This document shows, piece by piece, positions 1 through 64,000 of a DNA stretch of 64,000 bases. Origin of the DNA: an uncultured Candidatus Saccharibacteria bacterium. Its GTDB lineage: Bacteria; Patescibacteriota; Minisyncoccia; Phycocordibacterales; CAIZLB01. The stretch covers positions 20,728 through 84,727 of the forward strand of contig CAZFOD010000003.1 of NCBI GenBank assembly GCA_964520545.1, written 5' to 3'. Numbering within the stretch: position 1 is the stretch's first letter; each line of letters begins with the position of its first letter. The position numbers and the translations under genes are program-made. The notes under the pieces were generated by a model. It was given only the letters and a program-made list of their open reading frames with translations, was not told the origin of the DNA and did not search any database.

Positions 1-248
1 CTAGGGACGGCATAGTTGACAAAATCACATATTGTGCTATTCTGCTTGTAGGCAACGATTTTTGATTTGGTTGGGACAGGGCGGGCGCCATCACGTTTGA
101 GACTGCGTATTCGGTCACAGGATAACTGATTTGCTTTCTTTGCAGGAGCTTTCAATTGCCATCGAATGGTCAAGAACCTTGGCGCCCGCCTATCCACCCA
201 CTTCAATTTCGAAGTACGTCCCGTGCAAGACTGTTGCATATCTTTTAA

Positions 249-280
249 GAAGACACCCTGATCCGGTGTCTTTTTTCATT
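249..280 (+). terminator. Intrinsic terminator-like hairpin (AAGACACC...GGTGTCTT) followed by T-run
   Basis: Inverted repeat 249-256/265-272 followed by TTTTTT; lies upstream of tRNA-Ala. Confidence 0.4.
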
Positions 281-340
281 TATGTATACGTCTTGCTCTT
301 GTGTCGTTTTTTGGGTAAGATATCACCACGACACATATAC

Positions 341-416
341 GGGCCCTTAGCTTAGTTGGTAGAGCGCCTCATTTGCACTGAGGAGGTCGGGAGTTCGAAT
401 CTCCCAGGGTCCACCA
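341..416 (+). tRNA. tRNA-Ala (anticodon UGC), CCA encoded
   Basis: Cloverleaf readable by eye: acceptor GGGCCCT/AGGGTCC with G3:U70 Ala identity pair, D-arm GCTT-AGTTGGTA-GAGC, anticodon stem CCTCA/TGAGG with loop TTTGCAC (anticodon TGC), T-arm GGGAG-TTCGAAT-CTCCC, discriminator A + CCA. Confidence 0.9.
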
Positions 417-524
417 CCGTAGACAAAGTCAGATAAACATGATACTTTTCAGATGAAATTCAAGCGCCTAACTTGATGTTAGGACCTTCGCTTGATTCAA
501 GCTCGTTGATAGAAAGGATTTACC

Positions 525-743
525 ATGACGATACTCACTTGTTTGGGCTGGAAGACTCCTGCGGAAGCCCTTGCTATCTTCAAAGAGGCAGGACTGCCTT
601 CAGGAGAGCTCAGGAAAATTTTGGAGAGGCTTCGTGATTCCGCGGAGGCTCAAGAGGCTATGGAACATGTCTTAAAAGCCCCTCAATGTATAGCAAGAAA
701 ATTCGGGAGATTTCAAAAAAAAGAGGAAGCGAAGCAATCCTGA
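525..743 (+). CDS. Hypothetical small protein; possible upstream half of a frameshifted gene (see findings)
   Basis: 72-aa ORF ending 58 nt inside the next ORF; A8 homopolymer at 715-722 at the overlap. Confidence 0.3.
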   Translation: MTILTCLGWKTPAEALAIFKEAGLPSGELRKILERLRDSAEAQEAMEHVLKAPQCIARKFGRFQKKEEAKQS

Positions 744-1084
744 TAAGGAAGCCGATATCAAGGTACTCCGACATCGTGGATTTCCTGGGACTTTGTGGTT
801 TAAAAACTCGGATCTTGGTCGTTCAAGACGATGACCAAAACGGACCTAGGCCTGCTTTCTTGGCATTTGATGGGTTAGAAATAGATCGAGAGGACATTGA
901 GTTCTTGGAAAAGGTTGCCTGTAGCGGTAAATGGAGCGGCCAACGTCGATCTTTCAAGGCCACGATCGTGATAAGAACCCTGCAACAGAAGTTGGGATTT
1001 TCAGCTCTGTTCAATAATCGCGTGAATGAGTTGTGTCTGATCAAGATCCTGGAGGAGCGAACCGCTGAGCTGCTTTGGGAATAG
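686..1084 (+). CDS. Hypothetical protein (possible downstream half of split gene)
   Basis: 132-aa ORF in -1 frame relative to 525..743; terminator-like hairpin CCCCG...CGGGG + T-rich follows at ~1104-1140. Confidence 0.35.
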   Translation: MYSKKIREISKKRGSEAILIRKPISRYSDIVDFLGLCGLKTRILVVQDDDQNGPRPAFLAFDGLEIDREDIEFLEKVACSGKWSGQRRSFKATIVIRTLQQKLGFSALFNNRVNELCLIKILEERTAELLWE

Positions 1085-1349
1085 TCAGATTAGGAGATTG
1101 AAGGCACCCCGTAACACATGAGTTGTTGCGGGGTTTATTATTTTCACCGCGTTAACATGTGAACTTTGTGAACATTATTTGATACTGAGAATTTCTTTCA
1201 AGTAAATCAACTCATTTGCTATTTGGTTCAGAAAAACAACATTGAAGTCCGCTCGCATAGACATTTCTATAATTTAATGGTATTTTAATTTCGCTGTCGA
1301 AAGGACAGATGCGGTTGCATAGTGCGCCGTAAATCCGAAAGGGATTAAA

Positions 1350-1829
1350 TTGAACAAACATAGTCTAACAAAAACGGAGCTATTCATGCTCCAGCTCACG
1401 CAGTGGATTATTCAAAAACAGTTTGACCTAAAGCAAGGTCAATTCACCATCGTAGGGCAATCGTTTCAATCTGGCCCTGTGATTGAGGCTGGAGATCAAC
1501 CTGATCTGGAAAATAAGTTAACCCTGGAACGATGTCGTCGGGAGTCTCCAAACTCAACGGTGTGTCAGGTCAGAGATCTACGTCTTTTGATCGTCCGAGA
1601 CGGTGTTGACGAAGCGCGCTCGATGAGGATAACTTTCGAGACTGGCTATCGTCGGTTCAACCCACAATCGCCTAAGCTCATAGATCGAAAGCTGTTTTAT
1701 GTCTTCGCGCGTGATCACAAGTTGCGTAGGGGATATTACTTCGGTGCCCCAGACATTTACGGAGGAATCGACCACGTCGCAGACAAAATCTGGACAACGC
1801 TCGAGAATTTTCATCGAGTGACATTCTAA
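1350..1829 (+). CDS. Hypothetical protein
   Basis: 159-aa ORF, no recognised motif; followed by terminator 1834-1891. Confidence 0.4.
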   Translation: MNKHSLTKTELFMLQLTQWIIQKQFDLKQGQFTIVGQSFQSGPVIEAGDQPDLENKLTLERCRRESPNSTVCQVRDLRLLIVRDGVDEARSMRITFETGYRRFNPQSPKLIDRKLFYVFARDHKLRRGYYFGAPDIYGGIDHVADKIWTTLENFHRVTF

Positions 1830-1833
1830 CAAC

Positions 1834-1891
1834 CCACTTAAACCTTTAGGGAGATAGCAAACCCTAAGGCATCAGGTGGGTTTTCTATTTT
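1834..1891 (+). terminator. Intrinsic terminator (CCCAC...GGTGGG stem + TTTTCTATTTT)
   Basis: Hairpin CCCACTTAAACCTTTAGGG/CCCTAAGGCATCAGGTGGG then T-run; shares GGTGGGTTTTCT tail with terminators at 9179 and 28597. Confidence 0.5.
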
Positions 1892-1950
1892 AATATCGCC
1901 AAGTGATGGAAATAACGCATGTATCTTAATGCTCGTGCTACAATGTTTTC

Positions 1951-2676
1951 ATGATAAAACTCTTCGAAAAGTTCGTCCTATGTTTTCTTGCATTGACTGC
2001 AGCGGTTGTTGTTACTGTTTTCTTTATGCCAAAAGAAAGCGTTCAGGAAGTGGTTCCTTCTTTGCATGAAAGTGACGGTGCAATGTCAAAAACTGTTTTA
2101 GGTTTTGATAGAGATAATAAGACTTTTGCAGTTTTAGGTGAATCATCACTCGCCACCTCTACATTAGAACCTATCCAGTTTGTTCCCCCAAATACTGAAG
2201 TGCATACTTTACAGGTTTCTCCAGATGGAAAGTCTGTATACTACGTTCTTCGTACAAACCTCGAGTATGATGTTGTAAATCCTCAGGAAGGCAACCCCTC
2301 TGGTAGAATCGAATCCTTTGCAGCAATATATCGATATGATATGGAGAGTAAGGCTACGGAAGATATTTTGAGCGACAAGGATGTCAATCTACTATATCCT
2401 TCTAAAATGATATTTTCGCCTGGGGAAAAACGAATCGCTTTCGATGCGTATGGATGCACTAATTGCGGAGGTGGAGGACCTCGTAATATCATAATTTTCA
2501 ACAAAGAAATTCCGGGTTACCTTCAGCAATTCAAAAATCTCGGTCCTAGCGTGAATTTTAAATTTACAGGTCCAACCACATATGAATACAATGAATGGAT
2601 CCTAGATCCTGAGTGTAAAGCTGAGATGGCAGCTGCTTGCTCTAAGGCTGGTGCTAAACATACGGGAGAGTTTTAA
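1951..2676 (+). CDS. Secreted/membrane-anchored protein with beta-propeller-like (TolB-like) repeats
   Basis: N-terminal hydrophobic segment; repeated SPDGK.../IAFDA motifs typical of TolB-like propeller blades. Confidence 0.4.
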   Translation: MIKLFEKFVLCFLALTAAVVVTVFFMPKESVQEVVPSLHESDGAMSKTVLGFDRDNKTFAVLGESSLATSTLEPIQFVPPNTEVHTLQVSPDGKSVYYVLRTNLEYDVVNPQEGNPSGRIESFAAIYRYDMESKATEDILSDKDVNLLYPSKMIFSPGEKRIAFDAYGCTNCGGGGPRNIIIFNKEIPGYLQQFKNLGPSVNFKFTGPTTYEYNEWILDPECKAEMAAACSKAGAKHTGEF

Positions 2677-2833
2677 CTTGAATTAGTGTCTGTACTCTTT
2701 CCAGAAGCATGACGATTTTAAGGTTTGGTGCGCGAGGTTAATACAGGTTACGTAATATTGACGGATTCATAAACTCATTATATATTTCAGTCTGAACTTT
2801 ACGTTCCCAAACAATTAACCGGAGGAAAACCAA

Positions 2834-3640
2834 ATGCCTGAACAATGGCCTGAATCGTATTTAAAGGCATTCGATGCCTTCGTCGCTGACCCGCGTTCTG
2901 AACGCTACGTTGCAGCACTCTTTGACCACTATCGCACTGAACAGATGAAGGCGGCAGAACCTAAGAGTTGGAAAGTAATGGATGTGTGTTGCGGCACCGG
3001 CCTCATCGGCCGTGCATTGAAACACCATCTCGAATGTCTGGGTAAACACGTGGAGTTGACATTCGCAGACAGGTCTGGCGCGATCCTTGAAAGGATCGAC
3101 CTCGTGCCGACTGACTCCGTGATCCAAATAGACGTCACTTCAATGCCAGAGGTAACGTCGGAGAGCTACGATGCAGTCGTCTGTCGCTACGGCTTCAACA
3201 ACCTCCCACAGGAAGACTGGCTCAAGGCACTAGCGGAAGTTTTGCGAATTCTGAAACCCGGAGGCGTCTTTATCCTCCAAGATCACTTCGTCCCGGGGCC
3301 GACATTCTCGGCGCTGGTGAATGAAGCTGAGCAGTTTCTCGCAAAGATGGAAGGGAAGCGAGTGGCGCCCTTCATCTTCTCAACCGAAGCCTTCAACGCT
3401 GTTCTCGATGAGCATCCACTGGTCGTGAAGAGAGTAAAAGACGGCTATGGACTCTTCATCAACATCTGGGATCGGCTCCGCGCAAAGAAAGAGCTTCTGC
3501 CAGACTTCGAGGCTGCGAAGCGAGAGATCCTTCGCTTCTATCGGGAGATCTGCCTGGAGAAATACCAGGTGCTGATCGTTGACCCCGATGAGTACATCCA
3601 CGTTTATAACGTCACCTACGCGATCGAGAAGCGTGTGTGA
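2834..3640 (+). CDS. Class I SAM-dependent methyltransferase
   Basis: Motif I VMDVCCGTGLIG and post-I LKPGGVFIL; GC-richer than surrounding low-GC genes. Confidence 0.7.
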   Translation: MPEQWPESYLKAFDAFVADPRSERYVAALFDHYRTEQMKAAEPKSWKVMDVCCGTGLIGRALKHHLECLGKHVELTFADRSGAILERIDLVPTDSVIQIDVTSMPEVTSESYDAVVCRYGFNNLPQEDWLKALAEVLRILKPGGVFILQDHFVPGPTFSALVNEAEQFLAKMEGKRVAPFIFSTEAFNAVLDEHPLVVKRVKDGYGLFINIWDRLRAKKELLPDFEAAKREILRFYREICLEKYQVLIVDPDEYIHVYNVTYAIEKRV

Positions 3641-3656
3641 CTAAGAAAACAACAAT

Positions 3657-3698
3657 GCCGTGCATCGTCCGAGAGGAGGGTGTGCGGCTGTTTTTTTG
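3657..3698 (+). terminator. Intrinsic terminator after methyltransferase
   Basis: GC hairpin GCCGTGCA...GTGTGCGGC followed by TTTTTTT. Confidence 0.5.
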
Positions 3699-3769
3699 CT
3701 AGACTTTTTATAATCAGGTGGTACTTTTATTAAAACCCCAGAACAAAACAACGAACGAAAGGATACAAG

Positions 3770-4027
3770 ATGAAAAAGACGCGACTGCGCGCAGATAACA
3801 AGACAAACACGTACCTACTCATTTGCAAGAAAGTGGCCAAGGCACTTGAGAAGGAGATTGAAAAAATCACCGCTAAAACCCGAGTGCCACACGAGGCTTT
3901 CAATAGCTTAATCTCAAGGATGGAAGTGCAGAAGCACTTGAAAGCAATGCGATTGGACGTGGAGTGGCGGGAAGACCTGACTGTTCAGGAGTTAGCAAAC
4001 CTACTGTGGCCAAAGAAGGAGAAGTAA
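3770..4027 (+). CDS. Hypothetical small basic protein
   Basis: 85-aa ORF, Lys/Arg-rich; followed by hairpin CCCCG...CGGGG + TTTTGTGTTT at ~4030-4075. Confidence 0.35.
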   Translation: MKKTRLRADNKTNTYLLICKKVAKALEKEIEKITAKTRVPHEAFNSLISRMEVQKHLKAMRLDVEWREDLTVQELANLLWPKKEK

Positions 4028-4305
4028 GCCCCGATCATCAACCAGAACCACGTTCTGCAAGTTGAGGACGGGGTTTTGTGTTTATGGTAAAAGCAGATAT
4101 ATAGAGTCGTCCATATTGGTTTCGTCGAACTTAGGCAGTTCAACAAGTGAGTGCACCACCGAATTTCCATGAAGTAAAACCAAGTCCCACCACTAGACGA
4201 ATGAGGTTTTTAATTATATATTTGGGCCCGTAACGCCCAAGTAAGCGTTACTTGTTCTTTTACAGAGCAATCTAGTAAGTCAACCTCAAAACGGAGAAAT
4301 ACAAT

Positions 4306-5697
4306 ATGAGTCGCAAGACCCTGTTTGATACCGTGTGGGACGAGCACAGAGTGCGAAGTCTCCCACGTGGCCAGGATCAAATCCTGGTCGGCCGCCATCT
4401 GATCCATGAAGTTACGTCCCCACAGGCGTTTCCGATGGTTGAAGAGCGCGGTCTTTCGGTGCGCTTCCCAAAGAGCACCTTCGCCACGGTGGATCACATC
4501 GTGCCGACCGTCGGCCGCAATCGTCCTCTTTTGGACCCGATCGCGGAAATCATGCTCCAGCATCTGGAGCGCAACACAGCCAAACACAAGATCACCCTGT
4601 TCAACCTCGGCGACGAGAACCAGGGAATTGTGCACATCATCGGACCGGAATTGGGCATCACCCAGCCCGGAATGACGATCGCTTGCGGCGATAGCCATAC
4701 CTCCACACACGGAGCATTTGGTGCCATCGCCCTCGGCATCGGGACAACTCAAATTGCCTGCGTCCTCTCAACTGGATGCTTGCTGCTTGAGCGCCCGAAA
4801 GTGCGAAAGATCCAAGTTGACGGTGTCTTGGGAGAAGGCGTTACTGCCAAAGACATCACTCTCGCGATCATCAATCGCTTGGGCGTCAAGGGTGGTATCG
4901 GCTTCGCCTACGAATACGCCGGCAGTGCAATCCACGCACTCGACATGGAAGGTCGCATGACCATCTGCAATATGAGCATCGAAGGCGGTGCGCAGTGTGG
5001 TTATGTCAATCCAGATGAGATCACCGTCGAATATCTGCGGGGTCGGAAATACGTGCCGCAAGGCAACGAGTTCGACATCGCCGCGAAGCGGTGGCTCTCT
5101 CTGGCATCAGGACCCGATGCTGAATACGACGATGTCTTCGTCCTCCCAGCGTCGGAAATCGAACCGATGATGACCTACGGGATCACTCCCGGACAGTCCA
5201 TCGGTGTCAGCGGAACCATTCCGCTCGATGCGCCAAAAGATGCGCTCGATTACATGCAGCTTGAAGCGGGGAAACCTCTTCTCGGAACGAAAGTGAATGT
5301 GGCCTTCATCGGCTCGTGCACCAACGGTCGCATTAGCGATTTCCGCGAAGCGGCAAACCTCATCAAGAAGTATGGTCTCAAAGTTGCGCCTCATGTGACC
5401 GCACTTGCTGTACCGGGATCGGAAAACGTCCGCCGTCAAGCTGAAGGAGAAGGCCTCGATCGAGTCTTCACCGAAGCAGGATGGCAGTGGCGCGGATCCG
5501 GTTGCAGTATGTGCCTCGCCATGAACCCGGATAAACTCCAGGGTAACCAGTTGTGTGCTTCTTCATCGAACCGCAACTTCAAAGGTCGGCAAGGGAGTCC
5601 AACAGGACGAACTGTGCTGATGAGTCCCGCGTCGGTGGTCGCTTGCGCGACCGCCGGTCATATCGCGGATGTGCGAACAATAACCTCAGCGAACTGA
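4306..5697 (+). CDS. leuC: 3-isopropylmalate dehydratase large subunit (aconitase family)
   Basis: Motifs [37 protein letters not shown]; 463 aa; immediately followed by leuD-like gene. Confidence 0.85.
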
Positions 5698-5701
5698 TAC
5701 C

Positions 5702-6322
5702 ATGTTGAAAAAGATCACAAACATCTCCGGCGGTGGCTTTCACCTTCCCGGTAGCGACGTTGATACCGACCGGATCATTCCGGCACGGTTCCTCAAGTGC
5801 GTCACATTCGAGGGCTTGGGCAACCATGTCTTCGAAGACGATCGGGCCCAGCTCGCTGGGCGGCATCCGTTCGACAACGAACGCAACAAAGGCTGCAACA
5901 TCCTGGTTGTGGACGAAAACTTCGGGTCCGGCTCAAGCCGCGAACACGCAGTTCCAGCCCTCACTCAATGGGGCATCCAGGCCATCATCGGCCTTTCGTT
6001 CGCTGCGATCTTCCGTGGAAACGCGGTCGGCAACGGCCTCGTCTGCGTCACGGTCGAGAGGGAAGTGCACGACTTCATTACTCGCGAGATCAGTCTCGGC
6101 GCTTTCGCCGTCCACATCGATCTCGAGAAGATGGAAGTCACCACTGAGCATGCATCGGAAAGCCATCCGATGTGGTGTGCGATGCCTGACGCGCATCGTG
6201 AAAACCTCATGACCGGTGCCTGGGATGATATCGCAACCTGCATCGAAGCGGGAAGCGCTATCGAAGAAACGGCGGCTCGTCTGCCTTACTTCGAAATCCC
6301 GGTCCCCCTGCCCGCGGTCTAA
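5702..6322 (+). CDS. leuD: 3-isopropylmalate dehydratase small subunit
   Basis: LeuD-like DTDRIIPARFLK and VDENFGSGSSREHA motifs; 4-nt gap from leuC. Confidence 0.8.
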   Translation: MLKKITNISGGGFHLPGSDVDTDRIIPARFLKCVTFEGLGNHVFEDDRAQLAGRHPFDNERNKGCNILVVDENFGSGSSREHAVPALTQWGIQAIIGLSFAAIFRGNAVGNGLVCVTVEREVHDFITREISLGAFAVHIDLEKMEVTTEHASESHPMWCAMPDAHRENLMTGAWDDIATCIEAGSAIEETAARLPYFEIPVPLPAV

Positions 6323-6344
6323 CCACTAGATTGTTGAATAATAT

Positions 6345-6389
6345 GACCTCGTCTTCCTTCACAGGAGGGCGAGGTCTATTTTTTTATTT
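6345..6389 (+). terminator. Intrinsic terminator after leuD
   Basis: GACCTCG...CGAGGTC hairpin followed by TATTTTTTTATTT. Confidence 0.55.
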
Positions 6390-6484
6390 GACATACTTAT
6401 ATATAACAGTAATGTGGGAGCTAGACGCTTACTGAATAGGTAAGTGGTCCTTCAAAATCAACCTCAACCTACATATACTCGCAC

Positions 6485-7639
6485 ATGAAAGTTCATCCAA
6501 TCGCACTTGTAAACGGCGACGGCTCCGCTCCTGAAATGATGGCGGTAGCTTGCAAAGTCGCTCAACTCGCAGCAAAAAAAGATGGTCACGCGCTGGAGTT
6601 CCATCCTGCACCAATGGGCTGGAACGCATATCGTGATTACAACGACACGCTTCCTCAAAGTTCACTCGAAACAGCAATCAGTCTTGGCACCGTCTTCTTC
6701 GGCGGTGTCGGTGATCCACAGTTCGACAACACTATCGGTGTTGAAAAACCCGAAATGAAACCTGAAGCGCGGTGCCTCCTTCCTCTTCGGAGTAAAATGG
6801 GGCTTCTGCTCAACTTCCGTCCGATGATCTACTACAAGGATCTGGATCACCTCGCCAACGTCAAGCCCGAGACAATCCCAGCCGAAGGTGTCAGGCAAAT
6901 CTGGATCCGTTTCCTCCTCGAGGACAGCTACTTTGGAAATGCGGACTACAGTCTGAACCCCACGTTCGGACCCTACTTCAAACCAAAGAGCCAGGTGAGC
7001 GGCGAAGAGGACGTCGTCATGGATCTTGCCTATTATCAGCGCTCGACAATCGAGAAATACATTCGTGCGGCGTTCCGCGAAGCAAAAGCTCTCGGCCTTC
7101 CGCTCATCTCGATCGACAAAGCCAATGTCATGGCACGCTATGACTTCTGGCGCAAAATCGTCACGCGGATCGGGAAGAAAGAGTTCCCGGACGTCCCGCT
7201 GTCTCATCAACTCGTGGACTCAGCAAACGCCCTGCTCTTCACTCCGGCGAAATTGCACGGCGTCATTGCCTGCGGTAACGAACACGGAGACATCCTCTCG
7301 GATGGAGCAGCGGGTGCGCTCGGCAGTATGGGAATGATGTGCAGTTCTGCCATCAACCCTGACACTGGTGCAGCGATGTTCGAAAGTGGAGCTGGCACAG
7401 CGCCGACTCTTGCTGGACAGGACAAAGCCAACCCACTCGGTCGCATCCTCACCGCGGCAATGATGCTTCGTCACCTCGGTGCAACAAAGGGTGCAAACTC
7501 AATCGAGAAGGCGGTCAACCTCGTGCTTCGTGAGGGTTACCGCACAGGCGACCTCATCAGCGGAAAAGTTCGCGGTGACGTGACGCGAGTGGGCACGGAA
7601 GAAATGGGCAGTTTGGTTTTGAAGGAGATCGGCGAATAG
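6485..7639 (+). CDS. leuB: 3-isopropylmalate dehydrogenase-like (isocitrate/isopropylmalate dehydrogenase family)
   Basis: N-term IALVNGDGSAPEMM; NEHGDILSDGAAGALGSMGMMCSSAIN and ANPLGRILTAAMMLRHLG motifs; adjacent to leuCD. Confidence 0.7.
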   Translation: MKVHPIALVNGDGSAPEMMAVACKVAQLAAKKDGHALEFHPAPMGWNAYRDYNDTLPQSSLETAISLGTVFFGGVGDPQFDNTIGVEKPEMKPEARCLLPLRSKMGLLLNFRPMIYYKDLDHLANVKPETIPAEGVRQIWIRFLLEDSYFGNADYSLNPTFGPYFKPKSQVSGEEDVVMDLAYYQRSTIEKYIRAAFREAKALGLPLISIDKANVMARYDFWRKIVTRIGKKEFPDVPLSHQLVDSANALLFTPAKLHGVIACGNEHGDILSDGAAGALGSMGMMCSSAINPDTGAAMFESGAGTAPTLAGQDKANPLGRILTAAMMLRHLGATKGANSIEKAVNLVLREGYRTGDLISGKVRGDVTRVGTEEMGSLVLKEIGE

Positions 7640-7670
7640 GTTTTACCAACTCGCTAGTCATTCAATTCAT

Positions 7671-7707
7671 GGAGCGGCATACGAAAGTGTGCCGCTCCAA
7701 TTTTTTG
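7671..7707 (+). terminator. Intrinsic terminator after leuB
   Basis: GGAGCGGCA...TGCCGCTCC + AATTTTTTGT. Confidence 0.6.
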
Positions 7708-7710
7708 TAT

Positions 7711-7744
7711 CAAAAAACCTCCCTGTTCTGTCACAACAGGGAGG
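7711..7744 (-). terminator. Intrinsic terminator for minus-strand gene 7773..8546
   Basis: CCTCCCTGTT...AACAGGGAGG hairpin; on minus strand followed by T-run (plus-strand CAAAAAA 7711-7717). Confidence 0.5.
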
Positions 7745-7772
7745 TCTTACTTTTGAACATCATGGCCTGATC

Positions 7773-8546
7773 TCACTTCGTACGGACAATGCCTTCAGCG
7801 TATTCAGGGGTAAAGAGTTGCTTCCAACGATGTTTCTTCGGTGTAACCTCGATGGAATCAATGGGAATGAATCTTTTCCACGCCCACAACTCTTCGAAAC
7901 CTTTCTTCATCAGATGTGGAGTGTTCCACATATAGCCGAAAGGTGTCATGACCGGAGTTCGGATAAAAGTCAGCTGAAAAATGAAACCAGAAACGATTTC
8001 GACCTCAGCTTTTTCCGTTTCTTCACGGATTTGGATCAGTAAATGCTGTTCGCAATGAGCATGTAGACCCATTTCGTTGGTTGCACACCACTTACCACTA
8101 TGCAGATCGTAGGCGAATCCGAATACTTCATGTCCGAAGCCAGCTCCACGATCACCAGACACATAGACTCCGCCGTCGGCACGTCTTTCCATTCGTGCGC
8201 TGCAGACCTCATCGTCAAAAGTTTCAACTTCACTGTCGGTCATGCTCTGCAGTTTTGAGACATCTGCATCAAACACGCTTGGGTCAACAGGTTGGGGCAT
8301 CTGGGTGCCTTCATGGTAAATCTTGCACCTTCTTGTGACAGCTTCATCAAACGTGCTTTTGAGCATGTAACCGTGTGAAATACCTGTCCGCAGTTTTTCA
8401 AACAGTGCTCCTTGATCACGGGTTGTTGCTCCGAGCTCGATGACACCATCGGTCCCGAGAGCCTCCTCATGCATTGCTGCATGTATTTCGTCATTTGTGG
8501 GAGTCCTACGACGCCCCTTTCCTGATTTGGGTTTGTCGTTTTTCAT
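7773..8546 (-). CDS. Hypothetical protein (possible metal-binding H/C residues near C-terminus)
   Basis: 257-aa ORF, GC-richer; no confident family assignment. Confidence 0.45.
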   Translation of the reverse strand: MKNDKPKSGKGRRRTPTNDEIHAAMHEEALGTDGVIELGATTRDQGALFEKLRTGISHGYMLKSTFDEAVTRRCKIYHEGTQMPQPVDPSVFDADVSKLQSMTDSEVETFDDEVCSARMERRADGGVYVSGDRGAGFGHEVFGFAYDLHSGKWCATNEMGLHAHCEQHLLIQIREETEKAEVEIVSGFIFQLTFIRTPVMTPFGYMWNTPHLMKKGFEELWAWKRFIPIDSIEVTPKKHRWKQLFTPEYAEGIVRTK

Positions 8547-8631
8547 TTGGTGGTGAATGGGTTGAAGTTAAAGAGCGGGCCTCAACGTGAGGTCCGGAAA
8601 AAAGAATACCATAATTTTGCTTAATAGCAAT

Positions 8632-8649
8632 TTAACAGTCAACTGTTAA
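8632..8649. promoter_or_regulatory. Palindrome TTAACAGT-ca-ACTGTTAA in divergent intergenic region
   Basis: Perfect 8-bp inverted arms with 2-nt spacer between divergently oriented genes 7773..8546(-) and 8770..9177(+). Confidence 0.3.
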
Positions 8650-8769
8650 AAAATTATCACTCCAACACAGTAGACAATCCTCAACCATCATGGTATTACA
8701 TGACAGGCAGTATATTGTTTTCATAAGTCACAGCACATCACCAAAACCAGTACATAGAAAGGAAAAACC

Positions 8770-9177
8770 ATGAAATCATGCTTAGTTGTCTTGTTTAGCA
8801 TCCTCCTCGTCGGAGTGTATGCACCTGCGGAGGCTCAAACCATCATCATTCACACTCACTACGACGCCAAGCGTTATGTGGGAGAATATGTCGTCGATAC
8901 AAGTCGCACCGTTGATATTGAGGACGGTGAGGGGCGGAAGGGAGTTTGTGTCGTCCTCTACAAGGTGGTTAAGAAGGGAGAAAAGGCATTTCCTCCCATT
9001 GCTTTTCCTGAAGGATCGGGAGCCGTAACCGCTAACGATTTGAGAAAAGCAGTCAGGGTTACTCTCGAACCAACGGTCTTCGTTGATCGCCTGTGGGTGA
9101 CGTACTACGACGTCACTGGGCGAGCATTCTTTACCTCAACGATGTATCCGCTCGACGAGCGGATCAAGAAGAAATAG
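8770..9177 (+). CDS. Secreted hypothetical protein (signal peptide)
   Basis: N-terminal MKSCLVVLFSILLVGVYAPAEA signal-like segment. Confidence 0.45.
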   Translation: MKSCLVVLFSILLVGVYAPAEAQTIIIHTHYDAKRYVGEYVVDTSRTVDIEDGEGRKGVCVVLYKVVKKGEKAFPPIAFPEGSGAVTANDLRKAVRVTLEPTVFVDRLWVTYYDVTGRAFFTSTMYPLDERIKKK

Positions 9178-9178
9178 G

Positions 9179-9226
9179 CCCACCCCGAGCAGAGACCCTC
9201 TGCTCTTGCGGTGGGTTTTCTGTTTA
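9179..9226 (+). terminator. Intrinsic terminator (CCCACC...GGTGGG + TTTTCTGTTT)
   Basis: GAGCAGAG/CTCTGCTC core stem extended by CCCACC/GGTGGG, T-run follows. Confidence 0.55.
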
Positions 9227-9292
9227 TACAAACCCTTCACAATCTCTCTGCAGCACATAAAAGCTGGTGTATAATAAAAATATATAAATTAG

Positions 9293-10867
<1,575 letters not shown>

Positions 10868-10882
10868 TTTAGAAGCGATACC

Positions 10883-11437
10883 ATGTACAAGAACATAATC
10901 ATCACATTCTTCGTAATTGTCTTCATTGTTGCAGGTATTGCTTTGTTGTTTGATAGGAATTCATCAGAGCCTGTATCTGCACCGGAAACACCAACCCCAT
11001 CAGCAAAGGCGAGTATGGTTCCATATTCAAATACTGAATATGGCATCTCTTTTGAATATCCATCAAACTTGTATCTTAGTGAAAAAGAAATGAGTTCTTC
11101 AAGTCCAGAGTTTTCCATCTCACTTGTAGAAAGTAGTTCTACAGTTGAAGAATCTCCAGTTTCAATTTTTGTTGATGTGTACAAGAACAAAAATGATCTT
11201 AGTGCAAAGGAATGGATTTCTAAAGAAACAAATTGGACTGTGGCAGGTCAAACTATGAAGGATGTTGAAGTCAGAGGGCTTGCAGGTGTCATATATACAT
11301 ATGACGGGTTGTACCCAGGTAAGGCGTATGTTTTTACCTCTAAGGGGCGCACATATGTCCTTTCGGTAAACTGGCTTAGCTTGAACGATCAACTCATCAA
11401 AGATTTTGATATGATCATCAATTCGCTGGGTATATAA
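10883..11437 (+). CDS. Membrane-anchored extracytoplasmic hypothetical protein
   Basis: Single N-terminal TM helix, Ser-rich linker. Confidence 0.45.
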   Translation: MYKNIIITFFVIVFIVAGIALLFDRNSSEPVSAPETPTPSAKASMVPYSNTEYGISFEYPSNLYLSEKEMSSSSPEFSISLVESSSTVEESPVSIFVDVYKNKNDLSAKEWISKETNWTVAGQTMKDVEVRGLAGVIYTYDGLYPGKAYVFTSKGRTYVLSVNWLSLNDQLIKDFDMIINSLGI

Positions 11438-11449
11438 ACAACTATTGAT

Positions 11450-12394
11450 ATGAAATTTAGCATCATCATTTGCGGCTACAATGAAGCGCAATATTTAAAT
11501 GCTTGTTTTGAGTCTTGTTTAAATCAGCAATATTCTAAAGCGGAGTATGAAATCATATTCATCGACAATTGCTCATCAGATGACACTGCAAGTATTGTTT
11601 TAAAGTATCCAGAAGTAAGGACAGCGGTGGAATTGCGACGTGGCCCTGCTGAGGCTCGTAACAAAGGTATATCGATGGCAAAAGGTGATACATTTCTCTT
11701 CCTTGATGCTGACGCAGAACTTGCCCCGACATATCTCACAAATTGCGAACAGGTATTTAAAAGTGATGATAAAATCGGCGCTGTAACAGGAAAAGTTTTG
11801 CCTTCAGTAAGTACATGGATATCAAACTATCAAGGGGTTGCAATACTTGAGAATTACCCACGATACAATCGAAGAAAAAATATGCTCGCGTGTCCGAGTT
11901 GTAACCTAGTAGTACGAAGAGACGTGATCTCCAAAACTGGAGGCTTTCTTGAAGGAATTCCTTCTCCCTCAGGTGTTAATCGATCAGGAGAAGATAAGGA
12001 GCTTTGTGAAAGAATACGAAAGGAAGGATTTAGGATTGTGTATGATCCGAGTATATCTATTAGACACGATAATGCTCGAACCTTTCGAAGGCTTTTTTCA
12101 ATATGGACCAAGGGGGCAAGATCAAGGGCTACTACGATATCGATGGGCAAGAGTGATTTGTCGAGCGTATTGTTTCGATACAACATTCCATTTCTTTTAA
12201 TTCTTGGATCTATACTTTTCCCAAAACTATTAGGGACGATATGCCTTCTAGTATTAGTTTCTCTTTGTGTTAGTTCATTTAAAAATACGGGTATGTTTGT
12301 GCAGAGTTTTTTTATAAAGCCATGGATGGATATCTTGGCACTTGTTAGTATAAATATATCGGTGCTGTATTACAGGATTACTATAAAATCATGA
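11450..12394 (+). CDS. Family 2 glycosyltransferase
   Basis: FSIIICGYNEAQYL...IIFIDNCSSDDT and LDADAE motifs; C-terminal TM helices. Confidence 0.8.
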   Translation: MKFSIIICGYNEAQYLNACFESCLNQQYSKAEYEIIFIDNCSSDDTASIVLKYPEVRTAVELRRGPAEARNKGISMAKGDTFLFLDADAELAPTYLTNCEQVFKSDDKIGAVTGKVLPSVSTWISNYQGVAILENYPRYNRRKNMLACPSCNLVVRRDVISKTGGFLEGIPSPSGVNRSGEDKELCERIRKEGFRIVYDPSISIRHDNARTFRRLFSIWTKGARSRATTISMGKSDLSSVLFRYNIPFLLILGSILFPKLLGTICLLVLVSLCVSSFKNTGMFVQSFFIKPWMDILALVSINISVLYYRITIKS

Positions 12395-13674
12395 TTGAGT
12401 ATTTTATAAAAGCATATCATGATCATAAGGGGCATATTCCAAACATCTTGTGGCAAGTGTTGTATGCGGTAGGGAAACAGATATTTATTCTAGGTGTCTT
12501 TGTAATGGGGATTTTCTTGTTGAATCCGTATGACTTTGGTTTGTATAATTATGTTACGGCAATCTTACTACTCTTTGTATTATTTGGAGACTTTGGTATT
12601 TCAATGGCAGCATCAAAGTTTGTAGCTCATTACAGGGCACTAGATCATGAGCGAGAAGGAGCTGTGCTATGGAATGCTACGCTCTTTGCGCTCTTGTTCA
12701 TAGTTTTATCAGGGGGAGTTCTTTCTCTGTTTGCACCAAGACTTTTTGGTGAAAACGCACGTTATCTATATGTCCTTTTCCCTTCTCTTCTATTTCTCCC
12801 TCTGGGATATTTGTATGCAGGAATATATCGAGGTGTAGGAAGATTTAAGGCAACCGCTTGGATAACTTTCTTTGTAGGTATATTTAGTCTGGTTATTACT
12901 TTTTTTCTGATGCGAACTTATGGGTTGCACGGAGCCTTGTGGGGAAACAACATCTTCTCTTTTTTACTTTTTGTAAGTCTTGCTCTGGGATACCGTAAGT
13001 GGTCTTGGAAATTAGATGTTGGGCTTATGAAAATTATTGGTTCATACTCTTTGATATTAGGCTTCACGGGGCTTAGCTATTACCTCTACAGCCGAGTCGA
13101 CATCATTCTCCTTGGTAAGTTCAATTACATCGCGGAAATCGGCTTCTATGAGCTCATAAACAAGGTATTTATGATACTCGCGGCACCGTTCATGATATTG
13201 GCACAGGCCATTGGCCCCATGGTAAGCGGTATGCACGCCAGAGGAGAATTTAAGAGGGTTTTACATACATACAAGCAACTGATGTTTTTGAGCCTTGTAG
13301 GAGCATTGTTGCTCACTATCGGAACATATTTTGTTGCACCTATTGTCCTTAGATCAAGTTTTACTCACTATGCAAATCCAATGTTCATCAATGCGCTCTA
13401 TATCTCACTCATCATGCTCATCGGACAATCACTTTCAACTGTGACAGCTATTGGCTTTAGTGTTTCAACAGGACATGCGAATATTAATATGTATTTTCTT
13501 TTGATATGTGGAATCATAAACATCCCACTAACATATTTTTTCATTAAAGCCTTTGGGTTCATGGGGGCAATTTACGCCACTGTCATCATCCGGTGCCTCA
13601 CCGACATATTGTTCATCACATACTATTACTTCGTTCTTAGGAAAAAGGCAGTCTACTTGTTTGGAGGAAAGTAA
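12391..13674 (+). CDS. Polysaccharide flippase (Wzx/MOP superfamily-like)
   Basis: ~12 predicted TM helices; overlaps GT2 stop by ATGA; typical operon partner. Confidence 0.65.
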   Translation: MIEYFIKAYHDHKGHIPNILWQVLYAVGKQIFILGVFVMGIFLLNPYDFGLYNYVTAILLLFVLFGDFGISMAASKFVAHYRALDHEREGAVLWNATLFALLFIVLSGGVLSLFAPRLFGENARYLYVLFPSLLFLPLGYLYAGIYRGVGRFKATAWITFFVGIFSLVITFFLMRTYGLHGALWGNNIFSFLLFVSLALGYRKWSWKLDVGLMKIIGSYSLILGFTGLSYYLYSRVDIILLGKFNYIAEIGFYELINKVFMILAAPFMILAQAIGPMVSGMHARGEFKRVLHTYKQLMFLSLVGALLLTIGTYFVAPIVLRSSFTHYANPMFINALYISLIMLIGQSLSTVTAIGFSVSTGHANINMYFLLICGIINIPLTYFFIKAFGFMGAIYATVIIRCLTDILFITYYYFVLRKKAVYLFGGK

Positions 13675-15650
13675 TATATCAGTCCGCCTTTGTCTTGATA
13701 TACAACCTTACCTAGGCTGTTTAGAAATGGAATGAACTCTGGACCCATATTTCGTGCTGGGAAACTAAATATGTAATATGCAGGTTTTTTAACTTTCCCG
13801 ATGTCTCGATAGTCTAGTTCAGAAGAGTTTACATACTCATCGTTTGTAAGTAGCCCTGTGTCATTGTTGACGACGATATAGTCTGGAGAAGTTTCTAGCA
13901 GGAGATAGTAGGGAGTTGAAAAGCCTTTGTCTGTGAGCATTGTTGCTGTACCTAATGCTCCTGTTGAAACAATGTAGTTTAAGGCAGCATCGTAATTCGC
14001 ATTCTTTGCTGTATTTTTGGAGTTTCTTTCTGTTGCAGAGTTTCCTTCAACCCATCCTCCGTATGCTGTGGTTGTAAGGAGGGTAAGAATTAACATTGAA
14101 AAGACAAATCGTTGAAAGCCATTCTTTAAAGCTTCTGTATATCGCACTAGTACATATGCAACTGTGATTGTAAGGAACGGGAGAGCTGGATATATATATC
14201 TAATGGCGGAAGCTGAATATCCTTGGTATGCAACGATGGAATACCATCCTGCTGTAATTGAGAATATGTAGAGAATTCTTCTGTTTAAAGTTGTGAAGAG
14301 AAGCGGAAGAAGCAGTACACCTATTACCACAATATATGAATATTGGTTGACTGAGAGATAGTGAAAGAATTCCCCGAAAGGTTTGTCTGGCTGTAACATC
14401 TTCCAGTCCGGTTGAGGATATTTAATGAGCTGAATTAGTTTAAAGTTACTTCCATTGTCATAAGCAATCTTTGCAACTAATGTAAAGAAACTTAGAAACG
14501 TTATGAGTAACGACTTAGGATCTTTGTTAAATATAAATATGAGAATACCTACTGCAATGAGGGGATATAGGATGAATCCGACTAATTCCTGAGTATCAAA
14601 GCAAACTACTCCAATAAGAAGAATCCAGATGATGGTAAAAATAATCTTTGCCTTCAATTCTGGATTTCCAAAGTTTCTCATTACCCCCGCGGCTTTTGAA
14701 TACCAATTAGTTTTGGTGATAAGATCATCGAGTCTGATTAAAAGAAAGCAAAGTATTACAAACAGCGAAGTAAACATTTCGTAAAATCTCGCCTCTCTAA
14801 ACATGCTCACAGATATCCATGAGAAACTAAAAAGCGCAGAAGCAATGATTCCTACTTTCTTGTTATGTACATATGAACCAAGGAAGAATACTCCAAGTAA
14901 GCTTGCGAGAAAGAAAGGAATATTGGCGACTCGAGCTGCAATGTACACATCAAACCCACTGAAGGTGTCTAAAAACCAAGCAAGGTAATGGTGATATATG
15001 ATGGCACGATCGTAGAACATACCACTTAGAAGACTTTGCCCTAGACCTGCATTGATTTGCTTTGCTACCAATACGGTAGTTGTCTCATCAATCCACAACT
15101 CAAGACTTGTGAGCTGTATGATCCGCATGAATATACCTGCGAGTAGTACGAGGATGAATGCTGCAGAGTATGTTGCTAATTCTGCGAGTGAATCTTCTTG
15201 CCCCTTCTTTGTGCTTGTAAGTGAAGTTGTTGAAGCATCTACCTCTCGATCTCTCGAAAGAGATATGGTGAGATGTGCTGAGATATATAGTATGCCTAAT
15301 AAGAGAAGGTTTAATTCTAGAGGGTTAATAAATGTGTTTTTCTGGATATATTGAGATGTTTCAAGGCCAGCAATATATACATACATTTGGAGCACGAGAC
15401 AGAGGCAGAATACAAGGGCAGAAGATGTGTATACTCGTGCTTTCCATGTATCTGAAAGGCTGTGCAGTTTTTCTGATAGTGAGTAGCTAAAAAACGGAAG
15501 TGTTATCAATATGAGCGTAAAGTAATCGATTAAGTTCCTTGTACTTAAGATATTGAATTGAGAAAGGGCGTACAGAATAAGTAGAGTAGGTGAGAGCATC
15601 CATCCTAGTGGAACAAGAAAATGTTTTTTGAATATATATAGTCTATTCAT
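13653..15650 (-). CDS. GT-C fold membrane glycosyltransferase (PMT/ArnT-like) with N-terminal extension
   Basis: Many TM helices; DE motif in extracytoplasmic loop (ELWIDETTTVLVAKQI); C-terminal soluble domain. Confidence 0.5.
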   Translation of the reverse strand: MNRLYIFKKHFLVPLGWMLSPTLLILYALSQFNILSTRNLIDYFTLILITLPFFSYSLSEKLHSLSDTWKARVYTSSALVFCLCLVLQMYVYIAGLETSQYIQKNTFINPLELNLLLLGILYISAHLTISLSRDREVDASTTSLTSTKKGQEDSLAELATYSAAFILVLLAGIFMRIIQLTSLELWIDETTTVLVAKQINAGLGQSLLSGMFYDRAIIYHHYLAWFLDTFSGFDVYIAARVANIPFFLASLLGVFFLGSYVHNKKVGIIASALFSFSWISVSMFREARFYEMFTSLFVILCFLLIRLDDLITKTNWYSKAAGVMRNFGNPELKAKIIFTIIWILLIGVVCFDTQELVGFILYPLIAVGILIFIFNKDPKSLLITFLSFFTLVAKIAYDNGSNFKLIQLIKYPQPDWKMLQPDKPFGEFFHYLSVNQYSYIVVIGVLLLPLLFTTLNRRILYIFSITAGWYSIVAYQGYSASAIRYIYPALPFLTITVAYVLVRYTEALKNGFQRFVFSMLILTLLTTTAYGGWVEGNSATERNSKNTAKNANYDAALNYIVSTGALGTATMLTDKGFSTPYYLLLETSPDYIVVNNDTGLLTNDEYVNSSELDYRDIGKVKKPAYYIFSFPARNMGPEFIPFLNSLGKVVYQDKGGLIYYFPPNK

Positions 15651-16770
15651 TGACCTTAAGTGTTATTGACCGCAGGATTCCTTCTGATGTTGTATTGAAA
15701 ATGAATACTCTAGTATCGGCAGTGGAACCTTTAATGATTGCAGTGTCACTTGTTTTAAAGACAAGTTCATTAGAGAACTTTAAAGAGAATACGCACCCCT
15801 TGAAATTTGGATTTGATCCATTATTGTGATCAGTCTTTCCAAGACTAAGAGGGCTTCTTCCGTACTTGTCCCAGATGATATCTTTGCCAATTGATTTTCT
15901 TCCAGCAAAGTTTCCATCTACGAATAATTCTATATACCCATCTTTGCTTGAATCTTTAGATGGATTGTATTGAGCAAGAAGATCATGCTTTTTATTAAAG
16001 AATGCTTGTGTGACCGGATATCTTAGTATGTAAAATTCACCCTTTGCATCGTTTACTCTGCCAATCCTGAATGTTACGTTATCTTTATTTTGAATTAATT
16101 CCCAATTAAAGTGACCTACAATCTGTTGGTTACTATTTTTTCCATCTGTAGGCTTCCACTCTGTATATATACTGAAGGGACCTCTCTCGAACTTATCAAA
16201 CGAATCTTTTAGTTCTAATCTGTTTGTGCCGTCAAATTGGGTGCATCCATCAGCGTATGTTGCTTCTCCAAAAAAGTCTGATGATGGAACCCCTTTATTA
16301 AAATCCCAAGAATTATCCCAGACAGCTTCCTTTGGAAGGGGATCTATAGCTGATGGAATTATTTCAATATTCTCTCCTTTGGCTACTGCAACCATGTCAG
16401 CTTTTGTTAATACTGCCTTTGTTTTGAATACAGCACTTGCTGTATCGGTTACTTCTCGAAACGTGTAAGGGTTACCGTCAGTATCAACGCCGCTCTTTCT
16501 TGCAGAGAGGCCCTTTGATTCTTCAAGATGAAAATCACCGACGGTATCACTCAGTGCTCCAGCTTGAATGGTGACAGTCCGGGAATATCCTAGCGGTAAT
16601 ATGTTCCAGTACAAAACATACAATATTAAGAAAAGTGGAATGATAGCAGCAAGAATTCGCAAACTCAATACAAGAGGCCCTCGCGGTGTCACGGGAGCGG
16701 GTGGGGGAATTGGTTTCGGAGCAATTGGGGAAACGGGAACGTATGGTTGATATGGAGTACTTTCATTCAT
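15643..16770 (-). CDS. Membrane-anchored extracytoplasmic protein, possible LamG/ConA-like lectin domain
   Basis: Pro-rich N-terminus, one TM, then beta-rich domain; overlaps downstream GT-C gene by 8 nt. Confidence 0.35.
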   Translation of the reverse strand: MNESTPYQPYVPVSPIAPKPIPPPAPVTPRGPLVLSLRILAAIIPLFLILYVLYWNILPLGYSRTVTIQAGALSDTVGDFHLEESKGLSARKSGVDTDGNPYTFREVTDTASAVFKTKAVLTKADMVAVAKGENIEIIPSAIDPLPKEAVWDNSWDFNKGVPSSDFFGEATYADGCTQFDGTNRLELKDSFDKFERGPFSIYTEWKPTDGKNSNQQIVGHFNWELIQNKDNVTFRIGRVNDAKGEFYILRYPVTQAFFNKKHDLLAQYNPSKDSSKDGYIELFVDGNFAGRKSIGKDIIWDKYGRSPLSLGKTDHNNGSNPNFKGCVFSLKFSNELVFKTSDTAIIKGSTADTRVFIFNTTSEGILRSITLKVNE

Positions 16771-16953
16771 CTATATGTAAAATATTATAACCTACAAACA
16801 TTTAATGCAATGACCGGAATGCATATTCTCCTTAATTGTTTGAATAAAATAGGTTTCTGATATACCCTCATAGGAGAGCCGGAAATATTCGGCCAGCTAT
16901 ATGCGCAGCTTAACGCGCAGTTTTAAGAACATTGATTTGAAAGGCTGAACATT

Positions 16954-17637
16954 ATGTTTCGAAACACGTCACAATGGACGCATCTTTTTGAGGAGAGGGA
17001 TGCATTGTGGATACACGGCGGAAACCCCAAACAGCCGCACGTTATCCTACATTCTGGGAAACACTCAAGCGCCTACTTCATGGCAAAGCTTGTAACGGAA
17101 GACGATACGCTGAGAAGTGAGATGGTCTCTGATCTTCTCGACCTTCTCATTGAAAGAGGTTTTGATGTTGAGGTCGTTGATCGGATCGTCGGTCCTGCTA
17201 CGGGCGCAACAAAGCTCGCGGTGAGCCTTGCTGCGGAGATCACTAAACGGCGTGGTCGCATCTGTCGATCTGCATCACTCGAAAAGCTTAGCAATGGAGC
17301 TAACCTTCGGATGGTCTTCAAGAAGCTGGACGATTGTGTTCAAAGTGGGGAAAACGTTTTGATCATTGAAGATGCGTTTACCACCGGCAGCAGTGTCAGG
17401 CTTGCTCAACTTGCCGTTGTTGCACAGGGCGGTATATGCCCGCCCTACGTTCTGACGTTGATGAATCGCTCCGGACGTAATTTCCACAATGGCTACAGGG
17501 TCATCTCGCTTGTCAATCGCTATCTGCCCATCTGGGATGGCAAAGATGACTGTCAGTTGTGCTCCATCCGCTCTGAGGCCATCCTTCCGAAGGAACCGGC
17601 GTCCAATTGGGAGCGTCTCAAGCGGGGGCGACGATAA
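16954..17637 (+). CDS. Type I phosphoribosyltransferase, orotate PRTase (PyrE)-like
   Basis: PRPP-binding motif VLIIEDAFTTGSS; N-terminal HVILHSGKHSSAYF resembles OPRTase substrate loop; GC-richer. Confidence 0.5.
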   Translation: MFRNTSQWTHLFEERDALWIHGGNPKQPHVILHSGKHSSAYFMAKLVTEDDTLRSEMVSDLLDLLIERGFDVEVVDRIVGPATGATKLAVSLAAEITKRRGRICRSASLEKLSNGANLRMVFKKLDDCVQSGENVLIIEDAFTTGSSVRLAQLAVVAQGGICPPYVLTLMNRSGRNFHNGYRVISLVNRYLPIWDGKDDCQLCSIRSEAILPKEPASNWERLKRGRR

Positions 17638-17650
17638 TGATCGGCATTAA

Positions 17651-17710
17651 AAAGAGCGTCTTTTTCCAAGCACCTTCAGGGGTTGCGAAGAGAAAGACGC
17701 TTTTTTATTT
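17651..17710. terminator. Bidirectional terminator between convergent genes
   Basis: AGCGTCTTT...AAAGACGCT hairpin flanked by A-run upstream and TTTTTTATTT downstream. Confidence 0.5.
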
Positions 17711-18559
17711 CAAATACCTTTCAATATTCTTCTTGTGGTCTTCGTAGTTTGCAGTGCAGTGTATTTTTCTATTATTGTCGTGGATGTAGAAAATACATTT
17801 TGTATTGACGGGGTTGTACGCTGCTTCAATGGCATCAACGCTCGGGTTGGCGATTGCTGTTGGCGGTAGTCCTTTGTATTTGTATGTATTGTATGGAGAT
17901 TCTAGATATTTATCCTCTGACTTAACCTGAGGCCACCACTCTGTTGTTGTACCTTTTGCATACTGAAGGGTAGCGTCCATTTGGAGGTTCATACCGTTGA
18001 ACATTCTGTTCCAGATGATGCCGGAAATGAGACGCATGTCTTCCTTACCAGCAGCTTCTCTTTGGATGATTGATGCAATACGAACTGCGGTGTCGAGGTT
18101 AACATTCTTTTTGAGGTTTCCTGTTTTCTTACTCAGTACCTTCTTTTGAATCGTTTTGTTGAAATTATCAATCATTTCGTTTCCAACTTGTGCGCCTCCT
18201 GTGTCTTTGCTGAACCAATAGCTACCTGGGAGGTAGTAGCCATCAACCTCTGTATCTGTGCCTGTCTCGAGACCGGCGGCACTTAAAAATGCTTCTTTAT
18301 TCTGGTCGTTCCAAGCTAGTGTTTTACCGTAGAGGTCTGCTATTTCCTCCTTTCTCATGCCAGGAGTTACTCGTACGAATCTCATGGACGGATTGGCCAT
18401 ATTGGAGTAGAACTCAAGAGGGTCAATACCCTGGGAATTAAGGAAGTAGGTAGAACCCCCTATGGTCGCTGCAAATATAGCTATTAGGAGGGCTGCGCGA
18501 TTACGCCACTTTCTGTACTCCGCTGGTTGTTGCCTTCGAGGTGCTGATTTAAGACCCAT
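17705..18559 (-). CDS. mltG: Endolytic murein transglycosylase MltG (YceG family)
   Basis: YceG signature SPYNTYKYKGLPPTAIANPS and C-terminal ...FYIHDNNRKIHCTANYEDHKKN. Confidence 0.75.
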   Translation of the reverse strand: MGLKSAPRRQQPAEYRKWRNRAALLIAIFAATIGGSTYFLNSQGIDPLEFYSNMANPSMRFVRVTPGMRKEEIADLYGKTLAWNDQNKEAFLSAAGLETGTDTEVDGYYLPGSYWFSKDTGGAQVGNEMIDNFNKTIQKKVLSKKTGNLKKNVNLDTAVRIASIIQREAAGKEDMRLISGIIWNRMFNGMNLQMDATLQYAKGTTTEWWPQVKSEDKYLESPYNTYKYKGLPPTAIANPSVDAIEAAYNPVNTKCIFYIHDNNRKIHCTANYEDHKKNIERYLK

Positions 18560-18614
18560 ATGCTACCATTATAAGTCACGGTGTAATAAAAGCGAAGCTT
18601 TTACGTCATTATCT

Positions 18615-19163
18615 ATGTCAAAACAGAGTCGCCCGACAAACCAGTCCGCCAGTAAAAAGGAACGTTTTTCGGCGATATACGAGGAACACGCAGATGCGGT
18701 CTTCCGTTTTGCAAGCTACAAGCTCTCTGATAGGGAAAAAGCAAAAGATATTGTTCAGGAATCGTTCGTCAAATTGTGGGAATACATGTCCTCAGATGAG
18801 ACGGTCGATAATCCAAGAGCGCTCATTTTTCGTATAGCTTCGAATTCGATAGTGGATTATTATCGAAAGCGCAAAGATATCTCTCTAGACCTCTTAGCTG
18901 TCGATGGATTCGATCCAACCGACGAGGGTAATGAGGCAGGGAGAATTGTAGACAAATCAGATGGTAAGTTGGCACTCCTGCTTTTAAACCAGCTTGAACA
19001 ACCACTTCGTGATCTTCTGCTTCTGCGATATGTTGACGGCTTGTCGGTCAAAGAAATTGCCGAGGTACAGCGTGAAAGAGAAAATACAGTTTCCGTAAGG
19101 CTCCACAGAGCAATGAAAGAGTTGCGAGAGCTTTATGAAAGAAATGATACCCATGATAAATAA
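18615..19163 (+). CDS. ECF-type RNA polymerase sigma factor (sigma-70 family)
   Basis: Region 2 (...DIVQESFVKLWEY...IASNSIVDYYRKRK) and region 4 HTH (LRYVDGLSVKEIAEVQRERENTVSVRLHRA); start moved to MSKQSR to avoid overlap with mltG. Confidence 0.8.
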   Translation: MSKQSRPTNQSASKKERFSAIYEEHADAVFRFASYKLSDREKAKDIVQESFVKLWEYMSSDETVDNPRALIFRIASNSIVDYYRKRKDISLDLLAVDGFDPTDEGNEAGRIVDKSDGKLALLLLNQLEQPLRDLLLLRYVDGLSVKEIAEVQRERENTVSVRLHRAMKELRELYERNDTHDK

Positions 19164-20181
19164 ATCATTCGACAATTTTATAGAATCATTGAAGGCTGTA
19201 AAGCTTTCAGTTGAAGAAAAGAGCAACATACTTGCTCGTACTTTTGCTGTTATTGAAGATATAGAGGCAGCTTCATCAAAGGCCCCTGTAGCTTCTCCAT
19301 TTTCAACAGCTCCTTGGAATATATATTTTGTACATCGTAAATTTGTTCCATCACTCGTCATTGTCGCCATCCTTTTTGTAACAGGAGGTGCATCTCTTGC
19401 TGCTGAAGCAGCACTTCCAGGTGACTCTCTCTATTCCGTAAAAGTAAACGTGAACGAAGAAGTTCGAGGATTTACTGCTGTAACTCCAGAATCTAAAGCT
19501 CGTGTTGCTGTAGAGGCAACAGAACGACGACTTCAAGAGGTTGCGACACTCTCAGCTCGAGGAAAGCTAAATGACCAAACAAAAGCCATTGCGCAGCAAG
19601 AATTTAAGAAGCGTGCAACACAGGTGCAAAGCCGTGTTGCTTCGTTGGTTTCTGAAAATAATCTAACAGCAGCACAAGAGGTTGCTGTTAACTACGAATC
19701 ATCACTTCGAGCTCACGAAGTCATTCTTGAAAGGATTTCTGAAGACCAGCCTGATGAGAATACAGAACAACACCTCTCATCTTTCATTGCTTCTGTGAAG
19801 ACCGAACTCGCTACAACAACAGATGCTCGAGTGAACATACAAGACAAACAAGTTAAATCAACAATTGATCCAAAGGCAACAGCAGAGTTAAACTTGAAGA
19901 ACGTTCTTTCCCAGACTGATGAGACTTTGAACATGAGGACTGAGAATAAGACGTTGTTGGGGACAACTACAACAGCACTTGTTGGAGGAAAGATATCAGA
20001 AGCACAGGTTCTTACAGTAAAGGCAGAAGGATTCATGGCAAGTAGCAGCTATTCAGAAGCAATTCTCACATTGCAACAGGCAGCTACAGTACTAAGTGAT
20101 GCACAGGGAATCATGAGTGTAGAGGTAGGACTTGATGTTGATGTAAAGAAAGTGACAGGTGCGACAGTAATCATAAAGTAA
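19135..20181 (+). CDS. Putative anti-sigma factor (TM + extracytoplasmic helical domain, DUF5667-like)
   Basis: Overlaps sigma gene 3' end; cytoplasmic N-term, single TM (LVIVAILFVTGGASLAA), long helical ectodomain. Confidence 0.45.
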   Translation: MKEMIPMINKSFDNFIESLKAVKLSVEEKSNILARTFAVIEDIEAASSKAPVASPFSTAPWNIYFVHRKFVPSLVIVAILFVTGGASLAAEAALPGDSLYSVKVNVNEEVRGFTAVTPESKARVAVEATERRLQEVATLSARGKLNDQTKAIAQQEFKKRATQVQSRVASLVSENNLTAAQEVAVNYESSLRAHEVILERISEDQPDENTEQHLSSFIASVKTELATTTDARVNIQDKQVKSTIDPKATAELNLKNVLSQTDETLNMRTENKTLLGTTTTALVGGKISEAQVLTVKAEGFMASSSYSEAILTLQQAATVLSDAQGIMSVEVGLDVDVKKVTGATVIIK

Positions 20182-20194
20182 TAATTTTAACCGC

Positions 20195-21481
20195 ATGGCT
20201 CATACGCCGGTCTCGATTGTCATATTCGGCGTCACAGGTGATCTTGCGAGAGGTAAAATCATCCCTGCAATCTTTGATCTGTATAGACATGGGGATATTG
20301 GAGAAGACTTTTCTGTCATTGGGTATGGACGGAAGGTGTTATGCGCTGAAGAATTCTCATCTCTCATTAATGACGCTATAGCCCTAAAGTATCCTGATAA
20401 GAATCCAAAATCTCTTCGCCAGGCACGGCGATTCATAGACAAGTGTACATATGTACAAGGAGAACTTGCTGAAAAGAAAGGGTATGATCTCCTCAAGGAA
20501 GCAACCAAGGGTAGTGGACGAAATATCTTTTTTCTTTCGGTCCATCCTGAGCTCCATTCCACAATCATTTCACAGCTCGGCAAAGAGAAGCTTCTAAACA
20601 AGGAGAGTCAGATAATGATAGAGAAGCCTTTTGGACATGATGCGGTGTCAGCTGCATCTTTGGATGCGCTTTTACGACGATATATACAAGAAAATCAGAT
20701 ATATCGAGTTGACCACTATCTCGGCAAGTCGGCATTAATAGATGTAATTGAACGCAGAAGAAATGATCCGGATTTTGAAAGAGCTCTGGGCTATATTAAG
20801 GAAATAAAGGTATCACTTTGGGAAACTAAGACTGTTGCAAGAAGAGGTGCATTTTACGATATTGTAGGTGCCTTGAAAGATGTGGGACAAAATCACCTAC
20901 TTCAAATGCTTGCTGTAATTCTCTCTTCCAAGTCTGTGCTGTCTCCAGACGCAACGAAAGTTCAGAAGGCTCGTGCCGGCGCCATCTCTTCTTTGCGTAT
21001 TAAAACTCCTGTTATGAGGGGTCAGTATGTAAAATATCATGACGAGCCTGGTGTTAATCCCTACTCTGAAACCGAAACATTTTTCAGTATTAATGCCTCA
21101 ACGGTTTTAGCGAGACACAGAAAGGCCAATATTTACCTATCCGCAGGTAAGGCATTGTCTGAAAGTCGAGCTGATATATATATTAAGTTTAGTAAGCCGG
21201 TTAAGCTCAAAGAAGGTGTTATTAAGGAGATGATTTTTACAATTAACACACCACTCGGGCTATCTAATTCCGCTGGCCGTAATAGGGAAGCATATGAAAT
21301 GATATTTCTGGCAGTTCTTAAAAAAGACCAGAAACTATTCTGTTCACTAGACGAAGCGATAGCCGGTTGGAAGTTTGATGAACGAGTAAGAGGTTTTTGG
21401 AAGCAACACGAGACACCACTTCAGCGTTATGAGGTTGGGGGGACAATACACATATCAAAGAAATTGGACTCTGTGATATAA
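20195..21481 (+). CDS. zwf: Glucose-6-phosphate 1-dehydrogenase
   Basis: N-terminal IFGVTGDLARGKIIPAIF dinucleotide motif and DHYLGKS active-site motif. Confidence 0.8.
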   Translation: MAHTPVSIVIFGVTGDLARGKIIPAIFDLYRHGDIGEDFSVIGYGRKVLCAEEFSSLINDAIALKYPDKNPKSLRQARRFIDKCTYVQGELAEKKGYDLLKEATKGSGRNIFFLSVHPELHSTIISQLGKEKLLNKESQIMIEKPFGHDAVSAASLDALLRRYIQENQIYRVDHYLGKSALIDVIERRRNDPDFERALGYIKEIKVSLWETKTVARRGAFYDIVGALKDVGQNHLLQMLAVILSSKSVLSPDATKVQKARAGAISSLRIKTPVMRGQYVKYHDEPGVNPYSETETFFSINASTVLARHRKANIYLSAGKALSESRADIYIKFSKPVKLKEGVIKEMIFTINTPLGLSNSAGRNREAYEMIFLAVLKKDQKLFCSLDEAIAGWKFDERVRGFWKQHETPLQRYEVGGTIHISKKLDSVI

Positions 21482-21490
21482 TTTGGGGAC

Positions 21491-23056
21491 ATGCATTCGC
21501 ATCTTCTCGCATTCAATATTGGATTTACTATCTCAATACTTCTTCCTGCTACACTGGGTATCATTGCTTTGTTTAGAGGGTGGAAAAAGCCTGTAAACAT
21601 TGTATATTTTCTTAATAACGTATTTTTCTGTATATTCGCCTTTGCTTATGTAATGGGAGTAAATGAACATAATGCCCTTCTGTCTACAAAGTACATTTAT
21701 TTCACTTTAATAAATTTGTTTACGGTTTGTCTCACTGCACACCTTGCGGTAATTACTTTCGATCAGTGGAAAAAACATAAAAAATATGTTCTTGGTGCCT
21801 ATGCAGTAGCTTTCGTTCTTTTTATTTTCTTTCTCAGTGACATGTCGAGATATGTGATCACATCACGACCGCTTCTTTATTTCCCAAATTTCTATAACCT
21901 GGGTGAATATTACTGGGTTTTCGCAGTATTTTTCTTTTCTGTTGCAGGTTACTTCTTCTATTTCCTCACACATCTTTACCAGACTACTTCTGACACTCAG
22001 ACTAAGATTCGTATTAAATACTTTGCATTGTCATTTGGGTGGGGATACGGCATAGGTTCGTTACCTTTCCTAACCCTTTTTGGAAGCTCTTTTGACCCAA
22101 TGTACGGATCAATTCTTGGTTTATATGTAGTTCCTCTTGGCTATGCAGCTCTTAAATATGACCTCATTGAACTAGGTGTTATTGCAAAGAATGCAACAAT
22201 ATATGCCGTCTCTACTGCATTAGTGGGGCTTCTCATCATTGCTGTTAACGTAAGTAACAACTTTTTTGTTAACTCATACCCTGGATATCCATTTTGGCTC
22301 ATGCCGCTAGTCTCTGGAATCATTGTCGTCGCCGTCTGTTTCTATATCTGGCGGCACATACGTGAAGTTGATATTTTGAAATATGAATTCATAAACAATG
22401 TAAGTCATAAGTTCCGGACACCTTTGACCCATATCCGTTGGCTAGCAGAGGAGCTAAGAACAGAGTCTGATCCGGTAAAGCGAAATGCTGAGGTTGAGCA
22501 GATGCAACATGCCAGCATGCGATTATTTGAACTAACAAATATCGTTATCGACATCGCACGTGATGACAATGACTCATATCAATACCAGTTTAATAATACA
22601 AAGCTTGAGGATATCCTTACCGACATGAAAAGTGGCCACGAGGAACAGATATCTCATAAACAGCAGAATGTCATTCTTGATATTGAACCTGGGTTACCTG
22701 CAATACGGGCAGACAAGACGCGTATGCAGTTCGCTATTCAAATTCTGTTTGAGAATGCCCTCATCTACACCCCAGTAGGTGGAACAATTACGATTACGAT
22801 AAGGAGGGTGGATAATGATGTTGTCGTTACATTCAAGGATACGGGAATTGGTATTGCGCAGGAGGAGATTCCTCACCTGTTTGCCAAATTCTATCGCACC
22901 GCTAATGCGAGACACGCTGATACAGAAGGAATGGGAATTGGTCTCTTTATGACCAAAAATATCATTGAAAAGCACGGAGGAAAGATTGCTGTTGAGTCAG
23001 ACGGAGAGGGAAAGGGATCTACATTCAGTTTCTCGTTGCCTGTAAAGAGCCGTTAG
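21491..23056 (+). CDS. Sensor histidine kinase with multi-TM (7TM-type) sensor domain
   Basis: ~7 TM helices; H-box FINNVSHKFRTPLTHIRW; HATPase_c G-boxes DTGIGI / GMGIGLFMTK. Confidence 0.8.
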   Translation: MHSHLLAFNIGFTISILLPATLGIIALFRGWKKPVNIVYFLNNVFFCIFAFAYVMGVNEHNALLSTKYIYFTLINLFTVCLTAHLAVITFDQWKKHKKYVLGAYAVAFVLFIFFLSDMSRYVITSRPLLYFPNFYNLGEYYWVFAVFFFSVAGYFFYFLTHLYQTTSDTQTKIRIKYFALSFGWGYGIGSLPFLTLFGSSFDPMYGSILGLYVVPLGYAALKYDLIELGVIAKNATIYAVSTALVGLLIIAVNVSNNFFVNSYPGYPFWLMPLVSGIIVVAVCFYIWRHIREVDILKYEFINNVSHKFRTPLTHIRWLAEELRTESDPVKRNAEVEQMQHASMRLFELTNIVIDIARDDNDSYQYQFNNTKLEDILTDMKSGHEEQISHKQQNVILDIEPGLPAIRADKTRMQFAIQILFENALIYTPVGGTITITIRRVDNDVVVTFKDTGIGIAQEEIPHLFAKFYRTANARHADTEGMGIGLFMTKNIIEKHGGKIAVESDGEGKGSTFSFSLPVKSR

Positions 23057-23095
23057 TCTACAATGTACGAACCTATTAATTAATTTGAAACCAGC

Positions 23096-23329
23096 ATGGC
23101 ACTTTTCCAGAACTTTTTAATGAAACAAATGCTTAAGCGTCAGATGAAAGGCGTTCCCGAAGAAGAGCAAGAAAAGATTTTTGCGATGATAGAGAAAAAC
23201 CCTGATTTCTTTCAGAACATTGCTACAGAGATCCAAGAAAAAATGAAAAATGGTAAGGGTCAGCAAGAAGCATCGATGGAAGTAATGATGGCAAATCAGG
23301 AAAAGATGCGAGAACTTTTGGGGAAGTAA
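23096..23329 (+). CDS. Hypothetical small charged protein
   Basis: 77-aa ORF, Lys/Glu/Met-rich. Confidence 0.35.
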   Translation: MALFQNFLMKQMLKRQMKGVPEEEQEKIFAMIEKNPDFFQNIATEIQEKMKNGKGQQEASMEVMMANQEKMRELLGK

Positions 23330-23336
23330 AGACAAT

Positions 23337-24026
23337 ATGAAAACATCGGTATTGATCATTGCGCATAACGAAGAAAGACACATTGAAAAATGCATCAGAT
23401 CACTGCTTAAGCAAACCTCATCACCCGATGAGGTCTTGCTTCTTGCACATAACTGTACTGATGAGACTATCTCAATTGCTAAAAGATTTCCCATTTCAGT
23501 CATTCCATATGACGGACCTCGGGGTATTACACATGCGAGAATAGAAGGACTTAAACATGTTTCTGGGGATATAATTCTCTGCATAGATGGTGATTCTTTC
23601 GCAAAAGAAAATTGGATTGAGGTAATGGTTAAGACACTAAAACAAGGAAATATCCTTGTTGGCTCTTGGGTTAAATATTCAGGAACAATATTGGGCAAAA
23701 TTCTAACACAGAGGCACAAGAATATTTTGAAAGGAAGCACTGCTCGTTCGAGAGTGTGGGGTCCAAGCTTTGCATTCTGGGGGAGCGACAAAGAAAAAAT
23801 CATTCAATACTTTAATGAGGCAATTGAACTACGCAAAAAATTAAATCTTACTCGCGCTATGGATGACTACTATCTTGCGCTCAATATGGAAAAGACCGGA
23901 AAGATTGCTTTCACTAATGAGACATATGTTACTCAGTCTACAAAAGAAAAAACTTCATATAGTGTCCTTACGCGTCACCAAGAGAATTCTCGAAACGTAC
24001 GCTTACTTGATGCAGGTCTCATGTAG
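23337..24026 (+). CDS. Family 2 glycosyltransferase
   Basis: SVLIIAHNEERHI...; CIDGDS (DxD-like). Confidence 0.7.
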   Translation: MKTSVLIIAHNEERHIEKCIRSLLKQTSSPDEVLLLAHNCTDETISIAKRFPISVIPYDGPRGITHARIEGLKHVSGDIILCIDGDSFAKENWIEVMVKTLKQGNILVGSWVKYSGTILGKILTQRHKNILKGSTARSRVWGPSFAFWGSDKEKIIQYFNEAIELRKKLNLTRAMDDYYLALNMEKTGKIAFTNETYVTQSTKEKTSYSVLTRHQENSRNVRLLDAGLM

Positions 24027-24288
24027 GTATTGCCTCCGTTTTAATTTCGTGGCATTGTTGTCTTAAATCATCCAATCTGTTGAGACGCGGGGCGTCCCGA
24101 CGGATGCCGCGCTCTTTGACGCAATAGAATCACCCCGATGAACACAAAGAGTCCAAGTATCACGCTCTGGATCACATTCATGTCTTTGTGGTTTGTTGGC
24201 ATGGTCACCTACGTCACGTTGCGCTCCTGTAGGCGCGTTGCGGTGTGGCTCCATATCATCAAACCGGAATCGATCCATCGTTAGTTTC

Positions 24289-24332
24289 AAGCAGCCCCTC
24301 CGGGAAGACCGGGCGGGCTGTTTTGTATTTTT
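24289..24332 (+). repeat. Terminator-containing direct repeat, copy 1
   Basis: AAGCAGCCCCTCCGGGAAGACCGGGCGGGCTGTTTTGTATTTTT; near-identical copy at 26992-27034 (one C fewer). Confidence 0.8.
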
Positions 24333-24423
24333 AAACTCCTCTTTGGAAAAGTATGAAGAAACAAATAATCGCCGATGGAGGAATTCCTCCATCGGCGATG
24401 TTCTATTTTATCGAGTTTGTGAT

Positions 24424-25356
24424 TTACCCGATGACTCCGGCCCGCTGAAGCGTCCGCCGAGTGATGCGGAGATGATCGCGCGGGGCGAATGTATGGAGAA
24501 GTCCATCTCCCAATGCCGGGATCTGAGCTCGAACTTTCGCTCCGAAGGGTTCGGTGACCACTTCACCATCGTAACCGACTTCGTCCAAGGCACTAGCGAC
24601 GTTTATCCAGTCGGTGCGATCGGTCACCCCAGGTTCTCCGAACATGGGTTTAGCCCCCGCCGGGAGGCGCCTATTACCGTGGGCGTGCAGGTACCCCAAG
24701 ATGTCGCCACCCTTTCGGATCTCATGAGCCGGATCGCGTCCGTAGCTCTGCATGTGGAACGTATCCGCATGCCACAGGACTGTGCGGTTGCCTACCGCGT
24801 TACTGATTGCCCGTACATCTTCGACACTGCTTATCGCGCCGATACTTTCGCCGGGGCGCAAGTATTCGAGCACCACCGTCAGACCTTCACCGTTGAGCTC
24901 GGATTTGAGTTCGCGATAGAAATTGGCGGCGAAGTCGGTAATACCGCCCGGGAACTGAGCTCTGTAGTCGAAATCGACGCAGAAGCACGACGGTCCAGCG
25001 ATTTTTGCCACCTTGATTCCGTTCTTTCGCAGCTCAAGGAGGAAATGGATACCGGCGCGGAAAGAATCAAGGGAAAGCCTGTTCCTCCCGTTGTCATAGA
25101 TCGGGTTTCCCATGCACTGGTTTCCGGGGAAGAAGATGGTGCCGATAGCGGTATCGATACCTCCTCGTTTCATCGCCTCGGCAGTTTCGGCCGGGGTGAG
25201 GTTGTTGAGCGGAGCTCCGGCCCCGATGTCGAGGACGGTGCAACCGTTGTTGTATGCGGTCGTTGTGAAGCGGGTCAGCAGATTCTGCTGGCCTGCATTG
25301 AGGATGCCGGGGCCTGCCAGTTGATGGATGCCGAACGGACGGATATATTTACTCAT
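24424..25356 (-). CDS. Xylose isomerase-like TIM-barrel protein (sugar phosphate isomerase/epimerase family)
   Basis: Family-typical metal-ligand stretches ...VVLEYL... and WHADTFHMQ; GC-rich. Confidence 0.55.
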   Translation of the reverse strand: MSKYIRPFGIHQLAGPGILNAGQQNLLTRFTTTAYNNGCTVLDIGAGAPLNNLTPAETAEAMKRGGIDTAIGTIFFPGNQCMGNPIYDNGRNRLSLDSFRAGIHFLLELRKNGIKVAKIAGPSCFCVDFDYRAQFPGGITDFAANFYRELKSELNGEGLTVVLEYLRPGESIGAISSVEDVRAISNAVGNRTVLWHADTFHMQSYGRDPAHEIRKGGDILGYLHAHGNRRLPAGAKPMFGEPGVTDRTDWINVASALDEVGYDGEVVTEPFGAKVRAQIPALGDGLLHTFAPRDHLRITRRTLQRAGVIG

Positions 25357-25659
25357 GGTTTCTCCTTTTGTGGATTGTTTTTGATGTGATGTGCTTTCCT
25401 TCCTCCGAATTTCTTCAGTGGTAACCCGGGTGAAGTAGACACTTTTTTACAATATTTGTCAAAGAATACAGTACTAGCATCCTTGACTTCCATAACGACT
25501 ATCGTGTAAGTTTCTTCCAGATATAACAGTTCATCGAAAACCTGCTATCTGGATTCTACCCCTCAGACGGGAAATCTTGTCTTGCTTGTGTTGCCGGCTA
25601 TTATGCTTGGCCTCGTAAGATCAATTCGATATGTCCAAAAACCTCAATCCTGAAATCCT

Positions 25660-26859
25660 ATGAAATCCAAACCTGAACAACCCTCAATCGCGTTCTTCGC
25701 GGCTCAACTCAACGCGCTCCTCGTCGGCCCCGGTAATCGGTTTGCCACGTTCGACGACCTGTGCAAGTTCGCCGCGCAAGAGTGCGGCATCACCGGCGTT
25801 AGTATGCCGAGCGGCATGCTCAATGTGCGCCGCATGATCAACGACGATAGTCATCGGGCTGAGGTTGTCGCGCACTATGCCGGCCTCGGAACCCCCATCA
25901 TTGGCATCGAGACTCACATCGTCGGACAGCGTGTCTGCATGCATCCTGCTGTCGTGCCTCGTTTCGTCGGTTTTGCTCCGAAGTGGATGCAACACTGTGG
26001 CGTCGCAGATCTCGAAGCCCAAGCTCGCGATGAAATGCTCGAAGCTATCGAGCTCGGTCGCTTACTCGGGATCCGCCGCCATCAGACGTTCCCCGGCGGG
26101 CGCAGCGTACCCGTTGCCACCGATCCGTGGAATGCACACCCTCCGTTGCTCCGAGAGAAGGCTTTAGCTCTCCTGGCTGTGAAGTGGGAACCCATCCTCA
26201 AGGCTGCGGGTCGGGGAGGAGTTCGCGTCGGTTTTGAGATTCGTCACATCATGGAGGACCTCTTTTCCTGGCGTGATCTCCGGGATTTGCGCAATAAGTA
26301 TCTGCTGGACGTTGTTGCCAGGAACGCTTTCGCCTGGGGCGTGGACGTGTCTCATCATGAGATCGACGGCGACGACCCGACTGAAGACGTGCTCGAATGT
26401 ATCAAACTGGGTCTTGCGGAGCCTGGCCATGCAAAGCAGGGCGACTTCAATTCGAAGAAGCCGGGTGCTTGTCGCCGGCCTGCGAACATGGCCTGGGCTG
26501 ATCGCGCAGGACAATTCCGGACCTTCGGTACAGTGCACCCCGATCATAGTCGGCTCTTCGCGGATGTAGTGCTCAAAGCCCATGAGCGGAGCGCGCACGG
26601 AGAGTTCGCCGTCATTGAAGGCGAGTGCATGGCAATCCGTAATCCCGAGCAAGGCCTGCGTGTGGCTGCGGAAAATCTCCGCTTGGTGTTTGCTGGTAAA
26701 GAGCCCGTTTCTCTCCAGGAAATCACCCTTGAGCCATGGGACGGCCCGGCGTTCGACAAGTTTGCCGATAGCGGCTACACCGCTGAAGCCGTTATGGCGC
26801 TGAGTGGAAATGACGCCAAAGAGGTGAATCGTCGGCTCGAACACGCCGGCGACATCTGA
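25660..26859 (+). CDS. Xylose isomerase-like TIM-barrel family protein (divergent)
   Basis: GFEIRH and VDVSHHE metal-ligand-like motifs; divergent from 24424..25356 with AT-richer intergenic promoter region. Confidence 0.4.
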   Translation: MKSKPEQPSIAFFAAQLNALLVGPGNRFATFDDLCKFAAQECGITGVSMPSGMLNVRRMINDDSHRAEVVAHYAGLGTPIIGIETHIVGQRVCMHPAVVPRFVGFAPKWMQHCGVADLEAQARDEMLEAIELGRLLGIRRHQTFPGGRSVPVATDPWNAHPPLLREKALALLAVKWEPILKAAGRGGVRVGFEIRHIMEDLFSWRDLRDLRNKYLLDVVARNAFAWGVDVSHHEIDGDDPTEDVLECIKLGLAEPGHAKQGDFNSKKPGACRRPANMAWADRAGQFRTFGTVHPDHSRLFADVVLKAHERSAHGEFAVIEGECMAIRNPEQGLRVAAENLRLVFAGKEPVSLQEITLEPWDGPAFDKFADSGYTAEAVMALSGNDAKEVNRRLEHAGDI

Positions 26860-26991
26860 GGCCTGAGAAAGCCAAGAAACCAGAAAGGTTGAAAAGCAAT
26901 TTCCCGTTGGATGGCAGTCCATCCAGCGGGGAATTTTTTTATACTTGTCCATTTTCCTAAAAATGAACACCAAAGGTTCAAAGACTGTTTT

Positions 26992-27034
26992 AAGCAGCCC
27001 TCCGGGAAGACCGGGCGGGCTGTTTTGTATTTTT
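26992..27034 (+). repeat. Terminator-containing direct repeat, copy 2
   Basis: AAGCAGCCCTCCGGGAAGACCGGGCGGGCTGTTTTGTATTTTT. Confidence 0.8.
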
Positions 27035-27066
27035 CAAAGTGTTAGATTGTGTGTTACTATCGCATG

Positions 27067-28164
27067 ATGAAACTATCTTTAGGTATCGTTGGTCTTCCAA
27101 ACGTGGGTAAATCCACGCTTTTTAATGCACTTACAAAGAAATCTGTACCTGCTGAAAACTATCCATTCTGCACCATCGATCCTTCGGTTGGTGTTGTTGC
27201 TGTTCCTGATGAAAGACTCCATAAACTTGCTGATTTTTCAAAGACACTAAAGACAATCCCTGCCGCCATTGAGTTCGTGGATATTGCAGGTCTTGTAAAA
27301 GGAGCATCAGAAGGTGAAGGACTTGGAAACCAATTCCTGTCACATATTCGTGAAGTAGATGCAATCACTGAAGTTGTTCGTATTTTCGAGGATTCAAATG
27401 TCATTCACGTAGATGGAAAGATTAACCCTGTAAATGATATTGGGGTTATTAATCTCGAATTGGTATTAGCAGATGCGCAGACTGTGACAAAGCGACTTGG
27501 CTCTGTTGAAAAAGACGCAAAGCGAGGAGACAAGCTTGCTGTAAAGGAAAAAGCTGCGCTTGAAAAGATCCGTGTAATTCTTGATGAGGGAAAGCTTGCT
27601 CAGCAGGCAGATCTTACAGATGACGACAAGGAGGCAATTAAAAACCTTCAGCTCCTTACCATGAAGCCAATCATGTATGTGCTCAACAAAAAAGCTGGAG
27701 GAACGAATTTGGATGAATTAAATGATGAGCGATATCAGGAATTGATGAAGTTTTTTGTAGATAACAACTTCAAGTGGACAATCGTAGATGCAGGAGTAGA
27801 GCACGAGCTTAAAGACCTAGAAGGAGATGAGAAAGAAATGTTCCGAAAGGAACTGGGTGCTAAGGATGATGGGATTGATAGTCTCATTCGAGCAGGCTTT
27901 GATCTTCTAAACCTTCAGATGTATTTCACCACTGGAGTACAAGAAACACGTGCATGGACGATTCATAAGGGTTGGAATGCTCCAATGGCAGGAACAGCTA
28001 TTCATAATGACTTTAAAGACAAGTTCATCAGAGCTGAAGTTATAAACTGGAAGACTCTAATTGAAGCAGGTTCATACGCAGCTGCTCGTGAAAAAGGATT
28101 AGTAAAAACGGAAGGGAAGGAATATGTCGTACAGGATGGGGATGTAATGGAGTTTAAGGTTTAA
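27067..28164 (+). CDS. ychF: Ribosome-binding ATPase YchF (Obg-like GTPase family)
   Basis: LSLGIVGLPNVGKSTLFNALT P-loop, DIAGLVKGASEGEGLGN G3, C-terminal TGS-like domain. Confidence 0.9.
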   Translation: MKLSLGIVGLPNVGKSTLFNALTKKSVPAENYPFCTIDPSVGVVAVPDERLHKLADFSKTLKTIPAAIEFVDIAGLVKGASEGEGLGNQFLSHIREVDAITEVVRIFEDSNVIHVDGKINPVNDIGVINLELVLADAQTVTKRLGSVEKDAKRGDKLAVKEKAALEKIRVILDEGKLAQQADLTDDDKEAIKNLQLLTMKPIMYVLNKKAGGTNLDELNDERYQELMKFFVDNNFKWTIVDAGVEHELKDLEGDEKEMFRKELGAKDDGIDSLIRAGFDLLNLQMYFTTGVQETRAWTIHKGWNAPMAGTAIHNDFKDKFIRAEVINWKTLIEAGSYAAAREKGLVKTEGKEYVVQDGDVMEFKV

Positions 28165-28257
28165 ACTATTGACACTACGCTATTTTAATGCTACTGTTTT
28201 GCTCGGTAGCTAATTTCAAATATCAACAACCTACAAATCCAAAAGGAGGATTCTCAC

Positions 28258-28587
28258 ATGCCAGAAATGTTTGCCAAAGGTGACAAAGTTCGCCTGAAGA
28301 AAAAAGATGCCGCTATCGGGCTATCGTCCGATGAGGTTCATACCATCGGTGCAGTTCAGGACCTCTTCCTGCCCAACGACTACTACGTCGACCCATGTTA
28401 CTGGGGCGATCCGAAGTGGAGCTGGGCACGTCGCAAGACTCGCCTTCAGGTCGCAGGTCATCCGCAGATTGTCTTTCTGGACGGCGTCTTGCGCCCAAAG
28501 ATGGACACCCCACCAATGAATGAAGACCCTGAAGGTCAGGGACGGTGCAGCTTCTCTGGAGCATATTTTGAAAAAGTGGCAGCTTAA
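28258..28587 (+). CDS. Hypothetical protein (GC-rich islet)
   Basis: 109-aa ORF with strong RBS AAGGAGG; GC-rich; followed by terminator 28597-28650. Confidence 0.4.
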   Translation: MPEMFAKGDKVRLKKKDAAIGLSSDEVHTIGAVQDLFLPNDYYVDPCYWGDPKWSWARRKTRLQVAGHPQIVFLDGVLRPKMDTPPMNEDPEGQGRCSFSGAYFEKVAA

Positions 28588-28596
28588 GCCGCTATA

Positions 28597-28650
28597 ACCC
28601 ATCGTCTCAACCCAGGAACCCCTGTCGTGAGATGGTGGGTTTTCTGTTTC
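28597..28650 (+). terminator. Intrinsic terminator (…GATGGTGGG + TTTTCTGTTT)
   Basis: ACCCATCGTCTCA...TGAGATGGTGGG hairpin then T-run; shares tail with 1834 and 9179 terminators. Confidence 0.5.
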
Positions 28651-28661
28651 CATAATAGTGA

Positions 28662-28690
28662 AAACCGGTTCCATTGTCTGGAACCGGTTG
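28662..28690. repeat. Perfect inverted repeat AACCGGTTCCA-ttgtc-TGGAACCGGTT
   Basis: 11-bp perfect arms; each arm contains the self-complementary 8-mer AACCGGTT; no T-run after. Confidence 0.6.
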
Positions 28691-28929
28691 AATCTGGGTC
28701 TCTGAGCCGAAGCTCTTGTAGGCGTTTCGTGTACGCCTCGTTATTCGGAAAATATCCTACACCCAGGAACGGAAATCTAGGTATATGGTATCAAATTAAA
28801 ATAGGCAATACCACTTAAAATGACATTTTGACGTGTGAGATGCAAAAGGTCGGTTACTTATATAATGTTGAAAAATAGCTTGTGGAGGTATATCATGGAT
28901 GGTGTTACAAGCTAATTTAAGCCCCTTTT

Positions 28930-29922
28930 ATGGACCCAATGACAAAACCAAAGACTACTGCCAAGGATTTCTTCCTTCACATTGGAGTGATCGCAGCCTT
29001 GTACGTATTTGCGACAAGCTTTCTCAGTTTCTTGTTTGATATTATTAACTTCGCATTTCCAGATCGACAGGCATATTACGCTGACCCATATGCTGGAAGT
29101 TTGCGGATAGCGCTTTCAACACTCATTGTTTCGTTTCCAATTCTCCTTCTTCTCTTGAAAACAATTTACAAGGATCTTTTTGCTAACCAAGCAAAGAGAG
29201 ATCTTACTCTTCGAAAGTGGCTCATATATCTCACTCTCTTCCTAACATCAGTAACAATTGCAATTGATTTGATATATGTAATCAATACCTTCCTTGGCGG
29301 AGAGATTACTACTCGTTTCGTTCTTAAGGCACTCTCAGTGCTTGTTGTAACTGGAGGAATCTTCTGGAGTACCCTTAATGACTTACGTGGCGTGTTCTTC
29401 GAGAAGCCAAAGGTGCGTATCGTTGCAATAACTACTACATCTCTTGTTGTTTTGGCAGCTGTTGTAGGAGGCTTTCTAATCATCGGCTCTCCAAGCTCTC
29501 TTCGAGATCTTAGAGACGATAACCAGCGACTCTCTGACCTTCAGAGTATTCAATATCAGGTTTTGAATAGCTATCAGACTAAGGGAAAGCTTCCTCTTTC
29601 ACTGTCTGAACTTAATGACTCTTTGAGCGGATATATGGTTCCAACTGATCCTGCAACAGATGCGTCATATGAGTACACAAAGGTAGCAACAACCTCAATT
29701 ACTTTTGAGCTTTGCGCTACATTTGAGAAGTCTACACAGGATCTTGAAGGTAAGGGGGAATACCCAGGAAAGGGCGGTGTTGCATATCCAAGCGATGTGT
29801 ATATTGATCCAATCTTTGGTGGTGCGAATTGGAAACATGATGCGGGACACGCATGCTTTGTTCGAACTATCGATCCTTTGAAGTACCCAATATATCCTAA
29901 GACACAGAATCTCGGAGCGTAG
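28930..29922 (+). CDS. Membrane protein, DUF5671-like (CPR-type)
   Basis: Four to five N-terminal TM helices followed by extracytoplasmic domain. Confidence 0.45.
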   Translation: MDPMTKPKTTAKDFFLHIGVIAALYVFATSFLSFLFDIINFAFPDRQAYYADPYAGSLRIALSTLIVSFPILLLLLKTIYKDLFANQAKRDLTLRKWLIYLTLFLTSVTIAIDLIYVINTFLGGEITTRFVLKALSVLVVTGGIFWSTLNDLRGVFFEKPKVRIVAITTTSLVVLAAVVGGFLIIGSPSSLRDLRDDNQRLSDLQSIQYQVLNSYQTKGKLPLSLSELNDSLSGYMVPTDPATDASYEYTKVATTSITFELCATFEKSTQDLEGKGEYPGKGGVAYPSDVYIDPIFGGANWKHDAGHACFVRTIDPLKYPIYPKTQNLGA

Positions 29923-29934
29923 TACGACAGCCTC

Positions 29935-32790
29935 ATGAAATCTAAAAAAGAAACACAATACGATCATATAAAGATCGAGAAGAAATGGCAGAAAGTTTGG
30001 GAAACAAAGAAGCCATACAAGGCTTCTGATACGAGTAAGGCAAAGAAATTCTATCCTCTTGTAGAATTCCCATTCCCTTCTGGAGCAGGACTCCATACCG
30101 GACACATTCGCAGTTATGCTGCGATGGATATTGTTGCACGTAAACGTCGTATGATGGGAGAAAATGTGTTGTATCCAATCGGATGGGATGCCTTTGGTCT
30201 TCCTACTGAAAACTTTGCGATAAAGACAGGTAAACAGCCTAAGCTTGTAACAAAGGAAAATACGGACAACTTCCGCCGGCAATTAAAGATGCTTGGTCTT
30301 TCATTTGATTGGTCTCGAGAAATCAATACAACAGATCCTGAGTACTATAAATGGACCCAGTGGATATTCATACAGATGTTTAGGAAAGGACTGGCGTACA
30401 AGGCTCGTACGGCAGTAAATTGGTGTCCAAAAGACAAGACAGTGCTTGCAAACGAAGAAGTCATAAATGGGGCGTGTGAACGTTGTGGTACAAACGTTGA
30501 GAAGAGAGAAAAGGAACAGTGGATGCTTGCCATTACAAAGTATGCAGATCGTCTCGACAAAGATCTCGACACTGTCGACTATCTAGAACGTATAAAGATA
30601 CAGCAGCGTAATTGGATTGGTAGAAGTACTGGGTCAGAATTGGATTTCTCAATTGTTGGATCAAAGGAGAGTGTGAAGGTATTCACGACACGAGCGGATA
30701 CGCTCTTTGGTGTGACCTATGTTGTCCTCGCACCAGAACATGCTCTCGTTGAACAGCTTTTAGATAAGGTTTCTAACAAAGCTGAAGTAGTGAAATATAT
30801 TACTGCAGCTAAAGCTCGAGCAGATATTGATAGGACTGCGGAAGGAAAGGAAAAAACAGGAGTTGAACTTAAAGGCGTAAAGGCAGTTAACCCTGCAAAT
30901 GGTGAGGAGGTTCCTGTTTGGATTGCTGACTATGTCCTCGCAACATATGGAACGGGTGCTGTCATGGCGGTTCCTGCACATGATCAAAGAGATCTTGAGT
31001 TTGCTCAGAAATATAATCTTCCAGTAAAAAATGTTGTCATTCCGTCTGTCGTTGACCATGTAAATCCTCCACGTGCTGATAAGGGAACCAAGGTAAGAAA
31101 GAATGTACACGCCATAGTTTTTGATCCTAAGACGAAGAAATACCTCATCATCCGTAACAAGAAGTTCGGATGGGACACTGTTGTCATCGGAGGAATTGAA
31201 GAAGGAGAAGAACCGGTTGATTCAGCACTCCGAGAGTTAGCCGAAGAGACTGGCTACACTGATGTGGAATATAAAAGAACACTTGGTGGACCTGTTCAGG
31301 CTGCATATTTTGCAAAACATAAAGACGAAAACCGTGTAGCTTTTGCTACAGGTGTATATTTTGAATTGAAGAGTGATAAGCGATTAGAGATTGATCAAGG
31401 CGGTGAAAACGAGGGAAATGAAATCCTTTGGGTAGACGGAGCTGAATTTGTCCCTGGAAAGATGGTTAACTCTGAACTTCCATATTGGCTTGAAAGACTT
31501 ACGGCACAAAAAGATATTGCGTATGAAGGGAAGGGAATCCTTGCCGAATCTGGATCATTTGATGGAATGGATTCTGATTCAGCAAAGGTGAAGATTACAA
31601 AGCTTGTGCATGGAAAAGAGGTAACAAAATACAAGTTGAGAGACTGGGTTTTTTCTCGACAACGATATTGGGGAGAACCAATCCCTGTTGTTAATTGTGC
31701 AGCATGCGGATTAGTGGCGCTTCCTGACAAGGAACTTCCTCTTAAATTACCTGAGATAAAGAAATATGAACCTACAGATACCGGTGAATCACCACTTGCA
31801 ACGATAGAGAAGTGGGTAAAGACTAAATGCCCTAATTGTAAGGGTCCAGCAAAGCGCGAAACTGACACTATGCCTCAGTGGGCTGGATCTAGTTGGTACT
31901 ATTTGCGATATGCAGATCCAAAGAACAAGAAAGCACTTATAGATCCAAAGAAACTTAATATCTGGCAGCCTGTTGATTGGTACAACGGGGGTATGGAACA
32001 CACTACTCTTCATTTGTTGTACTCTCGATTCTGGCATAAATTCCTTTTTGACATTGGAGTGGTAAAAACAATTGAACCGTATGCTAAGCGTACCTCTCAC
32101 GGCCTCATTTTGGCCGAAGGCGGAGCGAAAATGTCGAAGTCGAAGGGAAACGTGGTTAACCCCGACGACCTCGTTAAACTCTACGGTGCGGACACATTGC
32201 GTCTTTATGAAATGTTCATGGGTCCATTTGATCAGGCAATACCATGGAGTAGTGACAATATGATCGGACCTCGAAGATTCATTGAAAGAACATGGAATCT
32301 TGCAAAGAAGGTTAAGAAAGCTGATGCCGACAAGGAGGTTGATGCACTGGTTCATAAGACTATTAAAAAAGTGAGTGGGGATATAGAGGGTATGGGCTTC
32401 AATACCGCAGTATCATCACTTATGATTCTCCTCAATGCGTTTGAGAAACAGACTGTAGTATCAAAGGACCATTACAAGATATTCCTTCAGCTCCTTGCTC
32501 CTTTCGTGCCTCATGTTGCTGAAGAATTATGGGCAGAGCAGGGAAACAAGAAGAGTATTCATCAGTCTCCGTGGCCAGAATTTGACCCAAAGAAGCTTAT
32601 TTCCGATTCCTTTAATATTGTTGTCCAAGTTAACGGAAAGGTACGAACTACCTTTGTTTCTGACAGTAATGACGAGGAGACTGTTAAGAAATATGCCCTT
32701 GAACACCCTGTGGTCATCAAATGGCTGGAGGGTAAGACCCCAATTAAGGTCATTTATATCCCAGACAAGCTTGTGAATATCGTCATTTAG
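29935..32790 (+). CDS. leuS: Leucine--tRNA ligase with an inserted Nudix hydrolase domain
   Basis: Class I HTGH (HIGH) and KMSKS motifs; CP1 editing signatures TTRADTLFGVTYVVLAPEH and GTGAVMAVPAHDQRD; extra ~160 aa (res ~368-525) with perfect Nudix box GGIEEGEEPVDSALRELAEETGY. Confidence 0.9.
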   Translation: MKSKKETQYDHIKIEKKWQKVWETKKPYKASDTSKAKKFYPLVEFPFPSGAGLHTGHIRSYAAMDIVARKRRMMGENVLYPIGWDAFGLPTENFAIKTGKQPKLVTKENTDNFRRQLKMLGLSFDWSREINTTDPEYYKWTQWIFIQMFRKGLAYKARTAVNWCPKDKTVLANEEVINGACERCGTNVEKREKEQWMLAITKYADRLDKDLDTVDYLERIKIQQRNWIGRSTGSELDFSIVGSKESVKVFTTRADTLFGVTYVVLAPEHALVEQLLDKVSNKAEVVKYITAAKARADIDRTAEGKEKTGVELKGVKAVNPANGEEVPVWIADYVLATYGTGAVMAVPAHDQRDLEFAQKYNLPVKNVVIPSVVDHVNPPRADKGTKVRKNVHAIVFDPKTKKYLIIRNKKFGWDTVVIGGIEEGEEPVDSALRELAEETGYTDVEYKRTLGGPVQAAYFAKHKDENRVAFATGVYFELKSDKRLEIDQGGENEGNEILWVDGAEFVPGKMVNSELPYWLERLTAQKDIAYEGKGILAESGSFDGMDSDSAKVKITKLVHGKEVTKYKLRDWVFSRQRYWGEPIPVVNCAACGLVALPDKELPLKLPEIKKYEPTDTGESPLATIEKWVKTKCPNCKGPAKRETDTMPQWAGSSWYYLRYADPKNKKALIDPKKLNIWQPVDWYNGGMEHTTLHLLYSRFWHKFLFDIGVVKTIEPYAKRTSHGLILAEGGAKMSKSKGNVVNPDDLVKLYGADTLRLYEMFMGPFDQAIPWSSDNMIGPRRFIERTWNLAKKVKKADADKEVDALVHKTIKKVSGDIEGMGFNTAVSSLMILLNAFEKQTVVSKDHYKIFLQLLAPFVPHVAEELWAEQGNKKSIHQSPWPEFDPKKLISDSFNIVVQVNGKVRTTFVSDSNDEETVKKYALEHPVVIKWLEGKTPIKVIYIPDKLVNIVI

Positions 32791-32853
32791 AGCCAATAAC
32801 ACCACTTACTTGACCATTTCACTAGTGTGTGCTACAAATAAAGTATAAATTTT

Positions 32854-33897
32854 ATGGCAGCAATCGCCCTCAACTTTAAACCAAAGAATGTAACAAAGAA
32901 ATTACTCGCTGCCTTGCCTGAAAGGGCTCGTTTGGTGGTATCTAAGCGTTACGGTCTTGATAAGACAAATGAAAGAATGACCCTCGAGGCTATCGGGGAG
33001 CTTTATGGCATTACCAGAGAGCGTGTTCGACAGATTGAAAATGCTGCTCTTGCTAATATCCGAAAATCAGGCTCTTTTAAGCAGGAAAAGGCTGCTTTTG
33101 ATGAGCTTCAGTCTATCGTAGTAGCCCTTGGCTCAATTGTCTCAGAAGATGATCTTCTTTCTCATGTTGCAAAGGATGAGTCAACTCAAAATCATGTTCA
33201 CTTCATGCTTGTTGTTAGCGATACCTTCAAGAAGGAAAAGGAAGATGACGAATTCAAGCACCGATGGCATGTAGATACAGAGCTCTCAAAAAAGATTCAT
33301 GAGGCTCTTCGAAAGCTCTACAAAAACCTCAATGATGACGATTTAGTTCCTGAATCTGAAATGATCGAGAAATTCCTCGAACATTTGAAGGATGTTAATG
33401 ATAAATACAAGAACGAGGAGGTTGCAAAGCGATGGTTGCGAATCTCAAAGCATATCGATAAGAACCCTCTTGGCGAATGGGGTAAGGCATCTTCACCTAA
33501 TGTCCGAACAAAGGGTATTCGAGACTATGCATTCCTCGCTATGCGAAAGCACGGCTCACCTATACACTTCCGAGACATTGCAAAGCTCATACAGCAGCTT
33601 TTCAACAAGAAGGCACATGTTGCTACAACTCATAACGAATTGATTAAAGACAAGCGATTCGTATTGGTTGGACGAGGTCTCTATGCACTTACTGAATGGG
33701 GGTATCTTTCAGGTGTCGTCAAAGACGTCATCAAGAAGGTCCTTACAAAAAACGGTCCACTTACAAAAGATCAAATCATCGAAAAGGTACTCAAGGAACG
33801 ATACGTAAAAGAAAATACTATCTTAGTAAACCTCCAGAACAGCAAGCAGTTCAAGAAGGACAAAGAAGGAAAGTATCACTTGGTAGAAGAGAAATAA
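32854..33897 (+). CDS. DNA-binding protein: sigma-70 region-4-like HTH plus C-terminal HARE-HTH-like domain
   Basis: TLEAIGELYGITRERVRQIENAALANIRK (region 4 signature); C-terminal ...DKRFVLVGRGLYALTEWGY (HARE-HTH signature). Confidence 0.5.
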   Translation: MAAIALNFKPKNVTKKLLAALPERARLVVSKRYGLDKTNERMTLEAIGELYGITRERVRQIENAALANIRKSGSFKQEKAAFDELQSIVVALGSIVSEDDLLSHVAKDESTQNHVHFMLVVSDTFKKEKEDDEFKHRWHVDTELSKKIHEALRKLYKNLNDDDLVPESEMIEKFLEHLKDVNDKYKNEEVAKRWLRISKHIDKNPLGEWGKASSPNVRTKGIRDYAFLAMRKHGSPIHFRDIAKLIQQLFNKKAHVATTHNELIKDKRFVLVGRGLYALTEWGYLSGVVKDVIKKVLTKNGPLTKDQIIEKVLKERYVKENTILVNLQNSKQFKKDKEGKYHLVEEK

Positions 33898-33903
33898 AGA
33901 AAG

Positions 33904-33926
33904 ACCCCGAAAGGGGCTTTTTCTTT
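33904..33926 (+). terminator. Intrinsic terminator (CCCCGAAAGGGG + TTTTTCTTT)
   Basis: GAAA tetraloop hairpin and T-run. Confidence 0.55.
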
Positions 33927-33964
33927 AGTGACGATTCGGAGATTATGAAGTAAAATAATATATC

Positions 33965-35212
33965 ATGTCAGGTAATGAAGCTCTTCAGCAAATCTTTGGA
34001 CCTCTCTTTGGAATAATCATCCAGATTGTAGTCTTTGTCTCATTCATCATTGTCCCTATATTTCTCATGATTTGGTTTTGGAAGAACTGGGTGAAATATG
34101 TTCGTGCTGTATTCTTCGCTTCTCAAAAGTATGTAGTGTTGGAGCTTAAGATTCCAAAAGGAATTGCCAAGAGTCCACTTGCTATGGAGCTCTTTATGAC
34201 CTCACTTTTCCAAACTGGAGGTGAGGGTACTCCGTTTGATAAGTTCTGGTTGGGGAAGACTCGTCCGTGGTTTTCGCTTGAGATTGCATCAATTGAAGGA
34301 CAGGTACGCTTTTTCATCTGGACCCGAGAGGCATTCAAGGGACTCGTTGAAAGCCAACTCTATGGTCAGTTTCCTGATATTGAAATGAATACTGTTGAGG
34401 ACTATAGCTCGAAAATAAACTTTAACTGGGCTGATCACCAAATGTGGGCGTGTGATTTTAAGAAAGGACAAGCATCACATCTCCCGATAAAAACATATAT
34501 AAATTATGGTCTTGATAAGGATCCGAAGGAAGAGGTAAAGATCGATCCAATAACATCAATCATCGAATTTCTTGGCTCCGTTGGCCGAGGTGAACAAATC
34601 TGGATGCAAATTGTCATCAGAGCTCATAAAAAGGAATTAACTAAACCAGGAACATGGTTTGAAAAAGTAGACTGGACCGATGCTGCAAAAAAGGATGTTG
34701 ATAAAATTATGAAGCGTGATAAGAAGGCTAAAGATGGAGAAGTGAACTTTGCTGATTTTTCAATGACAAAGGGTGAGCGTGAAAAAGTAGAAGCAATTGA
34801 AAAGAATGTTTCAAAGCTTGCCTTTGATTGCGGTATTAGAGCTATATACGTCGCTAGGAAAGATAGTTTCAAGCCCGCAATGATTCCAGGCCTTACTGGA
34901 AGCCTCCGTCAGTACAATGCTCCTAACCTAAACGGCTTCGCTCCAGCTAACGGTACTGCCTACGACTATCCATGGCAGGACTTTACTGGAGTAAGGACAA
35001 TGAAAAAGAAAGAAAAGATGATGTTCCTTTATAGGAATCGATCTTTCTTCTACCCAGAATTCTTTCCAGATGGATATGAATATGAAGCTTTTGTCATGAC
35101 GACAGAGGAACTCGCCACCATATATCACTTCCCAGGTGATGTTTCTCGAACCCCTAACCTTAGTCGAATTTCTGCAAAGAGAGCAGAAGCTCCATCAAAT
35201 CTTCCGATTTAA
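33965..35212 (+). CDS. Hypothetical membrane protein
   Basis: N-terminal TM helix, large soluble domain; no recognised family. Confidence 0.45.
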   Translation: MSGNEALQQIFGPLFGIIIQIVVFVSFIIVPIFLMIWFWKNWVKYVRAVFFASQKYVVLELKIPKGIAKSPLAMELFMTSLFQTGGEGTPFDKFWLGKTRPWFSLEIASIEGQVRFFIWTREAFKGLVESQLYGQFPDIEMNTVEDYSSKINFNWADHQMWACDFKKGQASHLPIKTYINYGLDKDPKEEVKIDPITSIIEFLGSVGRGEQIWMQIVIRAHKKELTKPGTWFEKVDWTDAAKKDVDKIMKRDKKAKDGEVNFADFSMTKGEREKVEAIEKNVSKLAFDCGIRAIYVARKDSFKPAMIPGLTGSLRQYNAPNLNGFAPANGTAYDYPWQDFTGVRTMKKKEKMMFLYRNRSFFYPEFFPDGYEYEAFVMTTEELATIYHFPGDVSRTPNLSRISAKRAEAPSNLPI

Positions 35213-35215
35213 TCC

Positions 35216-36181
35216 ATGTCATCACTCGGCAAATCATTGCGATTCGGGATATTGGGTGGACTCTTGGCTTTTTCAGTCATCATTGCCTTCTATCAATTCG
35301 TCCTGTCAGCTCCTTCTAATTTTGTTTCCGGTACATCCATTGTCATAGATCCAGGACAAAGTATTTCGAGTATCACTAATGAGTTGCACATGAACAATAT
35401 TGTTCGATCTCCTCTATTATTCAGAAGCCTTGTCATTTTCTACGGAGGCGAGCGGCGTACATCTGCTGGTATGTATCTCTTCAATGGGCCTCAAGATGTG
35501 TTCCATATAGCTCACCGTATTTCAAATGGTGACTATGGTTATGTACCCGTTAAATTAACTTTGCCTGAAGGGTTAACGTCAGCAGAAACAGCAAAGCTTG
35601 TTCATGACAAGTTTCCGCAAATTAATGAGAAAGATGCTGAGATTGCTTTTAGGCCGTATGAAGGAAAGCTTTTCCCAGAAACATATTTCTTTTCACCACA
35701 GGCACCTCTTCAAATGATTTTAGATAGGTTACTGGCGCAGTTTGATAAGAGCATTGGGAGTAGAACAAAAGCCATTGAGGATTCAGGTCGTTCACTTGAC
35801 GAAATATTGATACTCGCCTCCATTCTTGAGGAGGAAGTGCAGAATGACATTGATCGTCGCATAGTTGCGGGTCTCATTTTACGTCGATTAGAAATTGACA
35901 TGCCGCTTCAGGTTGATAGCACATTGGGGTATGTTACGGGCAAAGCATCTCTTCAGCTTACTCTAAAAGACCTACAGCTTGATTCGCCATACAATACATA
36001 TAAGTACAAAGGGTTGCCTCCTACTCCAATTTCTAATCCGGGCCTTTCATCGATAGATGCGGCACTTAATCCGACTCCTAGTAAGTACCTCTATTTTCTT
36101 TCTGATAAAGATGGTATAAATCATTTCGCCGTAACCTACGGTGAACATGTTAAAAATCGTAAAAAATACCTCGGGAAATAA
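35216..36181 (+). CDS. mltG: Endolytic murein transglycosylase MltG (second paralog)
   Basis: DSPYNTYKYKGLPPTPISNPG and C-terminal HFAVTYGEHVKN motifs. Confidence 0.75.
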   Translation: MSSLGKSLRFGILGGLLAFSVIIAFYQFVLSAPSNFVSGTSIVIDPGQSISSITNELHMNNIVRSPLLFRSLVIFYGGERRTSAGMYLFNGPQDVFHIAHRISNGDYGYVPVKLTLPEGLTSAETAKLVHDKFPQINEKDAEIAFRPYEGKLFPETYFFSPQAPLQMILDRLLAQFDKSIGSRTKAIEDSGRSLDEILILASILEEEVQNDIDRRIVAGLILRRLEIDMPLQVDSTLGYVTGKASLQLTLKDLQLDSPYNTYKYKGLPPTPISNPGLSSIDAALNPTPSKYLYFLSDKDGINHFAVTYGEHVKNRKKYLGK

Positions 36182-37247
36182 GAAGGTCTGGGTTGGTATG
36201 TCTGGTGGTGTAGATTCTTCTGTATCAGCCTTGCTTTTGAAGCAGGCGGGTTTCGACGTGACAGGTGTGTTCATTAAAGTGTGGCAGCCTGAGAATGGAG
36301 AGTGTACATGGAAAGATGAGCGACGGGATGCAATGAGGGTTGCGGCTCATCTGGATATTCCATTTCTTACATTTGATTTTGGAGATGAATACAAAAAAGA
36401 AGTTGTTGATTACATGATCCGAGAATACAAGCAGGGTAGAACTCCAAACCCTGATGTTATGTGCAACCGATTCATTAAGTTCGGCTCTTTCCTTAAGGCT
36501 GCAAGGGAAGCTGGTGTTGACTATGTTGCAACGGGTCATTACGCACAAAATATTTTAAATATTAAGACTGGAAATTTTGAACTTAAAGAAGGAGCTGACA
36601 AGAATAAAGATCAAACATATTTTCTTTGGACATTAAATCAGTCCGACCTGCAACACATATTGTTCCCTGTTGGACACTTGCAGAAGAGAGAGGTACGAAA
36701 GATTGCAGAAAAGAATAGCTTACCAATATTCGACAAGAAGGATAGTCAGGGTATCTGCTTCATTGGACATGTCGACATGAAAGAATTCCTGAAGGAACAT
36801 ATTGATACACAAAAAGGGAATGTCATTGATATGAAAGGTGAAATAATCGGTGAACACGACGGTGCCCTCCTGTATACCATCGGAGAACGCCATGGTTTTA
36901 CTTTGTACAATTCGTCGCCTGACGAACACCCAAAGTATGTAATCACTAAGGATGTATCGAAGAATACAATCACGGTGGCGGAATATACCGAGGAAGTAGT
37001 CTCTCATATGGCTAAAACAGCCCTAGCGAGCTCTGTAAGTGCTACAAGTGGTGAAATGGACTCACTCATTGGTACTTTTGACGTAAGGCTTAGATATAGG
37101 CAAGAGAAGCAGAGATGCAATATCAAGAAGGGTAAGGAAGGTACCCTAGAGATCACATTTGATCCTCCTCAGAAAACGGTAACTTCTGGCCAGTCTATTG
37201 TCATTTATGATGGCGAAGTCTGTAGGGGCGGTGGTATACTGGTTTAA
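36141..37247 (+). CDS. mnmA: tRNA-specific 2-thiouridylase MnmA
   Basis: PP-loop KVWVGMSGGVDSSVSA; conserved Cys pattern; 368 aa. Confidence 0.85.
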   Translation: MNMLKIVKNTSGNKKVWVGMSGGVDSSVSALLLKQAGFDVTGVFIKVWQPENGECTWKDERRDAMRVAAHLDIPFLTFDFGDEYKKEVVDYMIREYKQGRTPNPDVMCNRFIKFGSFLKAAREAGVDYVATGHYAQNILNIKTGNFELKEGADKNKDQTYFLWTLNQSDLQHILFPVGHLQKREVRKIAEKNSLPIFDKKDSQGICFIGHVDMKEFLKEHIDTQKGNVIDMKGEIIGEHDGALLYTIGERHGFTLYNSSPDEHPKYVITKDVSKNTITVAEYTEEVVSHMAKTALASSVSATSGEMDSLIGTFDVRLRYRQEKQRCNIKKGKEGTLEITFDPPQKTVTSGQSIVIYDGEVCRGGGILV

Positions 37248-37268
37248 TAAATATTAAACAGGCCACTC

Positions 37269-38129
37269 ATGTCAAAACCGCAGAGTACTATATATGTAAT
37301 TAAAGAGGATGGCAAAAAGGAGGAATTTCTTCCCGAAAAACTACAAACATCTCTCATTAATACGGGAGCGAATCCAACAACCGCTGAAAAGATTGTGCGA
37401 GGAATTGTCGAATCAATGGCAAAAGATTCCATCATCGAAAAAACTACAAGTGACATATACAGAGAGGCTTTCCATCAACTTAAGGAAATGTCACATGCAG
37501 CTGCTGCGCGATACTCTCTCCGTCGTTCCCTCATGGAATTTGGTCCAACAGGTTTTCCATTTGAAGCCTACATTGCAGAGATATTCAAAAAACTGGGTTA
37601 CGAAACAATGATTGATCAAGTCGTATTTGGTAGCTGTGTTCCACATGAGGTGGATGTTGTTGCTTGGAATGACAACAAGCTTCTCATGGCTGAAGTAAAA
37701 TATCACAATGAGCCAGCGGGAAAGACAGACCTTAAAGTAGCTTTGTATGTAAAAGCTCGGTACGACGATCTCAAACAGAATTCATACGAATATGGTCAAA
37801 GTCGAAAGCTTGATGAGGGCTGGCTCATAACTAATACAAAATTTACTGATACTGCGATCACGTACGCAAATTGTTCCGGTGTCAAAATGCTTGGATGGGA
37901 CTACCCAGAAACAGGAAGCCTTAGAGAAATGATTGAAGAAACTAAGCTTCACCCCATCACATGTCTCACAACAATGAGTGCCTCTCAAAAGACTCATTTG
38001 ATGAACAAAAAGATCGTGCTTTGTAGATCTGTTTATGACAACAAGGAACTTCTAAAGGAAGCTGGCCTATCAGATCTTGAGATATTAAAAGTCATGGAGG
38101 AGATAAGTGATATATTTAAAAACGATTAA
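37269..38129 (+). CDS. ATP-cone domain fused to Mrr-like restriction-endonuclease (PD-(D/E)xK) domain
   Basis: N-terminal YVIKEDGKKEEFLPEKLQTSL (ATP-cone); FEAYIAEIFKKLGYET...EVDVVAW...LMAEVKY (Mrr_cat-like D...EVK). Confidence 0.5.
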   Translation: MSKPQSTIYVIKEDGKKEEFLPEKLQTSLINTGANPTTAEKIVRGIVESMAKDSIIEKTTSDIYREAFHQLKEMSHAAAARYSLRRSLMEFGPTGFPFEAYIAEIFKKLGYETMIDQVVFGSCVPHEVDVVAWNDNKLLMAEVKYHNEPAGKTDLKVALYVKARYDDLKQNSYEYGQSRKLDEGWLITNTKFTDTAITYANCSGVKMLGWDYPETGSLREMIEETKLHPITCLTTMSASQKTHLMNKKIVLCRSVYDNKELLKEAGLSDLEILKVMEEISDIFKND

Positions 38130-38138
38130 TAAATACAA

Positions 38139-38909
38139 ATGTCTGAATACTACAACCCAAACAGAGGTGCTGCATGGAACTACGGTGGCAAAGACTGGAA
38201 ACTTAGTCGTTCAAAGATTGATCTCTTCATGGAGTGCCCTCGTTGTTTCTATCTCGACAACAAGCTTGGGGTAAAGAGGGTTCCTGGATTTCCTTTTGCA
38301 TTAAACAGTGCTGTAGACTTTTTACTTAAACAAGAATTTGATGGTCACCGAATTAAAGGTGAACAGCATCCATTGCAAACTGAATACGGTATAGATGCAA
38401 GACCTGTAGAGCATAAAGAGCTTGATGAGTGGCGTCGAAACTTTGGGGGTATAACATACAAACATAAACCAACAGGACTCCTCATCTCAGGAGCAATTGA
38501 TGATCTATGGATAAATAGTAAAGATGAATATATTGTTGTTGATTACAAAGCAACCGCTAAGGAAGAGCCTGTAAAAGCACTTGATATGGATTGGCATGAT
38601 GGATATAAGCGTCAGATGGAGGTATATCAATGGCTTTTGACTCAGAATGGTTTGAAAGTTTCAAACACAGGATATTTTGTGTACTGCACTGGGAGAATGG
38701 ATCGGAAGTCGTTTGATAAGAAGATTGAGTTTGATATTTGTCTCATTCCATACAAAGGAACAACAGACTGGGTTGAACCGACATTACTTAAAATAAAAGA
38801 ATGTTTGGAATCGAATGATATTCCTACTGAAGGATCATCTTGTGACTATTGCGCATACCGAACTGCTGCAGGCAATGCTTTTAAAAAGCATATGACTAAG
38901 AAGAAGTAA
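38139..38909 (+). CDS. Cas4/RecB-like PD-(D/E)xK nuclease with putative Fe-S cluster Cys (CxxC...CxxC)
   Basis: Motifs GAIDDL, IVVDYK, QMEVY (QhxxY); Cys pairs CPRC (N-term) and CDYC (C-term). Confidence 0.55.
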   Translation: MSEYYNPNRGAAWNYGGKDWKLSRSKIDLFMECPRCFYLDNKLGVKRVPGFPFALNSAVDFLLKQEFDGHRIKGEQHPLQTEYGIDARPVEHKELDEWRRNFGGITYKHKPTGLLISGAIDDLWINSKDEYIVVDYKATAKEEPVKALDMDWHDGYKRQMEVYQWLLTQNGLKVSNTGYFVYCTGRMDRKSFDKKIEFDICLIPYKGTTDWVEPTLLKIKECLESNDIPTEGSSCDYCAYRTAAGNAFKKHMTKKK

Positions 38910-38910
38910 T

Positions 38911-39537
38911 ATGGATAGACCAGTACTCAACATTGAATATTGTCATGTGACCTTAGGGCAGGATTACAACGAACAGGTAAAGATTTCGAACGAAGTCGTT
39001 GGCAAGGTGGTAGAGGTATATAAAGATATTTACGATATTTCCCCGTATCTCATGATTGATGATCTCCGCTCGAAGGAAACAGTTACTGATGAATATATTA
39101 AAAATCTGATAGATTCTCTGACAATAAAGCCTGCGGCTATTTACCTCGAATCTTCATTTATTCCTCTTGCTGAAGATATTCTCTCAATTTTTGAAGGTAG
39201 TAATCATCACCTGGTGACAACAGAAGAGGAAAGGTGGCTACATCAAATTAAAGATACATACGGATCATCAACAGATTTCTTACTTTCATGGAAAGGCAAG
39301 GATGCTGAGCACGCAGTAAATTTTTCTTGTTCAACACTCGTTTCCGCGTCATATCTTTTTCGATTGGGTAGCGTGAATAATATTGATGTCAAACCGATAT
39401 ATGGAGAGATGAAACCTGCTCAAAAACTTCTCAATATATTGCCTTCAATTTACATGCAGACCGAGGCCAATGCTCAGACGATAATAGAAGCCTACAAGCC
39501 AGGAGCGTCAAAAGATATTATCACCCTTTTCTATTAA
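38911..39537 (+). CDS. Hypothetical protein
   Basis: 208-aa ORF tightly packed between Cas4-like and UDG genes. Confidence 0.45.
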   Translation: MDRPVLNIEYCHVTLGQDYNEQVKISNEVVGKVVEVYKDIYDISPYLMIDDLRSKETVTDEYIKNLIDSLTIKPAAIYLESSFIPLAEDILSIFEGSNHHLVTTEEERWLHQIKDTYGSSTDFLLSWKGKDAEHAVNFSCSTLVSASYLFRLGSVNNIDVKPIYGEMKPAQKLLNILPSIYMQTEANAQTIIEAYKPGASKDIITLFY

Positions 39538-39539
39538 CT

Positions 39540-40148
39540 ATGGGAATTAAGTTACTAGAGCGCCAAGATGCAATCTCAAAGCTAACAAAAGAGCTTCTTG
39601 CAATGAAGGGTGCTCTAGCAGACGAACGACGTAAAAATAAAGTAAATCCTGTTGTTGGAGAGGGAAGTCTCACCGCTGACATCGTGTTTGTAGGTGAAGC
39701 TCCTGGAAAGAATGAAGCCTTAAAGGGTAAACCATTTTGTGGGGCATCAGGAAAGTTTCTTGATGTAATGTTGGATTCAATAGGTTTACTTAGATCACAT
39801 GTATATATTACAAACTTGGTAAATGATCGCCCGACAGATAACAGAGATCCTTCACCTCAAGAAATTGAGTCATATGCTCCTTTTCTTGAAAGACAACTGG
39901 AAATAATTAAACCAAAGGTTATTGCTACACTCGGGCGTATCCCTATGGCATACATCATGAAAAGATTTGGTCTAGAGCATGAGCTTAGTGTAATCTCAAA
40001 AATTCATGGTAAGACTTTTAAAGTAAAAGCACCTTGGGGTGGAAATATTACAATTATTCCCCTCTATCACCCTGCTTCTGCACTGTATAACGGAAGCAAT
40101 CGAGCTACACTTCTTGAGGATTTTAAGGTGTTGAAGGCTGTGATATAG
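39540..40148 (+). CDS. Uracil-DNA glycosylase, family 4
   Basis: VFVGEAPGKNEALKGKPFCGASGKFLD family-4 signature. Confidence 0.75.
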   Translation: MGIKLLERQDAISKLTKELLAMKGALADERRKNKVNPVVGEGSLTADIVFVGEAPGKNEALKGKPFCGASGKFLDVMLDSIGLLRSHVYITNLVNDRPTDNRDPSPQEIESYAPFLERQLEIIKPKVIATLGRIPMAYIMKRFGLEHELSVISKIHGKTFKVKAPWGGNITIIPLYHPASALYNGSNRATLLEDFKVLKAVI

Positions 40149-41947
40149 TGCTGCATATGAAAAAAACAGCTTCGACGTATAAGACTGAATGGGACTTTTC
40201 TGAAATTTACTCTGGATTGAACGACAAAAACCTGGAGGCGGATGTTGCGGCTATTGAAAAAGCACACACTCTTTTTGCTAAGAAGTATTCTAAGAGGGAA
40301 GATTATCTTACAGATGAAAATAAGCTGAGTATTGCTCTCAAGGATTACGAGAAGCTCCTCGAACAAATTGGTTCAACCAAGCCTCTTTGGTACCTGTACA
40401 ACATGCAGGCTATTGATAGTCAAAATCAAACTATTACTGCGTTACTCGGAAAATTTGAACCCCGCATCACTAAGGCTGGAAACCTTACATTGTTTTTTAC
40501 TTTGAAGCTAGGAAAGATTGATCGAAAGCTTCAATCGACATTTCTAAAAAGCCCGTTATTAAAACATTATAGGTATTTCCTTAAGCAGATATTTGAGACA
40601 TCGAAATATGACTTATCTGAACCTGAAGAGAAAATATTGAGTCTCAAGTCAAGAACAGCTAGAGATATGTGGTCTGAAAGTTTTAGTAAGCTTCTTGCTA
40701 AACAGACAGTAAGGCATGCTGGAAAAGATGTACCCATGGGGAGCGCCCTGAATTTGATTCAGCAACTTCCGTTAAAAGAAAGACACGAGCTACACACTGC
40801 ATGTATGAAGGTGCTCAAGGATATTTCATATTTTGCTGAGAGTGAGATTAACGCCATATATAGTGACAAGAAAGTTAATGATGAACTCCGAGGTTTCAAG
40901 GAGCCATACAGCGCTACAATTCTTGGATATCAAAATGAAGAGAAAAGCGTTATGGCACTGGTGGATGCTGTTACAGAAGGTTTTTCTATAAGCAATCGAT
41001 TCTATAAACTAAAAGCTAAGTTGCTTGGTTTAAAGAGTCTTAGATATGCGGACCGTGGAGTTGGTATTGGTCAAAACGTCAAGGAAATAAAGTTCGATCA
41101 GTGTTTGGACATCGTAAGAGAAGGGTTCCGAGATGTAAAAAAGGAATATTCAGATCAGTTGGACTATATGCTTCAGACGGGGAAAATTGATGTGTACAGC
41201 AAAAAAGGAAAACAAGGAGGAGCATATTGTTGGGGAGGTAGCGGAGTTCCAACAGTGGTATTTTTAAATTATGTACCGAGTTTAGATGCCGTCATGACAC
41301 TTGCTCATGAAATGGGCCATGCGATTCATTCAGAGCTATCAAAGAAGCCCTCTATAATATACCAACACTACACTATATCTGTGGCAGAAGTCGCCAGTAC
41401 CTTCTTTGAAAATCTTGCTTTTGAAAAGGTTTTTGCAACACTCACTCCTCAGGAACAGATTGTTGCACTTCACGATCGTATACAAGATTACATCTCCACT
41501 GTATTTCGACAGATAGCATGTTTTAACTTTGAACTCGATATTCATAGAATGATAAGAGAAAAAGGTGCAGTAACTGAAAAGGAACTATGCAAATTGCATA
41601 ATAAACATATGTCCGCATATATTGGACCTATAGCAAAGCTAAACGAAGATGACGGATACTTCTTCACCGCATGGAGCCATATCAGAAGGTTTTTCTACGT
41701 ATATTCATATGCTTATGGAGCTTTAATTAGCCGAGCACTATATACAAAGTACGTAGAAGATAACTCATACATTGAAAAAGTAAATTCATTTATGGAAGCA
41801 GGATGTACTATGAGTCCCGAAGATATCTTTAAATCAGTCGGAATAGATACCTCAAAGCCAGAATTCTTCAAGGAGGGGCTTAAGAGCATCGAGGCAGATA
41901 TCATACGCCTGGAGAAGCTTGCAAAAGCAGCAAAGATGATTAAGTAA
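40148..41947 (+). CDS. pepF: Oligoendopeptidase F (M3B metallopeptidase)
   Basis: HEMGHAIHSE zinc-binding HExxH motif, ~600 aa. Confidence 0.75.
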   Translation: MLHMKKTASTYKTEWDFSEIYSGLNDKNLEADVAAIEKAHTLFAKKYSKREDYLTDENKLSIALKDYEKLLEQIGSTKPLWYLYNMQAIDSQNQTITALLGKFEPRITKAGNLTLFFTLKLGKIDRKLQSTFLKSPLLKHYRYFLKQIFETSKYDLSEPEEKILSLKSRTARDMWSESFSKLLAKQTVRHAGKDVPMGSALNLIQQLPLKERHELHTACMKVLKDISYFAESEINAIYSDKKVNDELRGFKEPYSATILGYQNEEKSVMALVDAVTEGFSISNRFYKLKAKLLGLKSLRYADRGVGIGQNVKEIKFDQCLDIVREGFRDVKKEYSDQLDYMLQTGKIDVYSKKGKQGGAYCWGGSGVPTVVFLNYVPSLDAVMTLAHEMGHAIHSELSKKPSIIYQHYTISVAEVASTFFENLAFEKVFATLTPQEQIVALHDRIQDYISTVFRQIACFNFELDIHRMIREKGAVTEKELCKLHNKHMSAYIGPIAKLNEDDGYFFTAWSHIRRFFYVYSYAYGALISRALYTKYVEDNSYIEKVNSFMEAGCTMSPEDIFKSVGIDTSKPEFFKEGLKSIEADIIRLEKLAKAAKMIK

Positions 41948-41990
41948 GATCCCCTAATCCCATCGGAATCCTTCAAAAAATAAGCCTTTG

Positions 41991-41999
41991 TGTTATGAT
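41991..41999 (+). promoter_or_regulatory. Extended -10 element TGtTATGAT 9 nt upstream of alaS ATG (near-leaderless)
   Basis: TGnTATGAT match read directly. Confidence 0.3.
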
Positions 42000-42007
42000 G
42001 ATGTCCT

Positions 42008-43849
42008 ATGAAATCCTCTGATATCCGTCAGCGATTCCTTACCTTCTTTGAGAAGCGAGGGCACGCAATCATTCCATCAGCCTCACTTGTACCGGAAAAT
42101 GACCCTACCGTGCTTTTTAATACCGCAGGCATGCAACCTTTGGTCCCTTACCTATTAGGTGAGAAGCATCCTCAGGGAACTCGATTGGCTAACATACAGA
42201 AATGTCTGAGAACAAACGATATTGAGGATATTGGAGACAATACACATGCTACTTTCTTTGAAATGATGGGTAACTGGTCTCTTGGTGACTATTTCAAGAA
42301 AGAAGCTATTGAATGGAGCTATGAATTGCTCACAAGTAAGGAAGAAGGATTTGGACTTGATCCAAACCGGCTATACATCTCATGCTTTGAGGGCGACGCG
42401 GCCAACAATATCCCAAAAGATGACGAAGCCGCTGATATTTGGAAGAGTCTCTTTGAGAAGAATGGAATAAAGGGAGAAAGGGTATATTTCCTTGGAGCAG
42501 ATGCAAACTGGTGGCCAGCAGTTAAAAAGGCTACTGATACTTGGACAGGACCGACCGGACCTTGTGCTGAAATGTTTTACGATGTTACAGGTACCTTAAA
42601 TCAAGGAATGACAAGAGAGGAGTACCTCGCTGCAGATGAAGCGCAGAAGGTTGTTGAAATTGGAAACGATGTATTCATGGCGTACAGAAAGGAAAATGGA
42701 AAGATTGTCGGACAACTTGAAAAGAAGAATGTAGATGACGGGCGTGGATTTGAGAGACTTGTGATGGTAATTCAAGGTAAAGACAACATATTCGATACAG
42801 ATATCTTTGAAGCTGTTATGGGTAAGATGGATGAGTTCATTTCTGATGAAACTCTAAAAGCAAATCCTGCAGAAGTTAAAAGGCTTAAGCGAATCATTGC
42901 AGACCACACTCGTACATCAGTTATGCTCATTTCAGACGGTGTTTTGCCCTCTAATACCGACCAGGGATATATCCTACGGCGTTTAATCCGTCGAGCAGTG
43001 CGTTTTGCTGACAAACTTGGCATGAAGCACGGCTCACTCTTCTGGATCGCTGATGTAATAGCTGATTCATACAAGGACGTATACAAAAACATTGCTCAGC
43101 AAAAGGAAACAATCAAGATTTCAATAGACAAGGAGGAAGAAAAATTTAGAAATACCTTAAAACAAGGGTTAAAAGAGTTCGAAAAGTCATTGGAACGAGA
43201 AGGAGGCTCAAAACTAACAGGCAAAGACGCATTCGTTCTCTTCTCTACATATGGTTTTCCAATTGAAATGACCGAGGAGATGTGTAAAGAACGAGGTGTA
43301 AATCTAGACACCGTGGAGTTTAACGATGAAATGAAAAAGCATCAAGAGTTGTCTCGTTCAGGCGCTGAACAAAAGTTTAAAGGAGGACTTGGCGACACAA
43401 GTGATCAGTCGGTTAAATATCACACCGCAACACACTTACTTCATCAGGCACTTCGTGAAGTTCTTGGTGAGCACGTTATGCAGAAGGGAAGCAATATTAC
43501 ACCAGAAAGACTTCGATTTGATTTTGCGCATACTGCAAAGATGACCGATGAAGAGAAGAAGCGAGTTGAAGATATTGTAAATGAAAAGATTCAGGCATCA
43601 CTCCCTGTGCAGGTAGTTAGCCTTTCAAGGGAAGAAGCTGAAAAAACCGGAGCTTTACACTTCTTTGGTGAAAAGTACGCAGATACTGTTACTGTGTATT
43701 ACATAGGCGATACGATTGATGCAGCTTTCTCAAAAGAATTCTGCGGTGGGCCTCATGTAAAGAATACATCAGAACTTGGACATTTTAAGATACAGAAAGA
43801 AGAAGCGGTTGCACAAGGTGTAAGACGTATCAAAGCTATTCTCGAATAA
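42008..43849 (+). CDS. alaS: Alanine--tRNA ligase, short form (catalytic + editing domains, no C-Ala domain)
   Basis: N-term FLTFFEKRGH...NTAGMQPLVPY...QKCLRTNDIEDIGD...HATFFEMMGNWSLGDYFK; editing HTATHLLHQALR and CGGPHV; only 613 aa. Confidence 0.85.
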   Translation: MKSSDIRQRFLTFFEKRGHAIIPSASLVPENDPTVLFNTAGMQPLVPYLLGEKHPQGTRLANIQKCLRTNDIEDIGDNTHATFFEMMGNWSLGDYFKKEAIEWSYELLTSKEEGFGLDPNRLYISCFEGDAANNIPKDDEAADIWKSLFEKNGIKGERVYFLGADANWWPAVKKATDTWTGPTGPCAEMFYDVTGTLNQGMTREEYLAADEAQKVVEIGNDVFMAYRKENGKIVGQLEKKNVDDGRGFERLVMVIQGKDNIFDTDIFEAVMGKMDEFISDETLKANPAEVKRLKRIIADHTRTSVMLISDGVLPSNTDQGYILRRLIRRAVRFADKLGMKHGSLFWIADVIADSYKDVYKNIAQQKETIKISIDKEEEKFRNTLKQGLKEFEKSLEREGGSKLTGKDAFVLFSTYGFPIEMTEEMCKERGVNLDTVEFNDEMKKHQELSRSGAEQKFKGGLGDTSDQSVKYHTATHLLHQALREVLGEHVMQKGSNITPERLRFDFAHTAKMTDEEKKRVEDIVNEKIQASLPVQVVSLSREEAEKTGALHFFGEKYADTVTVYYIGDTIDAAFSKEFCGGPHVKNTSELGHFKIQKEEAVAQGVRRIKAILE

Positions 43850-43871
43850 CTTTCGTGACGACAAAAAAATA

Positions 43872-45035
43872 TTGCGGTACAATTACTACATGAGCAAGCA
43901 TGTTTCTCTTATTTGTTATATCGGCAACGGCATCGTAAAAGGATCTGTTGTACTGAATGAAAAGAATAAGCTGCCTGTAATCCTAGCTACCAGAGTTCGA
44001 GAGCTTCCATACCAAGAGTTTGTCGATAGACAACACCTCGAGTCTCGCGTCATGAGTGAGTTTACTAGCCTTATCACTGATATCAAATTCAAGGATTTAG
44101 CTGGAGCAAAATTCCGTGATGCATGCGTCATTCTTTCCTCACCATGGTATGTGTCTGAAACAAAGACGGTTAAGATAGAACACGAAAAACCTTTTGAAAT
44201 AACAGAAAAGATTCTTAATGATGCAGTTGCTTCTGCAGCTTTGGAATACTCCCAGAAACCTAAAGAGGGAATTACAATTCTTGAAAAGAATGTAAGTAAA
44301 TACTTTCTCAATGGATATCCGACAAATGTCCCCCTTAAAAAGACTGCTCAGCATGTAGAGATGTCTGTTTTCTTAAGCTTTTGCCAAACAAAAACGGTTG
44401 ATCTCATTAAACAAACCATACTGTCACACCTTAATATCCACGATACACAAATTCATTCTCAGTCACTTGCTGCTTTTGCAGCGGTTCAAGAGACTTGGAA
44501 AGACCTTGCAAACTACGTTTTAACTGACATTAGCTCTCAATTGACTGAGTTAATGATTGTACGGCAGGAAACTCTAGCTGAAGCAGCATCTTTCCCATTT
44601 GGAAAACAATATGTTTTAAAGGAACTTGGTTCAATTTTCAATACAAGTGGGGATGTTTCGCGCTCTCTTCTTGAGATGTATCACAAAGGTACAATAGAAG
44701 CCTCTTTAAAATCAAAGGTGGAGGAAGCAATTGCTATGGTAAAAAAGGAATGGCTTAAACCTTTCACAAATGCACTCTCTGAAATGTCCGCGGGATCTTC
44801 ACTACCAAGTCGCTTTATACTCTTTGCTCCAAAAGATGCTGAGTGGCTTTTCGCAGACTTTATTAAATCAGAAGAATATCAACAATTTACTTTTTCAGAA
44901 GGGAAGTTTGAAGTCTACGAAGCAAAAGTTTCTGACTTTGAACATCTATATGCACTTGCAGCAGGTGTCACACCTGACATTTCGTTAGCGGTGGGGGCAA
45001 TCTTCTTTCATAAAAAAATGAAAGGTGTAATATAA
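43872..45035 (+). CDS. Hypothetical protein, possibly actin-like ATPase fold (FtsA/PilM-like)
   Basis: N-terminal SLICYIGNGIVKGSVV weakly resembles phosphate-1 motif; low certainty. Confidence 0.3.
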   Translation: MRYNYYMSKHVSLICYIGNGIVKGSVVLNEKNKLPVILATRVRELPYQEFVDRQHLESRVMSEFTSLITDIKFKDLAGAKFRDACVILSSPWYVSETKTVKIEHEKPFEITEKILNDAVASAALEYSQKPKEGITILEKNVSKYFLNGYPTNVPLKKTAQHVEMSVFLSFCQTKTVDLIKQTILSHLNIHDTQIHSQSLAAFAAVQETWKDLANYVLTDISSQLTELMIVRQETLAEAASFPFGKQYVLKELGSIFNTSGDVSRSLLEMYHKGTIEASLKSKVEEAIAMVKKEWLKPFTNALSEMSAGSSLPSRFILFAPKDAEWLFADFIKSEEYQQFTFSEGKFEVYEAKVSDFEHLYALAAGVTPDISLAVGAIFFHKKMKGVI

Positions 45036-45042
45036 TATCTAT

Positions 45043-46356
45043 ATGGTTGAAAAAAATACAAACGAAGAAGGTACGGGTGCTGAAAAGAAATCTATTCGGA
45101 ATATTCCTCTCACCAAAAAACAAACTCGAGAGCTCGAGAAAATAGAAGAGGCATTGCATGAGGGTGTTGTTCCACCATCTCCAGTTATGCCAGCGGCACC
45201 AACAAGAAGAACTACTGTAAGAAGAACTCCTCCTCGTATTGTAAATATGGATACATCAACTGTAAGCGCACGGAAGCGTAGCCCTTTGCGATGGATAGTG
45301 GTGGTACTTGTCGGTATTGTTCTTGTCTACGGAATAGGTCACATGTTTAAGAAAGCCACAGTTTCAATTACTCATTCAGAAGAAGTTGTGACACTTTCAA
45401 ACTCTGAGTTTGCTCTTATGCCTGCAACTACTACAATTGCAGGAATTCCAGCTGGAACCATTGTGTACCAAAAGAAAGCTTTCGACGTCTCAGCAACAAC
45501 TACAGTTGCAGCAACTGGTGTTCAGCAGGTTCAGAATAAGGCGAGTGGAAAACTTGTCGTATATAACGACTCAGCATCATCTCAACTCCTTGTTGCAACT
45601 ACGAGATTCCAAACCCCAGAAGGTTTAATATTCAGACTCAATAAAACAGTAACTGTATCTGCAAAGACAAATGTAACCGTTGATGTAACAGCTGATCAGG
45701 CGGGGGAAAAATACAACATTGGACCAAAAACTTTTACTCTTCCTGGTCTTCAAGGAACAGCAAAGGCTAAAACAATATATGCAAAATCAGCCGCTTCTAT
45801 GACCGGTGGATCTATTGGAACAGTAGCTCAGACTTCAGCCGATGAACTTTCAGCCTCAAAGGGTGCAATTCATGACAGCATCGAACGTACCGCTCTAGAA
45901 AAGGCTACATCTCAAGTTCCTGAGGGTTATGTACTCCTCAAGGGAGGTATGACGGTTGAATTCGGAGACCTTAAGCAGGTATATGATCAAACAACTAAGA
46001 CAGCAACGCTCTCACAGACTGCTCTTGCCACGATTTACTATCTCGAGAAGTTAAGCCTAACAGATGCAATAGCTAAGAAAAGTAGCGCTTTTTCAGCCTC
46101 TAAGGCTATGGTGAGTACGGAGTCTCTTTCCGCTGAAATTAAGACTCCGGTCCTATTAAATATCTCAGGTACCTCAACTGTCAGGGCTGATTTTGATGAG
46201 AATGGCTTAACCATGGAGCTTGCGGGTAAAACCCGATCTGAAGCTCTCTCTGTCGTAAAGGGGATTACGGGCGTTAATGCAGTCGAAGTATCCCTCAGAC
46301 CATGGTGGGAAAGGAGACTACCCGAGGCCGGCTCAATTGAGGTTAAAATCGATTAA
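45043..46356 (+). CDS. Membrane-anchored hypothetical protein with large Thr/Ser-rich ectodomain
   Basis: Basic cytoplasmic N-term, single TM (WIVVVLVGIVLVYG). Confidence 0.45.
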   Translation: MVEKNTNEEGTGAEKKSIRNIPLTKKQTRELEKIEEALHEGVVPPSPVMPAAPTRRTTVRRTPPRIVNMDTSTVSARKRSPLRWIVVVLVGIVLVYGIGHMFKKATVSITHSEEVVTLSNSEFALMPATTTIAGIPAGTIVYQKKAFDVSATTTVAATGVQQVQNKASGKLVVYNDSASSQLLVATTRFQTPEGLIFRLNKTVTVSAKTNVTVDVTADQAGEKYNIGPKTFTLPGLQGTAKAKTIYAKSAASMTGGSIGTVAQTSADELSASKGAIHDSIERTALEKATSQVPEGYVLLKGGMTVEFGDLKQVYDQTTKTATLSQTALATIYYLEKLSLTDAIAKKSSAFSASKAMVSTESLSAEIKTPVLLNISGTSTVRADFDENGLTMELAGKTRSEALSVVKGITGVNAVEVSLRPWWERRLPEAGSIEVKID

Positions 46357-46357
46357 A

Positions 46358-46387
46358 TTGACACAATAGAGCCATTTCTGCTATAGT
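46358..46387 (+). promoter_or_regulatory. Sigma-70-like promoter TTGACA-N18-TATAGT upstream of infA
   Basis: Read directly; spacer 18 nt; 22 nt upstream of infA ATG. Confidence 0.4.
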
Positions 46388-46409
46388 TTGAACACCTTAT
46401 ACATTACGA

Positions 46410-46640
46410 ATGGACACACCAAAAAACGATAAACCGGAAAAAAACGCTGTAAATGGAGTAGTCACAGAGGCTTTGCCTAACACGTTGTTCCGAGTAAGAC
46501 TTGATGGTGAGGAAAAGGAAATCCTAGCGTATTTAGGCGGAAAAATGAGACTTAACAGAATCCGAGTCGTTATCGGCGACAAGGTGATTGTAGAGATCGA
46601 TCAGTACGGTGGTAAGGGTAGAATTACAAGACGGTTTTAA
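46410..46640 (+). CDS. infA: Translation initiation factor IF-1
   Basis: S1-like fold sequence ...[44 protein letters not shown]... Confidence 0.9.
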
Positions 46641-46784
46641 TAGGCGGTAGGGGCAAAATTGAGTCAGTTCTAGGAACTGATACCCCAGCTTTTTATTATG
46701 ACTTTACTTTTATACAAGGGTATAGTACGATAACACCTACGACTTTTCCGGTTTAAATTTTAGATTAAATTACAAACAATACCA

Positions 46785-46901
46785 ATGCGAGTTAAAGCTT
46801 CAGTCAAGAAAATATGTGCACAGTGCAAAGTAGTTCGACGAAAGGGCTACGTGTACGTAACGTGCAAAACAAATACTCGACATAAGCAGCGACAGGGCTA
46901 A
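46785..46901 (+). CDS. rpmJ: 50S ribosomal protein L36
   Basis: 38-aa [41 protein letters not shown] (below ORF-track cutoff). Confidence 0.85.
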
Positions 46902-46926
46902 CCTCAATTTCTAATACTTATCTATC

Positions 46927-47304
46927 ATGCGTATCCTCGGTATCACAATTCCAGACAATAAGAGAATCGAAATGGGTCTAACAGCTCTTTTTGGAGTAGG
47001 ACGATCTAGAGCTCACAAGATCTTGGATACAGCCGGCATTGAATACGGACGACAGGCAAAAGACCTTTCTGCAGATGAAGAAAACAAGCTTCGACAGATT
47101 GTAGAGTCATTTAAGCTCGAAGCTGATCTTAAGCGAGAAGTTGGATCAAACATTAAGCGATTGAAGGATATTAAGTCATACCGAGGTTCACGACATGCAC
47201 GAAAGCTTCCAGCTCGAGGACAGCGGACAAAGACAAACGCTCGAACACTCAAGGGTGTGAAGAAGACCATGGGTTCAGGCCGAAAGAAGGAGTCAAAAAC
47301 ATAA
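46927..47304 (+). CDS. rpsM: 30S ribosomal protein S13
   Basis: MRILGITIPDNKRIEMGLTALFGVGRSRA... Confidence 0.9.
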   Translation: MRILGITIPDNKRIEMGLTALFGVGRSRAHKILDTAGIEYGRQAKDLSADEENKLRQIVESFKLEADLKREVGSNIKRLKDIKSYRGSRHARKLPARGQRTKTNARTLKGVKKTMGSGRKKESKT

Positions 47305-47328
47305 TAATTAATCATTCACGAACGACCA

Positions 47329-47754
47329 ATGGGTAAGAAACGAATTGTAAAGAATAGCGGCGGTGAGGAAGGTGCTCCAAAGGCACAGTCTTCTTCATCT
47401 AAGAAGAAGTTTGATACAGCAGTGCTTCAGGTACAGTCTACATACAACAACACTAAGCTTATCCTTACCGACACAAAAGGTAATGCTATCGCGTGGTCTT
47501 CATCAGGTTCTCTAGGCTTTAAGGGTGCAAAGAAAGGTACTCCTTTTGCAGCTGCTAAGGTAGGAGAAATACTTGCTGACAAGGCTCTCGCTATGGGGGT
47601 TAAAGAAATCTCTGTAATCGTTAAAGGAGTTGGCTCAGGCCGAGAATCATCTATCCGATCATTCGTGACTAAAGGTATTGGTCTCATCTCAGTCAGCGAC
47701 AGAACACCTGCTCCTCATAACGGGGTGAAGGCTAAGAAACCACGTCGAGTTTAA
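47329..47754 (+). CDS. rpsK: 30S ribosomal protein S11
   Basis: ...GTPFAAAKVGEILADKALAMGVKEISVIVKGVGSGRESSIR... Confidence 0.9.
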   Translation: MGKKRIVKNSGGEEGAPKAQSSSSKKKFDTAVLQVQSTYNNTKLILTDTKGNAIAWSSSGSLGFKGAKKGTPFAAAKVGEILADKALAMGVKEISVIVKGVGSGRESSIRSFVTKGIGLISVSDRTPAPHNGVKAKKPRRV

Positions 47755-47777
47755 TTTAATAAAACAATAAACGTATT

Positions 47778-48392
47778 ATGAAACTAGGTCCAAAATACAA
47801 AATAGCACGACGACTCGGGGCACCGATCTTCGAAAAGACACAGACACAGAAGTTTAAGCTTCAGTCTGAAGCTAAGAAAGGTCCCGGCGCTAAGCGTGGG
47901 GGAATGATGAAGACAGATTTCGGACGACAGATGCTTGAAAAGCAGAAGGCGCGATTTACTTATGGTATCTCTGAAAAGCAGTTTTCAAAGTACGTAAAGA
48001 ATGTCATCGAATCTAAGTCGCACACTCCTACAAACGAAGTATTCGTAGCTCTCGAAACTCGACTCGACAACGTGGTAGCTCGACTCGGTATCGTATCAAC
48101 ACGACGATTTGCTCGACAGGTCGTATCTCACGGCCACATTCTCGTAAACGGACGGAAGGTAACTGTACCTTCATATGTTGTTCGAGCTGGCGACAAGATC
48201 TCAGTTCGAGAAGGAAGCAAGTCTACTGCGATCTTCAAGGAATTTGAAGCGAAGATCAAAGAAATCCAGACTCCAATCTGGCTCACATGGGATACAGAAA
48301 AGAAGGTTGCTTCTGTACTCAAGATGCCTTCGATTGAAGGGCAGGACCTTCTGTTTGATTTGGGCGCTGTAATCGAGTTTTATAAGCGATAG
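47778..48392 (+). CDS. rpsD: 30S ribosomal protein S4
   Basis: MKLGPKYKIARRLG...; S4 domain. Confidence 0.9.
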   Translation: MKLGPKYKIARRLGAPIFEKTQTQKFKLQSEAKKGPGAKRGGMMKTDFGRQMLEKQKARFTYGISEKQFSKYVKNVIESKSHTPTNEVFVALETRLDNVVARLGIVSTRRFARQVVSHGHILVNGRKVTVPSYVVRAGDKISVREGSKSTAIFKEFEAKIKEIQTPIWLTWDTEKKVASVLKMPSIEGQDLLFDLGAVIEFYKR

Positions 48393-48414
48393 TATCAATT
48401 TTAATAAATATTTT

Positions 48415-49389
48415 ATGTCAGAAACAACAATTGTATTGCCATCAAAGCCTCGAGTTATCGAAGAGAACGAAACACAGGGCCGATATGAGATCGATGGTCT
48501 TTACCCTGGATACGGTCACACACTTGGTAACTCACTTCGACGAATCATTCTTTCATCTCTCCCAGGTGCAGCTATCACTGGTGTAAAGATTGAAGGTGTT
48601 AGTCATGAATTTTCTACTATCAAGGGTGTTAAAGAAGATGTTATCGCTATCCTTTTGAACCTTAAGAAGGTTCGATTTTCTGTTGCTTCTGACGAAGCTC
48701 AGGTTCTTACTCTCAAAGTAAAGGGCGCAAAGAAGATTACGGCTTCAGACATTAAGCTTTCTGGACAGGTAACTCTTGCAAATCCAGATCAGCACATTGC
48801 AACTATCACCGACAAGGATGTTGAAATTGATATGGAAATTACAGTTGAAAAGGGAATTGGATATGTTTCAAAAGAAGTTATCCAGAAGGATCGAGTTGAA
48901 ATCGGATCTATCGCCCTTGATGCTGCTTTTTCACCTATTCTTCAGGCAAACTACGATGTTGAACAGATGCGAGTAGGAGATCGAACAGACTTCAACAAAC
49001 TCCGAATGTTCATCCAGACAGATGGAACTATCACTCCTCACGAAGCATTCGAGAAGTCTATTGAAATTATGATTACACAGCTTAAAGCTATTATCGGCTT
49101 CAAAGATGTTGAATCAGACATCATCCACCCTTCTCACGATGTCGCTATAGACGCTCCAGCTTCAAATGAGAACAAAGAAGCTCTTGATGATGTACTCAAG
49201 ACTCGACTCGAGACTCTTGACCTCTCACAGCGAACTATGAACGCTCTTGTAAACGCTAATGTTCGAACAGTAGGTGGCCTTATCCGAAAGAAGGAGAAGG
49301 ATATCCTCGAAGTAGAAGGATTGGGCGCTAAGGGACTCGATGAAATCAAGGGTATTCTCGAGACACTTGGCTTATCACTCAAAGCATAG
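48415..49389 (+). CDS. rpoA: DNA-directed RNA polymerase alpha subunit
   Basis: N-terminal ...GRYEIDGLYPGYGHTLGNSLRRILLSS...; 324 aa. Confidence 0.9.
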   Translation: MSETTIVLPSKPRVIEENETQGRYEIDGLYPGYGHTLGNSLRRIILSSLPGAAITGVKIEGVSHEFSTIKGVKEDVIAILLNLKKVRFSVASDEAQVLTLKVKGAKKITASDIKLSGQVTLANPDQHIATITDKDVEIDMEITVEKGIGYVSKEVIQKDRVEIGSIALDAAFSPILQANYDVEQMRVGDRTDFNKLRMFIQTDGTITPHEAFEKSIEIMITQLKAIIGFKDVESDIIHPSHDVAIDAPASNENKEALDDVLKTRLETLDLSQRTMNALVNANVRTVGGLIRKKEKDILEVEGLGAKGLDEIKGILETLGLSLKA

Positions 49390-49414
49390 TATAGTCTTGA
49401 AACACTTTTAAACC

Positions 49415-49765
49415 ATGAGACATCACAACGCAAACAGAAAATTTGGCAGAAAGACTAACATCCGACGCGCTTTGATGGTGTCTTTGGCTCGAGAGCTCTT
49501 CCTCCACGGAAAGATTGTTACAACTGACGCAAAGGCTCGAGAACTTCGACCTTACGCTGAAAAGCTCATCACTACTGCAAAGGAAGGTGGAGTTTCAGCT
49601 AGCCGAAAGCTTGCAGGTAAAATGCAGAACAACCCTATTGTCGGAAAGCTCGTCAACATGGTTGGTCCTAAGTACAAGGATCGAACAGGTGGATATATCC
49701 GAATCACAAAGATGGAACGCCGATTGTCTGATGGCAGCAAGATGGCTACTATCGAACTCATCTAA
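49415..49765 (+). CDS. rplQ: 50S ribosomal protein L17
   Basis: MRHHNANRKFGRKTNIRRALM... Confidence 0.9.
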   Translation: MRHHNANRKFGRKTNIRRALMVSLARELFLHGKIVTTDAKARELRPYAEKLITTAKEGGVSASRKLAGKMQNNPIVGKLVNMVGPKYKDRTGGYIRITKMERRLSDGSKMATIELI

Positions 49766-49770
49766 CTATC

Positions 49771-50118
49771 ATGACAAAACACGTAATTGACGCAAAGAAT
49801 AAGAAACTAGGACGAATCGCTTCACAGGCGGCTATGATTCTCATGGGTAAAGATACTGCTGCATTTGCAAAGAATGTTGCTCCTGAAGTAGAAGTTGAGA
49901 TTGTAAATGCTTCAAAGACAGCTATCGATGAAAAGAAGAAGCTCGACAAGAAGTACATTACTCACTCTGGATATCCAGGTGGACAGAAGGAAGAATCTCT
50001 CGGTAATCTCATCGAGCGTAAAGGTATTGTTGAGGTATACAAGCGAGCCGTCTACGGTATGCTTCCTGATAACAAACTTCGATCACGAATGATGACAAGG
50101 CTCATAATTACAGAATAA
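49771..50118 (+). CDS. rplM: 50S ribosomal protein L13
   Basis: ...IDAKNKKLGRIASQAAMILMGKD... Confidence 0.85.
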   Translation: MTKHVIDAKNKKLGRIASQAAMILMGKDTAAFAKNVAPEVEVEIVNASKTAIDEKKKLDKKYITHSGYPGGQKEESLGNLIERKGIVEVYKRAVYGMLPDNKLRSRMMTRLIITE

Positions 50119-50129
50119 ATTTTAATATA

Positions 50130-50534
50130 ATGACCGCAGAAAAATCACAATACATTGAGGCAGTAGGACGACGAAAGACAGCAATCGCGCGTGTTCGTCT
50201 TACACCAGCTGCTAAGCAGTCAATTCGAATAAACGAAAAGGAGTTAGCTGACTACTTCAAGACTTCTGAACTTCAGCGTATGGCTCTTGAATCTATGGAG
50301 AAATCAGGTGTTACTCAGAAATTTGCCATTACAGCAAAGCTTTTGGGAGGAGGTATTAGTTCTCAGGCTGAAGCTGTTCGACTCGGTGTTGCACGATGCC
50401 TTGAAAAGTTTGATGGAACTCTCCGAGCTATCCTCAAGAAAGAAGGATTCCTTACTCGAGATCAGCGAGCTGTAGAACGAAAGAAGCCGGGTTTGAAGAA
50501 GGCTCGAAAGCGACCAACTTGGTCAAAGCGATAA
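50130..50534 (+). CDS. rpsI: 30S ribosomal protein S9
   Basis: ...AVGRRKTAIARVRL... ending ...RKRPTWSKR. Confidence 0.9.
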   Translation: MTAEKSQYIEAVGRRKTAIARVRLTPAAKQSIRINEKELADYFKTSELQRMALESMEKSGVTQKFAITAKLLGGGISSQAEAVRLGVARCLEKFDGTLRAILKKEGFLTRDQRAVERKKPGLKKARKRPTWSKR

Positions 50535-50542
50535 ACAACAAT

Positions 50543-50566
50543 GCCCCGAAAGGGGCTTTTGTTTTG
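50543..50566 (+). terminator. Intrinsic terminator (GCCCCGAAAGGGGC + TTTTGTTTT)
   Basis: GAAA-loop hairpin + T-run after rpsI. Confidence 0.6.
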
Positions 50567-50626
50567 GTGTAACAGAAACCGCCGAGTGCTTTCAAACACT
50601 CGGCGGGTATGACTTCTTTGAGGTGA

Positions 50627-50998
50627 CTACTGCTTTTGTACGAAGGCGAGCAGTGCATCCAAGACGGCGGAAGGGCCGTCAATCTTCGAGATCATGTCGT
50701 TTGCTCCAAGCTTCAAGACCCAGGCTTTGAGTTCAGGGGTGGCATCCATACTGAACATCACAATTGGAAGGACTTCTGTAGGATACTTCAGGCGGAGCTT
50801 GGAAAGCAACACGTCTCCGTTCATCTGGGGCATTCGCATGTCCATGATGATGCCATCGCAGGGATTTTCTTCAAGCCACGATTCAACCAAGATGGGATCT
50901 CCGAGAGCCGTGACCACGCGATCTTTTCCTCGGAAGCATCTAACCAAGGTATCACGAATCATTGGGTGATCGTCTACAATGAGCAGATTCAATTTCAT
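50627..50998 (-). CDS. Stand-alone response regulator receiver (CheY-like) domain
   Basis: LLIVDDHPMIRD...IIMDMRMPQMNG...K motif pattern (Asp pocket, phospho-accepting D). Confidence 0.75.
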   Translation of the reverse strand: MKLNLLIVDDHPMIRDTLVRCFRGKDRVVTALGDPILVESWLEENPCDGIIMDMRMPQMNGDVLLSKLRLKYPTEVLPIVMFSMDATPELKAWVLKLGANDMISKIDGPSAVLDALLAFVQKQ

Positions 50999-51134
50999 AC
51001 TAGGTACCGGGTTCTAATTCCACAGATATGACTCACCATGAGTCAGCAGGGAATTTGAAGGCTCTATGTATAGAGCTCTTAAATCCACAGCCGACCCTAC
51101 AAGGAACAATATGACCAAACAGTAGCACTAGATA

Positions 51135-52025
51135 TTAGGGTGTCAATCTTACCTGAAGTGTAGATGATGCTGTCAATTCTAATTCGTAGAAACCTGTTTT
51201 GCCTCCTTTAACAAATATTCGCTGATCAAGTTCTCGAAAATCGAGATCACCGTTAAGTAATTTAAAGGTATTCTTTGGAGCGCGCTGATCTAGTTCGGTG
51301 ATGAAGATACCATTCTTTGTTGAATATATAATGATGTCATTGCGGCCTTGGTAGAATTCAGCTCGTTTCACTTTTGTTGATACGAATGTAAATGCTGTTT
51401 CGCACTTAGACCGCTCTTCGTCGCAGAAATAGTAGGGAACAGATTCGGTACTTCCTCTCCATATTGCACTCATGCTTGAAGTGGACAAAACAATCTCAAT
51501 ATCCTTACGAACTATGGATGTTGATGTTGCCTTAACTAACCTGTTTGTAGACGAAGTGCTGGTGGTTGTAGAGAAAAGAGAAGTAAGTTGTATATATAGC
51601 GGGTTCGTAGATGTTGCTCGTCCAGGGGCAACAAATGTCTTTTGAATTGATGTTGTAGAGATGACAGTTGGAACTAGATATGGATATGCTTCTGCAACCT
51701 TCTTTGAAGTTACATTCACGGTCTTGATCCAAGGAAGATATCCTTCTTTAGTGATACTTAACTCGTAACTTTTAGGGACAAGCTCATCAACAAAAAGACT
51801 TCTGTCAAAGAAGCTTGTTTCTGTTGCTAACTTTCCATCCACATACACACTCGCACCTGATTCAGGATAGTAGACATATATACCTCCAGTTGGAGTCAAA
51901 GAGAGGTCTTTTCCAACTCGATATCCTGTAGAGTACAGGATAACAAGGGGCATGAGGAGGGCAAAAATGGCTATGAAGACAAGAAAGACGATGAATCTTT
52001 TGCCGACGTGCATGGGTTCGGTCAT
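51135..52025 (-). CDS. Membrane-anchored protein, possible PEGA-like beta domain, Thr/Ser-rich linker
   Basis: Single N-terminal TM; SVYVDGKLA motif resembling PEGA; low-complexity TTSTSSTN tract. Confidence 0.35.
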   Translation of the reverse strand: MTEPMHVGKRFIVFLVFIAIFALLMPLVILYSTGYRVGKDLSLTPTGGIYVYYPESGASVYVDGKLATETSFFDRSLFVDELVPKSYELSITKEGYLPWIKTVNVTSKKVAEAYPYLVPTVISTTSIQKTFVAPGRATSTNPLYIQLTSLFSTTTSTSSTNRLVKATSTSIVRKDIEIVLSTSSMSAIWRGSTESVPYYFCDEERSKCETAFTFVSTKVKRAEFYQGRNDIIIYSTKNGIFITELDQRAPKNTFKLLNGDLDFRELDQRIFVKGGKTGFYELELTASSTLQVRLTP

Positions 52026-52075
52026 AGAGGTTTTAGATACCTAATATACCACTTAAACCCATATATATCAACCTC

Positions 52076-53635
52076 TTAATCGTGTTTGGTGTATTTCGGC
52101 GTAACCCAGAACCCCATGTATTTACCAAGGAGAAGTCTTGTCTGTGCTTCAATTCCAGGGATGGCTCCGAAGACAATGATTGTGACAGGCACGAACACCC
52201 ACTGAAGGAGCATAATCAGCTTGTCTCGCTTTCTGTTTCTCTGTGCATTGAATGGCAAGAAGCTAAGGAAGGCAAGGGCACTTACCACGAGTCCAACCAT
52301 AGCAAGAATCATGAGATTTCTGGTGATGATTGGGAGGTTGTATGAAAGTACTGTTGTATTAAAGGATCTTCCTCCGAGAATGAGTGGAAGCCAACCAAGA
52401 AGAAGGATGAGAAGAGGGTTTGTAGCAAGAGACCAATATCCTTCAAGCTGAACAAATGAAACCTTAATTTTTTGCTTTAAAGGGATTTGTTTGTTCTTAA
52501 GAAAACCGAAAAGTATATATGGAATGTTTTCTGACCCCCAAGCCCAACGTCTTTGCTGTTTGTAGATATTCCTTAACGTTTGCCAAAATGTGGGAGCGAA
52601 GTTTGCATCCATAGATACAGGATATGCAAGAGGAACAGCTTTGTAGTTTCCATTGAATGCAAGGAAAGCATTCCAGAAGATACGAGAATCTTCAGATACC
52701 ATGTTGCGCTGCCAATATCCAATCTCATGAAGGGTCTTAAATGGAACAGTGTGTGAAGAGAACGTTACGTTCTTCTCAGGTCTTTCCTGCTGTACCATCT
52801 GCCAGAAAGTACTAGAACCGGCCATAACTCGTGAAAGAGCTGGGACATCCCAGATATTGTTATTGTAGAGCGGTACAGGCTGATATGAGGCCCTGTAGCG
52901 GTCTTCTGTGGTAAGGAAGTACCATGTTACGCAATTGAAGTAGTGGTCATATACAAGAGTGTCGATGTCGAGGGCTGAAACTAAAATATCTCCATAAGGA
53001 ATATTATTAGGATCAATCACTCGCTTCTTTGTTTCCTCCATGGCGTATGAGATGTTTGATCCCTTTCCAATCAGCTCTCCAACGGTGTCTTTTGGGTGAA
53101 CTGTGGTAATGAAGGAATGGAACTTTGAACCAAACTTGTTCTCCATAGCTGTAGCAATATCAGTAGCTTCTTTTCCTCTCTTTTCTTCTGCTGCAAGCAC
53201 AACGATCATCTTTTTAAGGTCATACTTTGAATCCGCTAGATTCACTAGTGTCTTTTCAATGGTTTCAGCATCTTCACTGTAGAAAGGAAGAAGTATTACA
53301 TGATATATGTGCTCATACTTGAGATTAGCGAGCATAGGACGCCAATCTATTGCAAGGTTATGCTTAATTCGCATCCAATTTCTCCTTAGGAAATATGAAA
53401 GATATATGGTTTTCAAAAGCCAGTAGAGGTCGAATACGATGACGAATATAGAGGCCGCCATTGGAGCGAAATATGACAAAACTATGGTTCCTAGAATAGT
53501 GCCCCACGTCAAAACCCCTGGAACCGTCTCAAGTAGGCGATAGATGACCCGATCCCTTCCGGTAAGGTCCGAGGCCTTTCCGACGTGAAAATAGGGCGTA
53601 TCCCTATACAGTGTTTCAGACATATGTTGGAACAT
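52076..53635 (-). CDS. Processive family-2 glycosyltransferase (cellulose/chitin-synthase-like, QxxRW)
   Basis: DID (DxD) and QQRRWAWG motifs with flanking TM helices. Confidence 0.7.
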   Translation of the reverse strand: MFQHMSETLYRDTPYFHVGKASDLTGRDRVIYRLLETVPGVLTWGTILGTIVLSYFAPMAASIFVIVFDLYWLLKTIYLSYFLRRNWMRIKHNLAIDWRPMLANLKYEHIYHVILLPFYSEDAETIEKTLVNLADSKYDLKKMIVVLAAEEKRGKEATDIATAMENKFGSKFHSFITTVHPKDTVGELIGKGSNISYAMEETKKRVIDPNNIPYGDILVSALDIDTLVYDHYFNCVTWYFLTTEDRYRASYQPVPLYNNNIWDVPALSRVMAGSSTFWQMVQQERPEKNVTFSSHTVPFKTLHEIGYWQRNMVSEDSRIFWNAFLAFNGNYKAVPLAYPVSMDANFAPTFWQTLRNIYKQQRRWAWGSENIPYILFGFLKNKQIPLKQKIKVSFVQLEGYWSLATNPLLILLLGWLPLILGGRSFNTTVLSYNLPIITRNLMILAMVGLVVSALAFLSFLPFNAQRNRKRDKLIMLLQWVFVPVTIIVFGAIPGIEAQTRLLLGKYMGFWVTPKYTKHD

Positions 53636-53662
53636 ACTACCATAAATAGGGCTAAAAATAAA

Positions 53663-53674
53663 GGGTTAACCCTG
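53663..53674. promoter_or_regulatory. Palindrome GGGTTAACCC upstream of grpE promoter
   Basis: Perfect 10-bp palindrome (within 53663-53674) just upstream of the putative -35. Confidence 0.25.
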
Positions 53675-53686
53675 AAAACACACCCC

Positions 53687-53715
53687 TTGCATATTCACAA
53701 CAAAATCATTAGAAT
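53687..53715 (+). promoter_or_regulatory. Sigma-70-like promoter TTGCAT-N17-TAGAAT; -10 ends 9 nt before grpE ATG (near-leaderless)
   Basis: Read directly from sequence. Confidence 0.35.
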
Positions 53716-53724
53716 TGGCTTCAC

Positions 53725-54327
53725 ATGACAGACGAACTTAACAAGGATATTGAAAAAGAATTGCAAGAAGGCGATGTAGAGACTGAGCCGATATCTGGCT
53801 CTGACGATGTCGTTGTAGACGAAGATGCCGAGCTTGGAACAGCAGAGGTGGTTAAAAAGCTTCGCGAAAAACTTAAGGTCGCAGTAGATGAAAAACAGAA
53901 ATATCTTGATGGGTGGCAACGAGACAAGGCAGAATTCGTTAACGCTCGAAAGAGAGACGAGGAATCAAAGAAAGAATACATCAGATTTGCAGCGGAGAAG
54001 ATTGTTGAAGACATGCTCCCTGTATTAGATGCCTTTGATATGGCAATGGCAAACAAAGCATCTTGGGAGAGTGCACCTGCCGAATGGCGTAAAGGAGTAG
54101 AAGGTATACATCAGCAACTTTTGGGGGCATTTGCAAAGAATGAAGTGCAGCCATTTGGTACCATCGGGGATATGTTTGATCCAAATATGTATCATTCCAT
54201 CTCAACAGTCCCAACAGAAGAGAAAGCAAAAGATCACACCATTGCAGAAATATTGCAGAAGGGATATAACATAAAGGAAAAGGTACTACGACCTGCACTT
54301 GTACGAGTATTTGAGTTTCAAGGATAG
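53725..54327 (+). CDS. grpE: Nucleotide exchange factor GrpE
   Basis: Coiled-coil N-term and ...IVEDMLPVLDAFDMA... GrpE core. Confidence 0.85.
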   Translation: MTDELNKDIEKELQEGDVETEPISGSDDVVVDEDAELGTAEVVKKLREKLKVAVDEKQKYLDGWQRDKAEFVNARKRDEESKKEYIRFAAEKIVEDMLPVLDAFDMAMANKASWESAPAEWRKGVEGIHQQLLGAFAKNEVQPFGTIGDMFDPNMYHSISTVPTEEKAKDHTIAEILQKGYNIKEKVLRPALVRVFEFQG

Positions 54328-54344
54328 AAAAAACTAGAAATACA

Positions 54345-54740
54345 ATGAACATAATAAAACGAGACAATCAAAGAGCAGTCATCCACCTCTCGAAGATTCG
54401 AGGAACCGAGATGTTCTTTGCTCGTGCAATTGTGTTCACTCTCACATTCAATGGATCATATACGTCCCATCTTATTGGTATTAAAAAGATGTCTGCTGCT
54501 GAAGCAGAAGAGCTCCGCTCCCAGGTAGAAATACTTTCCCAATATAATATTACACTCGTTGATGCAGACGCTTCCGCAGCAGAGATTGTTGTAGCTACCG
54601 CTCTTCTTGGCGTCACAAGCAAAGCTACAACTGAGTCGACGGAAAAACCAGAGGTTTCAATCCCATCTCCATATGCTTCAAAGATAGGTATTCTTGAAGC
54701 ATTCTTTTCAACGCAAAAGACCAGAGCCCCTACATTGTAG
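54345..54740 (+). CDS. Hypothetical protein between grpE and dnaK
   Basis: 131-aa ORF in chaperone operon, no recognised motif. Confidence 0.4.
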   Translation: MNIIKRDNQRAVIHLSKIRGTEMFFARAIVFTLTFNGSYTSHLIGIKKMSAAEAEELRSQVEILSQYNITLVDADASAAEIVVATALLGVTSKATTESTEKPEVSIPSPYASKIGILEAFFSTQKTRAPTL

Positions 54741-54809
54741 ACATATGTATTTGAATATCAGTACGTCTGATAATTCATATTTGTATCAATTAACATATCT
54801 ACAACAATT

Positions 54810-56687
54810 ATGGCTAAAATAATCGGTATCGACTTAGGTACCACAAACTCAGCAGTAGCAATCATGGAGGTTGGCGAGCCAAAGATTCTGGAAAATACAG
54901 AAGGAGCGCGAACTACTCCATCTATTGTGGCAATATCAAAGACAAACGAGAGACTCGTTGGTCTTCTTGCAAAGCGACAGGCGGTAACGAACCCAAAGAA
55001 CACAGTTTACGGAATTAAGCGATTCATCGGACACAGCTTTGAAGAAAGCGGTGTGCAGCAGGACATGAAGACAGTTCCTTATGAAGTAACAAAAGCAGAC
55101 AACGGTGGTGTGAAGGTAAAACTTGCTGATAAATTCTATTCACCTGAAGAAATTTCAGCGATGATTCTTACCAAACTAAAGAACGACGCTGAAGCAAAGC
55201 TTGGTGAGAAAGTGACTGAAGCAATTATCACAGTTCCAGCCTACTTCAATGACTCACAGAGACAAGCGACAAAAGATGCTGGAAAGATTGCAGGATTGGA
55301 CGTAAAGAGAATCATCAATGAACCAACTGCAGCAGCGCTCGCATATGGATTCAATAAGAAAAAGGATGAGAAGATTGCCGTATTCGACTTCGGAGGTGGT
55401 ACATTCGACGTATCCATTCTCGAAGTAGGTGATGATGTTGTCGAAGTAAAAGCAACTGACGGAGATCATCGACTCGGAGGAAGAGACATCGATTACAAAG
55501 TACTAAATTGGATTGCCGACGAATTCAAAAAGGACAGTGGGATTGATGTACGAGGTGATGCTCTTGCAATGCAGCGACTTGATGAAGCAGCTGAAAAAGC
55601 AAAGATTGAACTTTCTACAGCGACAGACACTGAAATCAACATCCCATTCCTCACATCAGACTCATCTGGCCCTAAGCACCTTGTTATGAAGCTCACAAGA
55701 GCAAAACTTGAAGAGCTAGCAGGTGAATTCATTGAAAGGGCAATGCAAATTACAAAGAGAGCTCTCGAGGCGTCTCCATTCAAGGTCGGAGAAATCAATG
55801 AGGTAGTACTCGTTGGAGGGCAAACTCGAATGCCAAAGATTCAGCAGCTTGTAAAAGAATTCTTTGGAAAAGAGCCTAACAAATCAATTAACCCTGATGA
55901 AGTAGTAGCACTCGGTGCCGCTATTCAAGGAGGTATCATTGCTGGAGACGTGAAAGATATTCTTCTTCTTGATGTAATACCTCTATCACTCGGTATTGAA
56001 ACAATGGGTAATGTTGCGACAAAACTCATTGAAAAGAACACAACAATTCCAACTTCAAGATCTCAGGTGTTCTCAACTGCAGCTGACAATCAAACATCTG
56101 TGGAAATCCATATCGTGCAGGGAGAACGAGCTATGGCACGAGACAATAAGTCATTAGGACGATTCATCTTAGACGGAATTCCACCAGCTCCTAGAGGAAT
56201 GCCTCAAGTAGAAGTGAGCTTCGATGTCGATGCAAACGGTATCCTTAATGTAAAAGCTAGGGACAAAACATCTAACAAGGAACAATCTATCCGTATAGAA
56301 GCAAGCTCAGGACTTTCAAAGGATGATATTGAAAAGATGAAGAAGGATGCGGAAGCACACGAAGCAGAAGACAAGAAAAAGAAAGAGGAGGTTGAAACAA
56401 GAAACCTTGCTGAACAAATGATCTATACCGCTGAAAAGGCAGTTGCAGACAACAAGGATAAAGTTTCAGCTGAATTAATCGCTGGTGTTGAAGAGAAAAT
56501 TAAGGCGGCAAAGACAGCAAAAGACGGCTCAGATATTGAAGCTGTAAAGAAGGCAGCTGAAGAACTTTCAGCTGAACTTTCAAAGATTGGGGAAGCTATG
56601 CAGAAAGCTGCATCTGAGAAAGCTCCTGAACAACCTCAGGCTGGTAATGAACCAGAAGGAAACGTTCGAGACGCAGAAACTAAGTAA
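54810..56687 (+). CDS. dnaK: Chaperone DnaK (Hsp70)
   Basis: [38 protein letters not shown] signatures; 625 aa. Confidence 0.95.
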
Positions 56688-56695
56688 GTAACTCA

Positions 56696-56721
56696 TCAAC
56701 TGACAAATACATGTCAGTTGA
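56696..56721 (+). other. Stem-loop TCAACTGACA-aataca-TGTCAGTTGA between dnaK and dnaJ
   Basis: Perfect 10-bp inverted arms; no T-run; possible attenuator/processing site. Confidence 0.4.
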
Positions 56722-56788
56722 GGGGCGGGAAATCGATATATTCGATGATCGGCCTCTCTGCTGATGATTAATAACCATAAAATTAAAC

Positions 56789-57688
56789 ATGTCTAAGGAC
56801 TATTACAAAATACTGGGGGTAGACAAGAGCGCCACGAAAGACGAGATAAAGAAGGCGTTCCGAAAATTGGCGCATGAGCACCACCCTGACAAAAAAGAGG
56901 GTAATGCTGAAAAGTTTAAAGAGGCGAGTGAAGCGTACTCAACTCTTTCAGACGATCAGAAAAGAGCTCAATACGATCAATTCGGATCAGCAGGTCCTCA
57001 AGGATTCGGTGGTGGACAGGGTGGCTTCGGTGGACAAGGCTTCGACTTCAATGGTTTTGATTTTTCACAATTTGGAGGACAAGGATTTGGAGGTGAAAAC
57101 ATGGAGTTTGATTTGGGCGACATACTAGGCAGCATGTTCGGAGGAGGCCGCGGTCGAGTACGACGAGGAGCCAATGTTACTATCGATATTGAAATTACAT
57201 TTAAAGAATCAGTCTTTGGAACCGAAAAACAGATTTCATATACAAAATCTTCGACAAAAAAGAAGGAGTCTTTTGTTATTAAAATACCACCAGGAATAGA
57301 CAGCGGAGAAATGCTTCGAGTTACAGGCAAGGGAGAAGAAGTAGATGGTGGACGAGCTGGTGACTTATATGTAAGAGTGCACGTTAAGCTTGATAAGCAT
57401 CTTCATAAAGAAGGGCACAATCTTGTGACTTCAATCTCTTTGAAACTTTCTGAGGCACTACTAGGAGGCGAGCGAACAATTGAAACCGCAGATGGACCAT
57501 TGACCATTAAGATTCCAGAAGGAGTATCCAACGGAGAAATACTTCGAGTGCGCGGAAAAGGTGTTGCATTCAATTCAGGTAGTTCACAGCGTGGAGACCT
57601 CCTTATTAAAATATTGATTGATATGCCGAAGAAACTAAACAAGGAATCCAGAAAAATTGTTGAACAATTACGGGATCAGGGATTATAG
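56789..57688 (+). CDS. dnaJ: DnaJ-family co-chaperone lacking the Cys-rich zinc-finger (type II/CbpA-like)
   Basis: J-domain with HPD (HEHHPDKK), G/F-rich region, two C-terminal beta domains; no CxxCxGxG repeats. Confidence 0.75.
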   Translation: MSKDYYKILGVDKSATKDEIKKAFRKLAHEHHPDKKEGNAEKFKEASEAYSTLSDDQKRAQYDQFGSAGPQGFGGGQGGFGGQGFDFNGFDFSQFGGQGFGGENMEFDLGDILGSMFGGGRGRVRRGANVTIDIEITFKESVFGTEKQISYTKSSTKKKESFVIKIPPGIDSGEMLRVTGKGEEVDGGRAGDLYVRVHVKLDKHLHKEGHNLVTSISLKLSEALLGGERTIETADGPLTIKIPEGVSNGEILRVRGKGVAFNSGSSQRGDLLIKILIDMPKKLNKESRKIVEQLRDQGL

Positions 57689-57724
57689 TATTTACTTAAC
57701 GGCGTTTGCTTATATAATTATCAC

Positions 57725-58198
57725 ATGACAAACATCGTTCTTCTGATCGTATTTGCTGTAATAGCAATTTTTGCATTTTATAAAGGTAAGGGAATTATTT
57801 TCGGGGTAATCACAAGCTTCTATCCTGCTATAGTTGTGTATAAAGCATTTCCGTACATCGACAATGTTATTTTCTTCAAAGATACTTCGCTACAAATATT
57901 CCTATCACACCTTCTTGTGTTCTTTGTAATCTTCGTTCCAATATTCTTTGCAGTTCAACGTATTACGCATACAAGTGGCGGAAGAGGTGGAATTTCAGGC
58001 CTCATAGACGCAGCATTGCTCGCTGTTTCGGTGATAGGTTTAAGCCTTGTCTTGTCTCTCCATATACTCCCAGCACGAGATATATACAATCTCACCTCAT
58101 CAATGCTCAAGTTTTTCAACTCAGAACTCGGATATTTCCTGTCGCTCGTAGTGCCACTGGGCGTCATATTTCACATGTCACGACGATCATTCTACTAA
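57725..58198 (+). CDS. Small multi-TM membrane protein (CvpA-like?)
   Basis: Four predicted TM helices, 157 aa. Confidence 0.35.
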   Translation: MTNIVLLIVFAVIAIFAFYKGKGIIFGVITSFYPAIVVYKAFPYIDNVIFFKDTSLQIFLSHLLVFFVIFVPIFFAVQRITHTSGGRGGISGLIDAALLAVSVIGLSLVLSLHILPARDIYNLTSSMLKFFNSELGYFLSLVVPLGVIFHMSRRSFY

Positions 58199-58205
58199 TC
58201 AGCAT

Positions 58206-58913
58206 ATGCCCACTGTAATATTGCAACCTGCAAAGATCCGCCAAACAATGTCGATGCAACGACGTGTCAATTTAGACGTACAAACCTATGTAGCAAAAGT
58301 TACCCAAGGTTTTGGTACCATATTCTTTCGAATCTTGTACAGTATTCTTTTTAAGATTGAAATATTCGGCAAAGAGAACATTGCAAATGAAAAAGGGCCG
58401 ATGATTATAGTCTCAAACCATGTAGTATTCTTCGACAGCTTCATTTTTCATCTTTTCTTTGCCCCGAACGCTTCGTTGTTACCACTACGCTTCATGGCTG
58501 TAACAAAATTCCAAGTACCATTCTTAAACTTTTTAAGCAAAATTAGAGTTATACACTTCATATATCTACTCTTTGGTGTTTTTGTTGTTAAACAAGGAGA
58601 AGGCCTTGAGAAAAATCTACAGAATGCCGTAGACATACTTAAAAGAGGAGGCACTGTTACAATATTTCCTGCGGGACACATGCGAGGTGATAATTCACTT
58701 GGAGAATTCAAGCGTGGTGCAGCAGCTCTTGCTCAACTTACTGACTCACCAGTTATTCCAGTCGCAATCAAGAGAGTGCGAGAGAAAGGGAAAAGAACTC
58801 GATTTACATTGCTTGTTGGAAAAAAGTTTAAAATGGACAAACATCAATCATTTGAACAGGGAACAGCTTTCATACGTAGCAAGATTGAAGAACTCCACAA
58901 TCAGATATCCTAG
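58206..58913 (+). CDS. 1-acyl-sn-glycerol-3-phosphate acyltransferase-like (PlsC family)
   Basis: NHVVFFD (HX4D) and IFPAGHMRGD (FPEGTR-like) motifs. Confidence 0.65.
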   Translation: MPTVILQPAKIRQTMSMQRRVNLDVQTYVAKVTQGFGTIFFRILYSILFKIEIFGKENIANEKGPMIIVSNHVVFFDSFIFHLFFAPNASLLPLRFMAVTKFQVPFLNFLSKIRVIHFIYLLFGVFVVKQGEGLEKNLQNAVDILKRGGTVTIFPAGHMRGDNSLGEFKRGAAALAQLTDSPVIPVAIKRVREKGKRTRFTLLVGKKFKMDKHQSFEQGTAFIRSKIEELHNQIS

Positions 58914-58959
58914 AAATTTAGACTTGATGATATAATCAGCTTACACCGCAGAACTTTAC

Positions 58960-60054
58960 ATGAAAAAATTTGCTTTTCTCGTACACCCACGTGATAACAC
59001 GGACTTCTTAAGAAGATTTCCATATCTTCGTTTTTTGCCAGAAAGCTTTTTATCATTCCTCACAAAGTACATGCCGCCTGTAACAGTGTCGAACATTACA
59101 GGTCTAACTACAAAAGAGGGAACTCCGATCGAAGGATACATTATTGCCGTTACTATGACTGCAAAACAAATGATGGAGGATCGTGAGCACGCTTTGAAGA
59201 AGATAATAAGTGCGGCGAAGTTTGCCGAAAAGAAAGGTGTTGGAATGATTGGATTTGGAGCACTCACTTCCTCTCTTTCTAAGGGAGGACTTGATGTTGT
59301 GCCTGCTGTAAAAGAGATGGGTATCACAACCGGCCGAGCATATACAACAAAAACAGTCACCGATTACGTTAAAAAGTGTGTTGAAGATTTTGGGTTTGAT
59401 AAAAGTAAAGTAAAAGTAGCTGTCGTAGGAGCTGGAGGATCTATTGGTTCTAGTTGTGCAAGAATATTAGCGGCCTGGGGTGTTAGGAATTTCATATTCA
59501 TCGATACTGAGAAACGTGCTTCACATCTCAAGAAACAAGTTGAGCACATGTCATCAGTACACTTTGATGCAAAAATTGATATCTCGCATGCAATTGCAGA
59601 CATTAAAGGGTGGGATATCATTATTACAGCTACAAATACTCCAGAAGCAGTCATTTCTTCCTCAGACCTTATGGCCGGAGCGATTGTAATTAACGATGCA
59701 CAGCCTTCTGATGTTCCAAACAGCGTCATAAAGGAACGAGACGATGTCCTAATCATAGAAGGAGGCGTCATACATACTCCGGGTATTAAGTGTAACTTTA
59801 ACCTGGGGCTCGCAGGAAGAGAAGATACTTTTTGCTGTTTGGGAGAAGTGCTTGTCTTGGCAAGAGAGGGACATTTTGAAAACTATGCACTTGGTGAGCT
59901 AGATACAGACCTTGTAGCTCACATCGAGGAAATGGCTACAGACCTCAAATTTAGTATCTCTCGTTTCCAGAACTCGGTACAAAGATACATTCCTGATGTG
60001 CAGATAGAAAAAGTGCGAGGTATAATCAAAGAGCGTTTAACATCGGGCTCGTAG
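58960..60054 (+). CDS. NAD(P)-binding oxidoreductase resembling long-chain acyl-ACP reductase (AAR) family
   Basis: Rossmann VKVAVVGAGGSIGSSCARIL; N-terminal FAFLVHPRD / MIGFGALTSSL and C-terminal ...CCLGEVLVLAREGHFENY blocks parallel AAR as recalled; needs HMM confirmation. Confidence 0.45.
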   Translation: MKKFAFLVHPRDNTDFLRRFPYLRFLPESFLSFLTKYMPPVTVSNITGLTTKEGTPIEGYIIAVTMTAKQMMEDREHALKKIISAAKFAEKKGVGMIGFGALTSSLSKGGLDVVPAVKEMGITTGRAYTTKTVTDYVKKCVEDFGFDKSKVKVAVVGAGGSIGSSCARILAAWGVRNFIFIDTEKRASHLKKQVEHMSSVHFDAKIDISHAIADIKGWDIIITATNTPEAVISSSDLMAGAIVINDAQPSDVPNSVIKERDDVLIIEGGVIHTPGIKCNFNLGLAGREDTFCCLGEVLVLAREGHFENYALGELDTDLVAHIEEMATDLKFSISRFQNSVQRYIPDVQIEKVRGIIKERLTSGS

Positions 60055-60064
60055 AACTTAGTAC

Positions 60065-61669
60065 ATGAATTACATCACACTCTCACTTGTCATCATCGCA
60101 ACCATTAACTCCGCACTCGGATTAATGCTTGTACTAAGCAGCCAGCGCCATTATGCCGGTAAGATATATGCCATAAACGTACTCATGATTCTTTCATGGA
60201 TATTCGGCATGTTCTTCTACAGAATATCCACCCCTGACCAAGTATTAATGTGGACAAAGCTCCTATATTTCTTTGCATCACTCATTGCAAGTAGCTTCCT
60301 CTACTTTACATATATTTTCCCAGTTAAAGAGGAAAACTTTAACAGGAACAAGAAGCTATCCATTGTTCTACCGAACGTAATTATTGGTTTTTTAATCCTC
60401 CTTGGTAACCACATCATTAAAGGGGCTCAGGTTGTTGAGACAGGTGAAAACCATATTCAGTTCGGTAACTTCTACATCCTCTATATCGTTTACATACTCT
60501 CGTTCTTCATGTACGCATTCTTCCGCCTATACAAAAAATATAAGTACTCTGAAGACCCTACTGAAAAACGACAAGCTCTCTACCTCTTGGTTGGATATTC
60601 GACATCAGCAAATATCGCTTTCGTAACAAACCTCATTCTGCCATGGCTTGGATTCTTTGAATTTAACTGGGTAGGACAGGTCTCAACGGTAACGATGGTA
60701 ACATTTGCGACATACTCCATTGCAAAGCATCAATTGTTTAACATCAAAGCCATTGCCGTTGAACTCTTCGTTGGAGTTCTGTGGATCCTTCTCCTTCTCC
60801 GTACAGTCGTCGCAAATACGTTCGAAGACAGAATCTTCAATGGGGTATTGCTCGTCCTTACGATTCCTGTAGGAGTTGCTCTCATTAAGGGTGTACTCTC
60901 GGAGATCCGAAGTAGGGAAAAGATTGAACGACTTGCGCAAGACCTTGAGCAGGCCAATATTCGATTGAAGGAACTCGATCAACAGAAGTCTGAATTCGTT
61001 TCTCTAGCCTCACACCAGCTTCGAGGTCCGCTTACGGCAATCAAAGGCTATGCTTCAATGCTTCTTGATGGAGATTTTGGAGAAGTGAAAGATGGTATTA
61101 GAGATGCTGTCGACAAGATATTTAAATCAACACAGGATCTTGTAGTTCTCGTTGGAGACTATCTTAACGTATCAAGAATTGAGCAGGGAAGAATGGAATA
61201 TGACTTCACTCAATTTGATCTTAAGGCATTAGTAGGTACGGTAGTTGCTGAACTTCGTCCTACAATAGAAAAAGCAAACCTTACCCTCGACTATACGTAC
61301 GATGCTGGGCAAGAATATCAAATTAATGCAGATATTGGGAAGATAAAGCAAGTCATTGGAAACATAATCGACAATGGTATTAAATATACACCTCATGGAA
61401 GCATCCATGTGCTACTGGCACAAGGAGCCCCTGGAAAGATTCTTCTCAGTATTTCAGATACCGGTGTAGGAATTCCAAGCGAAGTACTCCCAAGACTTTT
61501 TGAAAAATTTACTCGTGCCCCTGATGCTTCAAAAACAAATATCATGGGTACAGGTCTTGGATTGTATGTAGCTCGGAAAATGATTGAAGCACACCATGGA
61601 AGAATCTGGGCTGAATCACCAGGGCAAGGAAAAGGTTCAACATTCTTCATAGAGTTTGATGCTGCTTAG
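60065..61669 (+). CDS. Sensor histidine kinase with multi-TM sensor domain (paralog of 21491..23056)
   Basis: ~7 TM; H-box FVSLASHQLRGPLTAIKGY; G-boxes DTGVGI / GTGLGLYVARK. Confidence 0.8.
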   Translation: MNYITLSLVIIATINSALGLMLVLSSQRHYAGKIYAINVLMILSWIFGMFFYRISTPDQVLMWTKLLYFFASLIASSFLYFTYIFPVKEENFNRNKKLSIVLPNVIIGFLILLGNHIIKGAQVVETGENHIQFGNFYILYIVYILSFFMYAFFRLYKKYKYSEDPTEKRQALYLLVGYSTSANIAFVTNLILPWLGFFEFNWVGQVSTVTMVTFATYSIAKHQLFNIKAIAVELFVGVLWILLLLRTVVANTFEDRIFNGVLLVLTIPVGVALIKGVLSEIRSREKIERLAQDLEQANIRLKELDQQKSEFVSLASHQLRGPLTAIKGYASMLLDGDFGEVKDGIRDAVDKIFKSTQDLVVLVGDYLNVSRIEQGRMEYDFTQFDLKALVGTVVAELRPTIEKANLTLDYTYDAGQEYQINADIGKIKQVIGNIIDNGIKYTPHGSIHVLLAQGAPGKILLSISDTGVGIPSEVLPRLFEKFTRAPDASKTNIMGTGLGLYVARKMIEAHHGRIWAESPGQGKGSTFFIEFDAA

Positions 61670-61721
61670 GGATATATAAAAGTTATGGCGGACGAATCGC
61701 AAGGATTCGCCCGCCATTTAA

Positions 61722-62453
61722 CTAGCCCTGATCAAGCCAGTACAGGATTTCCTCTGCCACGACGCCCGAGCATTTCTCGAGCATGGGCATATGTCCGCCC
61801 TCGAACTCGTGAAGCTCCGCACCATGCATGTTTGCGATAGCCTGCTGAACCCATGGTGGCGTCATCCTGTCTCGAAGACCACTCAAAACCAATGTCGGCT
61901 TTTCACACTGGGGAACTTTGACCTGGCCGAACGCCAACTGACGAGCAGCAAGACCAGACTCTTTCCAGGGAAACAACTCCGCTGGATCGAACTCGCTTCC
62001 GAGACAGTTCATCATCAGTCTTCTTGCGTCGTTGTCCGCAATCCTGAATCCGGCACCTGAAAACATTGATGCGATGTAGGGTCGGAACGGATTTGCAATC
62101 CGAAGGAAGAGCTCCGTACTCAGTGGCCATATTCCGTAAGGCGCAGCGCTCGTCGTAAGGACAAGACTCCGCACCTCCTTCAGGAATGAAATCGCCTGAG
62201 CGAGAAGACCTCCCATTGAATGGCCAATAACATCGCAGGGGCCAATCATTTTGATTCGGTGGATGACGTAGCTGATGTATATTTCCATGGACATCCCATC
62301 AACACTTTCACCCTCTTTGTGCCCAGGGAGAGTGATGAGATTCACAGTGTGACCTGCGTGTTCGAACCGTCTCCGCCATTGAGCGAACGGCTCCGCATCT
62401 GCCCACATGCCAGGAATGACAGCGATAGATGATTTTCTTTTTGGCTTATGCAT
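61722..62453 (-). CDS. Alpha/beta hydrolase fold protein
   Basis: Nucleophile elbow GHSMGG; GC-richer. Confidence 0.65.
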   Translation of the reverse strand: MHKPKRKSSIAVIPGMWADAEPFAQWRRRFEHAGHTVNLITLPGHKEGESVDGMSMEIYISYVIHRIKMIGPCDVIGHSMGGLLAQAISFLKEVRSLVLTTSAAPYGIWPLSTELFLRIANPFRPYIASMFSGAGFRIADNDARRLMMNCLGSEFDPAELFPWKESGLAARQLAFGQVKVPQCEKPTLVLSGLRDRMTPPWVQQAIANMHGAELHEFEGGHMPMLEKCSGVVAEEILYWLDQG

Positions 62454-62532
62454 TTTTGTACCTCCTTGTACTTGTTTGGTTGGTTAAAGATCTGGGTTAA
62501 ACTCGAAAAAACTGTACCACGAATGTATGGTG

Positions 62533-62560
62533 TGGGCAATGGTGGGCAATTATGGCCAAT
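62533..62560 (+). promoter_or_regulatory. Three direct repeats TGGGCAAT/TGGGCAAT/TGGCCAAT at exact 10-bp spacing upstream of trpS
   Basis: Starts at 62533, 62543, 62553; 32-60 nt upstream of trpS ATG. Confidence 0.45.
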
Positions 62561-62591
62561 ACAAGTGATTTTCTGTTATGATTACAAAGTT

Positions 62592-63536
62592 ATGAAAAAA
62601 ATCCTTCTTTCGGGAGTAAAATCCACCGGCAGACCCCACATCGGAAACTATTTCGGTGCCATGAAGCAATTTGTTGATTTACAAGACCAGTATGAATCTA
62701 GAATATTTATCGCTGATCTCCACTCACTCACATCAACACAGAACGGAAAGGAGCTTTCACAATCAACTCTTGATCTTGCAATAGACTACCTCGCCATAGG
62801 TCTTGATCCAGAAAAAGTACTCATCTTCAAACAATCAGATCTACCTCAAGTAACAGAGCTTAGCTGGATATTCAACTGCATTACTACAATGCCGTATCTC
62901 ATGAGGGCTCATTCGTTTAAAGATGCAGAAGCAAAGAACAAGGAGATTAATGTCGGTGTCTTCGACTATCCACTCCTCATGGCCGCAGACATCTTGATAC
63001 ACAATGCCGATGTTGTGCCTGTAGGACGAGACCAAAAGCAGCACATGGAGATTGCAAGAGATACTGCTGAGAAGTTCAATCGTACATTTGGTGAGGTATT
63101 CAAGCTTCCAGAGCCTATGATTCTCGATTCAGTGGAGACCGTTCCTGGTATTGATGGACAGAAGATGAGTAAGAGCTACAACAATCACATTCCATTATTT
63201 TCAGAAGATGAAGAGATCCGAAAACTTGTCATGTCCATCGTTACTGATTCAGGTGCAGGTATTCCTATGAATGTCTACAATATTCACAAGCTTTTTAGAG
63301 ACGAAGAGTACCTTAAAAAACTTTACGCTGAACACGAAGGGAAGTACAAAGCACTCAAAGATGCACTCGCTGATGACCTCATTACATTCATAGCACCACT
63401 TAGAGAAAGGAGGGCAGAGATTGCCAAGAACCCAGAGAAAGTTAAGGCAATGCTCCTAAAGAATGGAGAGAAAGTTCAAGAAATGACAGCGGCACTTGTC
63501 GCCCAAGTTCGAGAGAAGACAGGTTTAACATTTTAA
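62592..63536 (+). CDS. trpS: Tryptophan--tRNA ligase
   Basis: KSTGRPHIGNY (HIGH-type) and KMSKS motifs; start set at MKKILLSG rather than upstream ORF start. Confidence 0.85.
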   Translation: MKKILLSGVKSTGRPHIGNYFGAMKQFVDLQDQYESRIFIADLHSLTSTQNGKELSQSTLDLAIDYLAIGLDPEKVLIFKQSDLPQVTELSWIFNCITTMPYLMRAHSFKDAEAKNKEINVGVFDYPLLMAADILIHNADVVPVGRDQKQHMEIARDTAEKFNRTFGEVFKLPEPMILDSVETVPGIDGQKMSKSYNNHIPLFSEDEEIRKLVMSIVTDSGAGIPMNVYNIHKLFRDEEYLKKLYAEHEGKYKALKDALADDLITFIAPLRERRAEIAKNPEKVKAMLLKNGEKVQEMTAALVAQVREKTGLTF

Positions 63537-63545
63537 TTTTTAAAC

Positions 63546-63764
63546 ATGAACCCAGAAACAAATTTAATGTCGACTGAGAACAGGATATTAATTATGGAGA
63601 GAAAGATTGATCAGATTTACATATCTGTAGAGAAAACACGTAAGTACTTCCTCTGGACAATGATTATCACAGTTGCTTTGTTTGTATTACCTCTCATTGG
63701 CCTTATATTCGCAATACCGTCATTCCTTAGCCAGTACTCACAGATCACTAGCTTAGATCTTTAA
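63546..63764 (+). CDS. Small membrane protein, hypothetical
   Basis: 72-aa ORF with one C-terminal TM helix. Confidence 0.3.
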   Translation: MNPETNLMSTENRILIMERKIDQIYISVEKTRKYFLWTMIITVALFVLPLIGLIFAIPSFLSQYSQITSLDL

Positions 63765-63765
63765 T

Positions 63766-64000
63766 ATGCAGCTACCAGAAGGTTGCACTTTCACAGCGTA
63801 TGATCATGAAGGCGGGTATAGATATGACATACATCTCGCTGGTAAAAATATTGCATACGGATTTACAAAGAATGTGGACAAAGAAACGGTCCACATAGAC
63901 GGGTTGTATACGTCACCAGAACATCGGGGAAAAGGTCTTGCGACCTACTTGCTATCAGAAATCGAGAAGAACAATGCTGGAAAGCTTCTACAACTTAAAG
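63766..64000 (+). CDS. GNAT-family N-acetyltransferase (5' partial, runs off window end)
   Basis: ...HIDGLYTSPEHRGKGLATYLLSEIEK... acetyl-CoA-binding motif A. Confidence 0.45.
   Translation, partial: MQLPEGCTFTAYDHEGGYRYDIHLAGKNIAYGFTKNVDKETVHIDGLYTSPEHRGKGLATYLLSEIEKNNAGKLLQLK

Follow-up and report, generated by a model that had tools for sequence, protein, structure and literature searches.

Gene content and packing

Do five closely packed genes in this genome make up a DNA-targeting operon for defence or DNA uptake, as an initial annotation proposed, or do they belong to something larger? The window, that is, the entire 64-kb stretch of DNA that was analysed, carries all five as confirmed open reading frames, bounded by two genes that serve as anchors below:

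G1, 37269-38129, + strand: 286 aa in three domains, an ATP-cone, an AF1548/Mrr-type PD-(D/E)xK nuclease and a C-terminal helix-hairpin-helix-like domain
G2, 38139-38909, + strand: 256 aa, stand-alone RecB/Cas4-like PD-(D/E)xK nuclease with a putative Fe-S site
G3, 38911-39537, + strand: 208-aa lineage-restricted orphan
G4, 39540-40148, + strand: 202 aa, family-4 uracil-DNA glycosylase (UDG)
G5, 40148-41947, + strand: M3-family oligoendopeptidase, PepF-like, 599 aa with GTG 40148 as start codon and 596 aa with ATG 40157
mnmA, 36141-37247, + strand: tRNA 2-thiouridylase (Pfam), upstream anchor of the conserved row and near-constant neighbour of G1
alaS, 42008-43849, + strand: alanyl-tRNA synthetase, AlaRS (Pfam), downstream anchor of the variable slot

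Our analysis makes it rather probable that G1-G5 are a stretch of a long, vertically inherited housekeeping row in a tiny genome of Parcubacteria-type Patescibacteria (CPR), not a dedicated module, with G1 as a putative nucleotide-gated nuclease tied to nucleic-acid turnover.

The tight packing that suggested an operon is real, with successive gaps from G1 to G5 of 9, 1, 2, and -1 nt, although in an independent gene prediction G5 begins at ATG 40157, which leaves an 8-nt gap between G4 and G5 instead of the 1-nt overlap. This spacing is near the genome background: same-strand neighbours in the window are separated by a median of 23 nt, gaps of 10 nt or less account for 16 of 51, and the coding fraction is 91%. 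The co-directional + strand run begins at 28930 and ends near 51031, covering some 23 genes and reaching far past G1-G5, and a search at the proposed G1-G5 boundaries found no promoter or terminator signals. The five genes are probably co-transcribed, within a much longer polycistronic row. The rest of the window consists of housekeeping genes.

Conserved order and a variable slot

What relatives conserve is not G1-G5 but a housekeeping block of some 12 genes in collinear order. The order LeuRS-sigma-DUF8128-MltG-MnmA-G1, followed by a variable interval and then AlaRS-hyp387-hyp437, is collinear in 82 relative loci, in which G1 identity is 43-62%. MnmA lies upstream of G1 in 50 of the 53 relatives with enough sequence, and AlaRS lies downstream in 40, at a distance of 590-7,090 nt. 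Forty loci show the G1-AlaRS interval in full: 29 of them have UDG, 22 have G2, 12 have PepF, and none has G3, while 14 hold nothing more than G1-UDG-AlaRS. Other occupants of the slot include MgtC, PCMT, an MGMT DNA-binding domain (six loci), M3 and M16 peptidases, NUDIX, an HD 5'-deoxynucleotidase, and ABC-F. G2, UDG, and PepF are gained and lost independently of one another.

The proposed pairing of G1 with G2 is not borne out by these loci. G2 follows G1 directly in 30 of 65 CPR loci, UDG often takes that place, and the closest G3-bearing relative (L094) reads G1-G3-UDG-PepF, without G2; the adjacency of G1 and G2, on which the initial annotation let its interpretation depend, is not specifically conserved. 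The divergence of G1 follows that of sigma, MnmA, DUF8128, and MltG (rho 0.46-0.57, p ≤ 0.003) and is uncorrelated with that of G2 (rho 0.01). Because the entire region is collinear, synteny alone is compatible with a loose functional link between G1 and G2, which may exist within CPR. A five-gene functional module is rejected, since the spacing is the genome norm, a larger block is what is conserved, and G2, UDG, and PepF vary independently, with L094 keeping G3 while lacking G2.

Anatomy of the ATP-cone nuclease

The fusion of an ATP-cone to an Mrr_cat-like nuclease domain in G1 holds up against both Pfam profiles. The ATP-cone (PF03477, 33.1 bits, cutoff 25.8) spans residues 8-87 and covers profile positions 1-84 of 88; it is a four-helix bundle with a beta-hairpin cap that superposes on known cones, with NrdR repressors as its nearest structural matches. 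The nuclease core, at approximately residues 95-207, belongs by sequence and structure to the Mrr_cat/AF1548-type PD-(D/E)xK family (Mrr_cat PF04471, 28.7 bits, cutoff 21; AF1548-like_C, 23.4 bits, just under the cutoff of 23.9; PDB 1y88, E 2.5e-29), and a helix-hairpin-helix-like (HhH) domain follows at about 229-282. No homolog departs from the catalytic residues D129, E142, and K144, whether among 43 or among 240 compared, and H126, E127, and H146 are likewise invariant among the 240. Across phyla the family retains 51 near-invariant positions.

In canonical ATP-cones, such as those of RNR, a Lys-Arg pair contacts the nucleotide. K12 of G1 is invariant, and the adjacent canonical Arg position is occupied by E, A, or S in 120 CPR members and by A in 120 non-CPR members. 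As the canonical Lys-Arg is Lys-Glu/Ala in G1, its putative nucleotide binding could differ from that of RNR and NrdR. Homologs fill more than 3,253 clusters on the CPR side and more than 7,522 on the Bacteroidota side, all with identical architecture. G1 represents a widespread family, and it is the sole unusual member of the five-gene row.

The genes that follow G1

G2 scores 51.3 bits on PDDEXK_1 (PF12705, cutoff 22), and the motifs that had marked it as Cas4/RecB-like (GAIDDL, IVVDYK, QMEVY, and CPRC...CDYC) are all found and conserved: D121, D122, D135, Y136, K137, Q159, and Y163, together with C33, C36, C222, C235, and C238, are kept in at least 90% of 41 orthologs. The putative Fe-S pattern is of the 1+3 type (C33 plus C222, C235, and C238), with C36 in addition. 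Every Cas4 model scores below its cutoff (TIGR00372, 28.4 bits against 65; PF01930, 18.2 bits against 22.7), and the window contains no CRISPR array, as already noted in the initial annotation, no repeats, and no cas gene such as cas1 or cas2. The assignment of G2 as Cas4 proper is rejected on these grounds. Its family comprises 1,883 representative clusters, mostly of stand-alone proteins of about 250 aa.

G3 gave no match above threshold in domain searches; its N-terminal ~95 residues possibly adopt a Rossmann/HUP-like alpha/beta fold. It is confined to the closest relatives, in one of which (L092) the homolog is located elsewhere, beside RecA and FtsK.

The family-4 assignment of G4 stands (UDG_fam4 TIGR00758, 186.3 bits, cutoff 125.3; PDB 4zbx, E 3e-43). 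All 38 orthologs carry motif A, GEAPG, and the combination of motif A with motif B (HPA/S) that marks family 4 is found. PMC5295032, citing Hinks et al. 2002, describes family-4 UDGs as carrying a [4Fe-4S] cluster held by four Cys ligands. In the alignment with 4zbx these ligands (CxxC, C, C) correspond to M22, A25, D96, and Y112, and all four are likewise replaced in 38 of 38 orthologs; G4, without any of the four Cys ligands, is filed as a predicted cluster-free variant of family 4.

For G5, membership of the M3 family is upheld (Peptidase_M3, 124.7 bits; Peptidase_M3_N, 40.6 bits), whereas the name PepF in its strict sense is not, as the protein falls below both the subfamily and the equivalog cutoffs (TIGR02290 M3_fam_3, 393.7 against 561.7 bits; pepF TIGR00181, 278.3 against 490.55 bits). 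By these scores it is an M3-family oligopeptidase but no strict PepF equivalog.

G1 neighbours outside Patescibacteria

Ten independent contexts of G1 homologs from other phyla (identity 38-42%) were compared. Five of them carry a beta-CASP/RMMBL nuclease gene on the same strand no more than 5 kb away, and in four it is directly adjacent. In three, the G1 homolog is followed by a ribose-phosphate diphosphokinase and by an archaeal-type phosphorylase near AMP phosphorylase, which reaches 480-507 bits on the AMP-phosphorylase model, below its cutoff of 535. A P-type ATPase occurs nearby in five, and PPK2, Usp, PFK, and GAPDH-like genes recur. The contexts are heterogeneous: the beta-CASP gene is missing from half of them, and many represent metal-homeostasis islands. 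In none of the ten is the G1 homolog adjoined by a G2-like PDDEXK_1 gene, a UDG, a PepF, or a defence gene, and in the Patescibacteria loci no beta-CASP nuclease, phosphorylase, or PRPP synthase adjoins G1. A role of G1 in salvage or turnover is an extrapolation from other phyla, because such partners do not adjoin it in Patescibacteria.

Proposed role and alternatives

In the reading we prefer, G1 is a fixed core gene behind mnmA, and the G1-alaS interval is a slot in which cell-maintenance genes vary by lineage, each most likely with its own separate job: DNA-end processing or repair for G2, base-excision repair for G4, and peptide turnover for G5. Adenine nucleotides (ATP versus dATP/ADP) would switch the nuclease activity or oligomeric state of G1, on the pattern of RNR and NrdR. 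Such gating would couple nucleic-acid cleavage to the state of the nucleotide or energy pool and serve nucleic-acid turnover and nucleotide salvage in an organism that must scavenge nucleotides. The analysis itself establishes gene models, domains, catalytic residues, synteny, and independent gain and loss, whereas gating, substrate, and physiological role are inferred. We hold more tentatively, at less than an even chance, that G1 is the first nuclease class under ATP-cone allosteric control, with the ATP/dATP or ATP/ADP state switching cleavage of DNA or RNA. If so, organisms unable to make nucleotides would have their nucleic-acid turnover and nucleotide scavenging gated by G1; elsewhere it would gate RNA/DNA catabolism linked to stress, together with a beta-CASP nuclease, PRPP synthase, and an AMP-phosphorylase-like enzyme. 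Parcubacteria-type Patescibacteria would then have it as a vertically inherited core enzyme, and in Bacteroidota and other phyla it would form a very large family.

A DNA-repair cluster, in which G1 would be a (d)ATP-gated structure-specific endonuclease of flaps, forks, or junctions working alongside G2 and UDG in small-genome repair, is unlikely in our judgement. The HhH tail and the repair-type CPR neighbours (UDG, MGMT, G2) suit a DNA-repair nuclease equally well. The order of nuclease and HhH domains resembles XPF/Mus81/Hef-type enzymes, the CPR slot is rich in repair genes, and the RecB-type motifs and Fe-S Cys pattern of G2 are intact. Yet the slot also carries genes unconnected with DNA (PepF, PCMT, M16 peptidase, MgtC, ABC-F), G1 and G2 are uncoupled in both presence and divergence, and outside CPR the homologs adjoin beta-CASP RNase, nucleotide-catabolic, and ion-pump genes, never repair genes. 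We consider it quite improbable that G1 is a nucleotide-responsive DNA binder with NrdR-like logic, its ATP-cone controlling binding through the nuclease fold and HhH domain and so regulating variable downstream genes. The structural closeness of its cone to NrdR agrees with this, as do the non-CPR clusters, in which the homolog is typically the first gene of a co-directional set with varying downstream content (beta-CASP set or P-type ATPase) and often overlaps the next gene stop to start. In CPR, however, G1 sits mid-row and not at an operon head. Nuclease folds that are inactivated and reused for binding usually lose their catalytic residues, whereas the six invariant residues of G1 are those expected of an active enzyme.

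Very improbable, finally, is the defence module, in which G1, as a restriction-like or abortive-infection effector, would detect ATP/dATP shifts caused by phage through its ATP-cone, and G2 would process invader DNA as a Cas4-like partner. PADLOC does return weak matches, a single generic Mrr-domain match for G1 (ZorD Mrr-like domain, 22 bits) and Cas4 models for G2, and the G1-AlaRS interval is a variable slot. Against this, neither the window nor some 90 related or homologous loci contained a methyltransferase, restriction-modification, CRISPR, or defence gene, so that the expected defence-island context is missing in relatives. Searches for phage homologs of G1 and an IMG/VR profile scan both gave 0 matches, and 72,556 plasmids yielded two full-length ones. 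A literature search found no link between the ATP-cone and defence. G2 is dispensable and uncoupled from G1, and its Cas4 scores are all sub-cutoff, whereas G1 keeps a fixed position, diverges with housekeeping genes, and preserves its near-invariant positions. It is a core gene, neither mobile nor defence-like; its placement in a restriction-modification or defence system is rejected for want of partners and viral homologs and in view of its fixed position and vertical divergence.

Comparison with known systems

Like nucleases of the Cas4, AddB, and RecB family, G2 carries the RecB motifs (D, DxK, QxxxY), and its cysteines are arranged 1+3 as is typical of the 'iron staple' of Cas4 and AddB. 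It differs from Cas4 in its scores, its setting without cas genes or array, and its extra conserved C36, and belongs to a separate stand-alone nuclease family. Ligand-gated PD-(D/E)xK effectors such as NucC, Cap4, and the CARF nucleases Can2/Card1 differ from G1 in their sensor, which in G1 is an ATP-cone and not CARF or SAVED; G1 also has no cyclase, CRISPR, or CBASS partner and behaves as a core rather than a defence-island gene.

The CPR nucleoside salvage pathway (AMP phosphorylase-RuBisCO, pentose-bisphosphate) is described in PMC5113843. Non-CPR G1 homologs head clusters with the beta-CASP nuclease, the archaeal-type phosphorylase just below its cutoff, and ribose-phosphate diphosphokinase, but R15P isomerase and RuBisCO were not seen in those clusters, and none of these partner genes adjoins G1 in CPR loci. 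AF1548 of Archaeoglobus fulgidus (PDB 1y88; PF04471 and PF22357, AF1548-like_C) has only about 22 residues before its core and no ATP-cone, unlike G1; because it is itself only a predicted restriction endonuclease, the match informs the fold and chemistry of G1 and not its function. From the ATP-cones of NrdR and RNR (PF03477) the G1 family is set apart by the replaced Arg beside the first Lys and by its output, which is a nuclease in place of a Zn-ribbon repressor or an RNR catalytic subunit.

Gene models and packing of the five-gene segment

The segment that the initial annotation described as a tightly packed operon comprises five open reading frames (ORFs) on the plus strand at 37269-41947, all of which are recovered at these positions with successive gaps of 9, 1, 2 and -1 nt. 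An independent gene caller (identical metagenome contigs) places the start of the last gene at ATG 40157, which leaves an 8-nt gap to the gene before it. Domain searches uphold the gene descriptions.

Genes of the segment, with the start of G5 as placed by the independent caller
37269-38129, plus strand: G1, ATP-cone/Mrr-like nuclease (ATP-cone, Mrr_cat and AF1548-like_C profile scores)
38139-38909, plus strand: G2, Cas4/RecB-like nuclease (PDDEXK_1)
38911-39537, plus strand: G3, 208-aa protein without significant match
39540-40148, plus strand: G4, family-4 uracil-DNA glycosylase (UDG; TIGR00758)
40157-41947, plus strand: G5, PepF-like M3 oligoendopeptidase

While the small gaps are real, the packing is only marginally special against the rest of the window, where same-strand gaps have a median of 23 nt and 16 of 51 measure 10 nt or less, coding density is ~91%, and 56 of 64 ORFs lie on the plus strand. 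G1-G5 sit inside a co-directional run of ~23 genes extending from 28930 to ~51031. Promoter- and terminator-like matches in the window occur at a frequency no higher than in shuffled sequence, and neither 37269 nor 41947 is marked as a boundary by one. Given the length of the run and the lack of a boundary signal at either position, G1-G5 are probably co-transcribed as a segment of a much longer row.

The remaining genes of the window are ordinary Patescibacteria (CPR) housekeeping genes, encoding tRNA synthetases, a sigma factor, MnmA, YchF, IF-1, ribosomal proteins, the DnaK/DnaJ/GrpE chaperones, glycosyltransferases, histidine kinases and two MltG/YceG-family paralogs (35216-36181, plus strand; 17705-18559, minus strand) within 64 kb of a small genome. 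No CRISPR array, restriction-modification (RM) system or recognisable defence gene is present in the 64-kb window. The LeuRS gene (29935-32790) carries a NUDIX domain inserted directly after the CP1 editing domain (residues 388-511, ~nt 31096-31467; PF00293, 45.7 bits, cutoff 21.1), and the same match is found in the orthologs of loci L001 and L094. A GC-rich island at 4306-7639 (52-55% GC vs ~41% elsewhere) encodes large and small subunits of the aconitase family and an isocitrate/isopropylmalate dehydrogenase, a LeuCD/LeuB-like or homoaconitase-type trio; such biosynthetic genes are unusual in a streamlined genome, and lateral acquisition may explain them. A second GC-rich stretch (24193-26859, 49-53% GC) holds two ORFs of ~400 aa, one without a Pfam match and the other with only a sub-threshold xylose-isomerase-like TIM-barrel match, as well as a 24-nt imperfect tandem duplication at 25290-25333.

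A collinear block with a variable slot in relatives

The window proteins were compared with two genome loci, retrieved with a single-sequence query, and 80 metagenome loci from a profile scan of metagenome contigs, whose G1 homologs share 43-62% identity with the window protein. The order LeuRS, sigma factor, DUF8128, MltG, MnmA, G1, a variable slot, AlaRS, hyp387 and hyp437 is collinear across all 82 loci, and MnmA precedes G1 in 50 of the 53 with enough upstream sequence. A functional link between MnmA and G1 was considered and rejected, as their adjacency is limited to this collinear CPR block and absent elsewhere. The poorly characterised DUF8128 (33965-35212), always after the sigma factor, and the equally obscure hyp387-hyp437 pair (43872-45035 and 45043-46356), which comes after AlaRS, are syntenically kept like the housekeeping genes around them in ~80 relatives; hyp437 has a weak Baseplate_J-like match (24.6 bits).

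The slot between G1 and AlaRS spans 590-7,090 nt in the 40 loci where it is fully seen. It contains the UDG in 29 of these, G2 in 22, PepF in 12 and G3 in none, with the UDG as sole occupant in 14. Another 107 slot ORFs include MgtC, PCMT, an MGMT DNA-binding domain, M3 and M16 peptidases and NUDIX; HD 5'-deoxynucleotidase, DUF7282 and an ABC-F ATPase are also among the slot families. None of the 107 is a defence gene; maintenance genes are found instead. The closest G3-bearing relative, L094 (G1 69% identical), has the order MnmA-G1-G3-UDG-PepF, without G2, and the G3 homologs of two genomes further away have an ECF sigma factor, RecA and FtsK as neighbours.

Vertical co-inheritance predicts that G1 diverges in step with its housekeeping neighbours, and G1 divergence indeed correlates with that of the sigma factor, MnmA, DUF8128 and MltG (Spearman 0.46-0.57, p<=0.003). 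G2 divergence is uncorrelated with that of G1 (rho 0.01). G1 is a vertically inherited core gene of the lineage, neither physically nor evolutionarily coupled to G2.

Properties of G2, G3, G4 and G5

G2, a Cas4/RecB-like nuclease, matches PDDEXK_1 at 51.3 bits, and every Cas4 model scores under its cutoff. The nuclease motifs proposed earlier (D121/D122, D135-Y-K137 and Q159...Y163) and cysteines C33, C36, C222, C235 and C238 are conserved in at least 90% of 41 orthologs. The cysteines follow the 1+3 pattern of Cas4/AddB, but with one additional Cys. The best reading of G2 is that of a RecB/Cas4-type nuclease that works independently in end processing or repair. Its sole plasmid homolog (47% identity; L095 5965-6969, Flagellatimonas centrodinii plasmid NZ_CP092105) lies in a run of small hypothetical genes, together with genes for a nucleotide-kinase-domain protein and for a large helicase-related protein; the region resembles a replication/recombination module of a phage-like or mobile kind.

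G3 has no significant match in any profile or database search and no more than a weak HUP/Rossmann-like fold signal; 5.8 billion protein clusters contain just three homologs. G4 is confirmed as a family-4 UDG (TIGR00758, 186 bits, cutoff 125) that lacks all four [4Fe-4S] cysteine ligands, the CxxC, C and C of the Sulfolobus tokodaii enzyme (4zbx) being replaced by M22, A25, D96 and Y112. Patescibacteria orthologs (L004-L085) have L/P/D/Y at these positions in 38 of 38 cases; D96 and Y112 never vary, and GEAPG is kept. Since published accounts treat the [4Fe-4S] cluster as a hallmark of family-4 UDG and its ligands are replaced here, the Patescibacteria enzymes look, by sequence, like a natural lineage-wide cluster-free clade. 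G4 is best read as a base-excision glycosylase. G5 clearly contains the Pfam M3 domains, falls under the strict pepF equivalog cutoff, and is best read as a peptide-turnover enzyme.

G1 is an intact nuclease with an ATP-cone

Profile calls support the proposed fusion of an ATP-cone (33.1 bits, cutoff 25.8) to an Mrr-type nuclease (Mrr_cat, 28.7 bits, cutoff 21), with AF1548-like_C just under its cutoff (23.4 bits, cutoff 23.9). Residues 101-280 match the structure of AF1548 from Archaeoglobus fulgidus (PDB 1y88, E 2.5e-29). Every one of 240 homologs, drawn from Patescibacteria and other phyla, retains catalytic D129/E142/K144 together with H126/E127/H146, and the two groups have 51 near-invariant positions in common. 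G1 combines an intact nuclease, an ATP-cone and a DNA-binding tail. Canonical ATP-cones, such as those of ribonucleotide reductases (RNR), have an Arg directly after the first Lys; G1 homologs have E, A or S there, so that the predicted nucleotide binding of G1 may be atypical. C123, C202 and C232, the last of them not conserved in AF1548, are at least 95% conserved across the 240 CPR and non-CPR homologs; they may form a metal-binding or redox site within the nuclease and HhH region.

The family is very large: searches gave more than 3,253 clusters for the window protein and more than 7,522 for a Pontibacter homolog, all of the same architecture. Annotations are limited to 'ATP cone domain-containing protein', 'ATPase' or 'restriction endonuclease'. 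Our literature search found no experimental work on G1 and nothing linking an ATP-cone to nuclease, restriction or defence; for AF1548 and G1-type proteins it returned only the 2007 GOS paper, which predicted AF1548 to be a restriction endonuclease with catalytic D38/E51/K53. The G1 family is catalogued in Pfam and NCBI and functionally unstudied.

G1 homologs outside Patescibacteria

No G1 homolog was found in 50,697 phage genomes or by a profile scan of IMG/VR. Two of 72,556 plasmids gave full-length matches, from Criblamydia (Chlamydiota) and Pontibacter (Bacteroidota), and both carry a same-strand, tightly packed cluster of the G1 homolog, a beta-CASP/RMMBL nuclease, an archaeal-type phosphorylase and a ribose-phosphate diphosphokinase. 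The phosphorylase passes the TIGR02645 cutoff, and its scores on the AMP-phosphorylase model (cutoff 535) are 480-507 bits. The recurrent non-CPR order places the ATP-cone nuclease at the head, followed by the beta-CASP/RMMBL nuclease, the AMP-phosphorylase-like phosphorylase and then the diphosphokinase; our search found no published description of an ATP-cone/MBL/thymidine-phosphorylase cluster.

Loci of the recurrent G1-homolog cluster
L086, 5995-10602
L087, 1972-6597
L096, 5001-9666
L090, 3632-5886
L100, 5001-10445

The non-CPR sample comprises 10 independent contexts out of more than 7,500 homologs, with L096 and L097 counted once because their G1 homologs are 95% identical. A beta-CASP nuclease lies within 5 kb of the G1 homolog in 5 of the 10 (directly adjacent in 4). 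The phosphorylase and PRPP-synthase pair is present in 3, and a P-type cation ATPase is nearby in 5 (directly downstream in 3). PPK2, Usp, PFK, GAPDH-like, 2-hydroxyacid dehydrogenase and metal-homeostasis genes also recur, and none of the 10 contexts has a G2-like nuclease, UDG, PepF or defence gene nearby. These heterogeneous contexts point towards nucleic-acid and nucleotide catabolism and towards energy or ion stress, not immunity.

Discussion

The five-gene set is not specifically conserved, though the larger block is, which is the outcome that the initial annotation itself named as speaking against a five-gene module. An obligate G1-G2 pair is rejected by the slot counts, the L094 order, the uncorrelated divergence and the absence of co-occurrence in all 10 non-CPR contexts. 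All five genes fall into known families, and the 'operon' does not amount to a new system; G1-G5 are probably a housekeeping mosaic, not a defence or uptake module. This negative result is useful in that it shows how streamlined Patescibacteria genomes, through close gene spacing and collinearity across a lineage, can give the false impression of an operon. The remaining value lies in G1, which is part of the core gene set in much of Patescibacteria and is present in thousands of other bacteria.

ATP-cones are the allosteric switches of RNR and NrdR. By analogy, adenine nucleotides bound in the G1 cone would switch nuclease activity or oligomerisation, and cleavage would depend on the nucleotide or energy state. 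The substrate would be DNA, which the HhH tail favours, or RNA. In nucleotide-scavenging Patescibacteria, gated cleavage could then feed nucleic-acid turnover and salvage; CPR nucleoside salvage is described in PMC5113843. This specific role of G1, as a gated nuclease in turnover, is our tentative proposal, at somewhat less than even odds. If true, it would be a new use of the ATP-cone domain and would connect nucleic-acid degradation directly to the sensing of the nucleotide pool, which is relevant to the handling of scavenged DNA and RNA by nucleotide-auxotrophic epibionts.

Other roles can be envisaged for G1. The HhH domain and the CPR neighbours fit a structure-specific repair nuclease acting with G2 and UDG, but the non-CPR contexts and the independent gain and loss of these genes do not, and we consider such a cluster unlikely. 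That G1 homologs head variable clusters outside CPR would suit an NrdR-like regulator, an improbable assignment in that the invariant catalytic set argues for an enzyme. Least credible is the defence or restriction module initially suggested: PADLOC, CRISPR, RM-partner, phage, viral and plasmid homolog and defence-island searches (~90 loci) were all negative or generic, and the position, conservation, distribution and context of G1 are contrary to it. What speaks for that module is the layout of G1 itself, in which a sensor is joined to a nuclease as in Can2 and NucC.

Follow-up and report, generated by a model that had tools for sequence, protein, structure and literature searches.

A candidate sensor-coupled acyl-reductase cassette in Patescibacteria, with a PlsC-family acyltransferase, an AAR-superfamily protein and a HisKA_7TM kinase

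The stretch of DNA analyzed here (64 kb, referred to as the window) bears on how the ultra-small Patescibacteria acquire and process membrane lipids, as it encodes a protein resembling the long-chain acyl-ACP reductase (AAR) of cyanobacteria next to a PlsC-like acyltransferase. Both open reading frames described in a first-pass annotation are found on the forward strand, the acyltransferase (AT, 235 aa) at 58206-58913 and the reductase-like protein (RED, 364 aa, soluble) at 58960-60054. All motifs quoted there are present in the translations, namely NHVVFFD and FPAGH in AT and, in RED, FAFLVHPRD (residues 4-12), GFGALTSSL (98-106), VKVAVVGAGGSIGSSCARIL (151-170), EGGVIHTPGIKCNF (267-280) and CCLGEVLVLAREGHFENY (292-309). 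A sensor histidine kinase gene directly after RED (60065..61669, + strand), which encodes the most conserved partner of RED, had been missed. Together with the gene of a small membrane protein, TM157, these genes form an apparent operon (57725-61669, + strand) whose core consists of AT, RED and the kinase, TM157 being a variable addition, and in which the gaps are 7 nt (TM157-AT), 46 nt (AT-RED) and 10 nt (RED-kinase). The transcription unit may start at a promoter-like site in the spacer between dnaJ and TM157 (TTTACT-16 nt-TATAAT, 57691..57718, + strand, 10/12 matches). Since shuffling the region raised the number of promoter-like sites from 7 to 13.0, this site is suggestive by its position only. 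The end of the unit is likely marked by a strong hairpin with a 14-bp stem and 8 G-C pairs (61685..61717) between the stop codon of the kinase gene and a convergent hydrolase gene.

Judging from homology, predicted fold and active-site motifs, RED is a reductase of the superfamily that comprises AAR, the thioester-reductase (TR) domain of PigE and the terminal amidation domain (TAD) of CarI (carmabin). Over most of its length it matched PDB chains of PigE (4PPM, E 7e-18), AAR (6JZU, 2.7e-13) and CarI TAD (9E4X, 7.5e-8), and the same comparison with a profile of the RED family gave 1e-32, 1.2e-25 and 4.2e-19, respectively. The predicted structure has a pLDDT of 92.5, and its top Foldseek matches were exclusively AAR and CarI TAD (E ~1e-21, TM ~0.76, range 0.73-0.77), with the next fold being far behind (TM ~0.33). 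With AAR (TM 0.75-0.80; chain 6JZY, E 6e-22, TM 0.76/0.80) the model shares the two-lobed fold, the structure alignment extending over 358 columns. The parallel to the AAR family that was originally drawn holds for superfamily and fold, but not in the sense of orthology. The score against TIGR04058, the AAR equivalog (EC 1.2.1.80), was 65.7 bits (E 4e-18) at a cutoff of 449.7, identity between RED and AAR is only ~21%, and AAR forms a distant outgroup to RED in the tree, all of which indicates that RED is not an AAR ortholog. Among characterised proteins the TR domain of PigE (prodigiosin) and TamH (tambjamine) is, on sequence grounds, the closest relative, giving the best sequence match and having the Cys conserved (NF053554, E 2.5e-39, 135 bits, equivalog cutoff 850). 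This match is confined to profile positions 45-356 of 837. In PigE and TamH, which belong to secondary-metabolite clusters, the TR domain shares its polypeptide with a class-III aminotransferase, whereas RED has AT as partner and falls into a distinct clade; no such aminotransferase was found in the RED protein or in neighbouring genes within 10 kb.

Shikimate/quinate dehydrogenase (AroE), which had been named as the competing assignment, turned out not to be a better match (TIGR00507, 17.4 bits vs. a cutoff of 200). An assignment as shikimate or amino-acid dehydrogenase was likewise rejected, with PF01488 covering the Rossmann part (148-254) only, and shikimate dehydrogenases did not occur among the high-TM-score Foldseek matches. 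The family comprises 3,834 representatives (50% identity) at E ≤ 1e-3 and 1,003 at E ≤ 1e-30. In automated annotation they appear as ‘acyl-ACP reductase’, ‘amino acid dehydrogenase’ or ‘hypothetical’, and the JGI pipeline names some homologs ‘fatty aldehyde-generating acyl-ACP reductase’.

The first-pass annotation had also placed a Cys near the catalytic Cys of AAR. Indeed, Cys293 of RED (nt 59836-59838), the second Cys of FCCLGEV within a C-x-x-E motif, aligns with catalytic Cys294 of AAR, which lies between the two lobes; Cys293 is invariant in clade A1 and kept in all clades. The N-terminal part of the proposed block-for-block correspondence, FAFLVHPRD, lies outside the sequence alignments and is covered by the structure alignment only. 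Further putative active-site elements are Thr-Thr-Gly (residues 123-125, nt 59326-59334), GAGGSIG (157-163, nt 59428-59448) and DAQPSD (246-251), whose Asp246 corresponds to the superfamily's Asp close to the nicotinamide. Across 20 RED homologs C293, T123, G125, D246, G157, G160 and G163 are invariant and T124 nearly so. Cys293, TTG, Asp246 and GxGxxG align with the motifs of PigE, AAR and TAD. RED has the two-lobed fold, the aligned Cys, TTG, C-x-x-E and GxGxxG in common with AAR of Synechococcus elongatus (6JZU/6JZY, TIGR04058), and with CarI TAD (9E4S/9E56, TM ~0.76) the invariant Cys, TTG and a ribose-binding Asp for NAD(H).

An AAR-type NADPH site, in contrast, was not borne out. The NADPH/CoA phosphate pocket R189/R193/R314, to which AAR owes its NADPH specificity, is not conserved in RED; in the alignment R189 has no counterpart, and RED instead has the invariant Asp182 (nt 59503-59505) at the end of beta-2, where it aligns with an Asp of TAD, a domain specific for NAD(H). 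These residues point to NAD(H) as the most likely cofactor of RED, and Asp182 should make acyl-CoA an unfavourable donor. In AAR, PigE-TR and TamH-TR an acyl-S-Cys intermediate is reduced to the aldehyde (PMC7089970, PMC8341465, PMC9594044). The AAR mechanism, in which acyl-S-Cys formation is followed by hydride transfer and aldehyde formation (PMC7089970), is presumably common to RED, and TamH was reported to be NADH-dependent and to require carrier-protein-bound acyl groups, not acyl-CoA (PMC9594044). By relation to these enzymes it appears probable that RED forms an aldehyde from an acyl thioester. What counts against a reductase is the precedent of TAD, which illustrates that the AAR-superfamily fold can use acyl-S-Cys and NAD beyond simple reduction. 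CarI TAD is a PCP-fed C-terminal NRPS domain whose chemistry is probably not a simple reduction, and the cassette lacks NRPS and PCP. The TAD paper also mentions a cluster of discrete non-BGC homologs with no assigned function.

AT belongs to the PlsC family (PF01553, E 6e-18, 65.3 bits, cutoff 23) and matches the solved PlsC structure 5KYM (E 2e-9), so that a PlsC-type acyltransferase is indeed encoded beside RED. Its catalytic dyad HX4D (HVVFFD, residues 72-77, nt 58419-58436) is part of an NHxxxxD motif that is invariant across 22 AT homologs. Assignment to the PlsC subfamily failed, with 56.9 bits against TIGR00530 being below the cutoff of 102.95. Block II (GAFP...G) is non-canonical, as the Arg of the canonical phosphate-binding F-x-x-R is missing across the family, and block III is FPAGH (residues 154-158) where most relatives carry FPEG. 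As blocks II and III deviate in this way, the acyl acceptor could differ from LPA. The ‘lipid-synthesis context’ in which the locus had been placed is, given the sub-cutoff score and the missing Arg, an assumption.

Of the 19 Patescibacteria loci that could be tested, 17 have AT upstream of RED; L005 and L028, both from Patescibacteria, encode RED and the kinase but have no AT in the vicinity. That the association is real follows from natural AT-RED fusions, which were found in five protein clusters (P0040, P0045, P0048, P0261 and P0278) and always keep the gene order. In a rough NJ tree these clusters were monophyletic in 0/60 bootstraps, and the fusions occur in two different upstream contexts. 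As in PigE and TamH, the reductase is in these clusters fused to an enzyme that would act on the same acyl chain. In relatives the slot occupied by AT contains ACP, or KS and ACP: an ACP gene immediately precedes RED in L041 and L023, and in L023 a PilZ-KS fusion adjoins it. Other acyl-related neighbours are a FadL-type porin upstream of RED in L040 and a FadE-type acyl-CoA dehydrogenase between AT and RED in L015. No ACP, second AT, second RED or second 7TM domain was found in the 64-kb window, and CPR genomes were reported to lack ACP-related enzymes (PMC7242380).

The kinase (534 aa) consists of a HisKA_7TM domain at residues 8-227 (PF16927, 5e-13, 49.8 bits), HisKA (PF00512, 1.7e-14, 54.1 bits) and HATPase_c (PF02518, 1.8e-26, 93.2 bits), all three exceeding their gathering cutoffs of 28.6, 26.9 and 26.4, and its phospho-acceptor His317 lies within SHQLRGPL. 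The model of the 7TM sensor is of moderate quality (pLDDT 75.5) and gave generic GPCR-like seven-helix Foldseek matches with TM ~0.5, none of them at E ≤ 0.001. As a homolog search with the 7TM region yielded only seven proteins, the 7TM alignment is shallow. Using a 7TM-specific profile, a 7TM gene was detected directly after RED in all 27 loci of RED's clades versus none of five in other RED clades. Gaps between the two genes range from -98 to +146 nt, and the frequent overlap of start and stop codons implies co-translation. A 7TM gene directly follows RED also in L038-L041, L043 and L045. The adjacency is kept in the complete genome of Nitrospira tepida and in four other unrelated contexts, these loci outside the Patescibacteria having entirely different neighbours and GC content. 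As the Nitrospira genome is complete (4.7 Mb), it is unlikely that the contigs outside the Patescibacteria are mis-binned Patescibacteria DNA. In L040 the 7TM protein has an HD-GYP output in place of the kinase, which makes the 7TM module itself the constant partner of RED. No response regulator is adjacent to the cassette in Patescibacteria loci; among relatives, PilZ-RED fusions and RR-HD-GYP or GGDEF neighbours occur. For HisKA_7TM, a widespread sensor domain, no ligand or signal is listed in the literature that was found. That the domain is so strictly paired with an acyl reductase in different phyla suggests a signal derived from lipids. In the literature on acyl-ACP reductase in Patescibacteria and Nitrospira, on HisKA_7TM and on COG5322 no description of the cassette was found.

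With slightly more than even confidence, we favour the idea that the cassette is a sensor-coupled acyl-reductase module. Cys293 of RED would take up a fatty acyl group as a thioester, and RED, using NAD(H), would reduce this acyl-S-Cys293 to a fatty aldehyde. AT, encoded upstream, would share with RED the handling of the acyl chain, and the module would be linked in function to the HisKA_7TM membrane sensor, whose gene follows directly downstream. This sensor might detect a membrane-partitioning lipid product or the lipid state of the membrane, or else control the module's production. We infer these steps, including the donor of the acyl group, the direction of its flow between AT and RED, the fate of the product and the signal of the kinase, from the observed homology, predicted fold, conserved active-site residues, cross-phylum adjacency and fusions. 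An aldehyde is no substrate for a PlsC-type acyltransferase, which counts against this best explanation, as it does not explain why, chemically, AT and RED should be fused.

Alternatively, the cassette might serve an ACP-independent activation or transfer of acyl groups for phospholipid assembly, with RED releasing no aldehyde at all. Acyl-S-Cys293 would then be formed from a scavenged donor or, as in GAPDH, by NAD+-dependent oxidation of an aldehyde, and the acyl group would be passed to an acceptor of AT (lysolipid, G3P) or to phosphate, yielding acyl-phosphate for PlsY. This would stand in for the ACP/PlsX chemistry that CPR bacteria lack, their genomes retaining PlsY and PlsC in the absence of PlsX and ACP-related enzymes (PMC7242380). 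AT occupying the position held by ACP in relatives, the union of both active sites on one polypeptide, the non-reductive use of acyl-S-Cys by TAD in the same fold and the inferred preference for NAD(H), which fits the oxidative direction, are all consistent with this idea. However, the characterised relatives with a defined reaction all reduce thioesters to aldehydes, and no fatty aldehyde source is evident for the oxidative variant. Moreover, the pairing with 7TM would be unexplained, including in Nitrospira with its normal ACP-based lipid synthesis, and L005 and L028 manage without AT. Altogether, we regard this alternative as unlikely.

RED could also serve the 7TM protein chiefly as a subunit for regulation or sensing, reporting the status of NADH/NAD+ or of acyl thioesters to the kinase by protein-protein contact, instead of working as a metabolic enzyme with a product of its own. 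Such a role would fit the strictness of the pairing with its frequent start/stop overlaps, the survival of the pairing when the kinase is replaced by an HD-GYP output, and the PilZ-RED fusions and RR-HD-GYP or GGDEF neighbours, which put RED into signalling circuits. Yet the catalytic set of Cys293, TTG, Asp246 and GxGxxG is invariant across clades, and AT, ACP or KS-ACP are co-encoded with RED or fused to it. These acyl-supplying partners indicate real substrate turnover, and a mainly regulatory RED appears improbable.

A bolder extension of the favoured sensor-coupled reductase module is similarly doubtful. Here AT would replace the carrier protein, removing an acyl chain, by transacylation of the tafazzin type, from (lyso)phospholipid scavenged from the host and passing it to Cys293, and the aldehyde formed with NADH would be the ligand of HisKA_7TM. 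If true, the cassette would be a pathway for the sensing and processing of host lipids, and the orphan HisKA_7TM family would thereby gain its first class of ligand, which would apply to the PilZ-RED/7TM systems of Nitrospira as well.

It is very improbable that there is no functional unit at all and that a housekeeping PlsC, an unrelated dehydrogenase and an unrelated sensor became neighbours through frozen gene order. The cassette does sit in a long backbone that many Patescibacteria share and that consists of housekeeping genes, with grpE-dnaK-dnaJ upstream and trpS-aspS-scpA-scpB downstream, and adjacency within this frozen backbone is therefore weak evidence by itself. Frozen synteny as sole cause was nevertheless rejected, for RED-7TM by the recurrence of the adjacency in Nitrospira and others and for AT-RED by the fusions in separate lineages, which together largely refute the idea; the gene overlaps implying co-translation also speak against it.

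A genuine cyanobacterial-type AAR (EC 1.2.1.80) feeding alkane or alcohol synthesis is hardly credible and effectively refuted: fold, catalytic Cys and the JGI naming of some homologs are in its favour, but the TIGR04058 score, the outgroup position of AAR and the non-conserved NADPH pocket oppose it, there is no ACP in the window, and, as the first-pass annotation had stated, there is no aldehyde-deformylating oxygenase (ADO) partner, neither in the window nor in the 45 fetched loci (searched with an ADO query sequence), nor among the Pfam-annotated neighbours within 10 kb. Unlike AAR, RED is instead partnered by a PlsC-type acyltransferase and a 7TM sensor, in a lineage reportedly devoid of ACP (PMC7242380). 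With this cassette the AAR superfamily is met in a fourth functional setting, in addition to alkane synthesis, the formation of pyrrole-alkaloid amines and NRPS termination, and with a new fusion partner.

The arrangement, in which the genes of two enzymes that handle acyl groups share an apparent, widely conserved operon with that of a membrane sensor, is a clonable entry point and a lead on the handling or sensing of acyl chains in lipid-scavenging bacteria. Its individual features resemble those of known systems. ElbD provides a precedent from lipid biosynthesis for an acyl-thioester reductase and a PlsC/AGPAT-type acyltransferase on one polypeptide. The reductase of ElbD is, however, an SDR-type terminal reductase and no homolog of RED, and ElbD has its own ligase and ACP and no sensor-kinase partner. 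This enzyme of myxobacterial ether-lipid synthesis, which combines a ligase, an ACP, a reductase and an AGPAT domain, was reportedly described by Lorenzen et al. in 2014. Unlike in the ElbD route, an alkyl-DHAP-synthase-type enzyme is absent from the window, as the FAD-linked oxidase considered for such a role (9305-10867) is of the D-lactate/GlcD type. An AGPS-type ether-lipid route via this oxidase was rejected (LctD 4.6e-35 vs. AGPS 1.4e-8); the protein is of the D-lactate/GlcD/2-hydroxyglutarate-dehydrogenase type.

Pairs of a signal synthase and a membrane sensor kinase are known from CqsA/CqsS, LqsA/LqsS and LuxM/LuxN, and the DesK-DesR-des system serves membrane homeostasis. As in these systems, the gene of an acyl-thioester enzyme here adjoins that of a polytopic kinase without extracytoplasmic domain, a layout that, by analogy, suits a sensor of hydrophobic products or of membrane properties. 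None of these systems is homologous to RED, AT or HisKA_7TM, the resemblance being one of analogy only.

Two further genes flank the core of the cassette. The convergent gene (61722..62453, - strand) encodes an alpha/beta-hydrolase (Abhydrolase_6) with thioesterase- and lipase-like matches. As it is found in the equivalent position in L002 and L042 and does not recur in more distant loci, it is possibly an accessory conserved in close relatives only. TM157 (157 aa, 57725..58198, + strand) has four predicted TM segments and matches no known family. Its homologs immediately precede AT in L016 and L036, whereas in L018 the distance is 3 kb, in line with TM157 being a variable accessory of the cassette.

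The first-pass annotation had placed a PlsC-like acyltransferase and an acyl-ACP-reductase-like oxidoreductase next to each other on the forward strand, and both genes were recovered at these positions with all quoted motifs in their translations. The oxidoreductase (RED; 58960-60054, 364 aa, no predicted transmembrane segments) is a member of the superfamily of the cyanobacterial acyl-ACP reductase (AAR). Its sole Pfam match is to Shikimate_DH and is limited to the Rossmann portion (29 bits, residues 148-254). Nearly the full RED length matched the N-terminal half of the prodigiosin enzyme PigE (NCBIfam NF053554, E 2.5e-39) and the AAR model TIGR04058 (E 4e-18), and also PDB chains of three proteins, namely PigE, AAR and the terminal amidation domain (TAD) of carmabin CarI, for which a family profile yielded 1e-32, 1.2e-25 and 4.2e-19, respectively. 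With 20 homologs as input, AlphaFold gave a confident model (pLDDT 92.5, pTM 0.91), whose top Foldseek hits in the PDB were AAR and TAD chains only (E ~1e-21, TM 0.73-0.77), with the next fold at a TM of ~0.33. The Cys suspected near the catalytic position of AAR is Cys293, which aligns with the acyl-accepting Cys294 of AAR, is invariant in the RED family alignment and was found in all clades examined. GxGxxG and an Asp near the nicotinamide are also conserved, and the Thr-Thr-Gly junction motif, described as invariant in the TAD paper, corresponds to T123-T124-G125, of which T123 and G125 are invariant and T124 nearly so. At 50% identity the superfamily comprises 3,834 representatives with E ≤ 1e-3, of which 1,003 reach E ≤ 1e-30. 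The nearest RED homologs stem from Patescibacteria/CPR MAGs, among them a Patescibacteria group bacterium (77% identity), Paceibacterota, Azambacteria and others.

The acyltransferase (AT; 58206-58913, forward strand, 235 aa) is a PF01553 protein (E 6e-18) with its HX4D dyad at residues 72-77 and PlsC 5KYM (E 2e-9) as sole solved relative. Across its family the NHxxxxD dyad is kept and FPEG mostly kept. As the Arg that canonical PlsC has in block II is missing here (GAFP...G), the window copy reads FPAG and the score falls below the PlsC subfamily cutoff, the label of a housekeeping LPA acyltransferase is an assumption. The adjacency to RED noted in the first pass is widespread: among Patescibacteria loci from species-representative genomes with enough upstream DNA, 17 of 19 have a PF01553 gene upstream of RED, abutting or overlapping it in 13 of these 17 and 0.5-2.4 kb off in four. 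Natural AT-RED fusions form five protein clusters (P0040, P0045, P0048, P0261 and P0278), in all of which AT is N-terminal and runs straight into the RED start 'KKFAFLVHPR'. In a rough NJ tree these grouped together in 0 of 60 bootstraps, with P0261 and P0278 instead pairing with loci L024 and L036, respectively, which have separate AT and RED genes. As the fusions are also found behind two different upstream genes (dnaJ and bacA), this argues for repeated fusion and thereby for a real functional coupling of AT and RED. In a Candidatus Azambacteria MAG (L015, MEYP01000010.1), an 800-aa FadE-type acyl-CoA dehydrogenase (5572-7974; ACDH_C E 6e-89) lies between AT and RED, a beta-oxidation-type enzyme that is unexpected in a CPR genome.

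The best-supported reading of AT, RED and the HisKA_7TM (7TM) sensor encoded behind them is a sensor-coupled acyl-reductase module. In AAR, PigE and the tambjamine enzyme TamH, a phosphopantetheine thioester delivers its acyl chain to this Cys, where it is reduced to an aldehyde that passes to a partner enzyme (PMC7089970, PMC8341465, PMC9594044). The analysis shows homology and conserved residues, the predicted fold, the fusions and an adjacency that crosses phyla; reaction, cofactor, acyl donor, direction of acyl flow and sensed signal are putative. RED would form acyl-S-Cys293 and turn it into a fatty aldehyde, probably with NADH as reductant, AT would handle the same acyl chain, and the 7TM sensor would either control the module or detect its lipid product or the state of the membrane. 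The main alternative next to this aldehyde-forming route is that the acyl-S-Cys intermediate serves ACP-independent acyl transfer and no aldehyde is released; TAD sets the precedent that the fold can do more than reduction.

In relatives, the slot just upstream of RED is taken by an ACP, or by a KS and an ACP, which supports acyl-thioester chemistry, and AT occupies exactly the position that the ACP has in other lineages. A screen of CPR genomes found PlsY and PlsC, and did not find PlsX and ACP-related enzymes (Probst et al., PMC7242380). The 64-kb window contains no ACP either, and for such a lineage an 'acyl-ACP reductase' homolog is thus an anomaly. Outside Patescibacteria, RED has a PilZ domain at its N-terminus in many relatives, which puts the enzyme under c-di-GMP control in those lineages. 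A purely regulatory role of RED, which would fit its sensor partner and sits less easily with an invariant Cys293, is less likely than ACP-independent transfer. A separate RED clade (L030, L033 and L037; Omnitrophica, Terriglobia and Spirochaetes MAGs) has a conserved ~150-aa N-terminal extension without Pfam match. The gene before it, which overlaps it in every case, encodes a protein of 356-387 aa from an unknown family, ketoacyl-synthase genes are nearby (in L037 also an AMP-ligase gene) and there is no 7TM sensor; the arrangement resembles a lipid or polyketide gene cluster that is as yet uncharacterised. In a Rhodomicrobiaceae MAG (L035, 172-4088), a 906-aa protein fuses a class-III aminotransferase and RED in the domain order of TamH, and the next gene encodes a Zn-dependent alcohol dehydrogenase.

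The partner overlooked in the first-pass annotation is a 534-aa histidine kinase (60065-61669, forward strand), which starts 10 nt past RED and has a HisKA_7TM membrane domain as its only sensor. A 7TM-only profile matched the gene directly downstream of RED (gap -98 to +146 nt) in each of the 27 representative loci from Patescibacteria and sister clades with downstream DNA, and in none of five loci of other RED clades. Inside Patescibacteria alone, where the conserved backbone is grpE-dnaK-dnaJ-AT-RED-HK-trpS-aspS-scpA-scpB, this adjacency could be frozen synteny. The pairing is seen again where the remaining neighbourhood differs entirely, and frozen synteny without function appears less likely even than a purely regulatory RED. 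In the complete genome of Nitrospira tepida, RED (600 aa) has an ~200-aa N-terminal extension, in which Pfam does not call the PilZ domain that it calls in the related ~570-630-aa P0192, P0152 and P0239; the next gene overlaps by 8 nt and encodes HisKA_7TM-GAF-HisKA-HATPase. The pairing also occurs in a Nitrospiraceae MAG (L026, GC 0.585). A 7TM-GAF kinase follows RED in L039 (then two response regulators), in L041 (ACP before RED, one response regulator after the kinase), in L043 (then a response regulator, an HD-GYP protein, an MGDG-synthase-like glycosyltransferase and a lipid-A-acyltransferase-like gene) and in L023 and L027 (PilZ-ketoacyl-synthase fusion and ACP before RED, RR-HD after the kinase). 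In L040, RED stands between a FadL-type porin and a HisKA_7TM-GAF-HD-GYP protein without any kinase domain. As the outputs vary, the 7TM module is the constant partner of RED. The literature found names HisKA_7TM merely as a sensor domain and states no ligand for it.

Three tandem HisKA_7TM histidine kinase genes (980-5702) lie directly upstream of the L039 cassette, and on its downstream side is a giant gene that encodes an RHS/YD-repeat protein of 4,398 aa. The window encodes a second membrane histidine kinase (21491-23056, 521 aa, HisKA and HATPase_c), whose N-terminal multi-TM region was not recognised as HisKA_7TM; as a 521-aa kinase of L002 (1893-3458) was caught by the 7TM profile, it could be a divergent 7TM paralog. 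A single-domain response regulator (50627-50998, reverse strand, 123 aa), encoded 8 kb upstream of the cassette with a PEGA-domain protein and a glycosyltransferase as neighbours, is the only annotated one within about 49-64 kb and thus a candidate partner of the orphan 7TM kinase.

That RED is a true AAR is less likely still than frozen synteny: the initial family assignment holds for the superfamily (sequence, predicted fold, Cys293) and not for orthology, as RED scores 65.7 bits against the curated TIGR04058 cutoff of 449.7, AAR sits as a long-branch outgroup in the distance tree and the R189/R193/R314 pocket of AAR is not conserved. This pocket holds the NADPH 2'-phosphate and the CoA 3'-phosphate, and R189 has no counterpart in RED. 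The invariant Asp182, with which strand beta-2 ends, lines up with the TAD Asp that hydrogen-bonds the adenosine ribose hydroxyls and shuts out NADP(H) and CoA. From these residues we infer that RED uses NAD(H) and that acyl-CoA would fit it poorly. As stated in the first pass, no ADO (aldehyde-deformylating oxygenase) homolog is present in the window, nor in any fetched locus. Automated pipelines have already named some homologs 'fatty aldehyde-generating acyl-ACP reductase'. RED chemistry and fold are already known; a literature search found no published description of the RED clade, the AT and PilZ fusions or the strict HisKA_7TM pairing, and in the TAD paper discrete non-BGC homologs are noted as a cluster without assigned function.

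In the window, a promoter-like site (57691-57718) precedes the gene of a small 4-TM protein (57725-58198), after which AT, RED and the kinase gene come at distances of 7, 46 and 10 nt. A forward-strand scan reported no terminator-like site in these gaps and one inside RED (59269-59289). Between the kinase gene and a convergent alpha/beta-hydrolase gene lies a hairpin with a 14-bp stem (61685-61717). The 46-nt AT-RED spacer contains an extended -10-like sequence (TGATATAAT, 58929-58937), which was passed over by the consensus scan as it has no -35 element and from which RED and the kinase may be internally transcribed. Further downstream, the mechanical TrpRS ORF (62448-63536) overlaps the end of the hydrolase gene on the reverse strand; the start assigned by gene callers, about 75 nt further on (L001 13564, window 62523), is probably the real one.

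Elsewhere in the window, a FAD-linked oxidase (9305-10867; FAD_binding_4 and FAD-oxidase_C) was considered as alkyl-DHAP synthase and rejected, being of the D-lactate/glycolate/2-hydroxyglutarate dehydrogenase type. Genes similar to leuC, leuD and leuB (4306-7639; aconitase-family large subunit, small subunit and isopropylmalate/isocitrate dehydrogenase) lie in a stretch with a GC of 0.52-0.545, compared with a window baseline of about 0.41, and could be an island that the reduced genome gained by horizontal transfer. Two ORFs, each about 398 aa long, make up the content of a second high-GC stretch (24193-26859, 0.49-0.53); one has no Pfam match and the other only a weak xylose-isomerase-like TIM-barrel match.
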